From: a virus | DNA: 64,000 bases | Virus record (IMG/VR): IMGVR_UViG_3300044912_000492 | Location: 1 to 64,000 of that record | Direction: 5' to 3' (one strand) | Part shown: piece after piece, positions 1 through 64,000 of the stretch | Layout: each line of letters begins with the position of its first letter | Position numbering within the stretch: position 1 is the stretch's first letter | Program-made: the position numbers and the translations under genes | Notes under the pieces: generated by a model | What the model saw: the letters and a program-made list of their open reading frames with translations, nothing else | Database searches by the model: none | What the model was told of the DNA's origin: nothing

Positions 1-41
1 GCCTAAAAATTACTAAGAATGTTCCCCACGATGGGCAGTCA

Positions 42-281
42 ATGGCTTTGCTAAGACTGGGTGATGTAGTTGAGTTTTGCGATGTTAAAGATAACTTGGT
101 AATAGTTTACAAAGATGGTGAGTTCTTTAGAGTTAAGCGTAAAGACTTTGAGCCTTTAACTTCCTACAGCAAGAAAACTTTTGATGATCGTTTAAATATG
201 ATTTTAGAGCCATACAAACATCCAGATTTTGAGGTTTTGCGAGGATTAAAATTCAAGCAATTTATGGGAATTAGTGTGTAA
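42..281 (+). CDS. hypothetical protein (79 aa)
   Basis: Only plus-strand ORF at this end; convergent with 378..653; no recognisable motif. Confidence 0.4.
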   Translation: MALLRLGDVVEFCDVKDNLVIVYKDGEFFRVKRKDFEPLTSYSKKTFDDRLNMILEPYKHPDFEVLRGLKFKQFMGISV

Positions 282-289
282 ATAAAAAA

Positions 290-325
290 GCGATCGCCAT
301 CCAATTACCACAGGACAGCGATCGC
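290..325. repeat. pair of HIP1 octamers (GCGATCGC at 290-297 and 318-325)
   Basis: Read directly; lies between convergent ORFs. It is one example of many HIP1 copies across the window and a cyanobacterial-lineage signature. Confidence 0.9.
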
Positions 326-377
326 TAAGTCAACAAACTAACAAAGGGTAAACACAAGGACGCATTCACATCTATTA

Positions 378-653
378 TTATCGCATATTTTGCAACTGTT
401 CAATCAAAAGCAAATTACGAGCATTGTCATTAGCTGCTCTCTGCCTGTTATCCCTCACCTCACGCGATTCCGTTAGTACTGTAGGCTGTGCGGTGGGTTG
501 AGCCGTGATTACAGTTGCTATGCCTTTACCCCATAGGTGATCAAGGTTAATCACTTTACCGCGCAAAATCATGTGGTTTGCTGGCAGATTATCAGCGATC
601 GCCATTGATGGAAGTGCGAAAAGTAGAAAAGGGATTAGTAGGTATTTCATCAC
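378..653 (-). CDS. small secreted protein (91 aa)
   Basis: N-terminus MMKYLLIPFLLFALPSMAIA looks like a cleavable signal peptide; start overlaps the stop of 650..1060. Confidence 0.5.
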   Translation of the reverse strand: MMKYLLIPFLLFALPSMAIADNLPANHMILRGKVINLDHLWGKGIATVITAQPTAQPTVLTESREVRDNRQRAANDNARNLLLIEQLQNMR

Positions 654-1060
654 GTATTTACTCCTTTGAAAGCTCCAATAACAAATTGAAAATTACTAGG
701 CACAAACGGATGCGCCATCGGTACAGGACGCAAAAGTCCAACTCGTTTACCGCCCAAATCTAACTCACAACGCACGTTATTAAATGATGCAAAATTGGAT
801 GGTAAACATTTGGGATCTTGAATCCATATCTTGATCGGTGTTTCCTCAACACTAGCGCCGATCGTCTCAAGTAGTTGCGGATTGGTTTCCCTTACCGCCC
901 ATCCCTCTATCATCGTTGTATCACTATCAATCACAGGATTACCAAGCGCGTTAGTAGTGCCAGTGCTTACGCTATTTCGCACCCAAAATCTGCAGTTATA
1001 TTGGTAACTGCCATCGCTGTTTTTTGGCGCAAATGGGGGGACGAGGCTAGGGAGTAGCAT
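650..1060 (-). CDS. hypothetical protein (136 aa)
   Basis: Long ORF in a co-directional, overlapping gene chain; no motif recognised. Confidence 0.5.
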   Translation of the reverse strand: MLLPSLVPPFAPKNSDGSYQYNCRFWVRNSVSTGTTNALGNPVIDSDTTMIEGWAVRETNPQLLETIGASVEETPIKIWIQDPKCLPSNFASFNNVRCELDLGGKRVGLLRPVPMAHPFVPSNFQFVIGAFKGVNT

Positions 1061-1241
1061 GATGTCTCTCTTTCTTAAATCTTGGCGGATCGTAGCTTTC
1101 GCATAAATTCCGATACCGTTCCGCAGGTGTTTTTAGATGCGCCAATTCTGGAAAAGTATTCGGATGATGGCTGATAAATTTAGACTGAGTATCTCGCAAA
1201 TGGTTATAAAACTCTATCTGATCAGGGGTCATTTGTCCCAT
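1047..1241 (-). CDS. hypothetical protein (64 aa)
   Basis: ORF in the minus-strand chain; overlaps the downstream gene start by 14 nt. Confidence 0.4.
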   Translation of the reverse strand: MGQMTPDQIEFYNHLRDTQSKFISHHPNTFPELAHLKTPAERYRNLCESYDPPRFKKERHHATP

Positions 1242-1252
1242 GTTATTTACCT

Positions 1253-1891
1253 TTACTCAATAAATTGTGATTTAAGATTATCTGACAATTCCTTAAAAGC
1301 TTGTGTATCAACTCCTAATATTTCACATCCCTTGGAATAACTAATAAACTCTTTATAAACAGCAAAAGTTGTAAGCAGTTCTAACTCATCTCTACCAACA
1401 ATTAAATGCTCTGCACTCTTATCCAGTAAAAGCATCACAGGAATTTGAAAGATTTTAGCAAGTTGAAAAAAGTGAATAGGTTTTAGATTCTCCTTTAAGC
1501 TTTTTAACTTTTGGATCAAATCTTCAATCGCGCTTTGTTCATCCGCAAAGTCAAAAAACTTAGCATTAAATTGAGACAAAGCTAAAGTCATCACATCTTC
1601 TGAAAAACTCAATAATGATGATCGTTTATCAAGCCATTGCAAAGCCTTGTAGACATTACCACTGCAATCTTTCGGATTGGTAAAGCGATACGGATCTAGA
1701 TAAGCCTGCGCTACTTGTGCCAAAAACAAAGGTATTTCAGCGCACTGTAAGGATAAGTCCTCTAGTAATTCGCGTCCATCCATACTGTTATGCACCCATA
1801 CAGACTCGTCTAGATTTGGGTGACACCAGCAATCACTAGAATCTTCATGTTCTCTGATGTCGTTCAAAGGAACTACATGGATTACAGACAT
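1253..1891 (-). CDS. hypothetical protein (212 aa)
   Basis: Long ORF; N-terminal VVPLNDIREHEDSSDCWCHP segment; function unknown. Confidence 0.55.
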   Translation of the reverse strand: MSVIHVVPLNDIREHEDSSDCWCHPNLDESVWVHNSMDGRELLEDLSLQCAEIPLFLAQVAQAYLDPYRFTNPKDCSGNVYKALQWLDKRSSLLSFSEDVMTLALSQFNAKFFDFADEQSAIEDLIQKLKSLKENLKPIHFFQLAKIFQIPVMLLLDKSAEHLIVGRDELELLTTFAVYKEFISYSKGCEILGVDTQAFKELSDNLKSQFIE

Positions 1892-2307
1892 TATTTACCC
1901 TTCAAATGCTTGCTTAACTCAATTTTAGCGCGTTCCTTGGTGCTTTGCGCCATACCTAAAAACCGTCGCGCTTCATTCGCATATGCAAAGTATCGCTTAG
2001 CCTCACCTGTCACCGATATTCGATAGCTCTTGCCATCGCTACTAATTACCGTTATCCCCTTACGCATCGCATCAGTACGGCGCAAAATTGTAAGGAACGC
2101 GCCGATCATTCGCTTATGTGCTACATACTTAGCTGATAGCGTTTTCCATGCCTCACCCGTATCAGGATCACCACCTTCTCGCAGTATGTTATCTTGCAAG
2201 TCTTTGACGTGTGATGCACTGACAGTCTTTATCACAGGCTCTATGTTTTGCAGTTTGGATAGGAGCTTAGCGGCGATCGGTGTTTGGGGTAGGGTAAATT
2301 TAAGCAT
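1891..2307 (-). CDS. possible Mu gpG-like virion morphogenesis / tail completion protein (138 aa)
   Basis: GEAWKTLSAKYVAHKRM...ILRRTDAMRKGI...RYFAYANEARRFLGM resembles the Phage_tail_S pattern. By-eye similarity only. Confidence 0.35.
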   Translation of the reverse strand: MLKFTLPQTPIAAKLLSKLQNIEPVIKTVSASHVKDLQDNILREGGDPDTGEAWKTLSAKYVAHKRMIGAFLTILRRTDAMRKGITVISSDGKSYRISVTGEAKRYFAYANEARRFLGMAQSTKERAKIELSKHLKGK

Positions 2308-2356
2308 GATGGCAACAAAAAAGCGCTTACGGTGTATTGTAAGCGCTTTTTTGTTG

Positions 2357-2557
2357 CTAGTTTAATGATTTTAAATACGCTTCATGCGCTGCTTTTTGAT
2401 TAAGGTAGCGATTCATTCGCTTTTGAGATACTGGAGGTAATGGTTTCCATTTTACCTGTCCTGTAGCTATCAAAATTACAACCGTGTCATAGGTTTGCGC
2501 TTCTTTGACTGCGTCCAAATAAGATGAAAAAGTTTTATCGTTTACTGAATAATGCAT
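2357..2557 (-). CDS. hypothetical protein (66 aa, start re-assigned)
   Basis: The ORF track starts at 2602. Alignment of the three promoter/UTR cassettes puts the conserved AAAGGAGC..ATG at 2557 (MHYSVNDK...). Confidence 0.55.
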   Translation of the reverse strand: MHYSVNDKTFSSYLDAVKEAQTYDTVVILIATGQVKWKPLPPVSQKRMNRYLNQKAAHEAYLKSLN

Positions 2558-2589
2558 GTCGTTCGCTCCTTTGTTTTCTTTCTGTACTA

Positions 2590-2619
2590 AAGATATCATC
2601 ACTAAGTAAAAGATGACAA
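2590..2619 (-). promoter_or_regulatory. early promoter, cassette copy 1 (-35 TTGTCA, 18-nt spacer, extended -10 TGATATCTT)
   Basis: Minus-strand reading; conserved in three copies (see 3347..3376 and 4527..4556); followed by a conserved 5'UTR with AAAGGAG SD. Confidence 0.45.
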
Positions 2620-2671
2620 GCTATTTGTAATATTTGTTTACAATGTTTTTATTCCTTTGTAAAAAAAATGT

Positions 2672-2962
2672 TTACTTAACCCTACGAGCCGTTGTCATCT
2701 CGCCACCTGCGATAAGTGGCTGTGCATTTTGCACTTCATCAAAATAGCTGATGCAGTCGCCATGTTCAAAATTCACTGTCACAGCCACAACCTCAGTAAA
2801 GTAAAACTCAAAGCCGTCTGCTTGGCTACCGTTATACTCAAAGTTTTTGACATTAGGTGACAGACTTTTAGCCAGTGCGATCGCCGCTTTCTTGTCAGCT
2901 AGATCGGGGTGAGTTTCGCTATCCCATGCGTGCGCGAAGTAGCAGTTAATTTGTGTGAGCAT
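2672..2962 (-). CDS. hypothetical protein (96 aa)
   Basis: ORF preceded by the conserved AACAAAGGTAACGACAATG ribosome-binding cassette. Confidence 0.5.
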   Translation of the reverse strand: MLTQINCYFAHAWDSETHPDLADKKAAIALAKSLSPNVKNFEYNGSQADGFEFYFTEVVAVTVNFEHGDCISYFDEVQNAQPLIAGGEMTTARRVK

Positions 2963-3025
2963 TGTCGTTACCTTTGTTAGTTGGTTGAAAGAGGGGCGCT
3001 ACTCCCTCTCGTTTGCGCGGGGTAG
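2963..3025 (-). repeat. intergenic cassette B copy 1 (GC stem-loop plus conserved SD)
   Basis: Minus strand: ACCCCGCGCAAACG-AGAGGGAGTAGCGCCCCTCT-TTCAACCAACTAACAAAGGTAACGACAATG; homologous to 4176..4244. Confidence 0.45.
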
Positions 3026-3313
3026 TTAAGCGGCTTTCTGTTCACGCTTTTCCAATAGCTCAGCGCGATCCATAGCCGATCTAATAGAGTTTTCTAGACG
3101 GGAAAAGGCAACATTAAAAGATCTGCCACATTGCTCTAAAGCCGTTTTGTTCATGCCAGCATCTTTAATGCGAGTAGCTTCCATCAAAGCCCTTTCGCTT
3201 TCACCGATACAAGCCCAAACCTCCCTAGAAGTCATGCAAGCGCTTAAATCATCAGCTTTGCGGGATAGGTTGTCGGTAACGATGTTTACTTGTGTTTTGG
3301 TTGCCTTAGTCAT
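3026..3313 (-). CDS. hypothetical protein (95 aa)
   Basis: ORF starting directly after promoter/UTR cassette copy 2. Confidence 0.55.
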   Translation of the reverse strand: MTKATKTQVNIVTDNLSRKADDLSACMTSREVWACIGESERALMEATRIKDAGMNKTALEQCGRSFNVAFSRLENSIRSAMDRAELLEKREQKAA

Positions 3314-3346
3314 GGTCGTTTGCTCCTTTGTTTTCTTTCTGTACTA

Positions 3347-3376
3347 AAGATACCATCACTAAATAAAAGATGGCAA
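3347..3376 (-). promoter_or_regulatory. early promoter, cassette copy 2 (-35 TTGCCA, 18 nt, TGGTATCTT)
   Basis: Same architecture as copies 1 and 3. An 11-bp-arm inverted repeat, GCTATTTGTAA-N7-TTACAAATAGC, sits at 3377..3405 just upstream. Confidence 0.45.
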
Positions 3377-3404
3377 GCTATTTGTAATATTTGTTTACAA
3401 ATAG

Positions 3405-3683
3405 CTACTTATCCTTTGCTTTTGGTTTACACCCATGCACTTCCCTGTATTTATCAGGATGTGCCAAGCGATAGCGTAAGTCATACTCAGCGCGAGTCAT
3501 AGGCTCAGTACCTATAGTTTGACCTCCACGTTTGCGATCGCTAATAGTTACGGTTACGGTTTTTCCATCAGGTGTGAGACAACCACGCCTACAGCGATAT
3601 TGTTTTGCACCTGATGGTTTTGTGCAGTTGAAACTCATTGGTTTGTGACAGTAGGGGCAATCTGGGTTGTTTTCTTGACTCAT
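3405..3683 (-). CDS. zinc-ribbon protein (92 aa), paralogue of 5638..5931
   Basis: DCPYCHKPMSFNCT..SGAKQYRCRRGCLTPDGKTVTVTIS: a four-Cys ribbon shared almost residue for residue with the 5638..5931 product. Reminiscent of IS-type transposase N-terminal Zn ribbons. Confidence 0.6.
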   Translation of the reverse strand: MSQENNPDCPYCHKPMSFNCTKPSGAKQYRCRRGCLTPDGKTVTVTISDRKRGGQTIGTEPMTRAEYDLRYRLAHPDKYREVHGCKPKAKDK

Positions 3684-3952
3684 AACGATTCCGCAAACGC
3701 CTTGATAGCGCTCTCATTGTTTTTAATAAATTGCTTTAATAATTTGATTTCATTAAAAAGAGAACTCAAATGCTTGCTAGTCGCGACATTAACAGGATAA
3801 GACGGCATCCATACACATTCAAACCAGCATACAGAGCCATCAATCATCCCTAGTCCAACATTAGCGACAAACTTGTCGCCTTCTTTGTAAGCGCTTTGGA
3901 TTGCGACCTTTGCGCTTGGATTATTGCCGATCATCGCTTCATTTTTACGCAT
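3680..3952 (-). CDS. hypothetical protein (90 aa)
   Basis: ORF with 4-nt overlap to the upstream gene. Confidence 0.5.
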   Translation of the reverse strand: MRKNEAMIGNNPSAKVAIQSAYKEGDKFVANVGLGMIDGSVCWFECVWMPSYPVNVATSKHLSSLFNEIKLLKQFIKNNESAIKAFAESL

Positions 3953-4175
3953 GGCTTAGCAACTCCTTCAACTCGCTTACTGTTTCCAATGCGTACCAAA
4001 CACCGCCGCTAGACTGCCATGAGTATTCGTAGCCCTCATCAGCCATGCGTACTGAGAGAATGTCTTCATCCCATAAATAAAAAATGTACTCTTCGCCGAT
4101 CTTGCCATCAATATTGTCAGGATGTAGCTCGGCATAGCGTTGTAGGAACGCTTGGATCATGAATAGTGTTGCCAT
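3945..4175 (-). CDS. hypothetical protein (76 aa)
   Basis: ORF preceded by cassette B copy 2 SD. Confidence 0.5.
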   Translation of the reverse strand: MATLFMIQAFLQRYAELHPDNIDGKIGEEYIFYLWDEDILSVRMADEGYEYSWQSSGGVWYALETVSELKELLSHA

Positions 4176-4244
4176 TATCGTTACCTTTGTTAGTTAATTG
4201 AATGAGGGGCGGTTAAGCCCCTGATGTGTGCGGGGGTGTGTCGG
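4176..4244 (-). repeat. intergenic cassette B copy 2 (GC stem-loop plus conserved SD)
   Basis: Minus strand: ACACCCCCGCACACAT-CAGGGGCTTAACCGCCCCTC-ATTCAATTAACTAACAAAGGTAACGATAATG; homologous to 2963..3025. Confidence 0.45.
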
Positions 4245-4490
4245 TTAGATTGCGTCTACTTCAGGGTTTGCTTCTGTTTGCCAAATATCAAAAATGGTTT
4301 CAATCTTAAAATCTGAATGCCAGTAATGTTTAAACAGACACTTTACGGAATCCTCAATATAATGAATTTCTACTTCATTTGTTTCGTTGTTGTACTTTGC
4401 GAACCCACTGCCAACAACCCCGTAGTCTCTTTTTACTACTGCATACCAATCTTGAAGTCTTGCGTTAATATGATTTACTACTGCGTTCAT
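4245..4490 (-). CDS. hypothetical protein (81 aa)
   Basis: ORF starting directly after promoter/UTR cassette copy 3. Confidence 0.55.
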   Translation of the reverse strand: MNAVVNHINARLQDWYAVVKRDYGVVGSGFAKYNNETNEVEIHYIEDSVKCLFKHYWHSDFKIETIFDIWQTEANPEVDAI

Positions 4491-4526
4491 GGTCGTTTGC
4501 TCCTTTGCTGTTTTCTTTCTGTACTA

Positions 4527-4556
4527 AAGATAACATCACTAAATAAAAGATGTCAA
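4527..4556 (-). promoter_or_regulatory. early promoter, cassette copy 3 (-35 TTGACA, 18 nt, TGTTATCTT)
   Basis: Best -35 match of the three copies; the same 5'UTR follows. Confidence 0.5.
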
Positions 4557-4593
4557 TAGGGTAAGCAAACTATTTTTAGATCGTAATATTCCG

Positions 4594-5106
4594 TTACATA
4601 TACCCCGCATAATCCAACTCAAAAATAATGCTATCTAATAGCGGCGCTTGATCTGGCTTTGTCGATGGCGGTGGGAGCTGCTCGTATAAGTCTAGGAGCT
4701 TGGCAACTTTCGCCGCCGCCAATGACAAGCCCTCACTCAAGTTCGCTTCAGTAATTGGATCAAGCCCTGCTACGTTTCTATATGCGTTTATTTGGGTAAG
4801 GCTAAAGTTATCTAGGTTGCCATGATCTTTGAGTAGCACCCATGACTTAGCTCTAAAATCTACTTCTGAGTTAAGCATAGGTGTAAATGTATCTAACACC
4901 CTATGGCGATAAACCACGATCTCAACGCCTTGGTAAAGCACTGGATTACCGTCAATAATTGCAGGGAAACTCATGCCAGCATCTTCGTATGAGGGATCAG
5001 GCAACATCAAAATACTTGGCTGCACAATGTCGCCAAAATAGCGAATACCAATTAGATCAGGTATTGCCTCTAGTATTGCGGTGCGGAGTTGTATTGGCGT
5101 TTTCAC
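4594..5106 (-). CDS. hypothetical protein (170 aa)
   Basis: Long ORF; no motif recognised. Confidence 0.55.
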   Translation of the reverse strand: MKTPIQLRTAILEAIPDLIGIRYFGDIVQPSILMLPDPSYEDAGMSFPAIIDGNPVLYQGVEIVVYRHRVLDTFTPMLNSEVDFRAKSWVLLKDHGNLDNFSLTQINAYRNVAGLDPITEANLSEGLSLAAAKVAKLLDLYEQLPPPSTKPDQAPLLDSIIFELDYAGYM

Positions 5107-5215
5107 GATGGCAACCGATAACGATTAATGGTAATATTGTAATTGCGATCGCTCCTAAGTCTGAGATTTACGCACCGTGTAGATTGTTGATGGCAGTGGA
5201 TAAAGCGATCGTTAA

Positions 5216-5288
5216 CCGAGAGTGGCAGAGTGGCGAAGCGACCCATAACGCAATTGGGTTTTACGTAGGTTCGAGTCCTACCTCTTGA
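5216..5288 (+). ncRNA. tRNA-like element (canonical T-arm, aberrant anticodon loop)
   Basis: - T-arm GTAGG-TTCGAGT-CCTAC.
- 5-nt variable loop TTTAC.
- Anticodon stem ACCCA/TGGGT, but with a 9-nt loop TAACGCAAT.
- Acceptor CCGAGAG/CTCTTGA pairs at 6 of 7 positions.
- D-stem is weak and there is no encoded CCA.
- Could be a degenerate tRNA or an att-type tRNA fragment. Confidence 0.3.
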
Positions 5289-5291
5289 GTT

Positions 5292-5567
5292 TTAATCCGT
5301 ACAGTGACAAGGTTCGCGATCGCCGTAAACGTCAAGCAATGGCTGAGCGAGTATGTCTTTTAATGGGCGCTTGCCAAATGTGTGACCTGTTTTTTCTTCC
5401 TGTTCTAACCACCATTGCAAGTTTTCAGGCTCTAATTCGGCTTGTCTTTGCTGCTCAATATCACGATGATGGAAACAGAAACGACAGTTAGATATCTCTG
5501 GGAATTGCCATCCTTTATCAAGTCAATACTTTGCTACATCAAGCTTAGAGATGCCATACTCGTACAT
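5292..5567 (-). pseudogene. Cys/His-rich ORF interrupted by one in-frame TGA (pseudogene or recoding candidate)
   Basis: ATG at 5567, 14 codons (MYEYGISKLDVAKY), TGA at 5523-5525, then 76 open codons (LDKGWQFPEISNCRFCFHHRD...EPCHCTD) to TAA at 5292-5294. The long part has no internal ATG. Confidence 0.35.
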
Positions 5568-5637
5568 TGGAAACTGAGTGACGCGCCATTCAATTAAGCT
5601 ATGTTGCTGTTGTCTGCGTCCTGTGAGCGAACAAGAC

Positions 5638-5931
5638 TTAGGAAACTTTTAACTCTTTACGTTTAGCTTTGCGCCGATCCTGTTTGCGCTTCATAGCAGC
5701 GCGATAACCTTCTGGATCGTTCTCCTTCCACCGTGCAGTTAACTCCTTCTGGCTTTTAGCATTACCAGATTTAGGGCGATGTGCAGGGCGATTGCTGATA
5801 GTCTTTGTTACCGTTTTACCTTCAGATGTAAGGCAACCACGGCGGCAACGGTACACTTCAGCGCCGCTAATTTGCGTGCCATTAAAACTCATTGGTCTGT
5901 GACAATAGGGACAGTCAGGACGATGAGGCAT
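5638..5931 (-). CDS. zinc-ribbon protein (97 aa), paralogue of 3405..3683
   Basis: PDCPYCHRPMSFNGTQISGAEVYRCRRGCLTSEGKTVTKTIS plus a basic C-terminal tail. Confidence 0.6.
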   Translation of the reverse strand: MPHRPDCPYCHRPMSFNGTQISGAEVYRCRRGCLTSEGKTVTKTISNRPAHRPKSGNAKSQKELTARWKENDPEGYRAAMKRKQDRRKAKRKELKVS

Positions 5932-6044
5932 TATCCAATCACCCTTTCGATTGCCTTGTTTACTTGCTTTGTCTTTTGTTACTTTTTAACAGTATTAGCG
6001 TTACCCGATCCTAACCACGGGGAGGTTACTGCTCAAGGATCAAC

Positions 6045-6142
6045 CCTTATTATTACGCCTAGGGCAGGTAGGTTTGAATAGTTGTCCTCTATCATCCTTG
6101 TTATTACGCTCAGGGGAAGCAGGTTTAAATAGTTGTCCTCTA
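6045..6142. repeat. two tandem ~51-bp direct repeats
   Basis: CCTTATTATTACGCCTAGGGCAGGTAGGTTTGAATAGTTGTCCTCTA versus CCTTGTTATTACGCTCAGGGGAAGCAGGTTTAAATAGTTGTCCTCTA. They lie upstream (minus sense) of the Zn-ribbon gene 5638..5931. Confidence 0.8.
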
Positions 6143-6223
6143 CCAGTTAATTTCTTAACTTTCTATATAGTAACACCACATAAAAACAATTGTCAACTCT
6201 TAATTAATGGATGTTGCATAGGG

Positions 6224-6853
6224 TTAATTAAGTACAGTTTTAGCCACACAATGGGCGATCGCCTTTTGAGTTTTGACTAACTCTTTCTTAAGTTTATCCA
6301 CTTTCTTGGTTCCAATCTTTGACCACTTAAGCTCATCAACTATCTCATTAATCCTAGCGGCGCGAATTTCGCCTAGTGTGGCGATGAGTAAAGTTTTGTC
6401 GATAAGTATGGGAGTATAACCCCATCGCTTCACGATCGCGGTATCACCTTTATACGGTGAATCATCAGGCATTAAATCAATGGTCACTATAATCGTATCT
6501 GCAAACACCATCTCAGTAGCTTTGCTTTGCGAATACTGGAAAAAGAAAAGATTCTCATCACCATCTTTAAACTTTGGGGATTGATTAAAATACTCGTTCA
6601 ACCCGTCAACAATGCCATCACGAATAGGCTTAAAAGCATTGGCTAACCCGTCGCTATCCATAGGCACATTACGAGCCGCAAACTTATGCAAGCTAATCCT
6701 AAGCTGTGATTTTCTGTCCCAATTGAAAAAGGTTTTAGCTTTTCCTGATTCCCTTTGTTGCTTCTTTTCCGCTTGATGCAGTATCCACAATCCGCGCCCG
6801 TTAGCGCTGTTTTCTGGTACTGCATCGATGGGGTATTGGATTTTTAATGTCAT
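6224..6853 (-). CDS. RusA-like Holliday-junction resolvase with C-terminal extension (209 aa)
   Basis: Start moved to ATG 6853 (MTLKIQYP), 13 nt after the upstream stop. VPMDSDGLANAFKPIRDGIVDGL resembles the RusA D.DN..K...D.L catalytic motif; YPIDAVPENSANGR resembles the RusA N-terminal PPS.N motif. Confidence 0.45.
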   Translation of the reverse strand: MTLKIQYPIDAVPENSANGRGLWILHQAEKKQQRESGKAKTFFNWDRKSQLRISLHKFAARNVPMDSDGLANAFKPIRDGIVDGLNEYFNQSPKFKDGDENLFFFQYSQSKATEMVFADTIIVTIDLMPDDSPYKGDTAIVKRWGYTPILIDKTLLIATLGEIRAARINEIVDELKWSKIGTKKVDKLKKELVKTQKAIAHCVAKTVLN

Positions 6854-6866
6854 AGCATTTTTTGTG

Positions 6867-7229
6867 TTACCTAAAGGTATTCTCCAAGTTTTTTGCAAAC
6901 CTCTCTGAAACTCTAGCCAGATTTTCATTAAACTCAGCGCGGTTTAATTCAATTTTGGGCTTGCAGTATCCATTATCAAAATGTTCACAAGCTTGACATA
7001 CTTTTTTGGGGACATTGAAGGTATTAGGTTTTGAGCTTTCAGGATATATGCCAGAAAAATTTTTAATCCGACATACCGTAGAAGCGCCCTTAATCAATAC
7101 CTTTAAGCCATCTTTGCTAATGATAGGCTCACCAGATCCAAGAGTAAGGACAGGCTTTTTATTGCCTAATTTGAAAACCCATATGTTTCGCATCCATCGG
7201 ATTCTGCCAAAATCAAAAATGTCATTCAT
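6867..7229 (-). CDS. hypothetical protein (120 aa)
   Basis: ORF in chain; contains a CQACEHFDNGYC cysteine cluster. Confidence 0.5.
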   Translation of the reverse strand: MNDIFDFGRIRWMRNIWVFKLGNKKPVLTLGSGEPIISKDGLKVLIKGASTVCRIKNFSGIYPESSKPNTFNVPKKVCQACEHFDNGYCKPKIELNRAEFNENLARVSERFAKNLENTFR

Positions 7230-7232
7230 AAT

Positions 7233-7547
7233 CTAAAACTCGCAATCATCAAAAGGTACATAGTCATCAAAATAATCGTCATCATATTTCGGGCGGCGCA
7301 AATCTTTAATCTTTGCTTTTAGGATTGCGACTACTGAGTAAAACCAAATCTGTAAACGTTGCCAGAAATCAGGGGTAATGCTTACGCAATCATTAGCGTC
7401 AACATATTCGCCAAGTTCATCCAAAAATAAAAGCGTTTTACCATAGCCCCATGAGCTATCAGCGCCATAGAGTTCAGCTTCTGTTGTGCATTCAGAGCAG
7501 TGGTATACATTGCCTTGATATAGGTAATAGTCGTTAGTGTTATTCAT
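7233..7547 (-). CDS. hypothetical protein (104 aa)
   Basis: Start set at ATG 7547 (MNNTNDYY), overlapping the upstream stop by 8 nt. Contains CSEC and an acidic C-terminus. Confidence 0.5.
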   Translation of the reverse strand: MNNTNDYYLYQGNVYHCSECTTEAELYGADSSWGYGKTLLFLDELGEYVDANDCVSITPDFWQRLQIWFYSVVAILKAKIKDLRRPKYDDDYFDDYVPFDDCEF

Positions 7548-7752
7548 GGGTTCTTGTTTGGTTTTGATTACGGTACAGTGTGATCGCATCACGCATAGTT
7601 TTAGCTTTTGTCCCTTCAGGGAGTGATTTGTACCACTCCTCTGTTTCTTTGGTTACGCCCAAAACCACTTTGATAAATACAAGTGAATCGGGTTTAGTTG
7701 TGCCTTTAGGTCTGCCAGCAGATGATCGAGTTTTTGATGTTTGTTTAGTCAT
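7540..7752 (-). CDS. small DNA-binding protein, GRP-motif family (70 aa)
   Basis: SAGRPKGTTKP N-terminal arm followed by LPEGTKAKTMRDAITLY. Same architecture as the 17563..17760 and 46963..47151 products. Confidence 0.5.
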   Translation of the reverse strand: MTKQTSKTRSSAGRPKGTTKPDSLVFIKVVLGVTKETEEWYKSLPEGTKAKTMRDAITLYRNQNQTRTHE

Positions 7753-7804
7753 TAGTTATATTCCTTGGTTTATAGAAAGGGATTTTCTATCCCCTCTATT
7801 TTTG

Positions 7805-8173
7805 TTAGCGACACAAACGAGCATAAGAGCCTTGCCATTTGTTAAGCCAATCACCAGCTTCGCCAGATGTATTAGCACCATCAGCCCAAATTTTAAATAC
7901 TAGCTTCAAGATTTGAAATCCAGTCAATGAATGAATTTCTTTCTCAATCTCAACACTAGCTCTACCCGTTTGGATATACCAGTGAATACCGTACCAAATT
8001 GCATCAAACGCGATCGCTTGCTGTTGTGAGTAAATCCCGTCTTCTTGCATAGAACGGATGTTAGAAGTAAACAACGTATCAATTACGTTTCTTTTTACTC
8101 TCGTAGTGTAATTGCAAAAAAAAAGAAATTCTTGAGCGTATTCAGCGACTACAGAAAATTTAGTGGTAGACAT
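7805..8173 (-). CDS. hypothetical protein (122 aa)
   Basis: ORF downstream of a sigma70-like promoter. Confidence 0.5.
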   Translation of the reverse strand: MSTTKFSVVAEYAQEFLFFCNYTTRVKRNVIDTLFTSNIRSMQEDGIYSQQQAIAFDAIWYGIHWYIQTGRASVEIEKEIHSLTGFQILKLVFKIWADGANTSGEAGDWLNKWQGSYARLCR

Positions 8174-8204
8174 AACGGGCGGCTCCAGAAAAGGTGTTGA
8201 ATTA

Positions 8205-8234
8205 AATATACTACTAAGAATTATATTTTGTCAA
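8205..8234 (-). promoter_or_regulatory. sigma70-type promoter (-35 TTGACA, 18 nt, -10 TATATT)
   Basis: Minus-strand reading GGTTGACAaaatataattcttagtagTATATT, about 30 nt upstream of the 8173 start. Confidence 0.45.
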
Positions 8235-8339
8235 CCACTAAATAATAAATACTTCACACATCACACTCAACCCCAAACACAGCAAAGCGATCGCCTATGA
8301 CAGCGATCTGATGAGTGAGGGATAAAAAGTAGCGGCTTC

Positions 8340-9275
8340 TTATGCCCCTATGCTAGTAGCAGGAGATTGTGAAGCGCGGGTGTATTTGCTTACTCGTTTC
8401 CTTAAACGCATACGGCGCAATGATTTAGACTCAAGATCATAGATATTAGTTTTAGCCTGATAGAGAGTGCGATCGCCATCAAATCTCATGTAATGCTTCT
8501 CACCTAAATTATGGGTTAACCAAAATTCAGGACTGGTTATAGCGTCATTGCAAGGTTCACACACCTGATAACGTTTAATACCTTTGAGATGCTTACGCAC
8601 GGTTTGAGGGGTACGACTGACTAAATCAGCTACTAAATCTTGAGAGACACCGTATGGAACAAATAAGCGATGAACGAGTAGAAATCTGCCTTTAATTTTT
8701 AAACCCTTGACACCCGAAAGCATAATTGTAGATGCGTGCTTAAAAATATTCTGGGATTTCTTGACGTGCTTTGCTAATTTCTTGCCTTTATATTTTTTGT
8801 TATTCTCCTTAGTTTCTCGTTTTGCAGCATGAAATGACGCTTCCTGCTTTTGCGCTGTAGTAGCTATTACTACTTGCGATCGCACTTGGTTAGGCATATC
8901 TACAGAATCCATCTCAAAGATCGCGCCCAAATTGCTAATATTTAGCTTTGAGCAGACTTTCTTGAGTGAAGTATAGATAAGCCTAGCGCCATCGCCTTTA
9001 ATCTCCAGTAGCCAAAAAAGCCCCAGATTATACGCTAATCTAAGGGCTTTTTTAATTGTGGCAATACTGCGATTAAATGTACGTGCAAGCATTGGTAAAT
9101 CCAAGCTAACCTTGCCAGCGCCTTTCCCTGCTTCACCTGATTGGTATTTAGGTGTGTGGCTTTGCTTATCATGTGAACGCACAAAAAGATATAGCATCTT
9201 CACCAAATGAGGGATTCTCCAACATTGGGCAAAACTGCTATAAATTTCTACGGTTCTGTGATAAACTTGACTCAT
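8340..9275 (-). CDS. HTH-containing DNA-binding protein (311 aa)
   Basis: HTH-like segments SIATIKKALRLAYNLG and VSQDLVADLVSRTPQTVRKHLKG; function unknown. Confidence 0.55.
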   Translation of the reverse strand: MSQVYHRTVEIYSSFAQCWRIPHLVKMLYLFVRSHDKQSHTPKYQSGEAGKGAGKVSLDLPMLARTFNRSIATIKKALRLAYNLGLFWLLEIKGDGARLIYTSLKKVCSKLNISNLGAIFEMDSVDMPNQVRSQVVIATTAQKQEASFHAAKRETKENNKKYKGKKLAKHVKKSQNIFKHASTIMLSGVKGLKIKGRFLLVHRLFVPYGVSQDLVADLVSRTPQTVRKHLKGIKRYQVCEPCNDAITSPEFWLTHNLGEKHYMRFDGDRTLYQAKTNIYDLESKSLRRMRLRKRVSKYTRASQSPATSIGA

Positions 9276-9374
9276 TCGACTGGTTGGTTCAGTTTGGATC
9301 TCCGCGCACCCTTTCGAGTAACGTTAGCTGATGGAGTGATGAACATCTTCTAACTAGCGGTGAAGCTATATTAT

Positions 9375-9415
9375 CACGAAAGCCCTGAAAATTATTTTTT
9401 TCAGGGCTTTCGTGT
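9375..9415. terminator. long hairpin (17-bp arms)
   Basis: CACGAAAGCCCTGAAAA-ttattt-TTTTCAGGGCTTTCGTG in the 430-nt non-coding gap. Confidence 0.4.
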
Positions 9416-9641
9416 GTTAAACTTTAATCATTGGTTTGCAAGGCTTGCGTCCACTGGGCGTTAAAGAGATTGCAAACCATGTCACCTCCTAAAAAGAGTT
9501 GTTTTGTAGGTGGAATACAGGGGAGTCGAACTTTTTAGTAGTTAGATGAGAAGCCCTAGCTAGTACCAAACGTACCCACCGATTGAAAAATCAAATGCTT
9601 GGATAGTTTTGACGGACGCGCCAAGTATTTAAAGAGTCATT

Positions 9642-9689
9642 AAAAACATAAAGCCCTTTTATTGTGTAATAGAAGGGCTTTATGTTTTT
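9642..9689. terminator. long hairpin (17-bp arms) followed by a T-run
   Basis: AAAAACATAAAGCCCTT...AAGGGCTTTATGTTTTT then GTTTT. Confidence 0.45.
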
Positions 9690-9707
9690 GTTTTAAATTA
9701 TTTTTCG

Positions 9708-9902
9708 TTGTGGTCCACCATTATTTCTAGATATATAAAGGGTTTCAAGCTTTTTAGTGTCAAAAAAATGGCTTGGTTAGGACCACTGTATTTTATAGCT
9801 CCATACTGCAATAATAAAAGTGCAAACCCACACAGAACCACTGCCATGAAAATGAAACCGCCAAAGCCAAAAGGTAAGCCAAAGCCTAAGCCTTATAAGT
9901 AG
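9708..9902 (+). CDS. doubtful small ORF (64 aa, Lys/Pro-rich tail)
   Basis: Bracketed by hairpins. The opposite strand encodes a hydrophobic TM-like peptide (GLGFGLPFGFGGFIFMAVVLCGFALLLL), so the coding strand is ambiguous. Confidence 0.25.
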   Translation: MWSTIISRYIKGFKLFSVKKMAWLGPLYFIAPYCNNKSANPHRTTAMKMKPPKPKGKPKPKPYK

Positions 9903-9906
9903 CCAA

Positions 9907-9949
9907 CAAAAAGAGAAAGCGATCGCATTTTGATCGCTTTCTCTTTTTG
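9907..9949. terminator. hairpin containing HIP1-like core, T/A runs on both sides
   Basis: CAAAAAGAGAAAGCGATC-gcatttt-GATCGCTTTCTCTTTTTG; directly downstream of the minus-strand gene ending at 9963. Confidence 0.5.
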
Positions 9950-9962
9950 TTGTGGTTAGGGT

Positions 9963-10217
9963 TTATTCAATAGGTTGTAGCGACAACAAAAAATCTTCAG
10001 AAAAAGCCTCGCCTTTGTATTTTTCTATAGCACTTGGTAGCCAGTGCTTATTCCACTGCTCAATATTGTTTAGATCGTTGCGTCTTGCGATTGCATCATC
10101 AAGGTTAGAGAAAAGCATTTTATCAAAGCCTCTTAACCTTGAGAAGCAAATGTATGGATAGGTTTCGGTGCTATTTGAATTAGTGACAATGTGCCACTGA
10201 AACGGATGATTTGACAT
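9963..10217 (-). CDS. hypothetical protein (84 aa, start re-assigned)
   Basis: ATG 10217 (MSNHPFQW) has a CAAAGGAG SD. The track start at 10379 would overlap the HNH gene extensively. Confidence 0.5.
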   Translation of the reverse strand: MSNHPFQWHIVTNSNSTETYPYICFSRLRGFDKMLFSNLDDAIARRNDLNNIEQWNKHWLPSAIEKYKGEAFSEDFLLSLQPIE

Positions 10218-10233
10218 TGTAGTTACTCCTTTG

Positions 10234-10521
10234 TTAATTAATCCAATTAGCGATCGCCGCCTCACGTTCTTGAGTCCAGTAGTACCGCGCTCTGTACCAT
10301 GCAAATAACTCTTGGCTACCTTTATCGCGATTACAGGGCAGGCAGGCGGGTAATAAATTGCTTGCCACTGTTTCGCCACCTTTCGCCTTGGGTTTTGCGT
10401 GATCTAGTGATTGTGCGGGCGCATGACAGTACACACACTTGTAGTTAAAATTCTGATAAATCCCCTCTCGAAAACTTCTGATTATCTGCTTTTTTCTGGC
10501 AAAATCCAAAGTATTTAGCAT
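10234..10521 (-). CDS. HNH endonuclease (95 aa)
   Basis: CVYCHAP..SLDHAKPKAKGG....NLLPACLPCNRDK: classic CxxC..DH..GG..N..CxxCN..K HNH motif. Confidence 0.85.
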   Translation of the reverse strand: MLNTLDFARKKQIIRSFREGIYQNFNYKCVYCHAPAQSLDHAKPKAKGGETVASNLLPACLPCNRDKGSQELFAWYRARYYWTQEREAAIANWIN

Positions 10522-10558
10522 GTGGTTTTAGAGGGTAGGTTTTATTGATTTTAGCTTG

Positions 10559-10789
10559 TTAATCAGCCAATCTCGCAAATCGACAAGCAATGGCGCGACT
10601 ATCGACATACTCAAGCTTTGCGCTGTGAATGATTGATGTTGCTGGAATATCGGTATAAGCGACTTCTTGGAATTTAAAAATCTCTCTAGTATTTCTAAAA
10701 ATTTCTTTAACGGATTCTAGATTGTAGGATGCGTAGTATTCAGGATAATTTAAGCGATCGCCTGTGACTTTGTAGTACTTGATTTTCAT
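10559..10789 (-). CDS. hypothetical protein (76 aa)
   Basis: ORF in the minus chain. Confidence 0.45.
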   Translation of the reverse strand: MKIKYYKVTGDRLNYPEYYASYNLESVKEIFRNTREIFKFQEVAYTDIPATSIIHSAKLEYVDSRAIACRFARLAD

Positions 10790-10963
10790 CGTGATTACTC
10801 CTTAATTACTTACTCTTGTTTACCTTCAACAAACAGCGCACAACGCCGCCTTTTAAACTGCCATCGCTCGCAAACCTTACAGAATGATTGCGGATTACGC
10901 TTGAGATAAGCTTCGCTGTATTGCGTGTAATTAGGGGCGCGACATTTGGCGATCTGGGATTGG

Positions 10964-11266
10964 TTAGTTGCTATGGTATTTACGCTTTAATCTAGCAGCT
11001 TGGTTTTTAGCGCGGATATTAGCGTCGCAAATGTCACAAACATCTTTTGAGATATTCCACTGACAGCGAGGCTTTAGCTTTTCAGCGCACCAAACGATAT
11101 CTTGAGTGGTTTCATTACTAGGGCTGCGATCATGGTTTTGATACTGATATAGCTCAACTGTGATGTAGTCCAAGTCAATTGCATACGAACTAGGGTTGAA
11201 TGTATGCAATTGACTTTGTTGTACTAGTAACGAGATTTCTGGATACGAGATTTCTGGATATTGCAT
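10964..11266 (-). CDS. hypothetical protein (100 aa)
   Basis: ORF in the minus chain; begins with a duplicated YPEIS. Confidence 0.45.
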   Translation of the reverse strand: MQYPEISYPEISLLVQQSQLHTFNPSSYAIDLDYITVELYQYQNHDRSPSNETTQDIVWCAEKLKPRCQWNISKDVCDICDANIRAKNQAARLKRKYHSN

Positions 11267-11275
11267 ATAAGCAGC

Positions 11276-11473
11276 CTAAGCAGCCTTTACATATTGACGA
11301 TCGCGGACAGTGACAGCGCCATTAGCTAAAAGCTTGTCAACAATTGAGCGGCGAACTTTCATGGGTGAGCCAGAATCATTAAGGATTAACTGGCTTTGAG
11401 CGTTATAGAGATTAAGGTAAGAACCGCCGATCCGACCGCCTTGATTGATTACTTCTAATACATATTCGTACAT
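11276..11473 (-). CDS. hypothetical protein (65 aa), first gene of the leftward operon
   Basis: Divergent from the XRE gene across the 11474..11651 control region. Confidence 0.5.
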   Translation of the reverse strand: MYEYVLEVINQGGRIGGSYLNLYNAQSQLILNDSGSPMKVRRSIVDKLLANGAVTVRDRQYVKAA

Positions 11474-11523
11474 CGCTTTGTTTTCCTTTGTTTACCAAGT
11501 TAATTTCTGTATCTAAGTTACTA

Positions 11524-11628
11524 CTATAAATTGTAATAGTCAATATATAAACGATTAGTGTTTTGACTGCTTTAAACACAACACTATAAGCAAAAGCTAT
11601 ATAATTTGTAACAGCTATAGATTATAAT
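11524..11628 (+). promoter_or_regulatory. divergent control region with operator-like sites and a perfect TATAAT
   Basis: - Operator-like sites CTATAAATTGTAATAG (11524-11539) and CTATATAATTTGTAACAGCTATAG (11597-11620).
- Candidate promoter TTGACT (11563-11568), 16 nt, TATAAG (11585-11590).
- Perfect TATAAT at 11623-11628, 24 nt before ATG 11652. Confidence 0.45.
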
Positions 11629-11651
11629 ACAAGCAGTTTACGGACAAGGAG

Positions 11652-11858
11652 ATGATACTAAGGCTTAAGGAACTAAGAGAGCGTAACGGATTAACTCAAG
11701 TACAACTATCTGAATCAACCAAAATCGGAGTGCAAAACATTGCCAAGATGGAACAAGGACGATCCGAATTCTTTCGTCGCAAGCACATTGATATTTTTTG
11801 CAGTGCGCTTAATTGTAGTGCTGGTGAACTTATAGAGGCGGAAAAGATTAAATTATGA
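11652..11858 (+). CDS. XRE-family (Cro/CI-type) HTH transcriptional regulator (68 aa)
   Basis: LKELRERNGLTQVQLSESTKIGVQNIAKMEQG: canonical XRE HTH; AAGGAG SD. Confidence 0.85.
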   Translation: MILRLKELRERNGLTQVQLSESTKIGVQNIAKMEQGRSEFFRRKHIDIFCSALNCSAGELIEAEKIKL

Positions 11859-12007
11859 GTGACACAGAAAAACAACCCACACCGCAAACCCGTATACCGA
11901 TCGTTGTCACGTCGCAACGTGTAGAAGATCGGTATAGAGTGGATGCATCAAAGACTAAGGCTAAAGATATGGGTGCTAGTTCTAGGATTTTGAGGTTGTT
12001 TGAGTAA
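11855..12007 (+). CDS. small protein (50 aa, below track cutoff)
   Basis: ATG overlaps the XRE TGA (ATGA coupling). Translation: MSDTEKQPTPQTRIPIVVTSQRVEDRYRVDASKTKAKDMGASSRILRLFE. Confidence 0.45.
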   Translation: MSDTEKQPTPQTRIPIVVTSQRVEDRYRVDASKTKAKDMGASSRILRLFE

Positions 12008-12024
12008 AATTACAAGGCAAAACA

Positions 12025-12219
12025 ATGTATAGATTTTTAACTAACTTTCGATGGATTCGCAAATCAGCAGGAAAGAATTGGAGGCTTTTGGATTCTTCTT
12101 TTTTGGTTGATGGCAGTAAGCCTACTTGGTACAACTGGGATATTGTTGCAGCAGATCCTACCATGATGAAAATGATCAATGTTGGATATATCACCATTTT
12201 GAAGAGTGAGAGTTATTGA
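12025..12219 (+). CDS. hypothetical protein (64 aa)
   Basis: Stop overlaps the dcd start (TGATGA coupling). Confidence 0.4.
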   Translation: MYRFLTNFRWIRKSAGKNWRLLDSSFLVDGSKPTWYNWDIVAADPTMMKMINVGYITILKSESY

Positions 12220-12854
12220 TGACGCTAGTTGATTGGGAGATACAGCACAGATGCGGCGATCGCTCTTACGTTCCGCAATGGTGGAATTTAAAGGCATTGG
12301 CTTATAAATACTTTGTGCCATGCCCTAAAAATCCAATGATTGCACCATACGATCCAAGCTTAGTTAATGCTGCTAGCTATGATTTGGAGTTGGGCGACAC
12401 ATTAAAAATCGCTAGAATTGTCGAATACAAGACTGAGTATTTTGCTGTCAATGGCGTTACTCACTCAATGCGAGTCCCTCTAAAGCCTACGGAATGGATA
12501 GACATTGATTTATCAACTGGCTTTGAATATTGGATGCAAGATAACGATTTTATCTTGAGTGAAACAGAGCCGATCTTTCACATTCCCAGAAATGTATCCG
12601 CACAATTTGCACTCAAATCGTCAAGAGGTAGAGAAGGTTACGAACATGCATTAGCAGGATACATAGATCCCGCTTGGCATGACAGTAAGCTGACTGTTGA
12701 GCTTCACAAGATTAATCCTAATCCTGTGGTTTTGTACAAAGGCTTAAAGATTGGTCAAATCATTTTCACTAAAACTAATTCACAGCCGATCCATGCCTAT
12801 GATGTGCGTGGTAGATATAACAAAGACAGTCAAGTACAGGTGAGTAAGGGATGA
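12216..12854 (+). CDS. dcd: dCTP deaminase / dUTPase-superfamily enzyme (212 aa)
   Basis: NAASYDLELGD, LKSSRGREG, GYIDPAWHDSKLTVELHKINP and LKIGQIIF match the Dcd signature (kSS.aR.G; iDPGw.G..tlEl.N; igQ..f). Confidence 0.8.
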   Translation: MMTLVDWEIQHRCGDRSYVPQWWNLKALAYKYFVPCPKNPMIAPYDPSLVNAASYDLELGDTLKIARIVEYKTEYFAVNGVTHSMRVPLKPTEWIDIDLSTGFEYWMQDNDFILSETEPIFHIPRNVSAQFALKSSRGREGYEHALAGYIDPAWHDSKLTVELHKINPNPVVLYKGLKIGQIIFTKTNSQPIHAYDVRGRYNKDSQVQVSKG

Positions 12855-13093
12855 GCAAATGGACGTATCGAATCTCAAAGCAAACTCTCGCAAACGGTGA
12901 TGAGGTGTTTGCTATTCGTGAATTTTATCCCAATAGCAAGGGAGAGTTAACAAGCTGGAGTGCTAACGAGATTACGCCTGTGGGTTTGACGCTGGAGGAT
13001 CTAAAAGGTGAGTTAGCGCTGATTATGCAATGTTTGGATAAGGAAGTGATTGATATTGGAGGTGAAGATAATGGCACAGGACGAGTGGCTTAA
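12851..13093 (+). CDS. hypothetical protein (80 aa)
   Basis: ATGA-coupled to dcd. Confidence 0.5.
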   Translation: MSKWTYRISKQTLANGDEVFAIREFYPNSKGELTSWSANEITPVGLTLEDLKGELALIMQCLDKEVIDIGGEDNGTGRVA

Positions 13094-13655
13094 CATTGGA
13101 CTATGCGGCGCACATGGCACAGGCAAAACGACATTAGCGATCGCTTTGTCGCAAAAGCTAGGGATTCCGTATATTCCCATTGATGCGAGTGAAGTATTTA
13201 CAGATCATGGTTTTCACCCGTCCGATAAGCTTGATATTCGCACTCGCTTATTTTTGCAACAAAAGATTTTAGAGAAAGCTGAGAATATCTGGTTTGATGT
13301 TGATGAGCCTAGTTTTATCTGCGATCGCACACCTCTTGATATGGCTGCTTATTTGCTTGCTGATGTTGGCAATGGTGAGTTAGATAAGCGCACTCAAATT
13401 GAGATTATGGACTATTTGCAAGATTGCTTTAATGTCACGATTCAGTTTTTTGACAAAATTGTATTAGTCCCTCCTGCGATCGCTTTTGTTGAGCGTGAGT
13501 ACAAAGCGGCGATCAATCAGCCGTTAATCTTTAAGCTTCACGCTTTGCTTTTAGGAATGCTTAACACTTTGGATGTGTCTTACAAGGTGTTGCCACAAGA
13601 CTGCTTAGAGATAAGCGATCGCGTCCAGTTTGTTGAAGATTTTATGAGAGAGTAA
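13071..13655 (+). CDS. P-loop NTPase, nucleotide-kinase-like (194 aa)
   Basis: Start at ATG 13071 behind a GGAGGTG SD. Walker A GLCGAHGTGKTTLA; small AAA_28/dNMP-kinase-like size; sits between dcd and thyX. Confidence 0.55.
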   Translation: MAQDEWLNIGLCGAHGTGKTTLAIALSQKLGIPYIPIDASEVFTDHGFHPSDKLDIRTRLFLQQKILEKAENIWFDVDEPSFICDRTPLDMAAYLLADVGNGELDKRTQIEIMDYLQDCFNVTIQFFDKIVLVPPAIAFVEREYKAAINQPLIFKLHALLLGMLNTLDVSYKVLPQDCLEISDRVQFVEDFMRE

Positions 13656-13657
13656 CT

Positions 13658-14638
13658 ATGTTTCAGCCACAAGCCAAAATTATCGCTGATTCCGTTAATC
13701 CTTGCGGCGATCGCTTAACTACTTTTGTATTAACCTATCACCGTCTAGTGCATAGTGAATTTCTCACACATAGAATGCTAAGCAAGAATAGCTCTAGCAG
13801 CCGTGCGATACCAGTAGAAAAGATGATCGCTAAAGTTATTGAAGACAATGTATTCCCACTAGAATTTGGCAAAAATCAAAAGGGGATGACTGCAAAAGAA
13901 TCCGTAGATGATGCAGCGATCGCCGCATCTATGAAGACATGGCAAAAAGCGCGGCTAGATGCTATTGACCACGCATGGGCATTACATAAACAAGGTGTTC
14001 ACAAACAAGTCGTAAATCGCCTATTAGAGCCATTCTCTAGCATTACCGTAATCTGCACTGCTACCGAGTATCAAAACTTCTTTGCTCAGCGTTGCCATCC
14101 TGATGCTCAGCCTGAAATACAAGCTTTGGCGATCGCCATGCGTGAAGCCTATGAAGCAAGCGAACCAGACCAATTAGAAGACGGAGACTGGCATATACCA
14201 TTTTTGGGTGAAGACGAAAAAAACGATGATGGAGAATTTGTTGCTAGTGAAGCTGAATTGCAATGGCATAAAAACTTGATTGGCAAGGTCACAGACAATG
14301 ATTTTATCAAAATCGCAACTGGGCGGTGTGCTAGAGTTTCCTATCTCAATCATGATGGCATTCGCAACATTCAAGACGATATCAAACTGCATGATCGCCT
14401 ACTTAGCTCTAAACCACCGCACCTATCACCATTTGAGCATTGTGCTATGGCATTAGGTGAGAGCGAGGCAAGAGCTAACTTTGTTGGCTTTGAGTCATAT
14501 CGGTATCAGTTAGAGCATAACTACGAACCGACAGAAGCAGAAATAGCTATTTTGTCCGCTACTGAAGAAGAGATTTTGCAAATGCAAAGTAGATTTAAAG
14601 ATATTTCAATTGAAACATTACCAAGGCGCAAAAGATGA
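13658..14638 (+). CDS. thyX: ThyX-like flavin-dependent thymidylate synthase homologue (326 aa)
   Basis: THRMLSKNSSSSR fits the ThyX motif RHRxxSxxxxSxR except for the first R (here T). The protein is longer than typical ThyX. Confidence 0.65.
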   Translation: MFQPQAKIIADSVNPCGDRLTTFVLTYHRLVHSEFLTHRMLSKNSSSSRAIPVEKMIAKVIEDNVFPLEFGKNQKGMTAKESVDDAAIAASMKTWQKARLDAIDHAWALHKQGVHKQVVNRLLEPFSSITVICTATEYQNFFAQRCHPDAQPEIQALAIAMREAYEASEPDQLEDGDWHIPFLGEDEKNDDGEFVASEAELQWHKNLIGKVTDNDFIKIATGRCARVSYLNHDGIRNIQDDIKLHDRLLSSKPPHLSPFEHCAMALGESEARANFVGFESYRYQLEHNYEPTEAEIAILSATEEEILQMQSRFKDISIETLPRRKR

Positions 14639-14877
14639 AAAAATCTGAACTAAGAGAAGGCGCTAGAGTGTTTGTCGCTAATGTTGTTTATATTCAGCAA
14701 ACACGGATTGATCAAGTAACTCAAGGTAAAAGGCTAGGGATTATTTTTGATGCTAACGTGATTACGCAAGATCGCGTTAGCAAGATACTTGTTAAATTTG
14801 ATGATTGCGAAAAACCTCAACTAGTAGTTTTGCAAAGGTTGCGATTAGAAAAAACAATGGAGCATAACAATGACTAA
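14635..14877 (+). CDS. hypothetical protein (80 aa)
   Basis: ATGA-coupled to thyX. Confidence 0.5.
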   Translation: MKKSELREGARVFVANVVYIQQTRIDQVTQGKRLGIIFDANVITQDRVSKILVKFDDCEKPQLVVLQRLRLEKTMEHNND

Positions 14878-14983
14878 TGAAGAAATTAATCTTGCTGTTG
14901 CCTTGATCTCAGGATGAACACAGATTGAGCGGTATGGCTTTATAGGGTAAAATAAAAACACCGTAGATGTACGAGAAATATTT

Positions 14984-15505
14984 ATGTATGGGATAGAAAC
15001 TGAAGACAAAACTACAGCTTTAGCTAGTGCGCTTAGTTACTGGATTTTTCGCTGTAGGGATAAGGCTAAAAGCCCTGCGATGGGACTTAAAACATGGGAA
15101 TACTTTCAGAGCAGTATCCAAAATGCTGCTATTCCCTCAAGAAGTATTGACGATTACATTGAGAATCTAGCCAAAAAACTAATCGTTGCACACCTCAATC
15201 CAAAAGAATGGACTCGCATAATTGCGCCTAATCAGGTGATTTTACGCGCTTCTCTTAATCCTGATGGCAGCATGGGAGACATTCAGCAAATTGATAGCGA
15301 TCAACATTTGCAGTGGCTAGGATGGCAAGACATTCTCAATTCGCTTAAGCCTGAAGGAATAGGCGATCGCCATATTCTCAATTTGTGCAAATCAAAACCG
15401 CATATTATTACTACCTATTGTCGCGTTCGATTTGAATGCGATCGCGCTTTGAATATTCCCGATGAACCAGAAAACACTCTAGATGTAGAGGCTAACAATG
15501 CTTAA
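14984..15505 (+). CDS. possible Cas11-like small subunit (173 aa)
   Basis: Call is positional only. The stop overlaps the cas7-like start by 8 nt, the composition looks helical, and the size matches type IV Cas11. No diagnostic motif. Confidence 0.3.
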   Translation: MYGIETEDKTTALASALSYWIFRCRDKAKSPAMGLKTWEYFQSSIQNAAIPSRSIDDYIENLAKKLIVAHLNPKEWTRIIAPNQVILRASLNPDGSMGDIQQIDSDQHLQWLGWQDILNSLKPEGIGDRHILNLCKSKPHIITTYCRVRFECDRALNIPDEPENTLDVEANNA

Positions 15506-16676
15506 TTACAATCCCCACGATCGCCATAATATCAAGCTACATTTGCAGATTACTTTGCTACAGCCACTCTCACATATCAGTGAATCGGTAGGCAATCAGA
15601 CGAATTTACGCACGATGAAAGTGACAGACTTAGAGGGGAATCCCTCTGAGGTGTTTTGCCTATCTGGCAACTCCCTACGCAATCGTATTTTAAGGCGATG
15701 CGGTATTGATTCCTTCCTATCTCAAATCGGTGTACAAGTATCGCCAACGATGCACCATGCTTTATTTTGTGGCGGCGCGATTGATGGAGGCACGGGCAAC
15801 GATTTGGATTTGGATAAAAAGATCCGTCAGCTTTTGCCATGCCTATCAGTACTAGGAACTGCAAAACCAAAAGGCTTGTTTGGTGTTGGTGATGCTCAGA
15901 TGGTGCATGGTCGGATCGCCGTTGGTGATGCGTATCTTGCCTGTGTAGAGAGCGCTGAATACATCTATCGACAATTTCCACCTGCGTTACCCATTGATGT
16001 TATTTCGGCGTTAGAGCAGATCGTTGATGGCAAGGATTTACAGCACTCGCAACGGGTTAATCAATGGCTAGGGATTGATACTAAAGTCAATCAATACGAT
16101 CTCAAGGCTTTGCTTGATGAGTGGCTCCCATACTTAGGTGAGAAGTTGCGATATTACTCCGATTGGCTTACCTACAGCCAAAAAACGCGGCGCGATTCTC
16201 TTCACGATCCTAACTTTGCTAAGCACTTGATTGGTGCTAGTCCACAGCCAAAAATCGGACAGGGCGATCTTTTTGTAGTAGCTGATGATTCCCCCAAAAA
16301 GAAGCCAGAAAAAGAGAAATCGCAACAAATGATCATGGGTAATTGGCTACTCCAAACAGGTGCTACCTTATACAGCTATTGGAGCGCAAACGTCACCAGA
16401 ATCGAAGAAGGATTTATTGCTGATGCGTTACTCAAGTTTGCTGAATCGCCATATTTAGGCGGTCAATCTGGAACAGGTTGCGGATTATGCTCTATGCAAT
16501 TTTGGTTTGAGACTGCTGACGGTGATCGCGGCGAGTTTATGACAATTACACCTCACGCGCAAAAACTAAGCGATCGCGCTTCTGAATCTCATGCAAGGTA
16601 TAAAGAATATCTTGAAGATTACAAAGGGTTTCTAGCTGATTCCAAGAGCGATATCAGGAGTTTACTTAATGGGTAG
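15498..16676 (+). CDS. csf2: RAMP protein, Cas7 (Csf2)-like (392 aa)
   Basis: - N-terminal strand ITLLQPLSHISESVG.
- SGNSLRNRILRR at aa 56-67 (compare GSSLRG.LR of Csm3/Cmr4/Csf2).
- C-terminal glycine loop PYLGGQSGTGCGL. Confidence 0.6.
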   Translation: MLNYNPHDRHNIKLHLQITLLQPLSHISESVGNQTNLRTMKVTDLEGNPSEVFCLSGNSLRNRILRRCGIDSFLSQIGVQVSPTMHHALFCGGAIDGGTGNDLDLDKKIRQLLPCLSVLGTAKPKGLFGVGDAQMVHGRIAVGDAYLACVESAEYIYRQFPPALPIDVISALEQIVDGKDLQHSQRVNQWLGIDTKVNQYDLKALLDEWLPYLGEKLRYYSDWLTYSQKTRRDSLHDPNFAKHLIGASPQPKIGQGDLFVVADDSPKKKPEKEKSQQMIMGNWLLQTGATLYSYWSANVTRIEEGFIADALLKFAESPYLGGQSGTGCGLCSMQFWFETADGDRGEFMTITPHAQKLSDRASESHARYKEYLEDYKGFLADSKSDIRSLLNG

Positions 16677-16678
16677 TA

Positions 16679-16721
16679 CAAACTATTTTAATTTATGTAT
16701 TGCATAAATTAAAATAGTTTG
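16679..16721. promoter_or_regulatory. perfect 19-bp-arm AT-rich palindrome
   Basis: CAAACTATTTTAATTTATG-tattg-CATAAATTAAAATAGTTTG begins 3 nt after the cas7-like stop. No T-run follows. Confidence 0.6.
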
Positions 16722-16787
16722 CTATATTGATATTCATGAGGCAAGGGCAGCCACCCAAACCTCACTCAAACCCACTAACACAAAGCC

Positions 16788-17333
16788 ATGAACACCAGCC
16801 AAATCGCACAAATCGCAACCTCACTCAATGTCTCCCCAAACCAAATCAAAAGAGCCGAAGAATGGGCAAACGTTTTGTTCGTTGTGGTTGTTGGCAAGGG
16901 CTCTCGATTCGTATCCAAAAAGGTATTAAAAATGGAAATGACCCAAATGACCCGTTCGCAATTAGCCAAGAAGATCGCTGCCGATCTAGATTGTACTACC
17001 AAAATCTGGGAAAAAGGCGGCAAAGTCCGAGTTTATCTTTCCCATCGCGGCAAAGATTACGGATTTGTTGAAATCACCGCTAAGGGCGTAGAATTTGCGC
17101 TCACGGGCTATGCAAATAACGCTTATGGCTCCGATATCCGCAATTCGGCTGAGGGCATTGAAATCAACGAACCATCAGCAGTTGTAGGCGATGTCCGCCG
17201 CCTTACCAGTGAAGAAGCCGACCAACTAGCGGCAATGTCTCGCGGCAAAGCTAACGACACCGAACGCGCTCTAAATGCCATGTATGGCAGAGGCGGATGG
17301 GATCATTGGGATCGTGAAGATTACGAAGGTTAG
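16788..17333 (+). CDS. hypothetical protein (181 aa) between cas7-like and cas5-like genes
   Basis: Longest of three overlapping frames here; no motif recognised. Confidence 0.5.
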   Translation: MNTSQIAQIATSLNVSPNQIKRAEEWANVLFVVVVGKGSRFVSKKVLKMEMTQMTRSQLAKKIAADLDCTTKIWEKGGKVRVYLSHRGKDYGFVEITAKGVEFALTGYANNAYGSDIRNSAEGIEINEPSAVVGDVRRLTSEEADQLAAMSRGKANDTERALNAMYGRGGWDHWDREDYEG

Positions 17334-17392
17334 AGACGAAGCGCCGCCCGTAGCGTCTAATACGGATAGTAAATATTATTCAAACAAAAAAA

Positions 17393-17563
17393 ATGAAAAG
17401 CTATCAAGAAGTACAGACTGAAGCAATTGCAATCTATGGATCTAATATTGCAGTTTTGCCAAAAGGTAGAAATGTTTTTGCATCCCGCGCCCAAGCATTC
17501 CTTTCATATTTAGGAGAGATCCAAGATGGTGAAGGGCATTCATATTTAATCTATAAAAAATAA
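17393..17563 (+). CDS. small protein (56 aa, below track cutoff)
   Basis: MKSYQEVQTEAIAIYGSNIAVLPKGRNVFASRAQAFLSYLGEIQDGEGHSYLIYKK; the TAATG junction couples it to 17563..17760. Confidence 0.45.
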   Translation: MKSYQEVQTEAIAIYGSNIAVLPKGRNVFASRAQAFLSYLGEIQDGEGHSYLIYKK

Positions 17564-17760
17564 TGCCAGACCCTACCCCTCGCAATCCCAAAGGGGCAGG
17601 GCGCAAGCCTAGCCCCGACGAACCGAAACCCACCCAGAGTTTTCGCTCCGATCCAGACATCAAAACCTATCTTGCCACCATCCCTACAGGCGAAAAAACC
17701 AGAATCATCAATCAAGCAATCAGAGAGTATATATTGAGGCAAAACCAATCACATGATTAA
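17563..17760 (+). CDS. small DNA-binding protein, GRP-motif family (65 aa)
   Basis: GAGRKPSPDEPKP arm followed by IPTGEKTRIINQAIREYI; paralogous in architecture to 7540..7752. Its stop overlaps the cas5-like start. Confidence 0.5.
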   Translation: MPDPTPRNPKGAGRKPSPDEPKPTQSFRSDPDIKTYLATIPTGEKTRIINQAIREYILRQNQSHD

Positions 17761-18436
17761 TCTTCAAATAATCGCGCACATGGCAACGCCTCTCTTTGCC
17801 TATGATGATTGGTCGCCTAGCTTTGATGCTCTCATTGAATATCAATTGCTCGACTCACTAGGATTGATAGAGCCTAATCCCACAGAGGCAAGCATTATTA
17901 AAAATCTGCCATTGCTATTTGAGCAAATGCCGATCGCCCGAAAGATGCTAAATGGTGAATGGTATTGGGCGGTAAGCTCACCTCATTACATTGAAAATCA
18001 TCAGCAAATTTCGCAATATGTAAAGCGCTGGGATAAGCAAGAATTACACCTTGATTTAAAAGGGAAACGCGGTAAATTTAGTGGTAGTGAAGGGCATTTT
18101 AAAGCTTATAAACTACCTAAATACAACCGCGAAATGCAGACTATCCACTGGTTTTGTATTGGCGATGCAAATAAGATTAGTCAACTGATTCTAAATGTTT
18201 CGCACCTTGGCAAGAAGCGATCGCAAGGGTGCGGACAAGTCCATAAATGGGAGGTGCTACCGTTTGAGCATGATTGGCATTTGTGGCGCGGCGATAGTTT
18301 AGCCAGACCTATACCAGTTGGGATGATTGAGCCGCCTCAAGCTATTAATATGATGAACTGGGGATGGCGACCGCCTACATGGTTGGCTGCTAATAAATCT
18401 ATGTGCTATATGCCAACGGACAACGTATGTCGATAA
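17753..18436 (+). CDS. csf3: RAMP protein, Cas5 (Csf3)-like (227 aa)
   Basis: Glycine-rich loop HLGKKRSQGCGQV near the C-terminus; N-terminal strand LQIIAHMATPLF. Size and cysH adjacency fit Csf3, but it could alternatively be Cas6-like. Confidence 0.5.
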   Translation: MINLQIIAHMATPLFAYDDWSPSFDALIEYQLLDSLGLIEPNPTEASIIKNLPLLFEQMPIARKMLNGEWYWAVSSPHYIENHQQISQYVKRWDKQELHLDLKGKRGKFSGSEGHFKAYKLPKYNREMQTIHWFCIGDANKISQLILNVSHLGKKRSQGCGQVHKWEVLPFEHDWHLWRGDSLARPIPVGMIEPPQAINMMNWGWRPPTWLAANKSMCYMPTDNVCR

Positions 18437-19176
18437 CTTTTGGTAGTGGACTAAATGCTAGATGGCTAACACGTAAACGCGACAATGCGATCGCCCTAAT
18501 TACTGAATGGTTAAAGCTTTGCGATTATCAAGTTTACGGCTCTATTTCGGGCGGCAAAGATTCGCTAGTTATGGCGCATCTGATTAGAGAAGTTTATCCA
18601 GATTGTCCGTTTCTATGGGTAAATCAAGGACATTTAGCCGAATGGGATGATTGCGTAGAATTGCTTTATTACCTACGAGATGAACTCAAATGGAACATCA
18701 TAGAACTATGCCCACCATTGGGATTGATGCAGCTTTACCGCAAATTAGGTATGAGTTTTGATGGTCAGTTCAATGCTCTTGATAAAAAACAATGTCATGA
18801 ACTTTTGCTATATCCGCTAAATGAATGGGCGGAAATGCATAACGCAAAAGGCTATGCATGGGGACTAAGGCAAGAGTCTAGAGGGCGCAAAGAATATTTG
18901 CGGTCTAACGGTTTGCTTTACACAAAGAAAGATGGAATCGTTATTTGCTCTCCTATTGGCTTTTGGAAAACTGAGGATATTTGGCATTACATAGATTGGC
19001 AAAAGCTACCCTATGCCACTATTTACGATGTCGAAGGGCGCATGACTTTCCGTAATGGATGCCCTATCGATACAGCGCTTTCTAACTGGGGGCGTATGGC
19101 ACACCTAAGAAAGAATTACCCCAAGATTTATTTTGAATTTGCTGAGCTATTTCCAGAGGTAAAAAACTATGCTTAA
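18427..19176 (+). CDS. cysH: CysH-like PAPS-reductase-family PP-loop enzyme (249 aa)
   Basis: PP-loop SISGGKDS (SGGxDS). ATG 18427 overlaps the cas5-like stop by 10 nt (alternative start 18403). Confidence 0.75.
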   Translation: MSITFGSGLNARWLTRKRDNAIALITEWLKLCDYQVYGSISGGKDSLVMAHLIREVYPDCPFLWVNQGHLAEWDDCVELLYYLRDELKWNIIELCPPLGLMQLYRKLGMSFDGQFNALDKKQCHELLLYPLNEWAEMHNAKGYAWGLRQESRGRKEYLRSNGLLYTKKDGIVICSPIGFWKTEDIWHYIDWQKLPYATIYDVEGRMTFRNGCPIDTALSNWGRMAHLRKNYPKIYFEFAELFPEVKNYA

Positions 19177-19810
19177 TTTTGACGATATCTCTATTGTGAT
19201 TCGTACCGTATCAGCACATAGAATGCACTTACTGCAAAGATTGCAACAACAATTGAAGCCTCTTGATTTTGTCATTTCTGATAGGTCGGACAGACAAAAC
19301 ACCTATGCTGATGATTGGTTTAATGCAATGCGTAAAGGTCAAGATCAATCTAAAAAATGGCTAATCCATCTAGAAGATGACGCTTTTCTGTCACCTGATT
19401 GGAAGGTAAGCGTATTAAACCTTTTAAATCAAATCCCTTTAGATATTAAGGTCTGTTCGTTTTATTCTGGGAAAAGAATGAAGCAAGAATTTGAACATTT
19501 ATCTAAACCACATTGGGAATACTTGCGTGGATCGTCTTTCTTTATGCACCAATGCACGACTTGGAAAATGGAGTACGTTGATTATTTTGTTGATGGAATA
19601 AAAAGCCAATGGGCTTCACATCCTGAATACAGAAAAATTGATTTTATTGATCAAGCCTTAATGGATTTTATGGTACAAAAAAAAGAAAAGTTTGCGCGAG
19701 TTTTCCCTAGTTTAGTCCAACACACAGGCGACAAAAGTTTGATTGGTCATGCAAACAGTAAAAGTCGTCAATCATCTAGTTTCACCTATTTTTATGGAGA
19801 TACACCTTAA
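19169..19810 (+). CDS. glycosyltransferase-like protein (213 aa)
   Basis: ISIVIRTVS N-terminal strand and IHLEDDAFLSPDW (an EDD DxD-type motif), as in GT-A/GT25-like enzymes. Overlaps cysH by 8 nt. Confidence 0.4.
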   Translation: MLNFDDISIVIRTVSAHRMHLLQRLQQQLKPLDFVISDRSDRQNTYADDWFNAMRKGQDQSKKWLIHLEDDAFLSPDWKVSVLNLLNQIPLDIKVCSFYSGKRMKQEFEHLSKPHWEYLRGSSFFMHQCTTWKMEYVDYFVDGIKSQWASHPEYRKIDFIDQALMDFMVQKKEKFARVFPSLVQHTGDKSLIGHANSKSRQSSSFTYFYGDTP

Positions 19811-20283
19811 TGCCATTCATTAAAAAAGGAACATTGCTAGAAGATTGGCAGACAGCTAATCCTATAACTTTATTAGGCGATTTAGAATTGCCAGAATTGC
19901 CATCACTAAATAATTTTATTCAAAAAGAATATGGCGATCGCAACGGTGTAAAAGCAATCAATTACAACCGCAAAGACAAGAGCGCTCCTTATTTTGTTTG
20001 TTGCCGTGGCGCATGGAGAATGCACACAGATCCAGGGTACAACCGATATGCACATCATGTAGTTTTAATGACTTGTAATGCAAAACTAACGGGCTATGCC
20101 GATAATTATGTTGTTAGAGTAGGACAAGCTTTAATTATTGATTCTCATTCTCCCCACGCTTTAATGTCAATCGATCCTACTGAAGAAACATTTTTTTTAT
20201 CTTTAGCTCAAGATTTAACAGAAAAAAATACTAATTTCATTAAAACAATTGACATTGAGAAATATTTAAATGAAATCAAATAA
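19810..20283 (+). CDS. possible cupin / 2OG-Fe(II)-dioxygenase-like protein (157 aa)
   Basis: WRMHTDPGY (HxD) and a downstream IIDSHSPHAL (distal His) suggest a facial-triad arrangement. TAATG-coupled to the GT-like gene. Confidence 0.3.
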   Translation: MPFIKKGTLLEDWQTANPITLLGDLELPELPSLNNFIQKEYGDRNGVKAINYNRKDKSAPYFVCCRGAWRMHTDPGYNRYAHHVVLMTCNAKLTGYADNYVVRVGQALIIDSHSPHALMSIDPTEETFFLSLAQDLTEKNTNFIKTIDIEKYLNEIK

Positions 20284-20944
20284 CTGCTATCTTTGCGCCG
20301 CCCCTAACGCGACAAAACCTTTAGCCCTTAAGAACACCTTTACAAGTCATAATGCCGCTAGATGTCCTGATTCTAAGTATCTATGCGATCGCTGTGCATG
20401 GTGTATTCCGTTAAGGGCTTTTTATTGGAATGAAACCAAGGGTAAGTACAGCGCGATCTATTCCCGCAACTGGTCATGGTTACTTTCTGCTAATGATGCT
20501 TACGGCTCTTATCCTAAATTTGGTAATCAACATACTGAAGGGAAAGACACGCTAGAGATAGTTGATCGCCTTCCTACTCGCTCTCAAATTAGGGCATGGT
20601 TGCTTGATCCACCAAAGCCGCCCTTCACTATTTGCATTGCCGAATCAGGGCAAAAGCATATATTACCGTGGGCACTAGAAGCCAATAATCGCGATTATTT
20701 TCCAGTGCAATTTGAGCTTGATACTTTGCACATTTATCGATCTGCTTTTACCCATTTGCTCACACGATATGAAGAGCTTATGGCTATGGGATTTAGCAAA
20801 ACTGAAATCAATAGCGGTAACTATCGAAGCGACAAATTAGCTAAGTGCATCAGTGAATATGCATCATGTGAGGCTGTGATTGCTGCTAAACGTGGTAATC
20901 GGTTGCTGGATTTGGTAAGCTATGTCGCAAAAGTATCAGAGTAA
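20270..20944 (+). CDS. csf1: Zn-finger protein, Csf1 (small Cas8)-like (224 aa)
   Basis: N-terminal CYLC (aa 6-9) plus C-x6-CDRCAWC cluster (aa 33-45). Size and operon context fit type IV Csf1. Confidence 0.4.
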   Translation: MKSNNCYLCAAPNATKPLALKNTFTSHNAARCPDSKYLCDRCAWCIPLRAFYWNETKGKYSAIYSRNWSWLLSANDAYGSYPKFGNQHTEGKDTLEIVDRLPTRSQIRAWLLDPPKPPFTICIAESGQKHILPWALEANNRDYFPVQFELDTLHIYRSAFTHLLTRYEELMAMGFSKTEINSGNYRSDKLAKCISEYASCEAVIAAKRGNRLLDLVSYVAKVSE

Positions 20945-20963
20945 GATATGGCAGACAGTAAAC

Positions 20964-21677
20964 ATGAAAAACTGTATATTTTGCAAGAAAGAATTTGATG
21001 AAGCTAAAACAAAACGGCTTTGCTGTACTAGATCATGTGCAGCAAAGTTTTCCACAGAAAAGAAAGGCGGATCAGCATGGAAACAAGAAGAGATCGAATA
21101 TCTTGAAGATAATCTTGGTGTTTTACCTTTTCCTGTATTGGTTAAATCCTTTAAGAAATGGTCTAAAAAACAAGGCTACTCAGAACGGACAGATACTGCG
21201 ATAGAAGTTCAAATCCATCGCATGACATCTAACTCGCCCTTAAGCCGCAAATGCACTGAAGACAATTTTACTGTGTACGAACTGTCGAGAGGGTTAGGCT
21301 TATCAATGGATCGGGTTCGCTTATTTGTCCGCAATGGGAAATTGCAACCCCGCAAAATTGCCAGAAATCAGAATGCAGTTAAACGTAAAGACGCGATCGC
21401 CTTGGTACTAAACAATCCATCGTATTTTGCTAACTGCGATCGCGATAATCTGTTTTGGCTATTGGAAGATAACAAACTGGTTGAGAAAGTGAAAAGTGTG
21501 GAACCATCAACTAGAGGTTTTCGCCGTGCTGTACGTTGTTATGCTCCTGATGGAATTAGAGAATATTCAGGCGTAAAAGAAGCAGCTAGGGCTAATTTTG
21601 TTACGCATAACTGTATATCCCAAGCGATCGCTAGGGGTGGCAAAAGCGCTGGTATAAAATGGGAATGGGTGGAGTGA
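20964..21677 (+). CDS. DNA-binding protein with NUMOD1/IENR-like C-terminal module (237 aa)
   Basis: ATG 20964 (MKNCIFCKK) lies 19 nt after the csf1-like stop. N-terminal Cys cluster; C-terminal YSGVKEAARANFVTHNCISQAIARGGKSAGIKWEWV. Confidence 0.5.
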   Translation: MKNCIFCKKEFDEAKTKRLCCTRSCAAKFSTEKKGGSAWKQEEIEYLEDNLGVLPFPVLVKSFKKWSKKQGYSERTDTAIEVQIHRMTSNSPLSRKCTEDNFTVYELSRGLGLSMDRVRLFVRNGKLQPRKIARNQNAVKRKDAIALVLNNPSYFANCDRDNLFWLLEDNKLVEKVKSVEPSTRGFRRAVRCYAPDGIREYSGVKEAARANFVTHNCISQAIARGGKSAGIKWEWVE

Positions 21678-21716
21678 TTATTGCTAAACTATTAGCAAAA
21701 TTACACTCACAAAATT

Positions 21717-22007
21717 ATGGCAGCTAAAAAAGATCCGCGCCTTGCTAAAGCTGGAGTTGATGGCTATAACAAACCAAAGCGCACTCCTAAGCATCCTACT
21801 AAGTCTCATGTAGTTGTCGCTAAAGAAGGTACAGAAGTGAAATTAATTCGTTTTGGTGAACAAAGTGCAGAGACAGCAGGGAAACCCAAAGAAGGTGAAT
21901 CTGAAGCGATGAAAGCTAAACGAGAAGCATTTAAAGCGCGTCATGCCAAGAATATCGCTAAAGGTAAGATGAGTGCAGCTTGGTGGTCTTCGGTTACGAA
22001 ATGGTGA
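21717..22007 (+). CDS. conserved basic hypothetical protein (96 aa)
   Basis: GYNKPKRTPKHPTKSHVVVAKEG...ARHAKNIAKGKMSAAWW; followed by a strong terminator. Confidence 0.55.
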   Translation: MAAKKDPRLAKAGVDGYNKPKRTPKHPTKSHVVVAKEGTEVKLIRFGEQSAETAGKPKEGESEAMKAKREAFKARHAKNIAKGKMSAAWWSSVTKW

Positions 22008-22009
22008 TC

Positions 22010-22052
22010 AAAAAAAAGGAGTTATTACGGATTGTAATAACTCCTTTTTTTT
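22010..22052. terminator. bidirectional rho-independent terminator
   Basis: AAAAAAAAGGAGTTATTAC-ggatt-GTAATAACTCCTTTTTTTT. Confidence 0.85.
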
Positions 22053-22171
22053 GATTCTGGTAATGCACTGAAAGCTATATGTATTAACAGATTGAGGCGA
22101 AAAAGTGGTAAAATATTAGAAGCGAATCGCAAGGTTTGAAGGTGCGATCGCTGAATCCACATTACCTAAAC

Positions 22172-23065
22172 ATGGTAGATAACATGGCTAAAGATATTAT
22201 TACATTAGATCGTAACGGAGTTCAGGTTGAGATCGAAGGGATCAAGGTTGACTTACCTATCAAAGCTATAAGGGATCTCCCTTTGGCTGGGGATGTCTAT
22301 TTGATTAAATGCTGTCAGTTTTACAAAATTGGCGCGTCTGCACAGATTAAAAAGAGGATCGCCGCTATCCAGTCTATCGTCCCGTTTGATGTTCAGATCA
22401 TTGATTCTTTTCTTTCGTGTGATGTTTTCCAAGACGAGAAAAAGATACATCGTTTATGTTCTGAGTTTAATGTCAAAAATGAGTGGTTTCTTTTGCCAGA
22501 TTCTTTTGTTAAAAATAGGGCAAGATGGTTTAAACCGTCTGTATCTCCAATCCCACAAATCAAACAAGGGATCGCCAAATATATGAAAGCGGTTGACGAT
22601 GAAAGCGGCGTTTTCTCAGAGCTAACAGGAAGTTTAATTTATAGACCTAAGCCCGACAAAGAACTCATGAGAAATTGTTTTTTACTAAACACTGAGATTA
22701 GTACTCAGATTATTGCGGCTCATTTCAATGTTGATGTAGCCGAAGTCCATAACAATCGCTATCGTGGCTTGTATCGCAAAAACGCAACTCAACTCAGAGA
22801 AGAAGCAGGGCTTAAAAAGTCTGAGACTCCTCTGGATCGCCTATCTGCTTATGACTTGAATTTAAACAGCTTGGCTAACCAAATGGCTTTGATGTCTGGT
22901 GATTCTGGTAAGGTGTTAGATGCGGCGATCGGGTTGCGTCAATTGCATGAGCAAACTGTCGGCAAACCATTAGAGCCAACATGGGAAGAAAAGCATTTAA
23001 GACCTAATCAAGCTAAAGCGATCGCCTATTCCCCTGAATACCAAACTGAGCTACCAGTAAGCTAA
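22172..23065 (+). CDS. T5orf172 (GIY-YIG-like) domain protein (297 aa)
   Basis: DVYLIKCCQFYKIGASAQIKKRIAAIQ...EKKIHRLCSEFNVKNEWFLLP matches the T5orf172/MUG113 pattern. First ATG is at 22172 (the track start 22136 is non-ATG). Confidence 0.6.
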   Translation: MVDNMAKDIITLDRNGVQVEIEGIKVDLPIKAIRDLPLAGDVYLIKCCQFYKIGASAQIKKRIAAIQSIVPFDVQIIDSFLSCDVFQDEKKIHRLCSEFNVKNEWFLLPDSFVKNRARWFKPSVSPIPQIKQGIAKYMKAVDDESGVFSELTGSLIYRPKPDKELMRNCFLLNTEISTQIIAAHFNVDVAEVHNNRYRGLYRKNATQLREEAGLKKSETPLDRLSAYDLNLNSLANQMALMSGDSGKVLDAAIGLRQLHEQTVGKPLEPTWEEKHLRPNQAKAIAYSPEYQTELPVS

Positions 23066-23141
23066 AATCATTCGCGCTCTGTGATAGCGATATCACAGAG
23101 CGCGATAATGCTAGAATCGCTGTAAATTCGTATGTTGATTT

Positions 23142-23789
23142 ATGCCAAAGAAAAAAGCTAAGCTCTCAGATTTTCGTATTCAAGAAAAAAATCTCAATAA
23201 ACACAAACCCCGTGGTATGGGACAGCTATCCAATATCATCTCAAAGGAAGGATGGCAGTCTGCAATCACTGTCGCGAACGACAATCAAGCATTTAGCGGT
23301 AGTGCAAGATTAGAGACAGCACAAGAGCTATTTGGTGATGAAGCAGAGCCTATCGTATTTGATATTGATGGTACACGCCCCGTAATCCTTAGACGGGTTG
23401 ATATTCCCACTGCTGACGATCCAAGGGCTATCAGATTAGGCATTGCAGATAATCGCATTAGTGAGGTTAACTACGATTTAGATATTGATCTACTACAAGA
23501 GACAGCGCAAATAATCGACATCAGCGATCTATATTTTGACGATGAACTTGCAAAATTAGCAGAGCAAAAGCAGGAAATCATCGACTATCAAGAGCCTGAT
23601 TTTCTCAAGTTTTCAGATAACAATGACTTACCAGCATACGCAACCGATCGCAGTGGTGGCAATAAGCAACCTATACCCATAGTCGTTGGTAGTCGCACTA
23701 TGCAAAGATGGAATGAATATAAGGAAAGTATTGGGATAAAAAATGATACGGCGGCGTTTGAAATGCTGCTAGAATCTCAAGAGATCTAA
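23142..23789 (+). CDS. ParB N-terminal (ParBc) nuclease-like domain protein (215 aa)
   Basis: NLNKHKPRGMGQLSNIISKEGWQSAITV...FSGSARLETAQEL...LGIADN pattern. Confidence 0.55.
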   Translation: MPKKKAKLSDFRIQEKNLNKHKPRGMGQLSNIISKEGWQSAITVANDNQAFSGSARLETAQELFGDEAEPIVFDIDGTRPVILRRVDIPTADDPRAIRLGIADNRISEVNYDLDIDLLQETAQIIDISDLYFDDELAKLAEQKQEIIDYQEPDFLKFSDNNDLPAYATDRSGGNKQPIPIVVGSRTMQRWNEYKESIGIKNDTAAFEMLLESQEI

Positions 23790-23799
23790 GGTGATTATT

Positions 23800-24225
23800 A
23801 TGCTGCGATCGCTAGACAACAGTAATGGTATTCAATATTACGGTGGGAATGATCCCGCAAAGATGAGTGGTAGATTCAAGAAGGGAGGATCAACGGGGGG
23901 GGGATCTAACTCGGTAGGCAAATCAAAAACGAGTAATTTTGTTTTAGGATTAAAAAAACAGGTTTCTGATACTGCTAAATATATTGGAAGTCGTACTAAT
24001 AAGCCTGAATTAATTAGAATGGCAGTTCAAAATACTAAGAATAATTTGATTGACAAAGCGACAACTGATATTAAGCGCGGAAATCAAAGATTGACTACAA
24101 AGACTAAGATTGATTCTAATATTCGCAGACAAAAACGCGCCATGACTTCAGGTGATATTTCTCGTAATGCTAGTATTCAATCCGCTAGACTTGAGACGCA
24201 AGGTCAACTCAATCTTTTGAGATAA
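23800..24225 (+). CDS. basic protein P1 with conserved N-terminal module (141 aa)
   Basis: Start set by homology at ATG 23800. MLRSLDNSNGIQYYGGNDPAKMSGRFKKGG, then a Gly/Ser linker and a K/R/N/T-rich tail. Paralogue of 25451..25861. Confidence 0.6.
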   Translation: MLRSLDNSNGIQYYGGNDPAKMSGRFKKGGSTGGGSNSVGKSKTSNFVLGLKKQVSDTAKYIGSRTNKPELIRMAVQNTKNNLIDKATTDIKRGNQRLTTKTKIDSNIRRQKRAMTSGDISRNASIQSARLETQGQLNLLR

Positions 24226-24228
24226 AAC

Positions 24229-25473
24229 ATGGACGGATTAAAGCCTCTCTACGGTGGTTTACTCAAGATACCCGCGCCATTAGAACTTAGTGGTAATTGG
24301 TGTTCAACTAATTGTCCCTATTGCTTCGCGAATCTTAACGCCCCTACTCGTACACTTGACGTTAACGGTGTTTCAAGACTATTAGCTGACTATCAAAACA
24401 GAAATACCATCGAGGGGTATTTACTACGTGATGGCTATCCTGTAATTGTCAGCAATCATATTGATCCGTTTAGCGCCTCAAACTATCGTCAGATGATTCC
24501 TTTTATGGAAACCATGACAGAGCTTGGTATACCTTACTCTGTGCAAACCAAGGGTGGAAAAGGATGGGAAAAGGTACTTGAGTTTATGCCGATCGGTGTT
24601 TGGTATGTGTCGATATCATTCTCCGATGATGAGACACGCAAATCTATAGAGCCTAGCGCACCGCCTTTAGAGCATCGCTATGAGTTGCTAGAAGCATTGA
24701 TATCAAAAGGGCATACGGTAATTGTCGGATGCAACCCATGTGAACCAGATTGGCTGTTAGACCCTATTCCGTTCTTTGACAATCTAAAAGAGATTGGCGT
24801 ATTTGGTACATGGATGGAAAATCTGCACATTAATACCAAGCAAAAAAAAGTAATGTCAGATCGCGATCGCAAGTTGTTAGGCGAAGACTTAATCAGTGAT
24901 TGCCTCAAGAAGAAACATAGCGATCCTTACAGGAAAGAATTTGTCGAGATGTGTAGGGAATACTCGCGATCAATAGGGTTAGAGAATTACAGCATTGCTA
25001 ATGGTAGGTATTCAAACTTTTTTGATGCTTACAAGATGTATCCGAAATTATTCCCAGTAGTTCAGCAATTTATTAATCGGTGCGCTACGTTAAATCGTGA
25101 GTTTTTCACACAACGAGAATGGGTAGAGTTTTTTACCCCGTTACTACCTACATTCGTAACATCGCAAAATTATCACTATATTGATAGCAATGTCAGAATG
25201 TGTCCTGAAAAGGCGCTAGGCTTTAAAGTACCAAAGAATCCAACGTTTGAGACAATCTTGAAATGCTCTTTGAAGTCTCATAATGTACCGTTTCATCCAG
25301 TTAACAAAGCTGCTTTCAGTTATGCTGTAGATAGTAATGGTAATTATTTATTAGACGATGTAGATAAATTGCCTATACTATGTTATGGCGCGGATGGGTG
25401 GACTCATACTATGATTGAGTATGATGACAATGAGATTAATGAGGTCGATTATGTTGGAATCATTAGACAATAG
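24229..25473 (+). CDS. radical SAM enzyme (414 aa)
   Basis: CSTNCPYC (CX3CX2C) at aa 25-32 in the GNWCSTNCPYCFAN context, similar to SplB/COG1533-type radical SAM proteins. Confidence 0.75.
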   Translation: MDGLKPLYGGLLKIPAPLELSGNWCSTNCPYCFANLNAPTRTLDVNGVSRLLADYQNRNTIEGYLLRDGYPVIVSNHIDPFSASNYRQMIPFMETMTELGIPYSVQTKGGKGWEKVLEFMPIGVWYVSISFSDDETRKSIEPSAPPLEHRYELLEALISKGHTVIVGCNPCEPDWLLDPIPFFDNLKEIGVFGTWMENLHINTKQKKVMSDRDRKLLGEDLISDCLKKKHSDPYRKEFVEMCREYSRSIGLENYSIANGRYSNFFDAYKMYPKLFPVVQQFINRCATLNREFFTQREWVEFFTPLLPTFVTSQNYHYIDSNVRMCPEKALGFKVPKNPTFETILKCSLKSHNVPFHPVNKAAFSYAVDSNGNYLLDDVDKLPILCYGADGWTHTMIEYDDNEINEVDYVGIIRQ

Positions 25474-25861
25474 CGACGGTGTTCAGTATTACGGTGGTAA
25501 CGATCCATCTAAGATGAGTGGTAGATTCAAGAAGGGCGGAGGCGGTGGAGGCTCTAGTGGTAGTGCTAAACGTAGCGCTGTAGGACAGCGTAGTAGTGTT
25601 GAGTCTAAGTTTGGTGCATTAGCAGGTAATATTGCTAAAAATCAAGCTATTCTTAAAAATCCCAGTTCAACGCCAGAACAACGGGCGATCGCGACACGCA
25701 AAATTATGGCTAACACAAGGACTGCGACGGGATCTATACAAAGAAATGTTGGAAGCGAGCAAATAACCTCTCGTTTTGGATTGCAATCTAGGGCGCAACA
25801 AGCGAGATCGGCGGCGCAAGCACCTTCTGTTTACGGTAATTCTCTTGGAATAATAAAATAA
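25451..25861 (+). CDS. basic protein P2 with conserved N-terminal module (136 aa)
   Basis: ATG 25451 behind a GAGG SD, overlapping the radical SAM stop. MLESLDNSDGVQYYGGNDPSKMSGRFKKGGGGGG, then a divergent basic tail. Confidence 0.6.
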   Translation: MLESLDNSDGVQYYGGNDPSKMSGRFKKGGGGGGSSGSAKRSAVGQRSSVESKFGALAGNIAKNQAILKNPSSTPEQRAIATRKIMANTRTATGSIQRNVGSEQITSRFGLQSRAQQARSAAQAPSVYGNSLGIIK

Positions 25862-25927
25862 AATAAGTAAGTTATATAGGGGCATCCCTATATAACTTAC
25901 TAGGAATAAAGTAGACTACTTGACATT

Positions 25928-26545
25928 ATGGCAGCACCAACAAAACATGATTGGGCAAAAATTAGCAAGGAATACATAGAAGCGCCTAGTGATGATTTGC
26001 GACCTTCATTAGTTGCTTTAGCATTAAAATATGGTGTAAGCATTAAATACATTGAACAGAAATGTTCAAAAGAAAAATGGGTGGAGCAATCCAAGATCTT
26101 TCTAAGGCGCGTCTCTCAAGAGTCAAAGCAAGAGAAAGTGTCAAGCCTAGCGGGTGAACAAACTAAGTTTGATGCTGATATTCTGACTGTTGCGAGAGCA
26201 TTGCAAGGGCAAATCATAGGTCATCTTAATGAAGCTAAGCAATCAAAAACGCTATTACCTCCAAAGGATATAAGCCTGTTATCGGGTTCGTTATCCACTA
26301 TTCAACGCATTGGACGGACAGCATTAGATTTTGATTCATGGACACCTGACAAAATCGTAAATGAGGCATTAAAACTTGGCTACCTTCTCACCGATCCTCG
26401 AACTCTTACCAGCGACACAGGCTCGGATGGAAAGAGCTTGGGAAAAGGTAGAGACTCAGATAGCACAGAAGCAAACCCGTTCGCAGACATACTCGCAACA
26501 ACAGAAGATACAACTACACCCGCTACAGCAAACGATCGCGAATAG
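25928..26545 (+). CDS. terS: terminase small subunit (205 aa)
   Basis: N-terminal HTH-like SLVALALKYGVSIKYIEQKCSKEKW; immediately upstream of TerL. Confidence 0.6.
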   Translation: MAAPTKHDWAKISKEYIEAPSDDLRPSLVALALKYGVSIKYIEQKCSKEKWVEQSKIFLRRVSQESKQEKVSSLAGEQTKFDADILTVARALQGQIIGHLNEAKQSKTLLPPKDISLLSGSLSTIQRIGRTALDFDSWTPDKIVNEALKLGYLLTDPRTLTSDTGSDGKSLGKGRDSDSTEANPFADILATTEDTTTPATANDRE

Positions 26546-27827
26546 CCAAGCTAAGTACACGATTGCAGTGTCAGGACGGCGCTTTGGTAAAACTGTATTG
26601 CAAATATACAAAGCCCTAGAACGTGTTGCGATTGGTGCGCCATATAATCCCGTTTCGCCGCCTGTGGTAGTGTTGGCTGCCCCTACCTTGGTTATGGCTC
26701 GTAGATTACTATGGAAGCAATTACAGAACATTCTACGCAATCACAAAGCAGTCGAGAATGTCAGCAAATCTGAGTTTACAATCACCTTTAAGAATCCTGA
26801 TCCGTATAAGTTCTATATGCCTGATTTAATGATCATGGGTTTGAATGATGGTGATGGTGATCGCGCCCGTGGTTTGCGTCTATGGCATTTTGGCGGTGAT
26901 GAGTGGCAAGACTGGAAAGCAAGTATTTTCCCAGAAATTATTCAGCCAGCATTGTCTGATACGCAAGGGAGTACAGCGCTATTCACCTATACACCCAAAG
27001 GCAAAAGCAATCATACCTATGATGCTTACGAAAATGCACTTGTAGCCGATCCGATGGTATGGCAAGCGTTTAAATATAAGAGTGTGGATAATCCGCACCT
27101 TAAGCCAGAAGATATTGAGTTGCTTAGGCAGAGCTTGTCTCCAAGGCTATTCCGTCAAGAGATGGAAGCATCATTTGAAATGTTTGAGGGACAATTCTTT
27201 GAGACGTTAAGCGCTAGGCATATCATCAGCGACCGCGATTTACCTAGTGAGTTTGCGTATCGTATCTTATCGGTTGATTGGGGCGCGGTTAATCCAAGAG
27301 CCTTAGTGGTTTGCGCCTTTATCAAAGATGGCTTTTATCATTGGTTTGTAGTTGATGAGTGGCGCGTACCTAGGACGATGCAAGGTCAGGCAATATTAGA
27401 AGATGACTTTATTTACGAATGCCATAAGTTAGCGATGAAGTGGCAAGTTAACAGAGCCTTTGGTGATCCCTCTAGACCTGATGCAATCAAATCATTACGG
27501 GTGTGGAAACCCAAAGAGGGGCAAATATTCAAGGAAACATTCAAAAATTACTGCTCAGAAGTTAGGGGCGCGGTCAATGATTTTATTAAGGGCATTGACT
27601 TAATGAGCAGTGACTTCTATCACGAACGGATCAAGATCGTAGACACATTGCCTCAATTCTTTGAAGAGTGCCAATCGTATCACCGCAAAAAAGATAAGTA
27701 TGGCAACATCACAGAAGAAGAAGCAGGTAATCAAGTGACGCATGGTATCGACTGCCTACGCTATGCGATCGCGTCAATGCCGCCCGTTAATCGTCAATCA
27801 AGCTTTGGTAGTAGTAGAGCTATGTAG
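26376..27827 (+). CDS. terL: terminase large subunit (483 aa; start 26376 or 26427)
   Basis: Walker A-like VSGRRFGKT and Walker B-like HFGGDEWQD. There is no Met after aa 18, so at least 119 nt of overlap with terS is unavoidable. Confidence 0.75.
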   Translation: MATFSPILELLPATQARMERAWEKVETQIAQKQTRSQTYSQQQKIQLHPLQQTIANSQAKYTIAVSGRRFGKTVLQIYKALERVAIGAPYNPVSPPVVVLAAPTLVMARRLLWKQLQNILRNHKAVENVSKSEFTITFKNPDPYKFYMPDLMIMGLNDGDGDRARGLRLWHFGGDEWQDWKASIFPEIIQPALSDTQGSTALFTYTPKGKSNHTYDAYENALVADPMVWQAFKYKSVDNPHLKPEDIELLRQSLSPRLFRQEMEASFEMFEGQFFETLSARHIISDRDLPSEFAYRILSVDWGAVNPRALVVCAFIKDGFYHWFVVDEWRVPRTMQGQAILEDDFIYECHKLAMKWQVNRAFGDPSRPDAIKSLRVWKPKEGQIFKETFKNYCSEVRGAVNDFIKGIDLMSSDFYHERIKIVDTLPQFFEECQSYHRKKDKYGNITEEEAGNQVTHGIDCLRYAIASMPPVNRQSSFGSSRAM

Positions 27828-27828
27828 A

Positions 27829-27866
27829 CAACAAAAAGCGCCATATCACTACAGCGCTTTTTGTTG
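27829..27866. terminator. bidirectional terminator between convergent terL and scaffold genes
   Basis: CAACAAAAAGCGC-catatcactaca-GCGCTTTTTGTTG. Confidence 0.75.
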
Positions 27867-27880
27867 ATTGAGTCAGCTAA

Positions 27881-28633
27881 TTAGCTAAGTCCTAACCCTT
27901 TCTTCACTAAATCCATCGGATCGGCTGTGCGATTGAAATCACTGGTTTGACGCTTACCACTGCCATTAGGGATATTGTCGCCACTAGCGCGATTAAGTGG
28001 CTTTGCTGCTGATGGTTTCTTAGCTGCAATCTCGTTAGCCCAATCCTCAATCGTAAAGGGTACAGTCTTTTTATCCACAACCTTAAAGCGCTGGGTGCGA
28101 TCCTTGACGGATTCAACCACAATCACCTCATACTCACCATCTTCATTTTCGATCGCTTCTAGTTGCTTAGCATATGCAGGGTTATTGGTTAAATCATCAA
28201 GAAATTCAGATCTAAAAACTTGAGCAAAAGCGGCTTTAATTTCTTTTTTAATGAATTGCTGCTTAACCTTTGCATCTTTCTCTTCTAGCCTTTGCAGTGC
28301 CTCTTCTTCGCGCTTCTTGGCTGCTGCTTTTTCGGCTGCTGTTTCGGTCAAAAGTTGCTCTTTGAGCTTTGCAAAATCACCTGTCCGTTTTGCTCTCTCT
28401 TCTTCATCTAAGCGCTCTTTTTCCTTGAGTTGCTCATCCTTTTGTTTAACCAATGCTTGAGCGGCGTTCAATTCATCGCGCAATTTTTTAAGAGTGCGCT
28501 TTACCGTGTCATCTTCTTCTGGTTTTGCGGGTGCTTTTACCTCATCTGTAGCACTTCCACTGCTAACGCCATCGGTAGAGTCAGCGCCGCTTTCTTCATT
28601 CTGGTAGAAATAGTTTCTAAATTTAAATCGCAT
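27881..28633 (-). CDS. scaffolding protein (250 aa)
   Basis: Long K/E/A-rich coiled-coil region (EKERLDEEERAKR...AAEKAAAKKREEEALQRLEEK); position between the portal and capsid modules. Confidence 0.6.
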   Translation of the reverse strand: MRFKFRNYFYQNEESGADSTDGVSSGSATDEVKAPAKPEEDDTVKRTLKKLRDELNAAQALVKQKDEQLKEKERLDEEERAKRTGDFAKLKEQLLTETAAEKAAAKKREEEALQRLEEKDAKVKQQFIKKEIKAAFAQVFRSEFLDDLTNNPAYAKQLEAIENEDGEYEVIVVESVKDRTQRFKVVDKKTVPFTIEDWANEIAAKKPSAAKPLNRASGDNIPNGSGKRQTSDFNRTADPMDLVKKGLGLS

Positions 28634-28635
28634 AT

Positions 28636-29004
28636 TTAAGCTCTAGTGTGTTTTCCTGATAGACTCGCACAATTCTGTAGTTGCAAATTGTCGATAAGCC
28701 ATTGCCGATCGCCATTGTATAAAGTCATTGTAGCTCTTAGATCAGAGCCGCTTTGCTTAGTAATACTGTAAAACGATGGGACAGATTGACTGGTTACTCC
28801 AAGGCTACCATCGGTCATCTGAGTATCGATAGTAGTTTTGTATGCGTCTAATCCGTCAAGCTTTGATTGTACCTCAGTTATAGCACTCACTCCATAGGTG
28901 TCTTCATAGGTTGTGAGGGTGCTTTCAATCAATGCGTAGTAATCGCGTGTGAGATTGAGGTACTTAACAATGCGATCGCGATCGTTGGTTGTCCATGTAC
29001 TCAT
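28636..29004 (-). CDS. hypothetical head-module protein (122 aa)
   Basis: Sits between the portal and scaffold genes, overlapping the portal stop. Confidence 0.5.
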   Translation of the reverse strand: MSTWTTNDRDRIVKYLNLTRDYYALIESTLTTYEDTYGVSAITEVQSKLDGLDAYKTTIDTQMTDGSLGVTSQSVPSFYSITKQSGSDLRATMTLYNGDRQWLIDNLQLQNCASLSGKHTRA

Positions 29005-30650
29005 GATTCCGCCTCCGTTTCATTTTCTTCATCTTCATCTTCGCTATCGTCTTCTTCTTCGTCGTCAATCTCAGTCTCTACCGATTGGCTTTGATTAGCA
29101 TTAGCAACCATCTCAACAGGCGGCGCGATCGCCACAATTTTCTGATCTTTGGGTAAGAAATTAATTCTATGCAAAATCTCAGTAGCTGCTTCTTCGGTTA
29201 ATCCTTTATTGATTACCTCAAAGATAGTGCGAATCAAGTTCACATCAGCAGGGGCAAGAATAAAGCTCAAATCTACGTCAATTGTACCGTGATCAGCCCT
29301 TACGTCTTCACCTTCCCACATTGCCCAATGGCAAAAGACTTGCTGAGAGCATGATTCTTTATTGACTTCATACTCTTGCAATCCTGCTTCATTTTGCCCT
29401 GCCTTGATGCTCACCTCAGTAGCAGATTGTTGGACAAATGATTCACCCAAAAAGTTGAAAACAGTTTGTTTAATCAGTGATTCTAATCGGTCTAGAGCCT
29501 CAATCATAGGCGCGACACTATTAGCATCAGCTTGCAAATAGTAAACCTTAGCGGCTCCGATCTGGGTTAGCACTGTCTCAATAACAGCAGCACCGCCTGT
29601 TGACAAAGGATTAAGCTTTTCTGGAATAAAGTCAATGTGTTCACGAACAGCAGTCGGTTGCATCTTGCGAACTGTTGCAAGCCAATCGCTAAATACTTGG
29701 TAATAAGTATGATTCTTTTGCTGTAAATCAAGTAAAGGCGGTATCGTATCCCAAGGGTTAGCACTGGTTACTGAGTACAGCACAAAAGGGATTTGACTTA
29801 GTGGCTTACCATTGGTATCTAACAATGGCTTAGGTGCTTCTACCTCTCGATATTCTTTTTCGCCTTTGTCGTTGGTTTCAATGCAAGTTACCGATCGCAT
29901 CACAGCATAATAAATACGATCCTCCTCTTGTACTTTGATTAGCTCGTATTCCCAGCAATAGTTTTTCATTGACTGCTTATAACGAGTTTCGCTAATCACC
30001 TCACTCCGATCAATGGTGACGTGCTTGAGTAGTACCGATCCGTCATTGGTGTATTCGTAATCCTTAATATCAATATCAAGCCTAGGGATTAGCACCGAAT
30101 AGGGGCGCAAATCTAATTGCTGTTCAACCGCACGATTAGGAATTTCGCCAAAATTAGGATAGAGGGTAAGCACTCCCACAAAGCCATCACGTACAGCCAT
30201 GCGATCGGCTTCAAGAAAGAATGCTCTTATTGATGTACCGCGCTTATCAAAATTTTTAGAGGCATTGACAACTGATTCGGGTACATTGCCACTAAGCACC
30301 CATTTACTTAGCAGACTAGATACAATTTTGACGGCTGGCTTAAAAAAGTTAACAAATAGCGATCGCCTTAATCTGAAATACCACTCTTTTGGTGTTTCGC
30401 TTGGCATGAGTGGTAAATACTCCTCAGCCAAATTATCGATAATCTGATCAAGGTTCTCGCCATAAATCCAAGCGCTTTGCCCCTCATAGAAGTCAATACA
30501 ACGCCTTACATTAGCTTGCTGCCTTTGGTACGCAATGCTCTTTAATGTTGGATTGTTATCATCGCCAAGTATGTTACCGCCTCGATAGCCTTTAGCGATC
30601 GCCTCTGGTAATTGATTTGGCTGTAGCGTGATTAAAGTTTCTGTTGTCAT
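29001..30650 (-). CDS. portal protein (549 aa)
   Basis: Positional call: large ORF heading the portal-scaffold operon, divergent from the capsid gene. Highly acidic C-terminal tail EIDDEEEDDSEDEDEENETEAES. Confidence 0.6.
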   Translation of the reverse strand: MTTETLITLQPNQLPEAIAKGYRGGNILGDDNNPTLKSIAYQRQQANVRRCIDFYEGQSAWIYGENLDQIIDNLAEEYLPLMPSETPKEWYFRLRRSLFVNFFKPAVKIVSSLLSKWVLSGNVPESVVNASKNFDKRGTSIRAFFLEADRMAVRDGFVGVLTLYPNFGEIPNRAVEQQLDLRPYSVLIPRLDIDIKDYEYTNDGSVLLKHVTIDRSEVISETRYKQSMKNYCWEYELIKVQEEDRIYYAVMRSVTCIETNDKGEKEYREVEAPKPLLDTNGKPLSQIPFVLYSVTSANPWDTIPPLLDLQQKNHTYYQVFSDWLATVRKMQPTAVREHIDFIPEKLNPLSTGGAAVIETVLTQIGAAKVYYLQADANSVAPMIEALDRLESLIKQTVFNFLGESFVQQSATEVSIKAGQNEAGLQEYEVNKESCSQQVFCHWAMWEGEDVRADHGTIDVDLSFILAPADVNLIRTIFEVINKGLTEEAATEILHRINFLPKDQKIVAIAPPVEMVANANQSQSVETEIDDEEEDDSEDEDEENETEAES

Positions 30651-30818
30651 TTTTGCAACATTAATTATTAATATGATATTATCAGCTTAATCTGAGTTAA
30701 TGGGGCGTGATGCCCTAATTAATAAAAGATTGCGGAAAAGATTAGAAGTGATTTCTAACTTTGAGCGTGATGCCCCCCGCTACACAGCAAAGCACTCAAA
30801 GTTTAGGAAATCATAAAT

Positions 30819-31772
30819 ATGGCAGCTTTAACACTATTAGAAATGGCGAAGCAAGCCCGTGAGATGGGAGACATCTTAAAGGCTGGCATTGTTGAACAAT
30901 ATGCGGGTAATTCTCCGATCCTTGACGTAATTACGTTTGAAGAGCGTGCAGGTGGTGTTGTTGAGTGGCTACAAGAGAAGCGACTTCCTGTAATGGCTAA
31001 CCGTGCGATCAATGAAGGCTTCACAGCAGATATCGGTGAAGTTGAGCGACGGATCGAGAAAGTCGTTATCGCTGGTGGTGAAATTAAGATCGATACGGCT
31101 GGCTTAAAGCTGTATGGCGAAAACGTCCTAACCACTCAAATCTCTATGGCGCTTAAGTCTTTACAACTTAAATGGCATGGTGATTTCTTTAACGGCGATC
31201 ATGCTGCTAACCCTAAAGAATTTTCAGGACTTAAAACCCGCGCTGGTGGTACTCAGCTAGTACAAGCTGGTAGCGCTTCGGGTGGTGATGCATTGTCTCT
31301 CAGTGCATTGCGTCGAGCGATCGCTAAAGTACGCCCTGTAAATCCACGCGCTCAACTACGCATTTACTCTAATCTTGAGCTAGCTTTGCGCTACCAAGAT
31401 GCAATCAGCAACCCTTCGATTTCTGGTTACGTTGTGCAAACCAAGAATGATGTAGGCGTAGAAGCTCCTACCTTCAAAGGTATCCCTTGGTACGCAATTG
31501 AAGAAGATGCAGAGGGCGATCAAATCCTTGGCTTTACCGAAACTGGAAGCGGCGGCGGATCGGCGGTTTGCTCTTCGATCTACGTTGTTGCGTTCAGCCC
31601 TGAAGATCTTACAGGTATCCAAACAGGCGGTATCGATGTTCGCGACATGGGTGAGATGCAAACTGAAACTAAGCGCTTGATCCGTATGGATTGGTTGAAC
31701 AATTTCGCAACCTATAACCCTCGCTCCTTTGTTCGCCTTGCTGGTGTAAAGGACGCTGCTTTTACTGCTTAA
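30819..31772 (+). CDS. major capsid protein, probably HK97-fold (317 aa)
   Basis: Positional and compositional call: first gene of the rightward structural operon, typical length, no enzymatic motifs. Confidence 0.65.
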   Translation: MAALTLLEMAKQAREMGDILKAGIVEQYAGNSPILDVITFEERAGGVVEWLQEKRLPVMANRAINEGFTADIGEVERRIEKVVIAGGEIKIDTAGLKLYGENVLTTQISMALKSLQLKWHGDFFNGDHAANPKEFSGLKTRAGGTQLVQAGSASGGDALSLSALRRAIAKVRPVNPRAQLRIYSNLELALRYQDAISNPSISGYVVQTKNDVGVEAPTFKGIPWYAIEEDAEGDQILGFTETGSGGGSAVCSSIYVVAFSPEDLTGIQTGGIDVRDMGEMQTETKRLIRMDWLNNFATYNPRSFVRLAGVKDAAFTA

Positions 31773-31839
31773 TTCAATTCTGTGAATTTACAGGATTGAT
31801 ATTTATCAAGGCTTTTAGCCACATTATCTGGAGAAAATT

Positions 31840-32286
31840 ATGGTCTACTCAGGCGCTTTTAAATCTACATTGCCCCGTCGCGCTAATACCGCGCAAGTTG
31901 ACGCTCTTACTGTTTTGCGTGATTACACGGCGGCGGCTCTCAGTGCAACTACTAATGGCACTCCTATCGAATATCCTTTTACTGCTGAAGAATCGGTAAA
32001 GGTGATCATTAATCAGGCTGCTTACTCTAGCTATTCGGCTGGTTCGGTTAGCTGGACTCTATCTCTTGAAGTTTGCGACACTGTTGGCGGTACTTATAGG
32101 CAAGTCGCCTCTATTGCCCCCACCGTAGCGGCTGGCGCGGCTCTCAATGGTCAAGAGGTCTTTTTGAGCGGTGAACAAATCAACAAAACTTTTGCTAATG
32201 CAAGGTTTTTACGAATTGTCGCAACTAAACTCAGCACAGCAGGAAACCTCACTTTCGGTGCATACCTCGTTCCTTCTGGTTGCTAA
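31840..32286 (+). CDS. structural protein (148 aa)
   Basis: Ala/Thr/Ser-rich ORF directly after the capsid gene; possible decoration or head-associated protein. Confidence 0.5.
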   Translation: MVYSGAFKSTLPRRANTAQVDALTVLRDYTAAALSATTNGTPIEYPFTAEESVKVIINQAAYSSYSAGSVSWTLSLEVCDTVGGTYRQVASIAPTVAAGAALNGQEVFLSGEQINKTFANARFLRIVATKLSTAGNLTFGAYLVPSGC

Positions 32287-32288
32287 TC

Positions 32289-32477
32289 ATGAAAATGAAT
32301 CTTTATCATCCTGAAACGGGTGAGCTATTCCGTATTCATCATCATGATGTTGATGGCTGGATCGCAAACGGGTTTCTAACCTCACCGCCTGATCTGAATC
32401 CGATTGCTACTGAAGAAACAGAAGCGATCGCACCAAAACCCAAAGCAAAGAAATCCGCACCTGTGGAACCCGAATAA
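32289..32477 (+). CDS. hypothetical protein (62 aa)
   Basis: ATG 32289 (MKMNLYHPETG); followed by a terminator. Confidence 0.45.
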   Translation: MKMNLYHPETGELFRIHHHDVDGWIANGFLTSPPDLNPIATEETEAIAPKPKAKKSAPVEPE

Positions 32478-32487
32478 ATCTAAACGG

Positions 32488-32516
32488 AATAGGCGATCGC
32501 AAGGTCGCCTATTTTA
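32488..32516 (+). terminator. rho-independent terminator
   Basis: AATAGGCGA-tcgcaagg-TCGCCTATT followed by TTAATAA. Confidence 0.65.
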
Positions 32517-32522
32517 ATAAAA

Positions 32523-33464
32523 ATGACAGTACAAACTGATTTACAAACAAATTTAGACGCTTACATACAAGCTAATTTCTCTGGTAGTTTAGCTGAAGTT
32601 TCGGCTACCAAAAAACCGTTAGAGGATTTGCTAGACATACAGCAATCACTAAGCAGTGGCGGCGGTTCTGGTGGCGTTGCTGATACGACTGCAACAGGTA
32701 CAATTACCACTCAAAATCTAGTTCCCGCTGGCGTTGCAACGGCTGGCTCCGCTGTATCTATAGACCTTGATAGCAAAGGTACAGTTACAATCCAAGTAAC
32801 TGGAACTTATACAGGCGCTCTATCAGCGCAAATCACGACCGATGGGACTAATTGGATTACTCCAACAAATACCGTATTTAAAGATATGACCACAGGTGCG
32901 AATAAGGCAGCTATTCCAAGCGCATCTGTGGGGATTTGGCAGATTGAAGTTATAGGGCATGCAAAATTTAGATTGAGCGCTCTTGCAGCCGTCACAGGTA
33001 CAGCTACTATTGCTCTAAGAGCAGCGGCAAATACTTCACAAGTAAGCGTTGCGGGTGTATCTACAGCAGCGAATCAAACAACTGGAAATGATTCTCTAAC
33101 GAGTATTGACACTAAACTCCCTGCGAGTTTGGGCGCAAAAGCTCCTTCTGCTTCGCTATCAGTTACCCAAGCTTTTGCGGCAACTTCCACCCTAGCGAAC
33201 GTGGCTAGTAGTGCGACATCGGTTAGTTTATTAGCTGCAAATAACAATCGAAAAACAGCGATTATTATTAATGATTCAACTTCAGATTTATACGTTACCC
33301 TTAATGCAAGCGCCGCAAGCACAACAAACTATTCATTATTTTTAGCCGCCAAAGTTGGTAACACGCCATCATTTTTAGCTATAAATGGTGATGATTATTC
33401 GGGTGAAATTAGAGGGATTTGGAGTAGTGCCAATGGCTTCGCAAGAATTACGGAGGTCGTGTAA
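32523..33464 (+). CDS. structural protein, fibre/tail-like (313 aa)
   Basis: Ala/Thr/Ser/Gly-rich beta-type composition; in the structural operon. Confidence 0.5.
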   Translation: MTVQTDLQTNLDAYIQANFSGSLAEVSATKKPLEDLLDIQQSLSSGGGSGGVADTTATGTITTQNLVPAGVATAGSAVSIDLDSKGTVTIQVTGTYTGALSAQITTDGTNWITPTNTVFKDMTTGANKAAIPSASVGIWQIEVIGHAKFRLSALAAVTGTATIALRAAANTSQVSVAGVSTAANQTTGNDSLTSIDTKLPASLGAKAPSASLSVTQAFAATSTLANVASSATSVSLLAANNNRKTAIIINDSTSDLYVTLNASAASTTNYSLFLAAKVGNTPSFLAINGDDYSGEIRGIWSSANGFARITEVV

Positions 33465-34432
33465 TGATTATTGTTAATAATCCTGCTGCTAGTGCTGCTA
33501 GTGCTGCTGGTATTGGGAAAAACTATTTTAAAAACCCTAACTTCGCAGTAATTCAAGGCACTGCATCAGGCACTTTAGCTAATTCCACAGCGCTGCCAAC
33601 AGCATCACTTGGTTATTTAGGAGAAACAGAGTGGTGTATTGCTGCTAGTGGTGGTACTCCTGCTTATGCTTTTAGCTCAGCAAATGAATCTGTGACCTTT
33701 ACAGGAGCCGCTTCTACTACAGCAATTTATTTGCTACAAAGGCTTGAAAGTAGAGATACTAATAGAATTAAAAGCAAAACAGTAACTTTCTCTTGTGAGA
33801 TTTCTAACTCACTTCTCACATCAGTAATTTGGGAAGTGTTTAGACCAACAACCAGTAATGATACTCATGGTACTATTGCAACACCAACACAGACATTGAT
33901 TGCTAGCGGTACTTTCACTGTAAGTAGCACACTTACTAGATACAGTGCTACTTTTACACTGCCTGATTTAGTTTCTAGAGGATTAGAAGTAAGGTTAAGA
34001 GTAGGGACGCAAACATCAGGTACTTGGATAGTTGCAAGATTGCAGTTGGAAGAGGGTAGTTTAGCTACTAACTTTAATTGTGGGGATTTTAGCCAAGAGT
34101 TGGAAAGATGCCAGAGATATTACTGGAAGCAATCCCCTTACGGTGTTGCACCAAAAGCAACTTTTACAGTTGGATTAACGGGAAGTTATTTGGGTGGTGG
34201 CTCTAATGGCGGTGGGTATTGTATCGTTAACGCTTCTTTCCCCAGAATGTTTGCTATTCCTATTGTTACAACCTCAGATGCATTAGGAGCGAGTGGCGTT
34301 TGGACTACAGATGCTGGTAATGGGCAGGGAGTTTTTCTTAACGGTATTTCGGATAATTCTATAACCTTCTCTGGGTGGGCTTCTGCTAATTACGGCTATT
34401 TGAGATATGAATGTTTTGCACACATCCCCTAA
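33464..34432 (+). CDS. structural protein, fibre/receptor-binding-like (322 aa)
   Basis: ATGA-coupled to the previous gene; Ser/Thr/Gly-rich. Confidence 0.5.
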
Positions 34433-34454
34433 AAATAAACTAATAAATAAAACA

Positions 34455-34889
34455 ATGGAATTTACATATAAACTAATACAAAATCAACCAAACTCCATCT
34501 TAAGACTTGAAGATGGAGCAATTATTCCAGAAGGAAATAATGGCGATTGGCAACTATATGAAGCTTGGCTTGCTGATGGCAATACGCCTGAACCCGCTGA
34601 TATTTTGTCTGTTGCGCCTCCTAATTGGGATGCGCTTTATGGTCGCTTACTTGCCTACGACCTTAATCCGATTTTTGAAAGCGTTAAGGCGATCGCAAAA
34701 ACTGACACTGCTATTAATTGGGATCTAACGGCGCTTTCGACAGCGCTTTCGACAGTGAGAACTGAACAGGCTTTAAAGGACTGCTTAGATGAGTTGATTG
34801 CAGATGGATATGTGGTTAGTGATGCTCATAAAGTGTTGTGGAATAGCGCGATCGCTGAATTAAACTTTAGCGAGTTGGTGAAATTATGA
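34455..34889 (+). CDS. hypothetical protein, possibly fibre-assembly-like (144 aa)
   Basis: ATG 34455 ([10 protein letters not shown]); [18 protein letters not shown] segment is typical of fibre-associated small proteins. Weak call. Confidence 0.4.
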
Positions 34890-35053
34890 TCCGCAAAATA
34901 ACCCTGACCGCGAACGCCGACACGATCCTGACGGCGTTCCCAGTGCCTTTCCACAAGTTGCCTTTCTAGTTGCGATCGAGATAATCTAAATATTTCTATC
35001 AATACGATCTCCACTAAGCAACCTAAAAAGCAAACCAAAAAAAATTTAATAAA

Positions 35054-35419
35054 ATGCCTTGTAGTACTCCTCTCCCAATAAACAAATTTACAAATAATCC
35101 TATTTTAATTGGGTTCCCTTGGAAGGATTCGCTCGTATTTGCTACGGGTACTCTAGCCAGCCCTACCTATTTAAACCTGAGTTTGTACGATGTTTATTTT
35201 GCGATCGCCCCTTCATTTACATCAGCTATCAGCCTAGCTCCTACGATTACTAAATTATCTAACGGGCTTGCAACGTTTGAGTTTACTGATGTGCAAACAG
35301 CAACTATGACGGCTGGTACATGGGTGGGACATGTTTTTTTGCAACTTATTGCGGGCGGCGCTCCTGATTTTAAAATGCAACTTGAGATCCCTGTAATTGA
35401 CCCAGTACCAACGCCATGA
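35054..35419 (+). CDS. hypothetical structural-module protein (121 aa)
   Basis: ORF after a short gap. Confidence 0.45.
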   Translation: MPCSTPLPINKFTNNPILIGFPWKDSLVFATGTLASPTYLNLSLYDVYFAIAPSFTSAISLAPTITKLSNGLATFEFTDVQTATMTAGTWVGHVFLQLIAGGAPDFKMQLEIPVIDPVPTP

Positions 35420-35529
35420 CGCAAATAATTAAATTCACAGAGCCTCTATTGCAGATTATTCAGCGCAACAATCAACCAACTTTAATTGTGCAATATTTAG
35501 TGCAGCGCCACCGCCTGATACGTAGCTAA
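35416..35529 (+). CDS. possible small ORF (37 aa)
   Basis: ATGA-coupled to 35054..35419. Translation: MTQIIKFTEPLLQIIQRNNQPTLIVQYLVQRHRLIRS. Confidence 0.25.
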   Translation: MTQIIKFTEPLLQIIQRNNQPTLIVQYLVQRHRLIRS

Positions 35530-36083
35530 ATAGTTACGGACACATTGCCAAGATGATTGCAGCAAGCCTTGATTTGCTTAGGTGTATAGTCCACACCAAA
35601 ATAAAATAAAGTCTGTCCTTTGGGATTGCCAGAATCTTTCTTTAGTCCATCGTTTTTAGGGTTTGTGAACTCAACACGATGATTAATGGTCAAATGGCAC
35701 ACGGAATAATTTTGAGCGTCTATAAACCAATTACTAGACGTGTTTGAGTTTACCAATAAAAAACTATTACCGATATGGGCATAGCTTAGAACTAATTCTA
35801 CTGCTCTATCAATGTTGCCCTTGGAATATGGTGGATTAAACCACTTGTTATAAAAATCGGTTAAATCTTTACTAAAAGCGTCATCAGTTTTAGTCCAGTA
35901 TGTTTTCGCTTGTATGATTGTGTTAGCTCTAGCACACGAAAAAGCGTCAAGATCAAAGCCTCCAACTAAATCGCGAAATGGCTTTACATATTTTTCAGGC
36001 GTGTAATTTTCATCGTTATCCTTGTCTTCATCGGTGACAACTAAATGCATTGAGAAGAGATTAGGCTGTGTAATTAGCATCAT
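35526..36083 (-). CDS. dam: DNA N6-adenine methyltransferase, phage Dam family (185 aa)
   Basis: ENYTPEKYVKPFRDLVGGFDLDAFS and catalytic WFNPPYS (the NPPY motif). Confidence 0.8.
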   Translation of the reverse strand: MMLITQPNLFSMHLVVTDEDKDNDENYTPEKYVKPFRDLVGGFDLDAFSCARANTIIQAKTYWTKTDDAFSKDLTDFYNKWFNPPYSKGNIDRAVELVLSYAHIGNSFLLVNSNTSSNWFIDAQNYSVCHLTINHRVEFTNPKNDGLKKDSGNPKGQTLFYFGVDYTPKQIKACCNHLGNVSVTI

Positions 36084-36256
36084 TTTAAATCTCCAAAAAA
36101 TGTCCCTTTGCCCATTTTGATCATTACCGCTTGCTGTCCTAGGTAAAGCATGTGCAATTCAGTAAGTAGCTGCTTAGCTGTTTCTAAATCAATGTTTTGA
36201 ATTTGCTGGCAAAACATCATGTGAGTAAATTCTTTTTCGGGCGGTAAGTTACTCAT
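36080..36256 (-). CDS. nblA: NblA-like phycobilisome degradation protein (58 aa, below track cutoff)
   Basis: MSNLPPEKEFTHMMFCQQIQNIDLETAKQLLTELHMLYLGQQAVM... parallels the NblA core (LSLEQQF......QVQNMS.DQAKDFL..LY.Q). ATGA-coupled on both sides. Confidence 0.6.
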   Translation of the reverse strand: MSNLPPEKEFTHMMFCQQIQNIDLETAKQLLTELHMLYLGQQAVMIKMGKGTFFGDLK

Positions 36257-36404
36257 TCCACTTTACCCACTCATTACAAGCTTGATTTAGCGATCGCCAA
36301 TGATTACGAGTAGCGCTCTTGTCGCAAGTCTCACGCAGTTTACATGTAGCGCACAGAGTAGCGGACTCCATTTCTGTTATGATTTTGTCGATTGTTTTAG
36401 TCAT
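36249..36404 (-). CDS. small Cys-containing protein (51 aa, below track cutoff)
   Basis: MTKTIDKIITEMESATLCATCKLRETCDKSATRNHWRSLNQACNEWVKWNE; overlaps both neighbours by a few nt. Confidence 0.45.
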   Translation of the reverse strand: MTKTIDKIITEMESATLCATCKLRETCDKSATRNHWRSLNQACNEWVKWNE

Positions 36405-36732
36405 GATAAATACTCTTTTTTTTTACATTGATTACAGCATCTTGCTGTCTTTGTGTATGGCGTTTTAGTTCATACTCGGAGATGATTTCAATCGCTTTTA
36501 AGATGGTTTCAATAGAACTTTCTGCAATATCCCAATAGACCATCTCAGAGTAAAAAAGCAATGCAATATATTCTTTCTGTATTGCCACAATCCAAGAGCC
36601 AATTTCGCAAATATTGTCAAAATCATCAGCGTCAAATTCGATAGGCTCAAAATCGCCTTGATGCTTAAATCCTAGATTGGATAAAGCTTTATGAAGATCT
36701 TCTTGTTTCATAATCCCTTTAACTCCTTCCAC
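36397..36732 (-). CDS. hypothetical protein (111 aa)
   Basis: ORF in the chain. Confidence 0.5.
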   Translation of the reverse strand: MEGVKGIMKQEDLHKALSNLGFKHQGDFEPIEFDADDFDNICEIGSWIVAIQKEYIALLFYSEMVYWDIAESSIETILKAIEIISEYELKRHTQRQQDAVINVKKKSIYHD

Positions 36733-36911
36733 TCAGTAACTAACATCCGATACGCCGCCAAATCCTGATTAATTTGCGCGTTTACCATTGGCTTATCAAA
36801 GCTGTGATCCGTCATGCGATCGCCTATCGACTCCACAAGCTTGTCAATGGCTTGCTCTGTACCTGCGATCGCGTCTTGCTTGATTTGTGGTGTCATCATA
36901 ATTTTATACAC
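36708..36911 (-). CDS. hypothetical protein (67 aa)
   Basis: ORF directly downstream of the Phd-like gene. Confidence 0.4.
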   Translation of the reverse strand: MYKIMMTPQIKQDAIAGTEQAIDKLVESIGDRMTDHSFDKPMVNAQINQDLAAYRMLVTEWKELKGL

Positions 36912-37177
36912 GTCGCTTTAGGTTTGCCTCTAGATGTCAGGGTAACCGTTCCTTCCATCTCCAATAGGTCGAGAAAATCACTGGTAAAGTCACGGGCTTG
37001 AGTAAAGCTAACTGTTGAGAATTGACCATCAATTAGCTTCGTAAGTCTAAAGATAGGCTTACCGTAATCCTTCACGATTACATCGCGATTGTTCACTCTT
37101 ACCGATCGGCATAGCGTCGTTAAGCTATGCCGAAAATTTGTGATTGATGTTGATTCTGTTTGTTGTGTGTTACTCAT
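36896..37177 (-). CDS. Phd/YefM-antitoxin-like domain protein (93 aa)
   Basis: ATG 37177 (MSNTQQ). ITNFRHSLTTLCRSVRVNNRDVIVKDYGKPIFRL resembles the Phd/YefM N-terminal pattern. Confidence 0.4.
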   Translation of the reverse strand: MSNTQQTESTSITNFRHSLTTLCRSVRVNNRDVIVKDYGKPIFRLTKLIDGQFSTVSFTQARDFTSDFLDLLEMEGTVTLTSRGKPKATCIKL

Positions 37178-37406
37178 GGCGTGAGTTTTTCCTGTAATAA
37201 ACTCGATTTGGAGGGTTACCAGATTGGACAACACCGTTAATTCTTACAGGGAAAGAGCCTTGAATGAATGGAGTCTCTCCGCATTGCTTGTAAAATTCGC
37301 GTGACTTTTCAGTGTCTTCCCCACGAGAATCGTATGGAACCCAAACCCCATCAACAAAGATCTCTTTTGTGGTTTTTTCTTCATTCAACATGGTAATTAC
37401 TCTCAT
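37170..37406 (-). CDS. hypothetical protein (78 aa; start uncertain)
   Basis: The track start 37478 overlaps the upstream TM gene; ATG 37406 (MRVITM) or 37391 is more likely. Confidence 0.4.
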   Translation of the reverse strand: MRVITMLNEEKTTKEIFVDGVWVPYDSRGEDTEKSREFYKQCGETPFIQGSFPVRINGVVQSGNPPNRVYYRKNSRHE

Positions 37407-37471
37407 CTTTCCTAATGCGATCGCGCCTACTCTTGATCGCGTGATGTGGCTTCTAGCAGGAGAAGTGTGGG

Positions 37472-37615
37472 TTACCAATACGTGTTTGCATAACGCTTTA
37501 GCCAGTCAAAGAAAACTGCTAATCCAACTACGCCACTAGCTACAAGCGCCCAGTTAAAACCGATAGAACATAAATAGCAGCCATAAAAAACCACGATGAT
37601 AGTTACAAATTGCAT
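37472..37615 (-). CDS. small membrane protein (47 aa, below track cutoff)
   Basis: AAGGAG SD; MQFVTIIVVFYGCYLCSIGFNWALVASGVVGLAVFFDWLKRYANTYW (two hydrophobic helices). Confidence 0.5.
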   Translation of the reverse strand: MQFVTIIVVFYGCYLCSIGFNWALVASGVVGLAVFFDWLKRYANTYW

Positions 37616-37735
37616 TGTTTACTCCTTGTTTCTTGTTACTTGTTTCTTGTTTAACAGTTAATAATATACACGAATTGAACGAATAGTACAACACCAAAAT
37701 CATAGCTGTTACGCCGCAAAATCATAAGCAAAAAT

Positions 37736-38527
37736 CTATGATTGAATATCGCGCCAAATATCAGAGTAGTTAAGCAGCTTGTTATCCAAGTCCCCCATTT
37801 CTTTCCTTGGTTTAAAGCTAATTCCATACTGAGTTAGAACCTTTGTGCTAGCTTCGCCTAATGCTTTCTTGGTAAATGGGTAGTCGCGGCTCTGAGCTAA
37901 TTTAAAAGCCATGTTGAGAGATAAAAGATCACACTCAATCTCAGTAGCTTGGATTCGTGAATATAAAGCTGCATCATGCAACCCTTTAGGAGCCTTAAAT
38001 ATCTCATGAGTACTAGCGCGATTATTTAATAAATCTTCTGTTTGTGGAAGAGTAAGGTTTACACCCATATCTCTAAACCTTTTGGCGATTGTACTGATAT
38101 CTAGCCATGTATCAGTTAAAGCTTGCTGTAGCTGTTCTGTAGTCACAATCCGAACGCTTTCAAGCTTTATCCCCTTTGTTGTCTTCTTTTGTTTGGGATT
38201 ACTCTTTGATTTAGAATCTTTTACATTTTTAGGCGGCTTAGTCGGGCGATCGCTCTTAGGCTTAGGCGGTGGTGTCGCAATCTCACTAATCTGAACAATT
38301 TGGCGATCTAGTAGGTATTGCCACAATACGCCCCACTGCTTTTTGCTTGCGTTCCAATTGGCAAAGGAAAGCGCACTATATGCAATCTTCTCGTATGGGT
38401 ATAGATTCTCATCGTTGCGCTCTCGTTCAGCGATCGCACTCAAGATCGGCGCAATTTGTTGCCATAGTGCGGGGCTAGTGTCAGGGGATGGGAGCGAGGG
38501 GATGCAGATGGGTAGTGTGGGTTTCAT
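37736..38527 (-). CDS. hypothetical protein (263 aa)
   Basis: Long ORF with a central K/P-rich linker (PPPKPKSDRPTKPPKNVKDSKSKSNPKQKK). Confidence 0.55.
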   Translation of the reverse strand: MKPTLPICIPSLPSPDTSPALWQQIAPILSAIAERERNDENLYPYEKIAYSALSFANWNASKKQWGVLWQYLLDRQIVQISEIATPPPKPKSDRPTKPPKNVKDSKSKSNPKQKKTTKGIKLESVRIVTTEQLQQALTDTWLDISTIAKRFRDMGVNLTLPQTEDLLNNRASTHEIFKAPKGLHDAALYSRIQATEIECDLLSLNMAFKLAQSRDYPFTKKALGEASTKVLTQYGISFKPRKEMGDLDNKLLNYSDIWRDIQS

Positions 38528-38529
38528 GA

Positions 38530-39039
38530 TTAAAAAATCTCGTTGTAATCTTTACCTAGTGGCAATGTTGCCAGAATCTTGTTAAACGATCGCACAATGC
38601 AAAGCTCTCGGATTGGTGCTGGTACATCCTGAATGAAATGACGATATTCTGGTGTGTCTTCTTTGTGCAAATGTCGATTGAGTGCGATCGCTTCTACCCA
38701 TCTATCAATCAACTCATCAGATACCAGAGCGCAATCATCCATCCAATACCATTGTCCTGTACGAGTATCCGCGTCCCATTCATGCCATAGCCTAGCTTTG
38801 CCTGTTTCCTTGTCTCTAGTGCGATGTTGCACCGTAAAAACATCATAGTTATAGGCGACTACTTGACCAATTTCGGGCGGCATAGCGATCGCCATTGCGG
38901 GAAAGTTTTCCTTCCAAGGTTCGCACTCAATAACGGGAAAAATAGCACCCTTTTCTGTACGGTATTTAGTCTTCTTTTCGTTCTGTTTGACACTCAAAAA
39001 TAGCGTGTTACTTGGCTTGTGAATTAGTGTTTCTGGCAT
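38530..39039 (-). CDS. hypothetical protein (169 aa)
   Basis: ORF abutting the helicase stop. Confidence 0.55.
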   Translation of the reverse strand: MPETLIHKPSNTLFLSVKQNEKKTKYRTEKGAIFPVIECEPWKENFPAMAIAMPPEIGQVVAYNYDVFTVQHRTRDKETGKARLWHEWDADTRTGQWYWMDDCALVSDELIDRWVEAIALNRHLHKEDTPEYRHFIQDVPAPIRELCIVRSFNKILATLPLGKDYNEIF

Positions 39040-41405
39040 TACATATCATCCCATTGTTCATCTTCTTCGGTGTCTTGTGGAATTGGAGCTACTGGTAATT
39101 GTTGAGGCGGTACATAATCCGCTTTTTGTTGATCTAGAATTGACACAAAAGCGTTACCTATGCGACTTCTAGCGCCATCAAATACAGGTTTAACTATCCA
39201 TCCTGCTTCATAATCGCGATTCTTTTCGCACCCAATCTCAATCAATCCCCTATCGTTAGATTGTGGATTGTACCGATCATCACGGTAGAGATACAAACCA
39301 ATATCGACAATTTGGCGCGTCATACTAGTTTCTTTACTGTCAGCAAGTTTTGGGCGTTTGTCTTGCCTTGATTCAACAGCCCCTGTTGGTTGCAAAAGTA
39401 GAAACATGGTGATCTTAAGTTCCTTGCGTAGGTTATCCAATGTGACTAAGCAATGGTCAAGATCACGGCGCGGATCGTTAGTTCTTTTTAACGGGGAAAG
39501 TAACTGTAAGTAATCGATAAATACAGCCCCTATCGTGCCATTTTGAGTAACAAATGATTTAATTTCATTACAAATATCTTCAACGACAGGACTAGAATCA
39601 TAGACATAGATCCGACCTCCTTCATAAGCTTGTACCACTGCTTCAAAAGTGTTTTTATCTTGTGGTACAAAGAAAGTATTTTGCTTAATCATGCGATTGG
39701 TAAAACCTGTTTCCATCTGAGCAAACTTAGTGGCGGCGCGACTTTTACCAACTTCAAGAGAGCAAATTAAAACAGTTTCCTTGAGAAATACTGCAATGTG
39801 TTGAGCGATGTAAAAAGCTGTTGTGGTTTTCCCATGACTAGAGACAGCGATTATCCCTACCATTGATCCGCGCTCCATTTCTAGCTTTTCATCTACTTCT
39901 GGAATACCAGTGCTTAAGTATTTCTGCTCTAATGTTTCACGCTCTGATTTCTCTTGCTCAACTCTATCAATCTGCTTTCTAAGGATTTCACCAGCATTAA
40001 CAAAACCTTCAGACAATGAGTTTTTATTAGCAAACTCAGCTAATTTCTTCTGAGACTCAGCGATAGCCGCCTTAACGTCGCCACTTTCTGCATAAAGCTT
40101 AGCTACATCATTACCAAGTTTTTCACCTAATTTCAAGGTATAGCGATCGCTGATGATTTGCGCTTGGTATGCGATATCAATGTCACCAAATTGGTTAGCC
40201 CGATCCTTGAGTGAGACTAAGTATTTTTGACTGATCTTGTCGCCTAACCCCTTATCTGTAAGGATTTTATGCACACTTAACACATCGATCGGTTGATTCT
40301 TTTGGTTAAGCTCATACAAAGCTACGCAAATTTCGCGGCTTAAAGGGTCTTGAAAAGCGTCAGGGGATGCAATGATACCTGTGATAGTAGTAACGTGTCT
40401 TGGCGCTAGCAAAACTGAGCCAATGATAAAACTTTCAGCGTCAATATCTTCTGTAGGATCGCTAGCAAGATCTAAAAGTCCACTACCTCGGAAAAAATCT
40501 AGCCAATCACTAGGCGATCGCAATTGGTATTTATCAAAAGCATCAGTCCCAAATGTTTCATCGCAATCACCCTTAGTTTTATCTTGCCACTGTCCCCAGT
40601 CAGCAAATAGCACTGTAGGCACGTTTACCGCTAAGCGCTTGTAAGCTGTCAGGATATTTAGCTTTTTCTCATCCTGTGTATTAGCATCGCAAAGCAATGT
40701 ATGGGCGATCGCTTTTGGGTATTTCTGGAAGATGCGATTTAGTCCATTCTTGCCAAATATGCCAGCAGCAGCACCAATTAAAACCACATTGTCGTTAGTT
40801 TTCCACTCAAAAAACGCTCTCACAAGCGACTTTAAAGCGCCTTCTGTGTACTTAATCTCGTAGGGTTTAGAGCTATCAAAACGTGGTGACACCCATAGGA
40901 ACAAAGGATTTTCACCTGTTTCTTTAAGTTTGTTGTCTCCCGAAAATACGCCCCATGTATACTTTGCAGTTGAGCGATCATCATTGGCTTTCTGTGCGCC
41001 GCAAAACATGCCTGTGATTGGGTCAATCGCAGATATCCCGTAGCCATTATCAAGGGCAAATAACCATAGTTTGCTAATGGCATAGGCTATCTGCTTATCG
41101 GTTAGACCTCGTTCTAGCAAATTGGCAATTTGGCGATCGCTTAACTTTGATTCACAGGATCGGATCTTTGCGTCGCGTTGTTGGATGCTCAGTACTGGGA
41201 TTCTTTCACCACGATTCTGAGTACCATCTTGAATAGGGGCATACATTGCAAAGCCAAGAGCATCGTCTTTGATTTTTTTGTATCCTAGGGGCGCTTCATT
41301 GTGCGATCGGCAATGAATTCGATCGCCATTTTGCCTACAGCTTTTATGCTCACCATGACACACAGGGCAATCGCTATTTTTGAAAAGTTCAAACTCAGAT
41401 TTCAT
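39039..41405 (-). CDS. primase (Zn-finger/Toprim-like) - DnaB-type replicative helicase fusion (788 aa)
   Basis: - Zn finger CPVCHGEHKSCRQ..HCRS.
- Toprim-like YTEGALKS...LLCDAN.
- DnaB N-domain-like IIGSVLLAP..DAFQDP.
- Walker A SSHGKTTTA and Walker B VFIDYLQ. Confidence 0.8.
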   Translation of the reverse strand: MKSEFELFKNSDCPVCHGEHKSCRQNGDRIHCRSHNEAPLGYKKIKDDALGFAMYAPIQDGTQNRGERIPVLSIQQRDAKIRSCESKLSDRQIANLLERGLTDKQIAYAISKLWLFALDNGYGISAIDPITGMFCGAQKANDDRSTAKYTWGVFSGDNKLKETGENPLFLWVSPRFDSSKPYEIKYTEGALKSLVRAFFEWKTNDNVVLIGAAAGIFGKNGLNRIFQKYPKAIAHTLLCDANTQDEKKLNILTAYKRLAVNVPTVLFADWGQWQDKTKGDCDETFGTDAFDKYQLRSPSDWLDFFRGSGLLDLASDPTEDIDAESFIIGSVLLAPRHVTTITGIIASPDAFQDPLSREICVALYELNQKNQPIDVLSVHKILTDKGLGDKISQKYLVSLKDRANQFGDIDIAYQAQIISDRYTLKLGEKLGNDVAKLYAESGDVKAAIAESQKKLAEFANKNSLSEGFVNAGEILRKQIDRVEQEKSERETLEQKYLSTGIPEVDEKLEMERGSMVGIIAVSSHGKTTTAFYIAQHIAVFLKETVLICSLEVGKSRAATKFAQMETGFTNRMIKQNTFFVPQDKNTFEAVVQAYEGGRIYVYDSSPVVEDICNEIKSFVTQNGTIGAVFIDYLQLLSPLKRTNDPRRDLDHCLVTLDNLRKELKITMFLLLQPTGAVESRQDKRPKLADSKETSMTRQIVDIGLYLYRDDRYNPQSNDRGLIEIGCEKNRDYEAGWIVKPVFDGARSRIGNAFVSILDQQKADYVPPQQLPVAPIPQDTEEDEQWDDM

Positions 41406-42150
41406 TGTCAGTTCCCTCTAAGTTTTTGAGATACAAACGAGCGCGATCGTGTAGCCATTGCAAGTTAGGTCTTGCGTAATGTTCCCAATAGTTTGGGACA
41501 TCGTTGTCAGCTTTTGCGTGAATGCCATCAACTAGCCTTAAGTTTTTGGCGGCGTAGTTGTCTAGGTAAATCACAATCCAGTGATCTTTGACTTCTTTGG
41601 GGATGTCATCGGTAAAAGCTTCATGAAGGTAAACTTTGCGCCATCTAGTCTCAATTTGTTGGGTTACCTTGTTTCGTTTTGTGCCAATCGGTAAAAAGCT
41701 CCACTCCCTTGTTTCTTCTACAGGTGCTAGTAAAGCAATCGGATCAGGTATCTCAAAATCTTCACGCTTTGCGCCTTTAGCATGGCGGCAATACGATTCA
41801 ATAAAATCCTTACGAGCGATCGCTGGTTGTGTGCATTGGTTTTTGATGTACCACCATCCGCCGATCGCGTTTAGTGCTTTCAAGCCAACTACTGAAAACG
41901 GGGTGTCGATGTCTTGCCATTCGCGCTCGGCTCGTTCTTCGATTGTGCCAATAGCCAAGCCAATTAACTCATCAGGGGTAGGAAAGTATTTGCCAATCAA
42001 TGCGATTGACACTGCATCAATAAACTCCTTTTCGTTAATTTGAGATGAAATTTGCTTGTAATAGTTTTGGACTGCTTTATCTGGTAAGGACTTATCGAAT
42101 GTTGCCATTAATTCAGTCATGTACTCAATAAATACTGAAACTTCAATCAT
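41395..42150 (-). CDS. helicase loader, G39P-like N-terminal domain (251 aa)
   Basis: FDKSLPDKAVQNYYKQISSQINEKEFIDAVSIALIGKYFPTPDELI fits the G39P-family pattern. Lies between the organiser and helicase genes. Confidence 0.45.
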   Translation of the reverse strand: MIEVSVFIEYMTELMATFDKSLPDKAVQNYYKQISSQINEKEFIDAVSIALIGKYFPTPDELIGLAIGTIEERAEREWQDIDTPFSVVGLKALNAIGGWWYIKNQCTQPAIARKDFIESYCRHAKGAKREDFEIPDPIALLAPVEETREWSFLPIGTKRNKVTQQIETRWRKVYLHEAFTDDIPKEVKDHWIVIYLDNYAAKNLRLVDGIHAKADNDVPNYWEHYARPNLQWLHDRARLYLKNLEGTDNEI

Positions 42151-43268
42151 GATGCTAATCCCATTGCTTGCTGTAGTCGGATGTAGGTTTGCGCTTTTTT
42201 AACCTCGGTACTAGACATCAGGACATCGCCTTGTGCCGATTCTTTTTTGGGTGATTGCTCGTATTTCTCAAAGTTTTGATACGGCTTATCATTGCTGAGA
42301 TATTGCTCTAAGCTCCAACGCTTCAAAACTTTTTTGTGAAACGGATCGCTTTGCGCGTACCAAAGGCTTTTCTGAAAAATCTCCATAGCGCGATCGCCAT
42401 GTGTTGCAGTAAACGTCTCCAGTTTTGAGATGGCAGTCTTTGATAGCGACTCATGGTTTACCCAGTCTTCAACCTTGTCTTGTACCCACACATCAAGAAA
42501 TGGCTGATACTTACCTCGCTTCGCTTCAAAGCTTGGCTTTTTGGCTTTAGCGCCAGTCGCGAAACTTTCGGGCGGCAAAAGGGAAAGGGGGGTAGGGGGG
42601 ATTGGGTTTTCTTTTTGATCTGCCATGCAATCAATCAAAACTTGCTTTGCTGGTAAATCTGAATTAGAAATTAATACAGCCTCAGAAGCAAATAAATCAC
42701 GCGGATGCGTTTCTTTATTGATCTCCTTATTAGTTTTTTTATTAATTTCTTTTATATTGATCATTTCGACTTGAGGTCGATCTCTCATTTCGACTTGAGG
42801 TCGATCTCTCATTTCGACTTGAGGTCGATCTCTCATTTCGACTTGAGGTCGATCTCTCATTTCGACTTGAGGTCGATCTCTAAGTTGCTCCACGTCGCCT
42901 TTAATCGTGCTTTTTAAGGGGCGCTCAAATTTGCTTAAACCCTCATAATTGACTCGATACCATTTAGTTTGATCGCGCCTGTTAGAGTCTGGTTGGCAAG
43001 AAACGATAATATTTTGTGTCTCAAGTCTGGCAAACATTCTAGAAATACCGTCTACAGTCATCCACTGAAGCTTGTCTTGCCATTGCTTTAATGAGTATTT
43101 ACACCATAAAAATCCTTGGTAGAGTGTGCGATCATCAGAATGCTCTTCCTTGATTTCAACAAACCAGTGGATTTGTTGGACTGCGATAGATCCGTTAATA
43201 CCTATCAATTTCGCAAGACTTGGTAAAACCATTAAAGGTTTTTCATTCAGTAAAAGATGTGTACTCAT
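42147..43268 (-). CDS. replisome organiser / origin-binding initiator (373 aa)
   Basis: N-terminal winged-helix-like region; internal (RDRPQVEM)x5 encoded by the iterons. The organiser-loader-helicase order matches SPP1 G38P-G39P-G40P. Confidence 0.55.
   Translation of the reverse strand: MSTHLLLNEKPLMVLPSLAKLIGINGSIAVQQIHWFVEIKEEHSDDRTLYQGFLWCKYSLKQWQDKLQWMTVDGISRMFARLETQNIIVSCQPDSNRRDQTKWYRVNYEGLSKFERPLKSTIKGDVEQLRDRPQVEMRDRPQVEMRDRPQVEMRDRPQVEMRDRPQVEMINIKEINKKTNKEINKETHPRDLFASEAVLISNSDLPAKQVLIDCMADQKENPIPPTPLSLLPPESFATGAKAKKPSFEAKRGKYQPFLDVWVQDKVEDWVNHESLSKTAISKLETFTATHGDRAMEIFQKSLWYAQSDPFHKKVLKRWSLEQYLSNDKPYQNFEKYEQSPKKESAQGDVLMSSTEVKKAQTYIRLQQAMGLAS
42762..42881. repeat. five perfect 24-bp tandem repeats (putative origin iterons)
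   Basis: CATTTCGACTTGAGGTCGATCTCT x5 with no mismatch. Flanked at 42725-42761 by an AT-rich tract (ccttattagtttttttattaatttcttttatattgat). Confidence 0.9.
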
Positions 43269-43483
43269 TAATGACTCTCCCTATTAAAAGCGCTGATTCC
43301 AAAACGTTGTTCATGTATAGCAGTATTGTGATGCTTAATAGATTCGTTACTGTTTGTCCTACAGTAGTCGGTCAGATCGGAAATTATTTGACTAACTTCC
43401 TTGTGGGTTAAAAGCCATCCGCCGTAATCACGCAAAATACGTTGTGTTTCAATAGGGTATTTTTCAACGCTAATAATTGCCAT
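43268..43483 (-). CDS. hypothetical protein (71 aa)
   Basis: Stop overlaps the organiser start. Confidence 0.5.
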   Translation of the reverse strand: MAIISVEKYPIETQRILRDYGGWLLTHKEVSQIISDLTDYCRTNSNESIKHHNTAIHEQRFGISAFNRESH

Positions 43484-43641
43484 TATTTCACTCCCGCCTC
43501 AGAGATAACTTTCTCAAGAGCCTCAACACAGACATCAACCATTTTGCGATCAAGGGTTGCACAAGCAATCTTTGCGTCACGGTGCAACTTGCGAGGTATA
43601 CGCGCTTTAAATTGCGCCCATTCAATTTCTTGGTTTTCCAT
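43483..43641 (-). CDS. ribbon-helix-helix (CopG/Arc-like) protein (52 aa, below track cutoff)
   Basis: MENQEIEWAQFKARIPRKLHRDAKIACATLDRKMVDVCVEALEKVISEAGVK; TAATG-coupled to 43268..43483. Confidence 0.5.
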   Translation of the reverse strand: MENQEIEWAQFKARIPRKLHRDAKIACATLDRKMVDVCVEALEKVISEAGVK

Positions 43642-43712
43642 AAATCACCTTGCATTACTCAATAAGTATAGTATTTTTGTACCAAATTAAATCACTTTAT
43701 TTCTAATGAAAA

Positions 43713-43750
43713 GCCCAAAATACATAAGCAAAACTTTATGTATTTTGGGC
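43713..43750 (-). terminator. rho-independent terminator after the Dda-like helicase gene
   Basis: GCCCAAAATACATAA-gcaaaact-TTATGTATTTTGGGC; on the minus strand it is followed by TTTT. Confidence 0.65.
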
Positions 43751-43756
43751 GATCGC

Positions 43757-45334
43757 TTAACTCATGAATTTGCAATGCAAAAACAATCCTTCAGAAGCTC
43801 GTGAACTTGCCACATAAAGCAGTTGATTTCGTACCGTGACATCTTGGCAGCCAAAGATATTTGATTCGTCACTAAACACTTGGTTAAATGTAGACCCTTG
43901 CGACTGATGCACGGTCAATGCAAAGGCATACTGTAGCTGTCTCATAAAGCTATTGCCTTTAGCCGTAAAGCCAATCCAGTGCATTTGTTGGTAAAATCGC
44001 GCCCACTCAACTTTGCGGATTTTGCGCTGAGCATCGGTTTGATTTGGTAAAGCAATGATATTTTTTTTCCACTTGCCAAAATATTCCTTGATATGCTCTT
44101 TTTCTGAATCATCCGCTATGTTAACGATCGCCACATCGCCTAAATCAGTTTCGATCTCAAGCTCCCAAAGTTTCCAGTAATCACCGTTAAGCATTACCTC
44201 ACGAAAGTTTGCATCTCTTACCGTGCATTCAGCGCTAGAGTACATCAAAATTGAAGTACTTCCAGTCGCCCATTTTTCATCGTCTTCGCGTTTGTACGGT
44301 GAATCAGGCGCTTCGTAATCAGGATTAAGTTTTGATTGGCAAGTGTCAAAATCCCATTCAACCAAATCCTTAGCAACTAATCTTTCACCAACTTGGTAAG
44401 GTTCAGAATTAGCTCCGTAAATCGCCTCACGAATCATTAAGTTAAGCGATTGGACACGGTTATTAGTCCACGCTAAAGCTCGGATTGCGTCAGGATTTTG
44501 ACTGTCTCCATACTTAAAGCTGTTGATTAAATCACGATGCCACTCATTACTTGATAATCCTTCAAATTTACCTCTAGCAAATTGCTTGCGAGGTAAAGAT
44601 TTTTGAGAGATGTTATTCCTGATATCAGTGCAGTAACTTAATACCGCGCCGCTATTTCGGACTACATCGGTTAAGGTCCAATACAAGGCGATGCTTGTGA
44701 ATGTTGGGGATAAGTTTGTAAATGGAGTTTCTTCGCCATTAGGCGCTTCATTTTCAACTGGCGGTAATTGGCAAGGATCACCAGTAAACAGAAATTTAGT
44801 ATCAGTGCGCTGTGGAATAAATCCCATGAGTTGCGCGGTAATCATCGAGCATTCATCAACCACAATTAAATCGTATTTGTAGCTATTGTCGCTGCCATTA
44901 GATTGCAATACTTGACGACCATCATGATTTCGCTCTATAGACAATCCTAAAAGCTTATGAATGGTCATGCAAGTGACTGAGATGTCTAAATCGTTGGACA
45001 TCCGCTTCAGTACCTGTACCGCTTTGTGGGTAGGGGCTGTAAAGCAGACTTTTTTACGCTTTGACAGCAAATATTGGGCAACCCTTTGTAACGTGAATGT
45101 TTTACCAGTACCAGCAAACCCAAATAGCCCTGCTAGTGACAAATAAATCGGGTTTTTAGCTTGATTTTCGTCTTCGCAAGCAGTCCCAGCCATTACCCAT
45201 GACGTAATACCACTAAACGCTTTGCGTTGTTGCGCGTTCAATCCTTTGGTGTAAAGCTCAGCACTGAAATCAACAATATTTGTTTCAGGTAAAACAATGG
45301 ATTGAGATGATTCTAGTAAGAATGATTTACTCAC
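43757..45334 (-). CDS. SF1 DNA helicase, Dda/RecD/Pif1-like (525 aa)
   Basis: Walker A GFAGTGKTFTL, Walker B LIVVDECSM, motif V/VI ALTVHQSQGSTF. Confidence 0.8.
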   Translation of the reverse strand: MSKSFLLESSQSIVLPETNIVDFSAELYTKGLNAQQRKAFSGITSWVMAGTACEDENQAKNPIYLSLAGLFGFAGTGKTFTLQRVAQYLLSKRKKVCFTAPTHKAVQVLKRMSNDLDISVTCMTIHKLLGLSIERNHDGRQVLQSNGSDNSYKYDLIVVDECSMITAQLMGFIPQRTDTKFLFTGDPCQLPPVENEAPNGEETPFTNLSPTFTSIALYWTLTDVVRNSGAVLSYCTDIRNNISQKSLPRKQFARGKFEGLSSNEWHRDLINSFKYGDSQNPDAIRALAWTNNRVQSLNLMIREAIYGANSEPYQVGERLVAKDLVEWDFDTCQSKLNPDYEAPDSPYKREDDEKWATGSTSILMYSSAECTVRDANFREVMLNGDYWKLWELEIETDLGDVAIVNIADDSEKEHIKEYFGKWKKNIIALPNQTDAQRKIRKVEWARFYQQMHWIGFTAKGNSFMRQLQYAFALTVHQSQGSTFNQVFSDESNIFGCQDVTVRNQLLYVASSRASEGLFLHCKFMS

Positions 45335-45804
45335 GCCGCTACCTCATCAGACTTAGCGATCGCCATATCTTGCAAGCCGTCTAAAACCAGTTCTTCCAAC
45401 ACATCACAAGGTTTGCAACCACGTTCAACAGCCCAATGAAATAAGCGCTTTTTAACTTCTGGTGACATCATGATTGTCATCTGTTTCCTTTTATCACCAT
45501 TGTCAGGAACAGGAGAACGATTTAATAATGGCTTAAACCATTCAATAAAAGTATTTTCCGTGCTTGCCAGTAAATCACAATCTAATGACAAATAGGCGAT
45601 ACGAATGCCTTCAATAGATGCAAATTGGTTAAACCTATTATGGTTAACCCATCTTTGCCTTATGTTAGCTGACTGCCCTATATATTGAATGACCCCAAGG
45701 GAATCAATCACAAAATAAATGGCGGAGCGACTAGGCAAATATGCCTTCATGTTTAATGCCACACTTGGCAAGGATGATAGATCTAATGTTTCTGGATTAA
45801 TCAT
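45331..45804 (-). CDS. GIY-YIG nuclease domain protein, paralogue A (157 aa)
   Basis: SAIYFVIDSLGVIQYIGQSANIRQRWVNHNR (GIY..YIG..R) plus a C-terminal RHH-like tail. Confidence 0.65.
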   Translation of the reverse strand: MINPETLDLSSLPSVALNMKAYLPSRSAIYFVIDSLGVIQYIGQSANIRQRWVNHNRFNQFASIEGIRIAYLSLDCDLLASTENTFIEWFKPLLNRSPVPDNGDKRKQMTIMMSPEVKKRLFHWAVERGCKPCDVLEELVLDGLQDMAIAKSDEVAA

Positions 45805-46262
45805 GCTGCTACTCCATCATTGGATTTAGCAATTGCTGCTTCTCTCTTCAAAGCACGAGTAACAAAAGCCTTGAGAGTACGATCTTCCTGTTTAGCAAGA
45901 TCTTTAAGTGTTTGCATTAGCTCAGCATCTATCTCAATAATTAGCTGAACTATACCCGTCTTTTCTAACGCAGAGCGGTTTAAAGGAGGATTGAAATACT
46001 TGATTAATGCAAATTCAACTTCTCTTAGCAAGTCAGTATCTAAAGTCAAATAGGCAATCCTAACTCCTCCTAAAGCTTTAAGAGCTTTAGTCCTATGATG
46101 CCCTTGCCATCTTTGATTCACATTTACAGATTGTCCAATATACTGAATAGTCCCTTGAGAATCAATCGCAAAGTAAATAGCTGACTGAGTAGGTAGATCA
46201 GATTTCGCTTCTAATGCCACGCTTGGCAGTGTGGATAAATCCAAAGTTTCTGGGTTAATCAT
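45801..46262 (-). CDS. GIY-YIG nuclease domain protein, paralogue B (153 aa)
   Basis: Start set at ATG 46262 (MINPETLDLS, identical to the paralogue A start); SAIYFAIDSQGTIQYIGQSVNVNQRWQGHHR. Confidence 0.65.
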   Translation of the reverse strand: MINPETLDLSTLPSVALEAKSDLPTQSAIYFAIDSQGTIQYIGQSVNVNQRWQGHHRTKALKALGGVRIAYLTLDTDLLREVEFALIKYFNPPLNRSALEKTGIVQLIIEIDAELMQTLKDLAKQEDRTLKAFVTRALKREAAIAKSNDGVAA

Positions 46263-46404
46263 TTCTTCCCTCACGTTTTGCAATCGCTTCTAGTAGCAAG
46301 ATATCTAATGTGTCCTGAATAGTTCGGCAATCGCTTGACGCTACCTTGTCTAACTCCTTTTTTGTGTCAACATGCATCCGAACCATAACTGTAGGTTTTG
46401 CCAT
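46255..46404 (-). CDS. ribbon-helix-helix protein (49 aa, below track cutoff)
   Basis: AAGGAG SD; MAKPTVMVRMHVDTKKELDKVASSDCRTIQDTLDILLLEAIAKREGRND; overlaps the paralogue B start. Confidence 0.55.
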   Translation of the reverse strand: MAKPTVMVRMHVDTKKELDKVASSDCRTIQDTLDILLLEAIAKREGRND

Positions 46405-46422
46405 AACGCTCCTTTAACTTGT

Positions 46423-46439
46423 GTATACCTATTGTATAC
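46423..46439. promoter_or_regulatory. two GTATAC palindromes 11 bp apart (candidate RHH operator)
   Basis: GTATAC at 46423-46428 and 46434-46439, 19-36 nt upstream of the RHH start. A TTGTCA -35-like hexamer lies further upstream on the minus strand. Confidence 0.4.
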
Positions 46440-46515
46440 TAACTCGCTGACAAACTAACACAAACTTTCTAATCCAAAACACAAAACACATAGACTCGCA
46501 TCTATACATCCGCGC

Positions 46516-46550
46516 ACAAAAAAGCCGTCATTTTCAGGCGGCTTTTTTGT
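46516..46550. terminator. bidirectional rho-independent terminator
   Basis: ACAAAAAAGCCG-tcattttcagg-CGGCTTTTTTGT. Confidence 0.75.
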
Positions 46551-46594
46551 GTCAATTCATGTCTAATTTTTTCTCAACTTAGGATTAGCATGGT

Positions 46595-46900
46595 TTACTT
46601 AACCTTTTTGAAACAGTCCCAAGCTCGATCCTCGTCTGGTACAGCAATGAGGTGAGTTCCGCCCCATGAGTGACATAAGCGCTTTGCATCGGTTTCGTAC
46701 TGAGTTCTAATGGTGTCGCCTAGCTTCACCATATTGGGAGCTACATCTTGACGCTGTGACATCCTAGGAGCGCACATAGTACCGTTAGGGGTTTGAATCG
46801 GTGTGCATGGTTCAGAGATGATTGGAGGTGTAAGCACAGTGGCGGCGATCGCAGGTACGGGAATAGCAAGCAATGCGAAAGTGATGATTAGGTTTTTCAT
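46595..46900 (-). CDS. secreted protein (101 aa)
   Basis: Signal-peptide-like MKNLIITFALLAIPVPAIAA; four Cys in the mature part. Confidence 0.55.
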   Translation of the reverse strand: MKNLIITFALLAIPVPAIAATVLTPPIISEPCTPIQTPNGTMCAPRMSQRQDVAPNMVKLGDTIRTQYETDAKRLCHSWGGTHLIAVPDEDRAWDCFKKVK

Positions 46901-46962
46901 GATTTAATTAGTTAGTGAATGCAGTTGTTCAGCGATCGCTTGTCAGGGGCGATCGCTGATTT

Positions 46963-47151
46963 TTATTTGAGTTGATTGGCAACTACAGCAAGAGCAAGAT
47001 TAATTAGATCGTCTCGCGATTCGTAGCCTAACTCTTGCCATCTATTTAGGAGTGGTAGATTCGCTAGCGTTGCCTTGAATCGAAAAACAGTTTTCACTTT
47101 ACCTGTGTTTGGTCTAGCGCCGCCACGTCCGATTCCTTTGGATTTAGTCAT
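46963..47151 (-). CDS. small DNA-binding protein, GRP-motif family (62 aa)
   Basis: GIGRGGARPNTGK arm followed by an RHH-like body. Confidence 0.45.
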   Translation of the reverse strand: MTKSKGIGRGGARPNTGKVKTVFRFKATLANLPLLNRWQELGYESRDDLINLALAVVANQLK

Positions 47152-47720
47152 TTTGCCCTCGCTAGTTTTCTGCTTACAAGTTCGTGAGCTTCATTCAGCA
47201 CTGCATTTATATCCTTACGATAAGCCCTAGCATCACATTGTTTTTGCTCTACATGAGTGCGAACACGGTCTAAATGCTTGCGTACAGTAGGATTGCTTAC
47301 TCCAATAATTTCAGCAGTTTTTGCAACGCTAAAACCCATGCTGTAAACTTCTTGGCATAAAAGTTTAGTCTTTTGCGCCTTGATTGCATTGCCTTCACGA
47401 TCACGGTTTTTAATACCAAATTTATCGAGAATCTCACAAACAGCAGGGACACTAATATTTACTTGATTAGCAATCTTTTGAATAGTCAATCCTGCGTTCC
47501 ATAGGCTTTTAATTAGCCTGTTACGGGCTTCTCTTTCGTGGGCATACATTAAGCGCCCTCCACCTTGAGATTTGCCACCAGGGGATCGGCGCTTAATACC
47601 CGATTCTCTAATAATCTTTCCGATTGCTGTATGGCTACATCCAAGCTTGTCGCTTATTTGTTGATAGCTCATGTTCCGATCGCGATAAAAACCGATGATC
47701 TGTTCTTGATCTAAATTCAT
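47148..47720 (-). CDS. DNA-binding protein with three HTH repeats (190 aa)
   Basis: YQQISDKLGCSHTAIGKIIRESGI, IQKIANQVNISVPAVCEILDKFGI and VAKTAEIIGVSNPTVRKHLDRV. Confidence 0.6.
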   Translation of the reverse strand: MNLDQEQIIGFYRDRNMSYQQISDKLGCSHTAIGKIIRESGIKRRSPGGKSQGGGRLMYAHEREARNRLIKSLWNAGLTIQKIANQVNISVPAVCEILDKFGIKNRDREGNAIKAQKTKLLCQEVYSMGFSVAKTAEIIGVSNPTVRKHLDRVRTHVEQKQCDARAYRKDINAVLNEAHELVSRKLARAK

Positions 47721-47723
47721 GTT

Positions 47724-48059
47724 TTACTCTTCTACCTCTTGCGGATAATCAATGATTTCATCCTCGATTTTGTAGCCAGTTAAAATGTTTGCATCGCTAT
47801 AAGCATCAATGGTTATAGCTTTTACTTCTATTGCAGATCGGCGATCGTGTGTTGTGTTGAGATAGTATTGCAAATCAACTTTTTCAGGGAGTAAATCGCA
47901 ATGATTTAAGACAAATTCTTTGGAATATGTTGAGCGCTTTTTGGAATCCTTTAAGGAACAAAAAACAATCCAATCATCTAAAATGCCTACAATTTCTTCT
48001 AATGCAGAAGAAGGAAATTGTAGTATATCTCCAGACCTCAGATTTGATTTGATTGCCAT
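47724..48059 (-). CDS. hypothetical protein (111 aa)
   Basis: First ATG at 48059 (MAIKSNL); the track start is non-ATG. Confidence 0.45.
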   Translation of the reverse strand: MAIKSNLRSGDILQFPSSALEEIVGILDDWIVFCSLKDSKKRSTYSKEFVLNHCDLLPEKVDLQYYLNTTHDRRSAIEVKAITIDAYSDANILTGYKIEDEIIDYPQEVEE

Positions 48060-48095
48060 AGAAAGCGGGTAGCGAACCCGCAAAACGTTAATTAA

Positions 48096-48548
48096 TTAAT
48101 ATTCAATGCGATCCGCAAGAGATTCGTTTACTTCTTCCAAGTAAGCGGTAATCCACTCATCTCCATCAAAAGCATCATCAAAATCTTTCTGTGCTGATTC
48201 AACCAGTTCAATTACTTTGGGGCTATCGGACTCTTTAGCCCAAGACTCAACTTCTTTGCGATTACCGCCGTATTCGCAGTCTTGATCGGCTTCAAAAGCT
48301 AGAACGATTTGATTCCACTGAGATGAAAGATGTAATTCATTCTCTCCAGCAAAATTATCAGCATGATCGCGGACTTGAACACCATCAGCGAAAAACTCAA
48401 ATCCATCCAATACTCCACCATTCTCGAATTGACGCTGACCGTAACGGGCTTGTGAATCTGCGGTAAATTTACCGTCAATCAATTTAGCCCATATACCCCA
48501 TGAAGAGTCGTATGAAATGTTGCTTGCGAGTTCTTGTAAAGTAGCCAT
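48096..48548 (-). CDS. highly acidic protein (150 aa)
   Basis: D/E-rich throughout (DFDDAFDGDEW, EEVNESLADRIEY). Confidence 0.5.
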   Translation of the reverse strand: MATLQELASNISYDSSWGIWAKLIDGKFTADSQARYGQRQFENGGVLDGFEFFADGVQVRDHADNFAGENELHLSSQWNQIVLAFEADQDCEYGGNRKEVESWAKESDSPKVIELVESAQKDFDDAFDGDEWITAYLEEVNESLADRIEY

Positions 48549-48677
48549 TGTCTTAATCCCTTTTTGTTACTTGTGTTTGCGGCTTTCTCTCTCAGCCATG
48601 AATACATAATAAACCCTATCCCTTTGAATGTCAATTAATTCATAGAGATAGGGTTTAATCTTAATATTTAGTTACGA

Positions 48678-48929
48678 TTACTTTTTCTTTTTCAACCTAC
48701 CACCCATAGCTTTAGGCGGCAAATCATACATAAAGCTAGCTTGCGAAACAGTGAGATCTAACAACCATTCGCGATCACTGCAATGTGGGCAAGCTTTAAG
48801 CTCTCTAACTTCTTGCTGTGCTAGATCTATAGGAAGATCGCATTTTAGGCAAGTGACAAACTGGGTTTTACCTTTTCGCCTAGGTGCTTTTAGCTGTTCA
48901 AAATCAATGGTTAATTGGATTTTACTCAC
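48678..48929 (-). CDS. zinc-ribbon protein (83 aa)
   Basis: CLKCDLP...CPHCSD. Confidence 0.5.
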   Translation of the reverse strand: MSKIQLTIDFEQLKAPRRKGKTQFVTCLKCDLPIDLAQQEVRELKACPHCSDREWLLDLTVSQASFMYDLPPKAMGGRLKKKK

Positions 48930-49198
48930 TGCCTTAACTCTTCCATCTCAAACTCATACGGCTTAATCTCTTCACTAATCTCACCTTGCGACGATCCGCC
49001 TTTAGCAAGGTAGTCAAATTGGCGCTCTGATACTGTCGCCTCTTGTGGTAATGCATACACCTTATTGGCAATGTATGCGTGTAAATGCGTGACGTGTGCA
49101 TCAGCGTATCCCATTTCACGCAAAGCAAGAGCGATCGGTGAGTTTCTGGGGTACTTAGCGGCGGCTATGTGTGCGGCGGTGACGGTGACTTTGATCAT
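48926..49198 (-). CDS. hypothetical protein (90 aa)
   Basis: ATGA-coupled chain. Confidence 0.5.
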   Translation of the reverse strand: MIKVTVTAAHIAAAKYPRNSPIALALREMGYADAHVTHLHAYIANKVYALPQEATVSERQFDYLAKGGSSQGEISEEIKPYEFEMEELRQ

Positions 49199-49383
49199 TA
49201 ATCTTTTCTCCCAAAACTTTGATAAGTTCTAATTGTGAAGCAAAGCCAAATTATAAAAGGTTCACCATAATTCCATTCGCAATACGGTTTAATTCGCCAT
49301 CTTGATAAATGTAAATGGAACAAAATTGAAAAGCCGTCAATTGGTAATCCGTTGTATTTACCTTTTGGGAATTTCATACGCAA
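49198..49383 (-). CDS. hypothetical protein (61 aa)
   Basis: Coupled ORF. Confidence 0.4.
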   Translation of the reverse strand: MRMKFPKGKYNGLPIDGFSILFHLHLSRWRIKPYCEWNYGEPFIIWLCFTIRTYQSFGRKD

Positions 49384-49628
49384 TTTTTCAACCTCTTCTG
49401 TACTAATTGTTTATACGCTGCTTCTTTGCGCTCTTTCGCTGACATAGTAGCGATCGCAAAGTCTTCAATCTGAACGGGATTACCTAGGCTATCGACAATG
49501 CAAAACTCATCGTCTGGATGTTGCTTTTCTAGCCTTTGTTTTAGCTCTGCTAGTATCTGTAATCGAGTTGTCAGCGCTGATGCTATTGTTGTTTCCTTGT
49601 GGGTTCTTAAGATTCTGAATTGCTTCAC
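49374..49628 (-). CDS. hypothetical protein (84 aa, GTG start inside the upstream gene)
   Basis: Its only start is GTG 49628, 122 nt inside 49507..49806 (see finding). Confidence 0.35.
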   Translation of the reverse strand: MKQFRILRTHKETTIASALTTRLQILAELKQRLEKQHPDDEFCIVDSLGNPVQIEDFAIATMSAKERKEAAYKQLVQKRLKNCV

Positions 49629-49806
49629 GTTTCTCCTGTACCTTGTTAATCAATTCTGTGAGTGTGACAACGCCCTCTTTACTTGTGAATACGTCGCGAT
49701 ACTCCCATGAGTCAGGCGATCGCAGTTGCCAGCCAACATAGAAGCAAGCGCGACGTATTAGGTCGGGGTTACTGTCTAGGGTTGTTAGTTGTTCTAGCTT
49801 CTCCAT
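49507..49806 (-). CDS. hypothetical protein (99 aa)
   Basis: AAAGGAG SD 7 nt before ATG 49806. Confidence 0.5.
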   Translation of the reverse strand: MEKLEQLTTLDSNPDLIRRACFYVGWQLRSPDSWEYRDVFTSKEGVVTLTELINKVQEKREAIQNLKNPQGNNNSISADNSITDTSRAKTKARKATSRR

Positions 49807-50035
49807 TGATTAGCTCCTTTGCTCGATTAAAAACTGAGAGATAAAACGGATTACTACTAGATGGATTTTGCATTGTTTTTGCATCATCAACAGCTAGTAA
49901 GGCAATACCCATTATTTGAAAGTTGGAATTTTCTGGGATTCCCTCAGCGATTATATTTTGAGCCAAGCTATTGATTACTGATTCGGTTTCAGAGTTGAGT
50001 AAAAATTCAATAATCGGATCAATGTTTTTATCCAT
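49769..50035 (-). CDS. hypothetical protein (88 aa)
   Basis: ATG 50035 (MDKNIDPII). Confidence 0.45.
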   Translation of the reverse strand: MDKNIDPIIEFLLNSETESVINSLAQNIIAEGIPENSNFQIMGIALLAVDDAKTMQNPSSSNPFYLSVFNRAKELINGEARTTNNPRQ

Positions 50036-50144
50036 GATTTTAATGTTAAGGCGACGCAATCGCGCCGCCTGTGTATGTGGGTTAGTAGCTAAAATGGAAT
50101 TAGGTCATAGTCAATCGCGCCGCTACTTTGCGACGATTGACGGG

Positions 50145-50678
50145 CTAAAAATCCTCATCTACTACAGGTGTATCTGCACTTTCGCTTGTAGAGAAAGGAT
50201 TAGCGCCCTCAAATAGCGCCAAAAGGTTTACAGGTGTATTTGCGCTAGCAATCGCCACATCTTCAGATAAGGGCTTAGGAGGCATTGCAATTACCTGATA
50301 CTTAGTCTCAAGCGCTTTACCTGTGCGGGTTACCTTAAGCCCGTAGTTACGCAAATCGCCATACTCTTCATCCTTCCAGTAACCCCAAAGAGCATCACGG
50401 ATCGAAGCTTGTGTAATCTCCCAAATCTCGACTTGATTGGTTGTGTAGTTCCACACCTTGAAAGCCCAGAAATGCTTTTGCTTGTCACCTTCACGGATAT
50501 TTGGAGTAGACTCAAAACGCAATTCGGATCGGACGCATTTATTGTCAGCAGTCCAGTAGCTGTAACCAACAATTGCTTCTGACAAAATACGAAGCTTTGC
50601 TGGTTCGCCTTCCTTAATTTTGGTGTAGCTACCGCCTTCAGAATTAGAAGCGGGTGGTTCGTAATTAGATGGAAACAT
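50145..50678 (-). CDS. ssDNA-binding protein candidate (177 aa)
   Basis: ATG 50678 (MFPSNYE). The acidic C-terminal tail ends DTPVVDEDF, as in SSB/T7 gp2.5-type tails. Lies in the replication/recombination block. Confidence 0.5.
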   Translation of the reverse strand: MFPSNYEPPASNSEGGSYTKIKEGEPAKLRILSEAIVGYSYWTADNKCVRSELRFESTPNIREGDKQKHFWAFKVWNYTTNQVEIWEITQASIRDALWGYWKDEEYGDLRNYGLKVTRTGKALETKYQVIAMPPKPLSEDVAIASANTPVNLLALFEGANPFSTSESADTPVVDEDF

Positions 50679-50784
50679 GTTTTTTAGATCCTGCCTTAAT
50701 AACGGCAATAGGGATAATTGTTTTGCCTTGTTTTACACTCACGCTATGCAAGCAACCTACACTATCGCAGTAGGGGCGGGATGA

Positions 50785-50943
50785 TTAAGCGTAATACTTA
50801 GTGATACCGTCAAATGCTTCTTGGATTTCGGGATCAGCGATAAATTCAATCAGCAATTTATCAGCTTCAATATGTGCAATTTCGGGATCTATATCAGTAT
50901 CTGATAAAGCTTCAAGCTTACTGATTAGTTCTTGTTTAGTCAT
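50785..50943 (-). CDS. small acidic protein (52 aa)
   Basis: ATG 50943 (MTKQELISKLEALSD). Confidence 0.4.
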   Translation of the reverse strand: MTKQELISKLEALSDTDIDPEIAHIEADKLLIEFIADPEIQEAFDGITKYYA

Positions 50944-51075
50944 GATGCTTTTACCTGTGACTAGAGTTAATAATGATCGCCGCCGCAATGGGCGACAGGA
51001 ACGCGATACACAGCAAATAGATTAGCTGTTGATGCAAGTGGTAGTAGTAATCAGATGGTGTCATTCTTTCCACCA

Positions 51076-51417
51076 TTACGCATTGATACGCTTGCTACAT
51101 GTTAGATCTTTAGCTGTAGGCAGCCATTGATCGATTTCTGGTGGTAGTGAGTCTTCTTGAGTGGATTCCTTGGGTTCTGTAAATCCTTTTACCTCTAACG
51201 CTCTACGCTCAAATGATTTGATGGCGGCTTTAATCTCATCAGGTTTTGTGATGGCGATTGTGTTGGTTGAGTCTCCTGTCTTGACTGTGATGATGAATTG
51301 ATCGGGTAATCTTAAATAACCTTCAATTACTAAGCCCCAATTTTCTACAAATACTTTTGGTGTGATTTGAATCATTGCCTTGTTAATAATGTTTGTGAGT
51401 TGAGCAGTTTTCGCCAT
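51076..51417 (-). CDS. hypothetical protein (113 aa)
   Basis: ORF in the chain. Confidence 0.5.
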   Translation of the reverse strand: MAKTAQLTNIINKAMIQITPKVFVENWGLVIEGYLRLPDQFIITVKTGDSTNTIAITKPDEIKAAIKSFERRALEVKGFTEPKESTQEDSLPPEIDQWLPTAKDLTCSKRINA

Positions 51418-51431
51418 GCTCAGGGCATTGG

Positions 51432-51650
51432 TTAAACGTAATCCCTTGCTATATCGGTCATTGATTCTATATACGCCTCAATGATGCAAATCAAATTATC
51501 TGCCATTTCATAAGGAATATCAGCGACAGATTTAAAACCATGATTGCGACATATTTCTGACCTATATTTTTTTACGGAATCGCCATCAATTTGGCTAGCC
51601 CTTAATTTGAATTGCCAGTCTTCTAGTTTCATTAGATCAGCGCTCCACAT
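51432..51650 (-). CDS. hypothetical protein (72 aa)
   Basis: ORF in the chain. Confidence 0.45.
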   Translation of the reverse strand: MWSADLMKLEDWQFKLRASQIDGDSVKKYRSEICRNHGFKSVADIPYEMADNLICIIEAYIESMTDIARDYV

Positions 51651-52198
51651 CTATATCTTGCTGACATCGCAAAGTTAGCAGCGCGATCGCTGTCACGATC
51701 CATCATGCGATCCATGCGTTGACGTTCTAGACAAACATTAACCGACTCATCAGGATCGTAAAACCATGATGGCTCTTGAATCCTGACTGCCTTAGCGTAG
51801 TGACATTGTGGAATATCACGAATTACAGCCGTAATTCTAGACTCCATAACAGGATCGTATTGAACCTCTAGCGCCGATTCAACATGAATGTCATGAGCGT
51901 TTTGATGGCGCTCTGCTTCGAGATATGCACGCACATCAAACAACGCTAATCCACCGCCATACTGATTAGATGGAATCATTACCCCATCTCGAAGCAAACG
52001 AAACATGGGCTTTTTAGTTGTTCCCATGTTGATAATTTGATAGCCAAGACTAGCGGCTAATACTTCTACCTCATCAAAATCCACAACGGGGGCGCTGTAT
52101 GGTGTAGCGCATTCGTGCGCTACATGAGCAGGTAGATTGTGTGGGTTGCGATTGTCGTAAACCGCGGTGACGGGAATAAAAAACTTGTCAGTGGTCAT
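51632..52198 (-). CDS. hypothetical protein (188 aa), first gene of the leftward operon
   Basis: Long ORF starting next to the 52.2-kb control region. Confidence 0.55.
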   Translation of the reverse strand: MTTDKFFIPVTAVYDNRNPHNLPAHVAHECATPYSAPVVDFDEVEVLAASLGYQIINMGTTKKPMFRLLRDGVMIPSNQYGGGLALFDVRAYLEAERHQNAHDIHVESALEVQYDPVMESRITAVIRDIPQCHYAKAVRIQEPSWFYDPDESVNVCLERQRMDRMMDRDSDRAANFAMSARYRCGALI

Positions 52199-52287
52199 TG
52201 CGCTTGCCTTGTTGCTTGTGTTTTATCTGTATGTGAAACAGTATAACATGAATAACTCAAAATAAAACATAAAAATAAATTTTCTTT

Positions 52288-52316
52288 TTGACTCAAAGTA
52301 TGATACTTTGTAAATG
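52288..52316 (+). promoter_or_regulatory. promoter with palindromic operator in the spacer
   Basis: -35 TTGACT (52288-52293); the 17-nt spacer is a perfect palindrome, CAAAGTAT-G-ATACTTTG (52294-52310); -10-like TAAATG. Confidence 0.5.
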
Positions 52317-52336
52317 TAGTAATTAGTAAGGCATAC

Positions 52337-52504
52337 ATGGCTATTGAAACTAAACAAGTTATAACTGGTAATCGCAAAACCCTGTCTATTCAGGAAGAGG
52401 ATCTGGAAACTTTAAAAAGGTTAAAGCAGGGCAAAGAGAGTCTTGCTGTTACATTTCATCGGATCGTGGAAGCTGCTGACTTGCAATCATCGGTAAAGAA
52501 TTAG
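52337..52504 (+). CDS. ribbon-helix-helix protein (55 aa, below track cutoff)
   Basis: MAIETKQVITGNRKTLSIQEEDLETLKRLKQGKESLAVTFHRIVEAADLQSSVKN. Confidence 0.5.
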   Translation: MAIETKQVITGNRKTLSIQEEDLETLKRLKQGKESLAVTFHRIVEAADLQSSVKN

Positions 52505-52516
52505 GAGGTAAGGCAT

Positions 52517-52558
52517 ATGCACTCAGTAAAACGTGGTAGACCGTTTAAGCAAATATAA
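52517..52558 (+). CDS. 13-codon mini-ORF (MHSVKRGRPFKQI)
   Basis: Perfect SD TAGGAGGTAAGGCAT before the ATG; a terminator follows immediately. Carries the GRP motif of the small DNA-binding family. Confidence 0.3.
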   Translation: MHSVKRGRPFKQI

Positions 52559-52592
52559 AAAAAGCTGGTAGAGAATATCTACCAGCTTTTTG
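52559..52592 (+). terminator. rho-independent terminator
   Basis: AAAAGCTGGTAGA-gaata-TCTACCAGCTTTT then TGCTTTT. Confidence 0.8.
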
Positions 52593-52707
52593 CTTTTAAG
52601 CACCTTTGGTTTGTTCGCTTCAAGCCTCAAATCCTTGCTAGTAAAACTTTTATGGATTCTTGTAAGTCATTCGTTTCAGGCTTTTTTCTTAAAACCTGGT
52701 TTTGCTT

Positions 52708-52911
52708 TTAAGCACTTTTGCTCTGCCAATCATGGCAATCATTAGCAGCGTAAAAGTTCGCTGTTTCCTGTGATGGGACTTCAGTGCAGAGATTGCGTGA
52801 GTTGAATCTGCAATTCTCGCAGCTACGGCGCGATCGCCTGTCTTGTGTGGCTGCAAGTAGCTCTGCGAACTGTGTCTGTATCTGATATTCGGTAGGTTGT
52901 GTTAATCGCAT
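52708..52911 (-). CDS. hypothetical Cys-containing protein (67 aa)
   Basis: SCENCRFNSRNLC...NDCHDW. Confidence 0.4.
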   Translation of the reverse strand: MRLTQPTEYQIQTQFAELLAATQDRRSRRSCENCRFNSRNLCTEVPSQETANFYAANDCHDWQSKSA

Positions 52912-53013
52912 GTTTTATTTTTTATATTAAAAGCTATACTAAAAGAGCCTTGTTAACTTTGTTACTTTCTGAACTAAAGGCGGATCGCACCACTCTACAG
53001 CGATCCGCCTTTT

Positions 53014-53274
53014 TTATTGCTGATCTTTTTGCTCTATATCGTAATCGCGATCCGATTCTAATCGCGCCTCAATGCCGCTTACTTGTTGCTCTAATTTGGT
53101 GACGCGGCTATTTAGTCTATCCCAAATATGTATAGGCATTTGCAATCTTAGAGACTCATTAATTAGCTTGGTAATGTCGATATCTTCACCATTAGCTTTT
53201 CGCGCCGCTACGCATTGGATAAGTGCGCTGTAGATATCATCATCAATACGGATAGATCGGGGCGTTCCTGCCAT
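53014..53274 (-). CDS. RHH-like regulator with coiled-coil tail (86 aa)
   Basis: ATG 53274 (MAGTPRSIRIDDDIYSALIQ); divergent from the 53308 promoter. Confidence 0.45.
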   Translation of the reverse strand: MAGTPRSIRIDDDIYSALIQCVAARKANGEDIDITKLINESLRLQMPIHIWDRLNSRVTKLEQQVSGIEARLESDRDYDIEQKDQQ

Positions 53275-53307
53275 AAGGTTACTCAAAAATAATATTTAGC
53301 ATAACAC

Positions 53308-53337
53308 TTGACAGTATTTACTACAGACCTGTAGTAT
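53308..53337 (+). promoter_or_regulatory. near-consensus promoter with palindromic operator
   Basis: -35 TTGACA (53308-53313), 18-nt spacer, -10 TAGTAT (53332-53337). The inverted repeat TACTACAG-ac-CTGTAGTA (53319-53336) overlaps the -10. Confidence 0.55.
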
Positions 53338-53404
53338 TTTGTTAATGTCTCATCAGACATCCAATGGACATCCCATCAGACACTAGCGTTAAGGAGGTAA
53401 AACA

Positions 53405-53632
53405 ATTGAAATAGAGCAGTCTTTAAGGGCTTGGGCGGATTATTTTGGCATACCTTTTGGGACTTTTAAGAACAGAGCTAGCCAAATAAAAATCAAAGCC
53501 CCATTTACTGAATCAAAAGCAAGACTAATAGCGGCTCACGCTGCTGGCAAAGCTTTAAAAGCCAGAGGTTTTACAGCCTTAGCAGGAAAGAAAAATTACA
53601 CAAATATTATGGAGAAACTAACAAGTGACTGA
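53405..53632 (+). CDS. HTH-like protein with probable non-ATG (ATT) start (75 aa)
   Basis: AAGGAGG SD at 53391-53397, 7 nt before ATT 53405. The frame opens only after TAA 53390-53392 and has no ATG until near its end. Translation: IEIEQSLRAWADYFGIPFGTFKNRASQIK... Confidence 0.4.
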   Translation: MEIEQSLRAWADYFGIPFGTFKNRASQIKIKAPFTESKARLIAAHAAGKALKARGFTALAGKKNYTNIMEKLTSD

Positions 53633-53993
53633 TCAAGAAAAAGAAGTGATGAGACAAGCGCAATCTAACGCTCCTAGTACAGCACCTAAATCAGACAAGA
53701 AAAGCAAAAACACTAAGAGCGTGTCTTTAACTGCTGATGAACTAAAGCAACAAACATCAGAACAGATCGGGGCTTTGGCTACATCGGTTACTAATCCCAT
53801 GATGGCGGCTGTAAAAAAGACGGCATCACAAAAAATCATGCTTGAAACAGTTCAGTCCATGCCTGATATTTTGGCGGATGCTAACGCAGGGTTAGAGGAT
53901 TTTTTCGGTTCCTTCGAGCCAGAGACGCTGGCTTTCGATTTGACGATGAACCAATTACCCCAATCAGCACAACTTCAACTCAAGGCGGCGTAA
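53625..53993 (+). CDS. hypothetical protein (122 aa, GTG start)
   Basis: Overlaps the previous stop. Confidence 0.5.
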   Translation: MTDQEKEVMRQAQSNAPSTAPKSDKKSKNTKSVSLTADELKQQTSEQIGALATSVTNPMMAAVKKTASQKIMLETVQSMPDILADANAGLEDFFGSFEPETLAFDLTMNQLPQSAQLQLKAA

Positions 53994-53998
53994 ACACC

Positions 53999-54703
53999 AT
54001 GTACGAAGTACCCACTGACACTATTGTTGATTCTCAACAATTCACCGCACAACCAAATACAGCAGCCCCTATTGTTGCGATTAATCACGGTGGTGAAGTT
54101 AATCAATATCAGTGGGTAAGCCCTCGCAATATCGCTTTGATTGCTGGTGGATTGGTTGTGTTAGTCATTGGCGCGATCGCCATGCGTAGCACTGCGATAA
54201 CTACTGATCAAGTGATTAAGGTTGAGCCGTTAGCTCAACCTACCGTAAAAGCCGAAGAAGTCAATAAAGCCATTCTTGAAAGAAGTATCGAAGATTTAAA
54301 CACATTAATCTTTTTGACTAACGAAAGACTAGCAAAAGATAAGCCAGCGCTTCAAAACGAACGAGCGAAAGAGATTACTGCATGGGGTAACAAACTAGTT
54401 ACCGACAGAAACAGTAGTTGCTATAAAAGCGTTTATCAGCGCAAATGCTTTATTAGTATTTTCCTTAAAGAGCAAATTGAGCGATATAAAGACGCTTACC
54501 GTTCTCGCAAATGGGAAGAAGCAAACAAAGCTTTGTTCCAGATTGAATCAGCGAGAATTGCTTGGGTTGGATCTGGTGATCTTCCTTTGGATGGTGACGC
54601 AACTGTTTCAGCAATACGGAATGAACTTGAAAGACGAATTGAAGTTGAGCAACAAAGCGACAACGCGATCGCCGCCGAAATGTTTGGAGGTAAGCAACAG
54701 TGA
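53999..54703 (+). CDS. single-pass membrane protein (234 aa)
   Basis: TM helix IALIAGGLVVLVIGAIAM followed by a coiled-coil ectodomain. Confidence 0.55.
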   Translation: MYEVPTDTIVDSQQFTAQPNTAAPIVAINHGGEVNQYQWVSPRNIALIAGGLVVLVIGAIAMRSTAITTDQVIKVEPLAQPTVKAEEVNKAILERSIEDLNTLIFLTNERLAKDKPALQNERAKEITAWGNKLVTDRNSSCYKSVYQRKCFISIFLKEQIERYKDAYRSRKWEEANKALFQIESARIAWVGSGDLPLDGDATVSAIRNELERRIEVEQQSDNAIAAEMFGGKQQ

Positions 54704-55758
54704 AAGCTTTACCTTACGCTCTGAGCTTTGTCTCTAACTGTATTGCTACTGCACTCTTGGCTAATCCTATGCCCTATGTGGTGCAAAATCAGGCTGAGAT
54801 AGGGCTAGTATTACAGAAATATGCAATCGACAAGGAGGGCTTAGAGCTTAATTATCGCAGCTATAACAATCCTGTGGCGATGGGAATAACTGGAGCGATC
54901 GCGTTAGTTTCTTTTGGTTTTATGGTCAAAGAGCTTAGCGATAAGCCATTGATTCAAATGCCTACACAGTCAGCACAAAGCACTCAAGCGCCGCAATTTG
55001 TGAATAATGTTAATGTTCGCAATGTTGCTGTTAGCCGTCCTAGTCAAGAGCGCACTCAATCAAAGCAAGAATACACGCCTGATTTGGTTCCAACAGATAG
55101 CGATCCATATGCATGGATGGAAACATTGCATGAAGTGAATTGCTTACTGATTTATGGTGAACAAGGCGCTGGTAAAACAACCTATGTTGAGTATGAAGTG
55201 AAATGCAGAAAAGAGCTAAGACATCAGATCTTAGTACTTGATCCTCATCGTGAATATGGCGCTTGGGACGGATTGGAAGTGGTTGGCGACGGCATGAATT
55301 ATCAAGCAATTGATGATGAGCTTGGCAATATTAACGCCTTGATTAAAAGTCGTTATGAGCAACGCGCTACCATTCCAAACTTTAACCCTCAACCAATGAC
55401 AATCATTTGCGAAGAGTTCACAAAATGGAGTGCTAAATGCCCTAATTCAGATGATTTCTTTTCAGCCTCTTTGTCGGATTGCCGAAAAGTTAGAGTTCAT
55501 GTTGTGTATGTTGCACACGCCCGAACAATGGGAGCTTTAACCAAAAAAGTAGGCATGTCTGCAATGTTTGAAAATGGCTCTACCAAGTTAGAAATCTTAG
55601 GCAAAAAGAATGAACTTGGCAAAACTATCCCTAGCGGTTTTGCTGACTTGTACGATTCAAGAGATAGCAAACCCAAACGAGTTGCTATTCCAGATTTATC
55701 AAAATCTGAACCGCTACCAGAAAACGTAATCGATTTAAACAAAAGGAGAACTGCATAA
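54700..55758 (+). CDS. membrane-anchored P-loop ATPase, FtsK/VirD4/HerA-like (352 aa)
   Basis: Two N-terminal TM helices; Walker A YGEQGAGKTT; LVLDPHREYG; Walker B TIICEEF. Confidence 0.6.
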   Translation: MKALPYALSFVSNCIATALLANPMPYVVQNQAEIGLVLQKYAIDKEGLELNYRSYNNPVAMGITGAIALVSFGFMVKELSDKPLIQMPTQSAQSTQAPQFVNNVNVRNVAVSRPSQERTQSKQEYTPDLVPTDSDPYAWMETLHEVNCLLIYGEQGAGKTTYVEYEVKCRKELRHQILVLDPHREYGAWDGLEVVGDGMNYQAIDDELGNINALIKSRYEQRATIPNFNPQPMTIICEEFTKWSAKCPNSDDFFSASLSDCRKVRVHVVYVAHARTMGALTKKVGMSAMFENGSTKLEILGKKNELGKTIPSGFADLYDSRDSKPKRVAIPDLSKSEPLPENVIDLNKRRTA

Positions 55759-56228
55759 TGAGCAACCTTACACGCTACGCAAACCAAGCAAAAAATACCC
55801 GTGATATTGATCGTGATGGCGACGGGCAAATTGACGGATTTAACTCGCACGATCGCCCTCGCTATAACATCGATTGCAATACAAGATCGTCTATCTGGGT
55901 TTGGTTTAAGTCTGGATTTAAGCTGGCTTGGTTTTACCCTATAAGCTTTACAATGTTTTGCCTTTGCATGTGGTTTGTAGTCCGTCCTATCTTATTTACA
56001 GCGCCCGTCGCATTACTCAGAAATAACCCCAAGCAGCTTACAACGGCTGAAGCTGGCGGCGAACTTAACGCGCTTACTAATAATGTAGTTGTTGGAGTTC
56101 GAGGCTTTGCTGGTACTTCACTGGAAGCTGTACAAGAGTCCCAAATCAAAGCTAATACTGAGAACAGTGATCGCCGCCCTGCCGAAAGCTTGATTCCTAA
56201 AGCTAAAGTAACCTTTGTAGATAACTAA
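55758..56228 (+). CDS. membrane protein (156 aa)
   Basis: TM region WFYPISFTMFCLCMWFVVRPILFTAPVALL. Confidence 0.5.
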   Translation: MSNLTRYANQAKNTRDIDRDGDGQIDGFNSHDRPRYNIDCNTRSSIWVWFKSGFKLAWFYPISFTMFCLCMWFVVRPILFTAPVALLRNNPKQLTTAEAGGELNALTNNVVVGVRGFAGTSLEAVQESQIKANTENSDRRPAESLIPKAKVTFVDN

Positions 56229-56233
56229 ACGAT

Positions 56234-56740
56234 ATGCGTAAATCAGCATTTCTCACTACAGGCGGATTTATTTTGTCTGTAGTGATTTTTTTAGGAGATA
56301 TGACTAAGCAAGGCTATTGGGCTTTTACCGATGCAAACGACATTAAAAAAGCGCTTCCTACCTTTAACTCACAGCAATTCGCACAGCTACTCACAGGCAA
56401 CGATCAAGGGTGCTTAATTAAGGGCGCACAGACTCAAAAAGTAACTCGTAGCCAAATCAACACACTACGAAAACTAACAGACTTAGAACAAGCTAAAAAC
56501 CTACTAGGAAATGCGTATTGTCAAACAGCCACAGGGCTTGTGTACCTAACAGAATCAGGAAAAAGATTAACGGTAAGAATAGATAAGGCATTGGATTATG
56601 ACTTTGATTCAGAATCGAAATCGCTCACCAACAAAGAGCGCTCACCCTCAAAAACAGATGGAAGCGCTGATTACTTACTGCACAGAAGATTATCAACACC
56701 AAGTCCTAAGCCAGAAAGAAAACCAACTCAAAACCAATAA
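56234..56740 (+). CDS. signal-anchored/secreted protein (168 aa)
   Basis: N-terminal MRKSAFLTTGGFILSVVIFLG. Confidence 0.5.
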   Translation: MRKSAFLTTGGFILSVVIFLGDMTKQGYWAFTDANDIKKALPTFNSQQFAQLLTGNDQGCLIKGAQTQKVTRSQINTLRKLTDLEQAKNLLGNAYCQTATGLVYLTESGKRLTVRIDKALDYDFDSESKSLTNKERSPSKTDGSADYLLHRRLSTPSPKPERKPTQNQ

Positions 56741-57791
56741 CTTTATCCGTTTGGTTGCGTCTGGTATTTTGCTCTCATTTGTGGTGATAAAACCTTTTAA
56801 TTCTGTTGGTGAATGGGGATGGAGACTCGCTTCCATCCCTACTTTTGACCCTACTGGAATAGAGAAAAACTTCTCACAACTTAATGAAGACAAGGGCTTT
56901 AACCGTACATTTAAGCAAGGCGACAAAATCTTGCAATGGGAGATAACGTCACCATTTGGAGATCGCGTTCATCCTGTGACTGGCGAGATCAAAAAGCATA
57001 CAGGTGTAGACGTAAGTACACCAATAGGCACTCCGATCTATGCAGTAGGAAGACCTCGCAACGCCTTCGATATTGGCAAGATGTTTGACGATGAGATTAT
57101 TAGAGTTGAATGCCAAGATCGTGAAGGAGTAACGGCTGGAGGTACTACAGCGATCGCCACTAGTTCGCTAATGCCAGAACATCGTTTTCATTACTATCAC
57201 TTGGATACATGTAATGAAGGCGGCTTTGCTAGCGGCGCGATAATTGGTACTACTGGCAATAGCGGCACATCAACAACAGGCGCACATCTTCATTTTGGTG
57301 TTGAATTCAAGGGTCAATTCATTGATCCGCCTAGTGGTTTTTTGCGATGGACTCTTGAGGGCAAACAACCGCAACAAACGGAAACAAAGCCAATTGTTGA
57401 GAAGTTACGCAATGCGATCGCTGGTCAAGAATCGAACCATGATCCAAGCGCTGTCAATCCCCATAGCAACGCCCTTGGTTATGGTCAAGTCATGCCAGAA
57501 AATATCAAGGAGTGGTCAACTCAATGTCTTGGTAAGCCACTAACTGAAGATGAGTTTATTAAGTCCAAAGAGAAGCAGGTCAAGATCATTGATTGCAAGC
57601 TTACAGAGTATTTGGAGTCAACTAAAAACGCTCCTGATTTTGATACTCAAATCCGCAAAGTAGCATCAATGTGGTATAGCGGCGATCCTACCCTGTACGA
57701 CAATCCTAGACCGCAAACCTATGGCGCTGGTGATTATCCAAGTATTCGAGATTACACAACTACGGTATTAGGGAGATTTAAAAAGCAATGA
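56598..57791 (+). CDS. bifunctional cell-wall hydrolase: M23 peptidase + lytic transglycosylase (up to 397 aa)
   Basis: - M23 peptidase: HTGVDV (HxxxD) and GAHLHFGV (HxH).
- SLT lytic transglycosylase: QESNHDPSAVNP...LGYGQVMP.
- TM anchor FIRLVASGILLSFVVI.
- Start is 56598 or 56658, so it overlaps the upstream ORF by 83-143 nt. Confidence 0.75.
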   Translation: MTLIQNRNRSPTKSAHPQKQMEALITYCTEDYQHQVLSQKENQLKTNNFIRLVASGILLSFVVIKPFNSVGEWGWRLASIPTFDPTGIEKNFSQLNEDKGFNRTFKQGDKILQWEITSPFGDRVHPVTGEIKKHTGVDVSTPIGTPIYAVGRPRNAFDIGKMFDDEIIRVECQDREGVTAGGTTAIATSSLMPEHRFHYYHLDTCNEGGFASGAIIGTTGNSGTSTTGAHLHFGVEFKGQFIDPPSGFLRWTLEGKQPQQTETKPIVEKLRNAIAGQESNHDPSAVNPHSNALGYGQVMPENIKEWSTQCLGKPLTEDEFIKSKEKQVKIIDCKLTEYLESTKNAPDFDTQIRKVASMWYSGDPTLYDNPRPQTYGAGDYPSIRDYTTTVLGRFKKQ

Positions 57792-58282
57792 TCTACCTAA
57801 TTTTGATCTTAATCCTCATATATTGCTACTTCTACTATTGGCGATCGCCATACAAAATAATCAAGCATTGCGATGGCGACACCTCATGGGTAAAGCCACT
57901 ATTCGGGCGTAAATTCAAAGTTCGATATGCTGTAATTGATGCCAACGAATCTAGACAAGCTGGAGGGAAAGAAGCGACTCAATATCTAAATAGAATCTTG
58001 CCGATAGGTTCTAGAGTTGCCATCGTTCCCACATCAAAGCACAAAAGCTACGATCGCGACATGATTGGCACTGTATACCACAACTTTAGGAACATTAATC
58101 TAGCTATGCTAAAAGCTGGCTATGCAGTGATTGACCCGCGATACTTGACTGCTGATATACAAGAGCAGTACACCAAGGCTCAAAACAGGGCAAAAGCTCA
58201 TAGGCTTGGCAGATGGGGGCATCCCTCGCAGTATGCGGAAATGCCTTGGCAATTTAGAAAAAGAACAATGTGCAGAAGATGA
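57788..58282 (+). CDS. membrane-anchored staphylococcal-nuclease (SNase)-like nuclease (164 aa)
   Basis: N-terminal TM helix; CDGDT, VRYAVIDANE, YDRDMIGTVY and AMLKAGYAV match the SNc thermonuclease pattern. Confidence 0.7.
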   Translation: MIYLILILILIYCYFYYWRSPYKIIKHCDGDTSWVKPLFGRKFKVRYAVIDANESRQAGGKEATQYLNRILPIGSRVAIVPTSKHKSYDRDMIGTVYHNFRNINLAMLKAGYAVIDPRYLTADIQEQYTKAQNRAKAHRLGRWGHPSQYAEMPWQFRKRTMCRR

Positions 58283-58437
58283 CGATGGAAACCCCAATAA
58301 CGCCCGCGCAAGCCTTAAAGCTGTATCTCCGCTTACAGGAAATACCAAACCCGCAAAACATAGTAATAACGCCAAAAACTAGCCATTATTACTACAACAA
58401 AAAGACCGATAAATATTATTTAGGACAAATGCCATGA
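58279..58437 (+). CDS. small protein (52 aa, below track cutoff)
   Basis: ATGA-coupled to the nuclease gene. Translation: MTMETPITPAQALKLYLRLQEIPNPQNIVITPKTSHYYYNKKTDKYYLGQMP. Confidence 0.35.
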   Translation: MTMETPITPAQALKLYLRLQEIPNPQNIVITPKTSHYYYNKKTDKYYLGQMP

Positions 58438-58503
58438 CAAACCAAAACGGCGCTATTTATTTGATTAAGCGCGTAATTTATGAGCAGATTTGTAGGCTCG
58501 ATC

Positions 58504-59196
58504 CTAGCCAGTCTCTTTAGCTTTTAAAGCTCTTCTCAACTCCAAAAAAGCAGACGCAAATTCTTCTTTGACCTGAGTTGAGAAGAGCTTTTGATTTTTC
58601 TCAATCCTATCAAGGCGATCATCCAATAAGTCCAACGCCACTCGAAATTCAGCAGCGTAAACTTCAATCACTGAAGCTGTCTCTTTCGGGATACTGGCGA
58701 TCGCTTCCTTCAAAGCTTTTAAAGCTTCGCTATTATGCGTTGTAGCTTTGATTAAATCCTCAGTTGCTTGTACCTGTGATTCGCTTGCCCTTGATAATGC
58801 TTGTGTAGAGTGAGCATTTGCTGTTGAGGATTGGATTGCATCGCCTACTAAATGCAATAAGTCTTTGATTACAAATTCTGAGGAATCTGCGCTGTGCTTT
58901 GCAATCTGGGAAATCGTATCGGCTAACCCTTGATTAATATCAATCTCCGCTTCCAGTTCTTGTCCTTTGCGGTTTTCAGCTTGCAATACTTTGCTAGTTC
59001 TTACCCCTGCAAATTGCTTAGCTATTTCGCCCCATGGCATCCATTTCCCTATCAAAATACTTACAAGGGAAATAACCACACCTGCACCACCTAAGCCAAC
59101 AATAGGAACGTCATTACTATTAGAGTTAGCTCCGCTATTTGGCGTAGGCTGTGACTGTGTAGCAGGGGCTACAGCGATATAAGATTTCATTATCAA
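58504..59196 (-). CDS. membrane-anchored coiled-coil protein (230 aa)
   Basis: TM helix VGLGGAGVVISLVSILIG followed by a long helical region; possible lysis or spanin-like role. Speculative. Confidence 0.45.
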   Translation of the reverse strand: MIMKSYIAVAPATQSQPTPNSGANSNSNDVPIVGLGGAGVVISLVSILIGKWMPWGEIAKQFAGVRTSKVLQAENRKGQELEAEIDINQGLADTISQIAKHSADSSEFVIKDLLHLVGDAIQSSTANAHSTQALSRASESQVQATEDLIKATTHNSEALKALKEAIASIPKETASVIEVYAAEFRVALDLLDDRLDRIEKNQKLFSTQVKEEFASAFLELRRALKAKETG

Positions 59197-59217
59197 AGCA
59201 ATAGGGAAAGTATTACA

Positions 59218-59403
59218 ATGATTATGGCACTTTTTGAGGATTTTCGCATGAATAGCACATCATGGCTAACTGTTTTGGGCGCTGTCGCTGGAGCTTCTGA
59301 GATTGCAATCTCTAAGAATATTCAACCCGAAATAGCATCTGTTGTTTTTGGAATGAGTTTGCTAGGGATGGGGATTTTAGGTAAAGGAATCGAGAAAAAA
59401 TAG
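59218..59403 (+). CDS. two-TM small membrane protein, holin-like (61 aa)
   Basis: WLTVLGAVAGASEIAI and IASVVFGMSLLGMGILG, with a charged C-terminus KGIEKK. Confidence 0.45.
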   Translation: MIMALFEDFRMNSTSWLTVLGAVAGASEIAISKNIQPEIASVVFGMSLLGMGILGKGIEKK

Positions 59404-59405
59404 AC

Positions 59406-59438
59406 ACAAAAAAGCGGCAATTAACGCCGCTTTTTTGT
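59406..59438. terminator. bidirectional rho-independent terminator
   Basis: ACAAAAAAGCGGC-aattaac-GCCGCTTTTTTGT between convergent genes. Confidence 0.8.
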
Positions 59439-59502
59439 GTGTTAGTTGATTTTGCTGATATAAAACCCAATCTGAGAATGCAACGAAATGTAACCGTTTT
59501 AA

Positions 59503-60954
59503 TTAAACTTGCAGCCAAGTAGAACCAGTTTCGCGCTTAAACTGCAAAGTAAAATTTAAATCCTCTCCAAACAAAACAAAATTAACGCTACCTTCGCTAT
59601 CTGAAAAATCTTCTATGTAAAGATCTTCAGTTGTTTCAGGATCTGAGCCGATCGTGTAAGTGTTATTTACTAGAATCCGCTCAGAATCAATCAGTCCGTA
59701 TCGAGCAAAAAGATCAATCCAATAACCAAAAGCAGAAAATTGTAAGAAGACTTCTATTCTTCTTACAATTCCAAGAGGTGACACGGAGCCTGTCAATCCA
59801 GATATAGCTAAATCTGCACTAGTAGCGGTAGCATCTACAAATTCGTAAGGATCGGTATCTAAATCGCTATAGCGATAATACCCAGTTGCAGATAAAGTAT
59901 CTATTGGTGGGGCGTAAGGATCTGGATCGCTAAAATCAAAAATATTAATTATTACAATATAGTATAAATGCTGATTACTCTTTAGGGTTTTCATCTCCAA
60001 AAAGTTATTTTTTTTGATAATTTTTCCTTTTTGCTTGTTATTTGTTTTTAGCTTAAAAGTTAGCAAATCTGTTGTAGGGGGTATACCTCCTACAAAACGA
60101 ATTAACCCGTATTGAGGTAGTCTTGTAAATTTTGCGGTGATTTTCTCTAGGCTTGTAAAAGCAGGGGAATCTCCTCCCACGGTGTCTACACTTAGAAGCA
60201 TGTAGCTCCTAAATGAATTATTTGATTCAAGAGAAATATCTATTTGGGATTTTAAAGATCTCGATTCGTTAAATTTAGTTATTGTTTCGCCATCAAGAAA
60301 ACTGACAAGATCGCGCCCTTTTACGCCGCAAACTAAATGAGCGTAAGATGATATAAGCGAACTAAAAGAACCATTAACAGCATTTGAAATCGTTACAAAA
60401 ACCACTGCTTTTTTTTGTGATTCTCTATGATATTCAATGGCAAAGTTACCAAATGTTACCCATACAAAAGTAAAAGTATTATCAATGAGTTCATAAGTGA
60501 TTTCGCCATCTCCGATAAAAGCTCTAATCGTTAGATCGGTAATCGTGTCTCCTTCTAAAATAATTTCTTGCTCTAAGGAATAATCCTCAATTGCAGCTCC
60601 AACAAAATACATGTAGTTCAACCCCAAATAATATTCGGCAACATCAGGGGGGATGTCAGCAATTGGGGTTTCTGGGGGATTGTTTTTAGCGTCTACTCGT
60701 TGTAAAGCACCTTGGTTAGATCGCAAAAATACACGCTCACCAATTGACAAAGAAGCATTACTAATCAAATTAAATCCGCTATTCGTTTCGCCATTGATCG
60801 CTACTCTATCAGTACCATCAACAGGATCAATCCCCTGATAGGTTGCAAATGGGTTTAGTAGCCCGTCACGTTTTTCTTTTGCGTATTGATTACGCAATCG
60901 GTCAATTTGTGATTGGCTAGCCTTGCCAGCTACTGCATCAAAAAAATCTGTCAT
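59503..60954 (-). CDS. tail/fibre-associated structural protein (483 aa)
   Basis: Large ORF at the end of the leftward tail operon; no enzymatic motif. Confidence 0.5.
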   Translation of the reverse strand: MTDFFDAVAGKASQSQIDRLRNQYAKEKRDGLLNPFATYQGIDPVDGTDRVAINGETNSGFNLISNASLSIGERVFLRSNQGALQRVDAKNNPPETPIADIPPDVAEYYLGLNYMYFVGAAIEDYSLEQEIILEGDTITDLTIRAFIGDGEITYELIDNTFTFVWVTFGNFAIEYHRESQKKAVVFVTISNAVNGSFSSLISSYAHLVCGVKGRDLVSFLDGETITKFNESRSLKSQIDISLESNNSFRSYMLLSVDTVGGDSPAFTSLEKITAKFTRLPQYGLIRFVGGIPPTTDLLTFKLKTNNKQKGKIIKKNNFLEMKTLKSNQHLYYIVIINIFDFSDPDPYAPPIDTLSATGYYRYSDLDTDPYEFVDATATSADLAISGLTGSVSPLGIVRRIEVFLQFSAFGYWIDLFARYGLIDSERILVNNTYTIGSDPETTEDLYIEDFSDSEGSVNFVLFGEDLNFTLQFKRETGSTWLQV

Positions 60955-61226
60955 TGAGGCGCTCTAAAGTCTGCAAAAGTTGTGTAACTATTCTTAGTAC
61001 TAGACAAAGAAACTTGCGATGGCGGCGCTCCAAAATTACCGAGATTTGCGGCTTGTATGCCGCCGTCAGCAGTGGTAACAATAAATTCACCTGTATTAGA
61101 ATCAAATCCTGTTACCGAGCCAATCTGTATTGGCTGTGGCAAAGATGATTTCTCGGATACAGACTTTAATCGATTGATTTGCGCTTGAGTCGCGCTTGCG
61201 ATGACAGAAGTAAAAAAATTAGACAT
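60951..61226 (-). CDS. structural-module protein (91 aa)
   Basis: Shares its N-terminal segment with 59503..60954 (FF.SV/AV.A..SQ.QI.RL); ATGA-coupled. Confidence 0.45.
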   Translation of the reverse strand: MSNFFTSVIASATQAQINRLKSVSEKSSLPQPIQIGSVTGFDSNTGEFIVTTADGGIQAANLGNFGAPPSQVSLSSTKNSYTTFADFRAPQ

Positions 61227-62046
61227 TTCCTAAACTCACTCTAAAATTACCAGCAGGGATTATAAGCTCTTGACCAACAGCAATATTTTGAGTTGACACT
61301 GAACTAAAAACAATTAGATTAGTGGAATTAAATAAAGCGACAGAATTAAAGCCAGTAGCGGCGGCGATCGCATTGCCATAATCTATATTATTTGTAGCCT
61401 GAATTTGGCGCGTATTGCCTACAGTGCTGATCGAACTCCATCCACTACTAGGGATTGAAAATCTTCCACCTGTAGCAACTGTAGATGTAATTTCAGTGAT
61501 TGTGCCATCGGCGGCGATCGCTGTTGCAAGCGCTAATTGATTGCTAGTTGGAGCCGTACCCGCGCTAGTGCCAGTAAGCCATCCTAGTTGTAAATCTCTT
61601 GCGTAAATACTCCAGAATAGAATATCTAAATCAATGATTACATTGCCAGCCGCCCTTGAAACACTATCACCATTGCCAAAACTTAGAAGCTCAGCAATGC
61701 CCAAACTATTGCGAAAAGGGAATCCGCCTAAAAAATTGCCACTGGTTGAGGCATCCCAAAACCCAAAATAAGGCAGATTGGAGCCAGCCGCGATCGATGT
61801 CCCAAAATTTAAAGATGCTGTGCTAGCAATCCTTCGATTATTCCCTACAGTAGCAGGGGCGCTAAAGTTACTAGAAGTGTACGAAGCTCTACCACTAAAG
61901 TAAGTACCTGTTACCTCATTAGCACCTGTGAGAGCAGGATCGGCGCTGTGTATGCTTGCGTATAAAGTGGTAGGGGCTGTACCCGCGTTGGCTCCCTTAA
62001 AATGATGATTAAGGAATTTGTCGATAAAGTAGCTGGAAAGTCCCAT
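61219..62046 (-). CDS. tail-fibre-like protein (275 aa)
   Basis: Gly/Ser/Thr/Ala/Asn-rich beta-type composition. Confidence 0.5.
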   Translation of the reverse strand: MGLSSYFIDKFLNHHFKGANAGTAPTTLYASIHSADPALTGANEVTGTYFSGRASYTSSNFSAPATVGNNRRIASTASLNFGTSIAAGSNLPYFGFWDASTSGNFLGGFPFRNSLGIAELLSFGNGDSVSRAAGNVIIDLDILFWSIYARDLQLGWLTGTSAGTAPTSNQLALATAIAADGTITEITSTVATGGRFSIPSSGWSSISTVGNTRQIQATNNIDYGNAIAAATGFNSVALFNSTNLIVFSSVSTQNIAVGQELIIPAGNFRVSLGNV

Positions 62047-62056
62047 GATTTTTCAC

Positions 62057-63934
62057 CTATAAAGTAGCTAACCCGATCATTGTATCTGGCTTGATTGGAT
62101 TGTAATTAATATACAAATCTGATAAGCCGATCATTATGGAAGGGGCGATCGGGTTGAAACTTATACGTAAATCTGCAAGCCCGATCATATTAAAGCTGCC
62201 TAGCGTAATCGCAACGGGGCGGGATATCACCGTAGGGGTGCTAGCGGGGGCTGTACCAACTTCGATACCGTTAAAAACTAACCATGCTTCTGTCCCATTT
62301 AATCCCCATTTAATGCAATCTAATTTTAAGTAATAAATTAAATCTGTATCAGTAACAGCTACATCCGCAAAAGGCTTAAAAGCATTGCCCAAAGCCGTGT
62401 CAGTAATCGCGCCGCCAAATTGTTGACCATAAGCACGCCCTGATAATATGCGATTAAATCGAGAGCCATAATCAACTAATTGAGACTGTTCTACTGTGTA
62501 GGGTACATCTATTGTTTTTTGCCTAGGACGGTACGGATCGGCGGCTAATTGCTGTGCAAATATTTCTGCTTTTAGTTGCACTTCTCCCGTAGTATTTATG
62601 CTTGCATCACCAAAATTTGTAAGTGGACCAGATGTGTCTGGCTCGGTAATATCAGATTTTCTTGCAAGAAACGTTCGTGGATTTGATGGATTCTGATCTG
62701 GATAAGTTACCCCGTAAGATTCATCAATTATTGTCCTTTTACTCCATAACCCATCTTTTATTTTTGTCCATACTATTGTTGTGATTCTGAACAAAACGGG
62801 AAACGTTCGTGGATTCTCTGGCTGCTGATCTGGGAATAGTACCCCATAAGCTGAAATCTCTCTGTATTCAGTCTTGTAAACAATTCCTTTATCAAGAAAA
62901 TAAATAGTTGTATTTTTTGTTTTTTGAACTAAAAACGTTTGTGGATTTGATGGATTCTGATCTGGATAAGTTACCCCGTAAGCCTCGTTAATTATTTCTG
63001 TTTTTGTGACAAGGTTCCCATTAGTTGCGACATCAAAAACAAGGATAGTTTGAGATTCCAAAACGGGAAACGTTCGTGGATTCTCTGGTTGCTGATCTGG
63101 AAATAGTACCCCATAAGCCTTAATGCTAGTTGTAATTTTAGGATCGGTATCAATAGGTGTAATCGTTTTTACCGTACCTGTGACGATCAATTTCTCGACT
63201 GGCTGCTCAGCAATATCACCAATAGAATCCCACGATCTCTCGTCAGCCCCGATCGCATAAGAAGCGATCGCACTACCAGAATAGATGGCACTGATAGGCT
63301 CTGCGATTACCGTACCAGCGCTATTGCACCGCAAATAGTACCCTGCACTATCAGCGATCGCCCCTGCAAATCCAATAAAATTACCAGTCTGTTTAGGCAG
63401 TGGATAAGGAATAGGATAGGGCATAGAACTTATGCTGTGGCTTACCCCAATGTAATCCAAGATGTTGCCAATAATCACACTGCGATTAAGCGGCGTTCCT
63501 GCGGTGATTCCTGATATATCCTGATTTGGCTCTGGTGGAAAGTTTTCCAAAGCTAATCTACAGCCAATTTCTAGGAATAGTTCTAATATGCCATCCATAT
63601 TCCTTTTTGGCTTTTGAGGCATTTTTAGCAAATACAAAGCTTGCCCACTACAAGGCAGATAAGTAAGCGTTCCTGATGTATTTGCAATTCGGATCGTGAC
63701 TAGTTGACCCCGTTTCCATTGGCTAGGGTTAAGTCTAGGATTGGGTGAACTTGGTACTGTTGAATCGTAGCGAGAAATCTTAAGATTAATGGAGCCTGTG
63801 ACTGGCATTAATCCAGTTCCAACCTCATATTCTGGATAACCCAAAATTATTCCAGAATCAAAGCTAATCCAATTAGTCCAATTTTGCGATCCTATAATTA
63901 ATTCGCATCTACGTGAGGTGAGATTAACTGTCAT
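62057..63934 (-). CDS. tail protein with ABAB internal repeats (625 aa)
   Basis: AYGVLFPDQQPENPRTFPVL x2 alternates with YGVTYPDQNPSNP(Q/R)TFL x2; large structural ORF. Confidence 0.55.
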   Translation of the reverse strand: MTVNLTSRRCELIIGSQNWTNWISFDSGIILGYPEYEVGTGLMPVTGSINLKISRYDSTVPSSPNPRLNPSQWKRGQLVTIRIANTSGTLTYLPCSGQALYLLKMPQKPKRNMDGILELFLEIGCRLALENFPPEPNQDISGITAGTPLNRSVIIGNILDYIGVSHSISSMPYPIPYPLPKQTGNFIGFAGAIADSAGYYLRCNSAGTVIAEPISAIYSGSAIASYAIGADERSWDSIGDIAEQPVEKLIVTGTVKTITPIDTDPKITTSIKAYGVLFPDQQPENPRTFPVLESQTILVFDVATNGNLVTKTEIINEAYGVTYPDQNPSNPQTFLVQKTKNTTIYFLDKGIVYKTEYREISAYGVLFPDQQPENPRTFPVLFRITTIVWTKIKDGLWSKRTIIDESYGVTYPDQNPSNPRTFLARKSDITEPDTSGPLTNFGDASINTTGEVQLKAEIFAQQLAADPYRPRQKTIDVPYTVEQSQLVDYGSRFNRILSGRAYGQQFGGAITDTALGNAFKPFADVAVTDTDLIYYLKLDCIKWGLNGTEAWLVFNGIEVGTAPASTPTVISRPVAITLGSFNMIGLADLRISFNPIAPSIMIGLSDLYINYNPIKPDTMIGLATL

Positions 63935-64000
63935 TAGATCTTCACCCCAGTCTCTTGCAACTCAATGATCGCAGTCACGTTACCTACACCTGTATCCACC
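63934..64000 (-). CDS. 3' end of an upstream tail-operon gene (partial)
   Basis: Open frame ...VDTGVGNVTAIIELQETGVKI stops at 63934-63936, overlapping the ATG of 62057..63934 (TAATG). Confidence 0.5.
   Translation of the reverse strand, partial: VDTGVGNVTAIIELQETGVKI

Follow-up and report, generated by a model that had tools for sequence, protein, structure and literature searches.

A predicted type IV-B CRISPR-Cas effector module with a CysH-like enzyme in a phage bearing a cyanobacterial host signature

Introduction

Type IV-B is a CRISPR subtype with definitions in PMC7038947 and PMC8175902. The closest described systems are carried by actinobacterial plasmids and include the Mycobacterium sp. 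JS623 Csf complex (PDB 7JHY) and the locus of Rhodococcus pUSK13_2. They comprise csf1, cas11, csf2 and csf3 together with a CysH-like PP-loop protein that lacks the catalytic Cys, and are without array, Cas6, adaptation genes, helicase and nuclease. According to the summary of PMC7937560 given in PMC8175902, a IV-B complex has been found to assemble as a filament on non-CRISPR RNA. CasCysH has been described as an 'inactivated' reductase (PMC11656645). The module that we describe here has the same gene set and the same absences, but is carried by a tailed phage predicted to infect cyanobacteria. Cas7 (E 4e-15 against Csf2) and CysH (E 5e-22) are linked directly by sequence to Rhodococcus proteins. 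The phage sequences are very divergent from the actinobacterial ones, falling under the NCBIfam equivalog cutoffs. The phage Cas7 exceeds the plasmid Csf2 by ~90 aa, and its predicted model shows an inserted helical segment as well as a loop at residues 247-274 that is disordered. Unlike the actinobacterial loci, the phage genes run cas11-cas7-cas5-cysH-csf1, with cargo ORFs and a glycosyltransferase (GT)/cupin-like pair. The locus thus represents both a new viral carrier and a new gene layout for type IV-B.

The archaeal 'Fuxiviridae' likewise encode a IV-B effector next to a CysH-like gene, and they too lack an adaptation module (PMC10848311). These viruses have a mini-array with a single spacer and two repeats whereas the phage has none, their host is Bathyarchaeia rather than cyanobacteria, and no GT or cupin-like insertion has been described for them (PMC10848311). 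Type IV-A (8RC2, 8RC3, 7XG0) provides the structures closest to our Cas7 model and, with the solved Csf3 chain 7xfz, the best structural match of our Cas5 profile (5e-8). Like type IV-A, the phage module is predicted to form a nuclease-free Csf surveillance complex. However, type IV-A combines the Csf complex with Cas6/Csf5 and DinG, whereas the phage module is without DinG, Csf5/Cas6 and array and instead has Cas11 and cysH, and it is therefore not IV-A. More distant counterparts are the Csf2 (E 7e-7), Csf3 (3e-11) and CysH-like (1e-6) genes within orf40-44 of Skermania phage SPI1, and, in Cylindrospermopsis phage Cr-LKS4, g60, which is Csf3-like and stands alone (E 1e-22); the GenBank records of both phages have no CRISPR-related annotation and no GT/cupin pair.

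Results

The window analysed is a 64-kb stretch of the phage genome IMGVR_UViG_3300044912_000492. All of the module ORFs are present in it on the + strand (Table 1), and we consider it highly probable that together they specify a type IV-B effector of cas11, csf2/cas7, csf3/cas5 and csf1 with a CysH-like enzyme. The short start/stop overlaps noted in the sequence-only reading measure 1-14 nt at seven junctions: cas11/cas7 (8 nt), o56/o65 (1 nt), o65/cas5 (8 nt), cas5/cysH (10 nt), cysH/GT (8 nt), GT/o157 (1 nt) and o157/csf1 (14 nt). A promoter candidate 30 nt 5' of cas11, which is weak and of a type rarer here than in shuffled sequence, is a possible start of the module transcript; the earliest strong hairpin 3' of it is at 23072-23105. 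Genes with DCD, AAA_28 and Thy1 domains lie directly 5' of the module in the same strand block.

Table 1. Predicted features of the module, with positions in the window.
Feature	Position	Strand	Basis
Sigma-70-like promoter candidate, TTGAGC-17-TAAAAT	14925..14953	+	Consensus scan
cas11-like small subunit, 173 aa	14984..15505	+	PADLOC typeIV_Cas11
csf2/cas7 backbone subunit, 392 aa	15498..16676	+	PADLOC Csf2_0_IV
o181, cargo ORF	16788..17333	+	No family match
o56, small cargo ORF	17393..17563	+	No family match
o65, small cargo ORF, possible ribbon-helix-helix DNA binder	17563..17760	+	Weak matches
csf3/cas5, 227 aa	17753..18436	+	PADLOC Csf3_0_IV, TIGR03116
cysH-like PP-loop ATP alpha-hydrolase, CasCysH type, 249 aa	18427..19176	+	PF01507
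GT-A-type glycosyltransferase-like protein, 213 aa	19169..19810	+	phrog_854
o157, cupin-like with HxD...H triad	19810..20283	+	Remote-homologue invariants
csf1, small Cas8-like large subunit, 4-Cys cluster, 224 aa	20270..20944	+	PADLOC Csf1_0_IV

Type IV-specific profiles match the Cas subunits at E-values from 6e-14 to 7e-43, and PF01507 matches the CysH-like protein at 1.5e-14, placing the gene assignments beyond chance. The translation of Cas7 contains the motifs ITLLQPLSHISESVG, SGNSLRNRILRR and PYLGGQSGTGCGL, and the protein matches PADLOC Csf2_0_IV (E 6.7e-43) and, under its cutoff, NCBIfam TIGR03115 (E 7e-6). A profile of 28 Cas7 homologues matches the PDB chains of Cas7c (11fs, 2.5e-8), IV-B Csf2 (7jhy, 6e-7) and IV-A3 Csf2 (8rc2, 2e-6). 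The AlphaFold (AF2) model of Cas7 (pLDDT 83, pTM 0.80) is placed by Foldseek nearest to type IV-A3/A1 Csf2 (E 3e-14 to 1e-9), followed by Csm3 and then 7jhy (E 6e-7), so that similarity to the RAMP fold of Cas7 is found at the level of the predicted structure as well. Cas5 has the glycine-loop motif HLGKKRSQGCGQV and matches Csf3_0_IV (E 4.5e-40) and, over its full length, TIGR03116 (E 2.1e-15); a protein identical to it has a precomputed Pfam match to PF27782 Csf3. Csf1 contains the cysteine motifs CYLC and CPDSKYLCDRCAWC, of which C6, C9, C39 and C42 are invariant in 6 phage orthologues. It matches Csf1_0_IV over residues 4-216 (E 1.5e-25) and TIGR03114 (E 1.3e-10), and an identical protein has a precomputed Pfam Csf1 match. 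Cas11, initially proposed from its position before cas7, matches typeIV_Cas11 (E 5.8e-14 and 1.2e-11), and every related phage locus has its orthologue immediately 5' of cas7 (E 1e-44 to 1e-61). Searches of Csf1 and Cas11 against PDB chains gave no sequence match. All four subunit identities suggested in the sequence-only reading are thus borne out by these profiles, and every sequence motif that it quoted was recovered in the translations. In the NCBIfam Csf1, Csf2 and Csf3 models the module proteins score 25-57 bits against equivalog cutoffs of 130-140 bits, which indicates a divergent clade.

The CysH-like protein falls, as first proposed, within the PAPS-reductase/CysH family and has the SGGKDS PP-loop. 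It ends before the ECGLH of E. coli CysH, and the C-terminal catalytic Cys is absent. In a tblastn search of plasmids, 60/60 matches are on actinobacterial plasmids, and in the one plasmid inspected, Rhodococcus pUSK13_2, a Csf2 homologue lies ~3.8 kb from the cysH-like match. Phage PAPS reductases give poorer, partial matches, the enzyme being more similar to the plasmid genes than to these phage members of the family. The combination of the PP-loop, the missing Cys and the plasmid matches, one of them near Csf2, fits a type IV-B CasCysH. On the same grounds, a role as a sulfur-assimilation gene does not fit.

The module is carried by a circular dsDNA phage genome of ~75.4 kb with terminase, portal, capsid and replication genes. 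The nearest terminase relatives are those of cyanophages, HIP1 sites are in >100-fold excess (83 observed vs 0.7 expected), and related phages encode NblA. This is a strong signature of a phage infecting cyanobacteria, consistent with its initial designation as a cyanophage. No CRISPR array was detected across the window or in the other ~11.4 kb of the circle, which was taken from an identical public contig, and the earlier description of the module as array-less thus extends to the entire phage genome. An Rfam search gave no match, profile searches of the module ORFs found no Cas6, Cas1, DinG or Cas10, and no helicase was found adjoining the module. The core module genes are under purifying selection in comparisons with up to 19 relatives, with pN/pS values of 0.05 (cysH), 0.09 (cas7), 0.18 (cas11, 19 relatives), 0.20 (cas5) and 0.21 (csf1). 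These values, the gene overlaps and a HIP1 density in the module equal to that in the remainder of the phage genome provide good support for the prediction that the module is functional and not decayed.

The five-gene set is kept across phages in which Cas7 is only 43-56% identical. Loci L038 and L007 show the base order of this phage-restricted clade, cas11-cas7-cas5-cysH-csf1. Hence, of the 'rearranged' order originally proposed, the insertions stand but rearrangement was overstated. In every locus compared the slot after cas5 holds some enzyme, although its identity varies: CysH lineage 1 alone (L007, L030, L038); CysH lineage 1 with the GT and cupin-like proteins (the window, L023, L039); CysH lineage 2 with a Coq4-like or Cupin_2 protein and Cas6 (L011-L028); or, at a single locus, an N6/N4 DNA methyltransferase (L009). 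The last two arrangements replace the 3' half of the module in these sister phages.

Discussion

We judge the overall explanation that follows, identity and mechanism taken together, to be probable. Csf2 would polymerise along RNA, intertwined with a minor filament of Cas11 as in the solved IV-B complex, and the filament would be capped by Csf3 and Csf1. Since the phage has neither array nor Cas6, the RNA would have to derive from the infected cell, where host crRNAs and other small RNAs are candidates. The enzyme cassette, translationally coupled and here comprising a CasCysH-type adenylating ATP alpha-hydrolase with a glycosyltransferase and a cupin-like protein, would act on nucleic acid bound or recognised by the Csf complex. 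We advance only tentatively the idea that the Csf complex delivers a modifying enzyme. Expression of the module would coincide with that of the nucleotide-metabolism genes, and its use would lie in phage-host or phage-phage conflict, not in adaptive immunity; we infer that this could be an early counter-defence role.

The Csf complex might instead involve no chemistry, loading host Cas6-processed crRNAs with the CysH-like protein merely structural, a role that the published view of CasCysH as inactivated (PMC11656645) allows. It would then sequester the crRNAs as an anti-CRISPR, or silence competing phages or plasmids via host spacers by type IV-A-like repression. Such sponge and scavenging hypotheses have been published (PMC8175902; PMC7038947), and the phage does have a full set of surveillance-complex genes, yet no array or Cas6. 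Sister phages with ~90% identical Cas7 add a Cas6 (PF09559, E 1e-33), yet no array lies within 10 kb either side of the module; in one relative, a 7-repeat array is found ~850 nt from csf1. This Cas6 and this array favour crRNA guidance of the ordinary kind in the clade, which might involve no modification step. However, the repeat of that array has no exact match among 185,579 species genomes, the one IV-B complex to have been purified did not take up crRNAs expressed alongside it (PMC8175902), and a multi-protein anti-CRISPR has been deemed unlikely (PMC7038947). Capture of crRNAs also leaves both the near-invariance of cysH and the enzyme swaps in its slot unexplained, and we regard it as unlikely.

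Still less likely, in our view, is that the CysH-like, GT and cupin/dioxygenase-like proteins hypermodify phage DNA or RNA against restriction, partnered by the upstream dCTP-deaminase-like, P-loop kinase-like and ThyX-like genes and with Csf as a non-guided nucleic-acid-binding scaffold. The position of those upstream genes in one strand block with the module, the GT-like and HxD...H proteins embedded in the operon and the methyltransferase that replaces cysH in L009 all speak for this, as does the inclusion of the DNA-modifying DndC, SspD and BrxP in the PAPS-reductase family, with weak PADLOC matches to the last two. But GT and o157 are missing from most relatives and the ThyX-like neighbour from several, so the linkage is not conserved, and CasCysH is without the Cys required in Dnd-type sulfur chemistry (PMC8175902). 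A non-working, eroding type IV locus of plasmid origin, beside an ordinary phage PAPS-reductase auxiliary metabolic gene that is adjacent by chance, could account for the NCBIfam scores under curated cutoffs, the interruption of the operon by unrelated ORFs and the matches of the enzyme to PHROGs families named 'PAPS reductase, auxiliary metabolic gene'. This reading is largely refuted by the conservation of the five-gene set at such low Cas7 identities, by intact genes under purifying selection and by the absence of the Cys of a true PAPS reductase, and is very improbable; the dense host-type HIP1 sites within the module and the best matches to plasmid genes, one beside a Csf2 homologue, also stand against it.

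The two groups of inserted genes, initially listed as three extra ORFs and two enzymes, are both confirmed but are not equivalent, the first being variable cargo and the second a recurrent pair. Between cas7 and cas5, o181 is found at the DNA level in 2/22 close relatives (L006 and L023), and o56 and o65 occur in those two alone among the relatives compared. A diverged 160-aa homologue of o181 occupies another position within the L009 module (E 6e-11), and phmmer at E<=1e-3 finds none in the more distant relatives L028-L031. Weak matches of o65 to ParR (E 0.08) and phrog_38823 (E 0.0055) suggest that it is possibly a ribbon-helix-helix DNA binder. The GT-A and cupin assignments are weak and thus putative. 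The GT-like protein matches phrog_854 'glucosyltransferase' (E 9.6e-10) and, under its cutoff, Glycos_transf_2 (E 0.0085), and contains a DxD-like LEDDA motif. Among 34 remote homologues of o157, H72, D74, H116, R79, D111 and S114 are invariant and 4 have weak Cupin_2 matches; hhalign aligns o157 with the Cupin_2 protein of the equivalent slot in L020 (E 1.9e-4, probability 48%), and its AF2 model has a pLDDT of 37. The GT gene occupies an identical position in L023 and L039 (81-83% aa identity), and together with o157 it forms a sub-module that recurs in another phage backbone.

A type IV-B gene set in a phage genome

The ten genes of the module run in the order cas11, csf2/cas7, three intervening ORFs (o181, o56 and o65), csf3/cas5, a cysH-like gene, a GT-like gene, o157 and csf1. 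The sequence-only reading had described co-directional ORFs bearing particular peptide motifs; their positions are as it gave them, and all of the motifs it quoted are found in the translations. Seven gene pairs have start/stop overlaps (cas11/cas7 8 nt, o56/o65 1 nt, o65/cas5 8 nt, cas5/cysH 10 nt, cysH/GT 8 nt, GT/o157 1 nt and o157/csf1 14 nt), and the only gaps within the module are 111 nt downstream of cas7 and 59 nt downstream of o181. Profile searches, the check which that reading had named, back every one of its gene assignments.

Positions of the Cas genes and of other features in the window and in related loci
Feature	Locus	Position	Strand	Match or detail
cas11-like	window	14984-15505	+	PADLOC typeIV_Cas11, E 5.8e-14
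csf2/cas7	window	15498-16676	+	PADLOC Csf2_0_IV, E 6.7e-43
csf3/cas5	window	17753-18436	+	PADLOC Csf3_0_IV, E 4.5e-40
csf1	window	20270-20944	+	PADLOC Csf1_0_IV, E 1.5e-25
dCTP-deaminase-like, AAA_28 P-loop and Thy1/ThyX-domain genes	window	12216-14638		Thy1/ThyX-domain protein 326 aa
radical-SAM-like gene	window	24229-25473		414 aa
T5orf172/MUG113-domain gene	window	22136-23065
T5orf172/MUG113-domain gene	L032	6563-7165
hairpin	window	23072-23105		15-bp stem
DnaD-like gene	window	42147-43268	-
24-nt tandem repeat	window	42761-42881		5 perfect copies
tRNA-Ala(CGC)	window	5216-5289
51-nt tandem duplication	window	6045-6145		84% identity
DNA methyltransferase gene	L009	11809-12423		PF01555, E 4e-8
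30-nt repeat pair	L009	6598-6729		72 nt apart
21-nt repeat	L011	17464-17574		5 copies
repeat array	L031	16612-17080		seven 37-nt repeats
repeat array	L042	8163-8554
Csf3/Cas5-like gene	L036 (Cr-LKS4 g60)	6932-7645
Csf3/Cas5-like gene	L029	7972-8697
Csf3/Cas5-like gene	L030	14088-14711	-
Csf2-, Csf3- and CysH-like genes	L037 (SPI1 orf40-44)	2656-6289
csf1-like stretch	L039	1611-1907		window 20408-20725, tblastx identity up to 84%

Pfam-A alone recognizes nothing in the module beyond PF01507, the PAPS-reductase domain (E 1.5e-14), and GT2, the latter only faintly. The NCBIfam equivalog models for Csf1 (TIGR03114, E 1.3e-10), Csf2 (TIGR03115, E 7e-6) and Csf3 (TIGR03116, E 2.1e-15) do match, at scores far under their trusted cutoffs (25.5 against 130 bits for TIGR03115 and 57 against 140 bits over the full length for TIGR03116, with TIGR03114 also below), and the clade is therefore divergent. 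Newer Pfam models, precomputed on identical public proteins, pick up Csf3 (PF27782) and, faintly, Csf1. The cysteines C6, C9, C39 and C42 of Csf1 are all invariant and would correspond to the zinc-binding cluster that is a feature of the small Cas8-like subunit. The cas11-like gene lies directly upstream of cas7 in every relative.

AlphaFold2 gave a confident model of Cas7 from 28 homologs (pLDDT 83, pTM 0.80). When Foldseek compared it with the PDB, Csf2 subunits from complexes of types IV-A3 and IV-A1 came first (E 3e-14 to 1e-9), ahead of Csm3 of type III and chain 7jhy of type IV-B (6e-7). The predicted fold thus has the likeness to type IV Csf2 chains that an assignment as Cas7 had implied. 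The Cas7 clade sequence profile likewise matches solved Csf2/Cas7c chains (7jhy at 6e-7, 8rc2 at 2e-6) and that of Csf3 a solved Csf3 chain (7xfz at 5e-8); the Cas11 and Csf1 profiles have no solved-structure relative in the PDB detectable by sequence. Pairwise and profile E-values of Cas7 to IV-B, IV-A and IV-C references are weak throughout and do not separate the subtypes. Its best named relative is a Csf2 from a Rhodococcus plasmid (E 4e-15).

The CysH-like protein keeps the SGGKDS PP-loop, and its C-terminus falls short of the catalytic-Cys motif ECGLH when it is aligned to E. coli CysH, whose sequence as used agrees with the PDB alignment. This is the pattern described for the CasCysH proteins of type IV-B (PMC8175902). 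All 60 of 60 CysH matches in a plasmid tblastn search lie on actinobacterial plasmids (Rhodococcus, Mycobacterium, Gordonia and related). On the one plasmid inspected, from Rhodococcus, the CysH matches that of the window at E 5e-22 and lies ~3.8 kb from a RAMP gene which is a Csf2 homolog of the window Cas7. Ordinary phage PAPS reductases are poorer matches, covering only 65-70% of the length. We rejected an assimilatory PAPS/APS reductase (a true CysH) because the protein stops before the ECGLH motif, and the NCBIfam CysH models, at 41-44 bits against cutoffs of 154-165, also disfavor it. By its PP motif, its missing catalytic Cys and its plasmid matches, the window gene would fit the CasCysH kind.

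Tandem-repeat and spaced-repeat scans, whose seed-based design could miss degenerate mini-arrays, found no CRISPR array in the 64-kb window or in the remaining 11.4 kb of the genome, so that the absence of an array reported for the 64 kb extends to the rest of the phage. An Rfam search of the window matched no family. No likeness to Cas6, Cas1, DinG, Cas10 or an in-locus RecD is seen in the module ORFs or in the large ORFs of unknown function that were scanned, and none of the ten module ORFs matches a helicase or HD family. The only helicases are DnaB-like and Dda-like proteins encoded 18-23 kb away on the opposite strand, in the replication block. Subtype IV-A was rejected, since DinG, Csf5/Cas6 and an array are all absent. 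Because csf1, cas11, csf2, csf3 and a CasCysH-type gene are present, and a helicase, Cas6, an array and adaptation genes are absent, the locus as predicted from sequence qualifies as subtype IV-B by its defining gene content.

Distribution and conservation of the clade

Homologs of this Cas7 number 187 in a collection of 5.8 billion proteins; many lie on contigs of 40-125 kb, and all are unnamed proteins. Among 185,579 species-representative genomes there is a single match, on a 4.6-kb contig of a Dolichospermum MAG. GenBank phages yielded no copy of Cas7 of this kind by tblastn, nothing by DNA megablast and no sequenced isolate relative, and no published description of this phage clade was found in the literature searched. 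These counts suggest that this sizeable clade is undescribed, and it appears to occur in cyanobacterial phages only.

All five core genes are kept in the related loci L028-L031 and L038, where Cas7 is 43-56% identical and the gene orders differ; the uninterrupted order cas11-cas7-cas5-cysH-csf1 is seen in L038 and L007. Among close relatives pN/pS is 0.18 for cas11, 0.09 for cas7, 0.20 for cas5, 0.05 for cysH and 0.21 for csf1. The phage carries a complete, selected and translationally coupled IV-B gene set without a guide source of its own. Virus-borne IV-B is not categorically new, since the subtype, known mainly from actinobacterial plasmids, also occurs in some prophages and phages and in the archaeal Fuxiviridae (PMC10848311; PMC7038947; PMC11656645). 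What is new is a highly divergent and apparently cyanophage-restricted IV-B clade, an operon lengthened by GT-like and cupin-like genes, and the modular exchange of the enzyme/Cas6/Csf1 half between near-identical phages.

Inserted genes and an exchangeable 3' half

At the DNA level o181, o56 and o65 are found in two other loci only, L006 and L023, and a diverged o181 homolog occupies another position in the module of L009; we regard the three ORFs as cargo. L023 and L039 also have the GT-like gene and o157 in the interval from cysH to csf1, and the flanks of L039 are otherwise unrelated to the window phage; in its extended form the module acts like a mobile cassette. The GT-like gene matches phrog_854 (E 1e-9) and weakly GT2, and has a DxD-like LEDDA motif. 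The o157 family is uncharacterized and has an invariant HxD...H triad. It aligns with a Cupin_2 protein in the analogous slot of the sister phage L020 (hhalign E 2e-4), an exhaustive HMMER search returned 35 remote homologs with only faint Cupin_2 signals, and structure prediction from an 8-sequence alignment gave no usable fold (pLDDT 37).

Sister phages with Cas11, Cas7 and Cas5 ~90% identical to those of the window have a second CysH lineage (SWGKDS) after cas5; next come a Coq4-like or Cupin_2 protein and a bona fide Cas6 (PF09559, E 1e-33 to 1e-51). Two of the Cas6-bearing phages are IMGVR_UViG_3300042884_001293 and 3300042295_001683. Cas6 and the second lineage occur together in L011, L014, L016, L019, L020, L025 and L028, at ~11.2-14.5 kb in each. 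Neither csf1 nor an array is detectable within 10 kb on either side in these phages, with the exception of L028, where csf1 is present. Judged by predicted gene content, loci of this type are a Cas6-positive, array-less type IV variant. Their Cas6 has no close named cellular homolog, and hence there is no evidence of its recent capture from a host. In L009, a close relative, the cysH position after cas5 is held by an N6/N4 DNA methyltransferase. These variants identify Cas11-Cas7-Cas5 as the conserved part of the module and the 3' half as a swappable, enzyme-containing cassette, which among the variants compared is predicted always to hold an enzyme.

Repeats lie near some of the related modules. 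The related 95-kb cyanophage L031 has a genuine CRISPR array of seven 37-nt repeats (GTTTCCTCCCACCCCAACTCTTTCGCCCCTTAGCAAG) with six spacers of 33-37 nt, ~850 nt beyond csf1, and an array is also present in L042 and in L041. A Cas12f/TnpB-like gene 3.7 kb beyond the L031 array could be its owner instead of the Csf module. The GTDB species genomes contain no exact copy of the L031 repeat, hence no host is named, and its spacers are not matched in any of the loci compared. In L009 a 30-nt unit with GATTGAAAG/GGGATTGAAAG at its end occurs twice without mismatch in an intergenic region 2.7 kb upstream of cas11 and may be a mini-array; it has no counterpart in the window. A pair of 38-nt repeats at the csf1 start of L028 was rejected as a mini-array, being a duplication of the csf1 start region.

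Csf-like genes also occur in other phages. Solo or extra Csf3/Cas5-like genes occur in the cyanophage loci L029 and L030 and in the isolated and sequenced Cylindrospermopsis phage Cr-LKS4, where g60 is annotated as hypothetical. The GenBank actinophage SPI1, from Skermania, carries unannotated genes for Csf2-, Csf3- and CysH-like proteins that match those of the window at E 7e-7, 3e-11 and 1e-6; an IV-B module has probably gone unnoticed in this cultured phage. L039 has a second csf1-like stretch ~1.3 kb ahead of cas11, which points to a fragment or a duplicate of the gene csf1.

Possible function of the module

Among widespread CRISPR-Cas subtypes, IV-B alone has no established function (PMC8175902; PMC11656645). 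Its Csf2 and Cas11 form filaments intertwined on RNA, and those assembled in E. coli contained heterogeneous non-CRISPR RNA (PMC7937560; PMC8175902). We propose that in an infected cyanobacterium the Csf complex would assemble on host-derived RNA, and that the coupled cassette of CasCysH, GT and cupin-like protein would act on the nucleic acid held or recognized by the filament. PP-loop ATP alpha-hydrolases work via adenylated intermediates. The outcome would be counter-defense or inter-element competition. Taken as a whole, this combination of host-RNA complex and enzyme cassette is tentative, and we consider it possible rather than probable.

A module serving purely to hijack or sponge crRNA seems to us rather unlikely. 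The genomic surroundings could point elsewhere, namely to hypermodification of the phage's own DNA: dCTP-deaminase-like (DCD), P-loop kinase and ThyX genes lie directly upstream of the module and a radical-SAM-like gene downstream, and the GT and cupin-like genes might be grouped with these, although we judge such a role very unlikely. That the module is a decayed remnant is effectively excluded by the conservation of its core genes in relatives, the low pN/pS values and a CysH without the catalytic Cys.

The 3' cassette takes four forms: the first CysH lineage with or without GT and cupin-like genes, plus Csf1; the second CysH lineage with a Coq4-like or cupin protein and Cas6; a DNA methyltransferase with Csf1; and, in one relative, an array adjoining the module. 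It is conceivable, if speculative, that cyanophages harbor a phage-restricted type IV lineage with a conserved Cas11-Cas7-Cas5 core that binds RNA and a 3' effector cassette open to exchange. On this reading the Csf filament, guided or scaffolded by RNA, would serve in general to deliver enzymes that modify nucleic acids. Subtype IV-B would thereby receive its first proposed functional logic, and viruses would be using a CRISPR-derived activity of a new class. Since close kin differ in the presence of Cas6, the CysH lineage, the methyltransferase swap and the presence of the GT/cupin pair, the clade is a natural comparative series, with which one could investigate the role of the CysH partner and the identity of the RNA that the complex takes up.

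The carrier phage and its host

A JGI contig of 75,667 nt matches the window at 100% identity, and the 271 nt by which the ends of this contig overlap imply a circular map of ~75.4 kb, of which 64 kb are in the window. Genes in the window include those for a large terminase, portal, major capsid protein, DnaB-type primase-helicase, Dda-like helicase, DnaD-like loader, endolysin-like peptidase and tail fiber protein. The nearest relatives of the terminase, at ~35% identity, are from Leptolyngbya, Microcystis and Nostoc phages. The HIP1 octamer GCGATCGC, a cyanobacterial palindrome, occurs 83 times in the 64 kb, where shuffled sequences give an expectation of 0.72 (for example at 290, 15363, 16570, 18217, 20385 and 63354); the module holds 7 copies, a density equal to that of the rest of the window, and the excess is a strong signature of host lineage. 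NCBI MAG bins holding identical or near-identical proteins are assigned to Cyanobacteriota and Pseudanabaena, and nblA is found in less closely related phages that carry this module too. Terminase kinship, HIP1, MAG binning and these nblA genes together uphold the description of the carrier as a cyanophage in the sequence-only reading. NblA is not detectable in the window phage itself, and no integrase was seen among the part of the ORFs checked. Promoter and terminator scans gave no enrichment over shuffled sequence, so that the timing of module expression can be read from gene order only. Among related phages, L039 has 3.0 HIP1 copies per kb and L028 and L030 have none; they therefore probably span HIP1-rich and HIP1-poor hosts.

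Several further features of the genome may be recorded. The perfect 24-nt tandem copies (TCATTTCGACTTGAGGTCGATCTC) lie inside the DnaD-like gene, a replication-initiator or helicase-loader gene, and are iteron-like and may mark a replication origin; L011 has a comparable 21-nt repeat. Two genes with a T5orf172/MUG113 domain are present, the first of them directly downstream of the module and followed by a strong hairpin. The genome has a sole tRNA gene, and the 51-nt tandem duplication in the window is kept in the identical contig.

Follow-up and report, generated by a model that had tools for sequence, protein, structure and literature searches.

IbrA and IbrB of Escherichia coli, as well as YbdN and YbdM, combine a PP-loop enzyme with the PAPS_reduct and DUF3440 domains and ParB-like proteins. 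Base J is made by the thymidine hydroxylase JBP1/2, followed by JGT. The same logic, an Fe-dependent hydroxylase of the double-stranded beta-helix (DSBH) fold acting with a glycosyltransferase (GT), is common to base J and the phage TET/5mYOX systems, in which ParB-like partners are present in the phage operons. The phage Fe(II)/2-oxoglutarate (2OG) DNA dioxygenases of the TET/5mYOX type, of which the 5mYOX enzymes are about 280–300 aa long, require a ParB-like partner or adjoin GTs (bioRxiv 10.1101/2025.08.14.668559). Relatives of PAPS reductases, DndC, SspD and BrxP, act on DNA (PMC12839542), and the cysH gene of type IV-B CRISPR-Cas loci is suspected of epigenetic modification (PMC7038947, PMC8175902). 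The role of type IV-B and of its nearly invariant CysH partner has been a standing question since the subtype was defined.

The stretch of DNA analysed here, referred to as the window, comprises 64,000 nucleotides of a 75.5-kb cyanophage genome. It carries an array-less type IV-B cassette in which the signature genes csf1, cas11, csf2 and csf3, together with the adjacent cysH-like gene, are all detected (PADLOC, Pfam), arranged as cas11-csf2-(mobile ORF)-csf3-cysH-GT-cupin-csf1. The features of the locus are the following:

14984..15505, + strand, Cas11-like small subunit, type IV (PADLOC PDLC01696, 5.8e-14)
15498..16676, + strand, Csf2 (Cas7) (PADLOC PDLC01724, 6.7e-43; TIGR03115, 7e-6)
17753..18436, + strand, Csf3 (Cas5) (PADLOC PDLC01727, 4.5e-40; TIGR03116, 2.1e-15)
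18427..19176, + strand, CysH-like PP-loop ATP pyrophosphatase, CasCysH (PF01507, 1.5e-14; phrog_424, 6.3e-22; SGGKDS)
19169..19810, + strand, predicted GT-A-fold glycosyltransferase, first gene of the inserted pair (phrog_854; AF2; fold matches; conserved residues)
19810..20283, + strand, predicted minimal DSBH (cupin) protein, putative Fe(II) hydroxylase, second gene of the pair (AF2; fold matches; conserved residues)
19173..20280, + strand, insertion of about 1.1 kb relative to sister phages (junctions against L065 and L066; GC)
20270..20944, + strand, Csf1 (Cas8-like) (PADLOC PDLC01721, 1.5e-25; TIGR03114, 1.3e-10)
23142..23789, + strand, ParB-like protein (phrog_620, 5.6e-11; phmmer against module-linked ParB genes)

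A preliminary description of this DNA had pointed to two ORFs, a GT-like and a cupin-like one, coupled translationally on both sides within a cas-like operon. Their positions, and the overlaps of 8, 1 and 14 nt along the cysH, GT, cupin and csf1 ORFs, are exactly as claimed according to the ORF coordinates, and the operon is truly cas-like, with PADLOC matches for cas11, csf2, csf3 and csf1 from 5.8e-14 to 6.7e-43; the NCBIfam matches for csf1, csf2 and csf3 are weaker. The cysH ORF, which starts at 18403 or 18427 and ends at 19176, is the sole PAPS_reduct gene of the genome, and its PF01507 match and SGGKDS motif bear out its assignment as a PP-loop enzyme. No CRISPR array was found by a direct-repeat search of the window from 12 to 28 kb, and Rfam gave no match. 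With cysH adjacent and no array or dinG, the locus conforms to type IV-B. The search for Cas6 families was empty, but its positive control was also silent, so the absence of cas6 is weakly supported. Upstream of the csf locus lie genes for a dCTP deaminase, a kinase and a thymidylate synthase, which prompted a reading of the region as a pyrimidine-hypermodification cluster instead of a CRISPR locus; this was dropped because the synthase is of the ordinary ThyX type and the csf genes, supported by PADLOC, are genuine.

The first gene of the pair is predicted to encode a GT-A-fold glycosyltransferase of the metal-dependent type with a GnT-I-like EDD motif. Its product has a single Rossmann-like alpha/beta/alpha GT-A domain (AF2, pLDDT 87.8), and its fold matches (VIA) include POMGnT1 (Z 15.7 over 181 aa), GnT-I (14.4) and Mimivirus R655 (14.1). 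There are 106 chains at Z>=8, and among the matches listed nearly all have GT-A or nucleotidyltransferase folds; the best Foldseek E is 4e-6. The translation contains WLIHLEDDAF, in which E69-D70-D71, placed after strand 4, represents a DxD-type motif for metal and nucleotide sugar, like the metal-binding EDD of GnT-I. D71 is invariant in 44 of 44 sequences, the two residues before it are acidic or Gln in every one of them, and H185 is likewise invariant in the alignment of GT homologues. The only family model matched is phrog_854, 'glucosyltransferase' (9.6e-10), the score for PF00535 (Glycos_transf_2) being below the gathering cut-off (16.5 vs 23.3 bits), and the nearest named atlas clusters are 'nucleotide-diphospho-sugar transferase' and GT25.

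The product of 19810..20283 is predicted to be a minimal DSBH protein with a conserved HxD...H motif. The AF2 model (pLDDT 90.6) has eight core strands, and the translation contains MHTD...DSHSPH. All 38 homologues, down to 18% identity, share the invariant residues H72, D74 and H116, along with R79, D111 and S114. In the model H72 closes strand 69–72 and H116 begins strand 116–120; the facial triad was assigned from the position of the motif and this secondary structure. By fold the protein is most similar to Fe(II)/2OG hydroxylases, which makes it a putative Fe(II) hydroxylase: the Z-scores are 9.3 for proline 3-hydroxylase (1e5r), 8.3 for proline cis-4-hydroxylase (4p7x) and 7.6 for ALKBH6 and vCPH, and the longest structural alignments, of 127–135 residues, are to 2OG hydroxylases. 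Foldseek returned cupin and 2OG-oxygenase matches, BFVD weak 2OG-oxygenase-like ones, and the nearest named atlas cluster is '2OG-Fe(II) oxygenase'. Thus the GT-A fold with the IHLEDD motif and the cupin fold with a His-x-Asp...His triad, both proposed earlier from the letters alone, agree with the models and fold matches; neither a wrong fold nor a lack of conservation of the motif residues, named in advance as grounds for refuting the proposal, was encountered.

Sequence families say little about the cupin. It has no Pfam or NCBIfam match, including the 2OG-FeII_Oxy families and Tet_JBP, and the family profile retrieved nothing from PDB sequences; its 38 relatives have only weak Pfam matches, to Cupin_2 in four (best E 0.008) and to Asp_Arg_Hydrox in one (E 0.09). 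TET/JBP structures are absent from its top 50 fold matches and gave no sequence match, a ranked list from which distant kinship could escape. The canonical Arg/Lys (RxS-type) that binds the C5 carboxylate of 2OG about 10 residues past the distal His is not conserved among the 38 cupins, with Lys at the start of the corresponding strand in about one third and Tyr, Phe, Trp or Asn in the others; the window protein has Phe. The invariant R79, five residues past D74, may replace it. No bacterial or prophage relatives were found in 185,579 GTDB species genomes, and a search for fused (Rosetta-stone) forms, which is weak evidence, also found none. These cupins are a virus-only family of minimal HxD...H proteins with no Pfam or PHROG model. 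The closest homologues of the proteins are located on a 47.7-kb contig labelled Microcoleus, a label that suggests Microcoleus-type cyanobacteria as possible hosts, and on a 101-kb JGI contig.

In two sister phages, L065 and L066, whose Csf2 proteins are 96–97% identical to that of the window, cysH directly overlaps csf1 and the pair is absent. The junctions of the insertion relative to these phages are precise: the GT start is the former csf1 ATG, and the new ATG of csf1 lies within the 3' end of the cupin gene. The GC content of the insert is 34.8%, compared with 43.4% in the flanking cas genes, and this foreign composition points to a recent acquisition. A related phage, L003, has the same cassette, cas11-csf2-csf3-cysH-GT-cupin-csf1, and L002 has cysH-GT-cupin; in other relatives the same slot holds different enzymes, namely a Cupin_2 protein, a Coq4-like protein with Cas6, or a piece of a DNA methylase. 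Like L065 and L066, L085–L087 carry the complete csf-cysH cassette and lack the pair. A second, divergent lineage, L004, with 27% Csf2 identity to that of the window, is organised as csf1-cas11-csf2-csf3-CysH-like...ParB-PAPSred-GT-cupin.

Beyond these lineages, the cupin gene was located in 53 other uncultivated viral contigs, representing 26 cupin clusters at 70% identity. It is directly preceded by the GT gene in 44 of them, a gene with the PAPS_reduct and DUF3440 domains (IbrA-like) lies directly downstream in 42, and ParB_N genes, adjoining TerL, are present in 50; the counts come from a crude in-house ORF calling and a locus scan based on a subset of the cupin alignment. The ParB-like gene of the window has phmmer matches to 12 of the module-linked ParB genes (best 1e-26). 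No csf gene is detectable by phmmer in about 50 other loci with the trio of GT, cupin and PAPS reductase; the common denominator of the GT-cupin loci is the PAPS-reductase gene and not Csf. The trio with a PP-loop enzyme of the PAPS-reductase family, put forward in the preliminary description as a three-enzyme set, is strongly supported as such by the gene order that some 50 divergent phage contigs share. The functional coupling to a Cas scaffold that went with it is not supported. Since the pair is missing in sister phages, has foreign GC and is mostly csf-free elsewhere, it is a mobile cargo module and does not belong to the core of the operon. Searches of GenBank phages by tblastn with the two window proteins and with two divergent cupins gave no match. 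The only cultured phage reached, and by the GT family only, is Microbacterium phage Hendrix, in which the GT homologue belongs to a cluster ending with a PAPS reductase and has a second GT, a methyltransferase and an acyltransferase as neighbours.

The reading that accommodates these folds, motifs, synteny and insertion best, with a probability of about 50%, is that the pair is a mobile enzyme module for marking phage DNA before packaging, with a hydroxyl and then a sugar. In uncultivated phages it recurs as cargo of a cassette of IbrA-like PP-loop and ParB-like proteins beside the terminase gene, and in this cyanophage lineage it was inserted between the CysH-like gene and csf1 with translational coupling kept on both sides. 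The insertion lies precisely beside the CysH-like gene, and CasCysH therefore occupies the position held elsewhere by IbrA-like enzymes. By analogy with base J and 5mYOX, the cupin would act as an oxygenase that hydroxylates the substrate, and the GT would then add a sugar to the new hydroxyl. This substrate is most probably phage DNA, on which the ParB-like protein and the PP-loop enzyme would work as well, and the modification could protect it from host nucleases, in an anti-restriction role.

Several points count against this reading. The cupin matches no Pfam 2OG-oxygenase model, lacks the conserved Arg/Lys past the distal His, is small and has no TET/JBP structure among its top fold matches; and for neither protein do the nearest structural relatives work on DNA, their substrates being proteins, amino acids or glycans. 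The cupin could instead be a hydroxylase of the prolyl, lysyl or aspartyl type, with the GT glycosylating the hydroxy-amino acid of a virion, other phage or host protein, as in the pairs LH3/ColGalT1 of collagen and Skp1 P4H/Gnt1 and among the collagen-modifying enzymes of Mimivirus. The best full-length matches of the cupin are proline 3-/4-hydroxylases, AspH, viral collagen P4H and PHD, the GT comes closest to GT-A enzymes for proteins or glycans, among them ColGalT1/LH3, PBCV-1 A64R and Mimivirus R655/R699, and the genes surrounding the Hendrix homologue could also build a glycan. However, fold neighbours mirror what has been crystallised, and the identity to them is 9–15%; the window has no collagen-like G-X-Y repeats, related loci have almost none, and beside the terminase the pair is constantly accompanied by ParB-like and PAPS-reductase-family proteins, which have characterised relatives that work on DNA. 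A protein target is considered unlikely, though a serious alternative. It is rather improbable, too, that the cupin makes the unusual donor sugar for the GT as a metal-dependent or His-based sugar or sugar-nucleotide isomerase or epimerase of the PMI/PGI, RmlC or FdtA type. Pairing of cupins with GTs is common in sugar pathways, small cupins of the PMI/PGI type are among the fold matches (7zvy, Z 8.6; Pyrococcus PGI), and the canonical 2OG-binding residue is missing, but the invariant motif is HxD...H instead of the HxH...E...H of cupin isomerases or the His/Tyr dyads of RmlC/FdtA, the longest alignments go to 2OG hydroxylases, and no other sugar-nucleotide genes (RmlA/B-like) were found in the scanned module loci.

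Another explanation ties the pair to its present surroundings: CysH, the cupin and the GT would modify the nucleic acid that the Csf ribonucleoprotein binds or targets, in an RNA-scaffolded or RNA-guided manner. The translational coupling within the csf operon, the occurrence of csf genes together with PAPSred-GT-cupin in two lineages as divergent as the window and L004, and the suspected epigenetic role of cysH (PMC7038947, PMC8175902) are consistent with it, whereas the full csf-cysH cassettes without the pair in the closest relatives (L065 and L066) and in L085–L087, the trio without a detectable csf gene in about 50 loci, and the insert's foreign GC make it quite unlikely. A bolder reading equates the function of CysH in type IV-B systems with that of the IbrA-like PP-loop enzyme in phage ParB/IbrA modification cassettes. 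A covalent change of the nucleic acid, begun by PP-loop activation and extended in the window by the cupin's hydroxylation and the GT's glycosylation, would then be directed or scaffolded by the Csf ribonucleoprotein. This reading is very doubtful; if it were true, phage type IV-B loci would serve RNA-scaffolded modification instead of interference.

CysH in the window holds the neighbourhood role of the IbrA-like PAPS reductases of a very common phage cassette, with the same swappable GT-A and cupin cargo. This yields the testable idea that CasCysH is part of a pathway for modifying nucleic acids, and the sister phages, some carrying the 1.1-kb insert and some lacking it, provide natural controls. 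Should DNA prove to be the substrate of the cupins, they would fall below the size of the phage 5mYOX enzymes, about 280–300 aa; to our knowledge, all characterised DNA dioxygenases are larger than the cupin of the window.

In comparison with known systems, the window GT shares the GT-A fold with GnT-I/POMGnT1 (GT13) and ColGalT1/LH3 (Z 14–16) but differs from them in being a minimal soluble protein of 213 aa with 9–15% identity. The cupin has in common with proline 3-/4-hydroxylases and P4H-like (PF13640) enzymes the DSBH core, the HxD ending a strand and the distal His opening a later one; unlike PF13640-type oxygenases, it matches no Pfam model and has, past the distal His, no Arg/Lys that is conserved. 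In relation to 5mYOX/Tet_JBP it is 157 aa long against about 280–300 aa, does not match Tet_JBP and lacks a conserved Arg for 2OG binding where the known enzymes have it. All five signature genes of type IV-B are present in the window, with no array found, and the locus differs from a typical one in being phage-borne, in its gene order and in the added GT and cupin accessory genes, which are unmentioned in the published type IV surveys consulted (PMC7038947, PMC8175902), in line with the earlier remark that canonical type IV-B loci are not known to carry such enzymes. In the IbrA/IbrB-type phage cassettes, the GT-cupin pair adjoins PAPS_reduct+DUF3440 and ParB_N genes by TerL, an arrangement present in about 50 viral contigs. 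The window resembles them in that the pair directly follows a PAPS_reduct gene and that a homologous ParB-like gene stands 2.9 kb further on, ahead of TerL; in contrast, its PP-loop protein is short (249 aa), CysH-like of the type IV-B kind, with no DUF3440 detected, and located among csf genes, and csf1 and four other ORFs lie between the PP-loop gene and ParB. The new element here is the GT-cupin pair joined to a type IV-B CysH.

The GT-cupin pair, an insert of about 1.1 kb that comprises a glycosyltransferase gene (ORF1) and a cupin gene (ORF2), lies among type IV-B cas genes. The window constitutes the first 64 kb of a parent record that is complete in IMG/VR at 75.5 kb with direct terminal repeats, and one close homologue of ORF2 carries the label Microcoleus sp. 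On the plus strand, the interval 12.2-27.8 kb contains, in order:

12216-14638, plus strand: dCTP deaminase, P-loop kinase (AAA_28/thymidylate-kinase-like) and long ThyX (326 aa), directly 5' of cas11
plus strand: type IV cas11 (PADLOC 5.8e-14)
plus strand: csf2 (PADLOC 6.7e-43; NCBIfam weaker)
16788-17333, plus strand: 181-aa ORF between csf2 and csf3
plus strand: csf3 (PADLOC 4.5e-40; NCBIfam weaker)
plus strand: cysH-like gene
19169-19810, plus strand: ORF1, 213 aa, GT-A fold
19810-20283, plus strand: ORF2, 157 aa, double-stranded beta-helix
plus strand: csf1 (PADLOC 1.5e-25; NCBIfam weaker)
20922-21677, plus strand: 251-aa ORF, sharing 23 nt with the 3' end of csf1
plus strand: phrog_7595 gene
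22136-23065, plus strand: 309-aa MUG113/T5orf172 (GIY-YIG-related) protein, separating the cassette from the ParB-like gene
plus strand: ParB-like gene
plus strand: radical-SAM gene, lying between two small paralogues
plus strand: terminase gene (TerL)

The coordinates of the pair, its overlaps of 8, 1 and 14 nt and both sequence motifs are as given in the preliminary description, and the Cas context claimed there is borne out by the PADLOC matches for cas11, csf2, csf3 and csf1. With the csf genes recognized and no repeat array found at the Cas locus, the phage thus carries a cassette that is type IV-B-like and array-less; the Rfam search matched no family. The CysH-like protein has the PP-loop SGGKDS and is the only PAPS_reduct gene product of the whole genome. 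In most relatives of this phage the deaminase and kinase genes keep their synteny with cas11. The 181-aa ORF matches no family and looks like a mobile (homing-type) ORF moving within the cassette: csf2 and csf3 abut directly in the related phage L003, and its homologues lie 3' of csf1 in L003, of csf2 in L064 and of a methylase-like ORF in L067. Family matches of the 251-aa ORF are unconvincing, with weak MerR-like and homing-endonuclease hints, and phmmer detected no homologue of it in the L003 locus. The 309-aa protein is probably another mobile nuclease.

In a Csf2-centred scan, the pair is absent from the nearest relatives, L065 and L066, whose Csf2 is 96-97% identical to that of the window and whose cysH and csf1 overlap by 8 nt. 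In these phages cysH ends ...AACTATGCCTAA, with the ATG start of csf1 embedded in that sequence, and compared with them the junctions of the insert are precise: the GT gene starts at the ATG that csf1 uses in the insert-free phages, and the cupin gene stops at the TAA corresponding to the insert-free junction, csf1 having gained a different start, an ATG 11 nt before that TAA. The GC content of 34.8%, versus 43.4% in the flanking cas genes, argues that the pair was gained by the window lineage rather than lost from its sister phages.

The same cassette, cas11-csf2-csf3-cysH-GT-cupin-csf1, is present in L003, and the slot has other occupants elsewhere. A Coq4-like ORF and Cas6 follow cysH immediately in L083 (13138-16360; Csf2 56% identical; PF09559 7e-51) and L069 (12928-14130; Csf2 92% identical; PF09559 7e-34); according to a published type IV survey, Cas6 occurs in only 12 type IV-B loci. 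Two 38-nt repeats spaced by 71 nt just 5' of csf1 in L083 may form a one-spacer mini-array. L078 has a Cupin_2 protein (12528-12887; 7e-9) after csf3/cysH, and L067, at the usual place of cysH, a 204-aa ORF (11809-12423) with a match to the C-terminal region of N6_N4 DNA methylases (4e-8). The divergent L004 (Csf2 identity of 27%) contains csf1-cas11-csf2-csf3 with a CysH-like 267-aa protein, and also ParB, a 355-aa DndC-like PAPS reductase, GT and cupin; its relatives L085-L087 are without the pair.

Scanning IMG/VR for the pattern of a cupin-family sub-alignment gave 59 loci (26 clusters at 70% identity, 9 at 50%), and the cupin was called in 53 of them by the ORF calling and clustering made for this analysis. 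The GT gene is directly 5' of the cupin gene in 44 of the 53 viral loci, a protein of ~390 aa is encoded directly 3' of it in 42, and ParB-like genes are present in 50. Pfam identified the partners as PAPS_reduct+DUF3440 (IbrA-like) with ParB_N on either side, and, further out, a Toprim-DnaB primase-helicase on the upstream flank and TerL on the downstream one, the usual order being ParB - small ORF - GT - cupin - PAPSred - ParB - TerL. The constant companion of the pair in every setting compared is therefore the PAPS-reductase-family gene and not the csf genes; the pair is a module whose constant partner is a PP-loop enzyme. About 20 loci also contain a divergent Amidoligase_2 and GGACT pair; in L014 (4908-6423, minus strand; Amidoligase_2 1e-32), as in many marine phage contigs, such a pair with a GGACT/AIG2-like member adjoins ParB-GT-cupin-PAPSred-ParB. 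Searches of GenBank phages and GTDB species genomes yielded no member of the cupin family. The GT has a homologue (35% identity, 7e-21) in the cultured Microbacterium phage Hendrix (NC_047977.1, 93630-97753), in which the link between GT and PAPS reductase is open to testing. The cluster at the Hendrix genome end comprises gp154 (the GT homologue), gp155 glucosyltransferase, gp156 methyltransferase, gp157 N-acyltransferase and gp158 PAPS reductase.

Both folds suspected earlier were recovered. ORF1 scored under the cut-off for Pfam GT2 and matched phrog_854, 'glucosyltransferase', at 9.6e-10. Its AlphaFold model, built on an alignment of 44 homologues (identity mostly 17-29%), has a GT-A fold (pLDDT 87.8) closest to POMGnT1 (Z 15.7 over 181 residues), GnT-I (Z 14.4) and Mimivirus R655 (Z 14.1), followed by collagen ColGalT1/LH3, Fringe, PBCV-1 A64R and STIV A197. 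Invariant in the alignment are D71, inside the E-D-D motif (DxD in its GnT-I form), and F98, S100, D161, P180, H185, S190, R200 and S202. ORF2 gave no match in Pfam, PHROG, NCBIfam, PADLOC or PDB sequence searches, and an exhaustive phmmer search gave 35 representatives with E<=0.001, of which nearly all measure 160-190 aa. Its model is a double-stranded beta-helix (pLDDT 90.6). Fe(II)/2OG hydroxylases match it best and over the greatest length, namely proline 3-hydroxylase (Z 9.3 over 127 aa) and proline cis-4-hydroxylase (Z 8.3 over 135 aa); a 168-aa non-haem hydroxylase from the biosynthesis of a nucleoside antibiotic reached Z 8.1, with ALKBH6/7, viral collagen P4H, AspH and many small cupins at Z ~8 as further matches; BFVD yielded weak 2OG-oxygenase-like matches only. 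H72, D74, R79, G95, D111, S114 and H116 are invariant in 38 sequences. In the model a strand ends at H72, D74 lies in the next turn and a later strand opens at H116, a predicted placement canonical for the facial triad. The Arg/Lys canonically found beyond the distal His is unconserved among the 38 sequences, and invariant R79 may take its role. ORF2 is therefore best described as a putative small Fe(II) hydroxylase, short of a proven 2OG oxygenase.

The cupin and GT would hydroxylate and then glycosylate a target, together with the PP-loop ATP pyrophosphatase and ParB-like proteins. DNA is the favoured target, since the characterised PAPS-reductase relatives of conflict systems, DndC, SspD and BrxP, have DNA as substrate (PMC12839542), phage Fe/2OG thymine dioxygenases were recently shown to require ParB-like activators or to adjoin GTs (10.1101/2025.08.14.668559), the cassette sits at the replication/packaging boundary, and both enzymes are mildly basic (median pI ~8.6). 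Modification of a protein by the predicted hydroxylase and GT, although unlikely, is a serious rival, since the substrates of all close structural neighbours, for the cupin as for the GT, are proteins, amino acids or glycans. That the cupin is a sugar isomerase appears improbable. Equally doubtful is a Cas-coupled modification by CysH, cupin and GT, as proposed in the preliminary description: synteny upholds its PP-loop partner, but nothing in the comparisons calls for the coupling to Cas, the pair being absent from L065 and L066 and following the PAPS-reductase gene.

Modification of DNA by a module with a PP-loop partner remains the preferred reading, and the locus is of interest mainly because it links CasCysH, the type IV-B CysH, to the phage IbrA/ParB cassette family and because the sister phages offer natural plus/minus-insert comparisons. 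A literature search on CasCysH turned up only a type IV review and a type IV-C paper. The type IV reviews and surveys consulted give cysH as the sole accessory gene of type IV-B, with its role as unknown (PMC7038947, PMC8175902), and name no GT or cupin gene, in line with the preliminary description. Here a type IV-B cassette has taken up the GT-cupin cargo carried by phage cassettes of the IbrA/ParB family, and what the locus adds is the join of this cargo to the type IV-B CysH.
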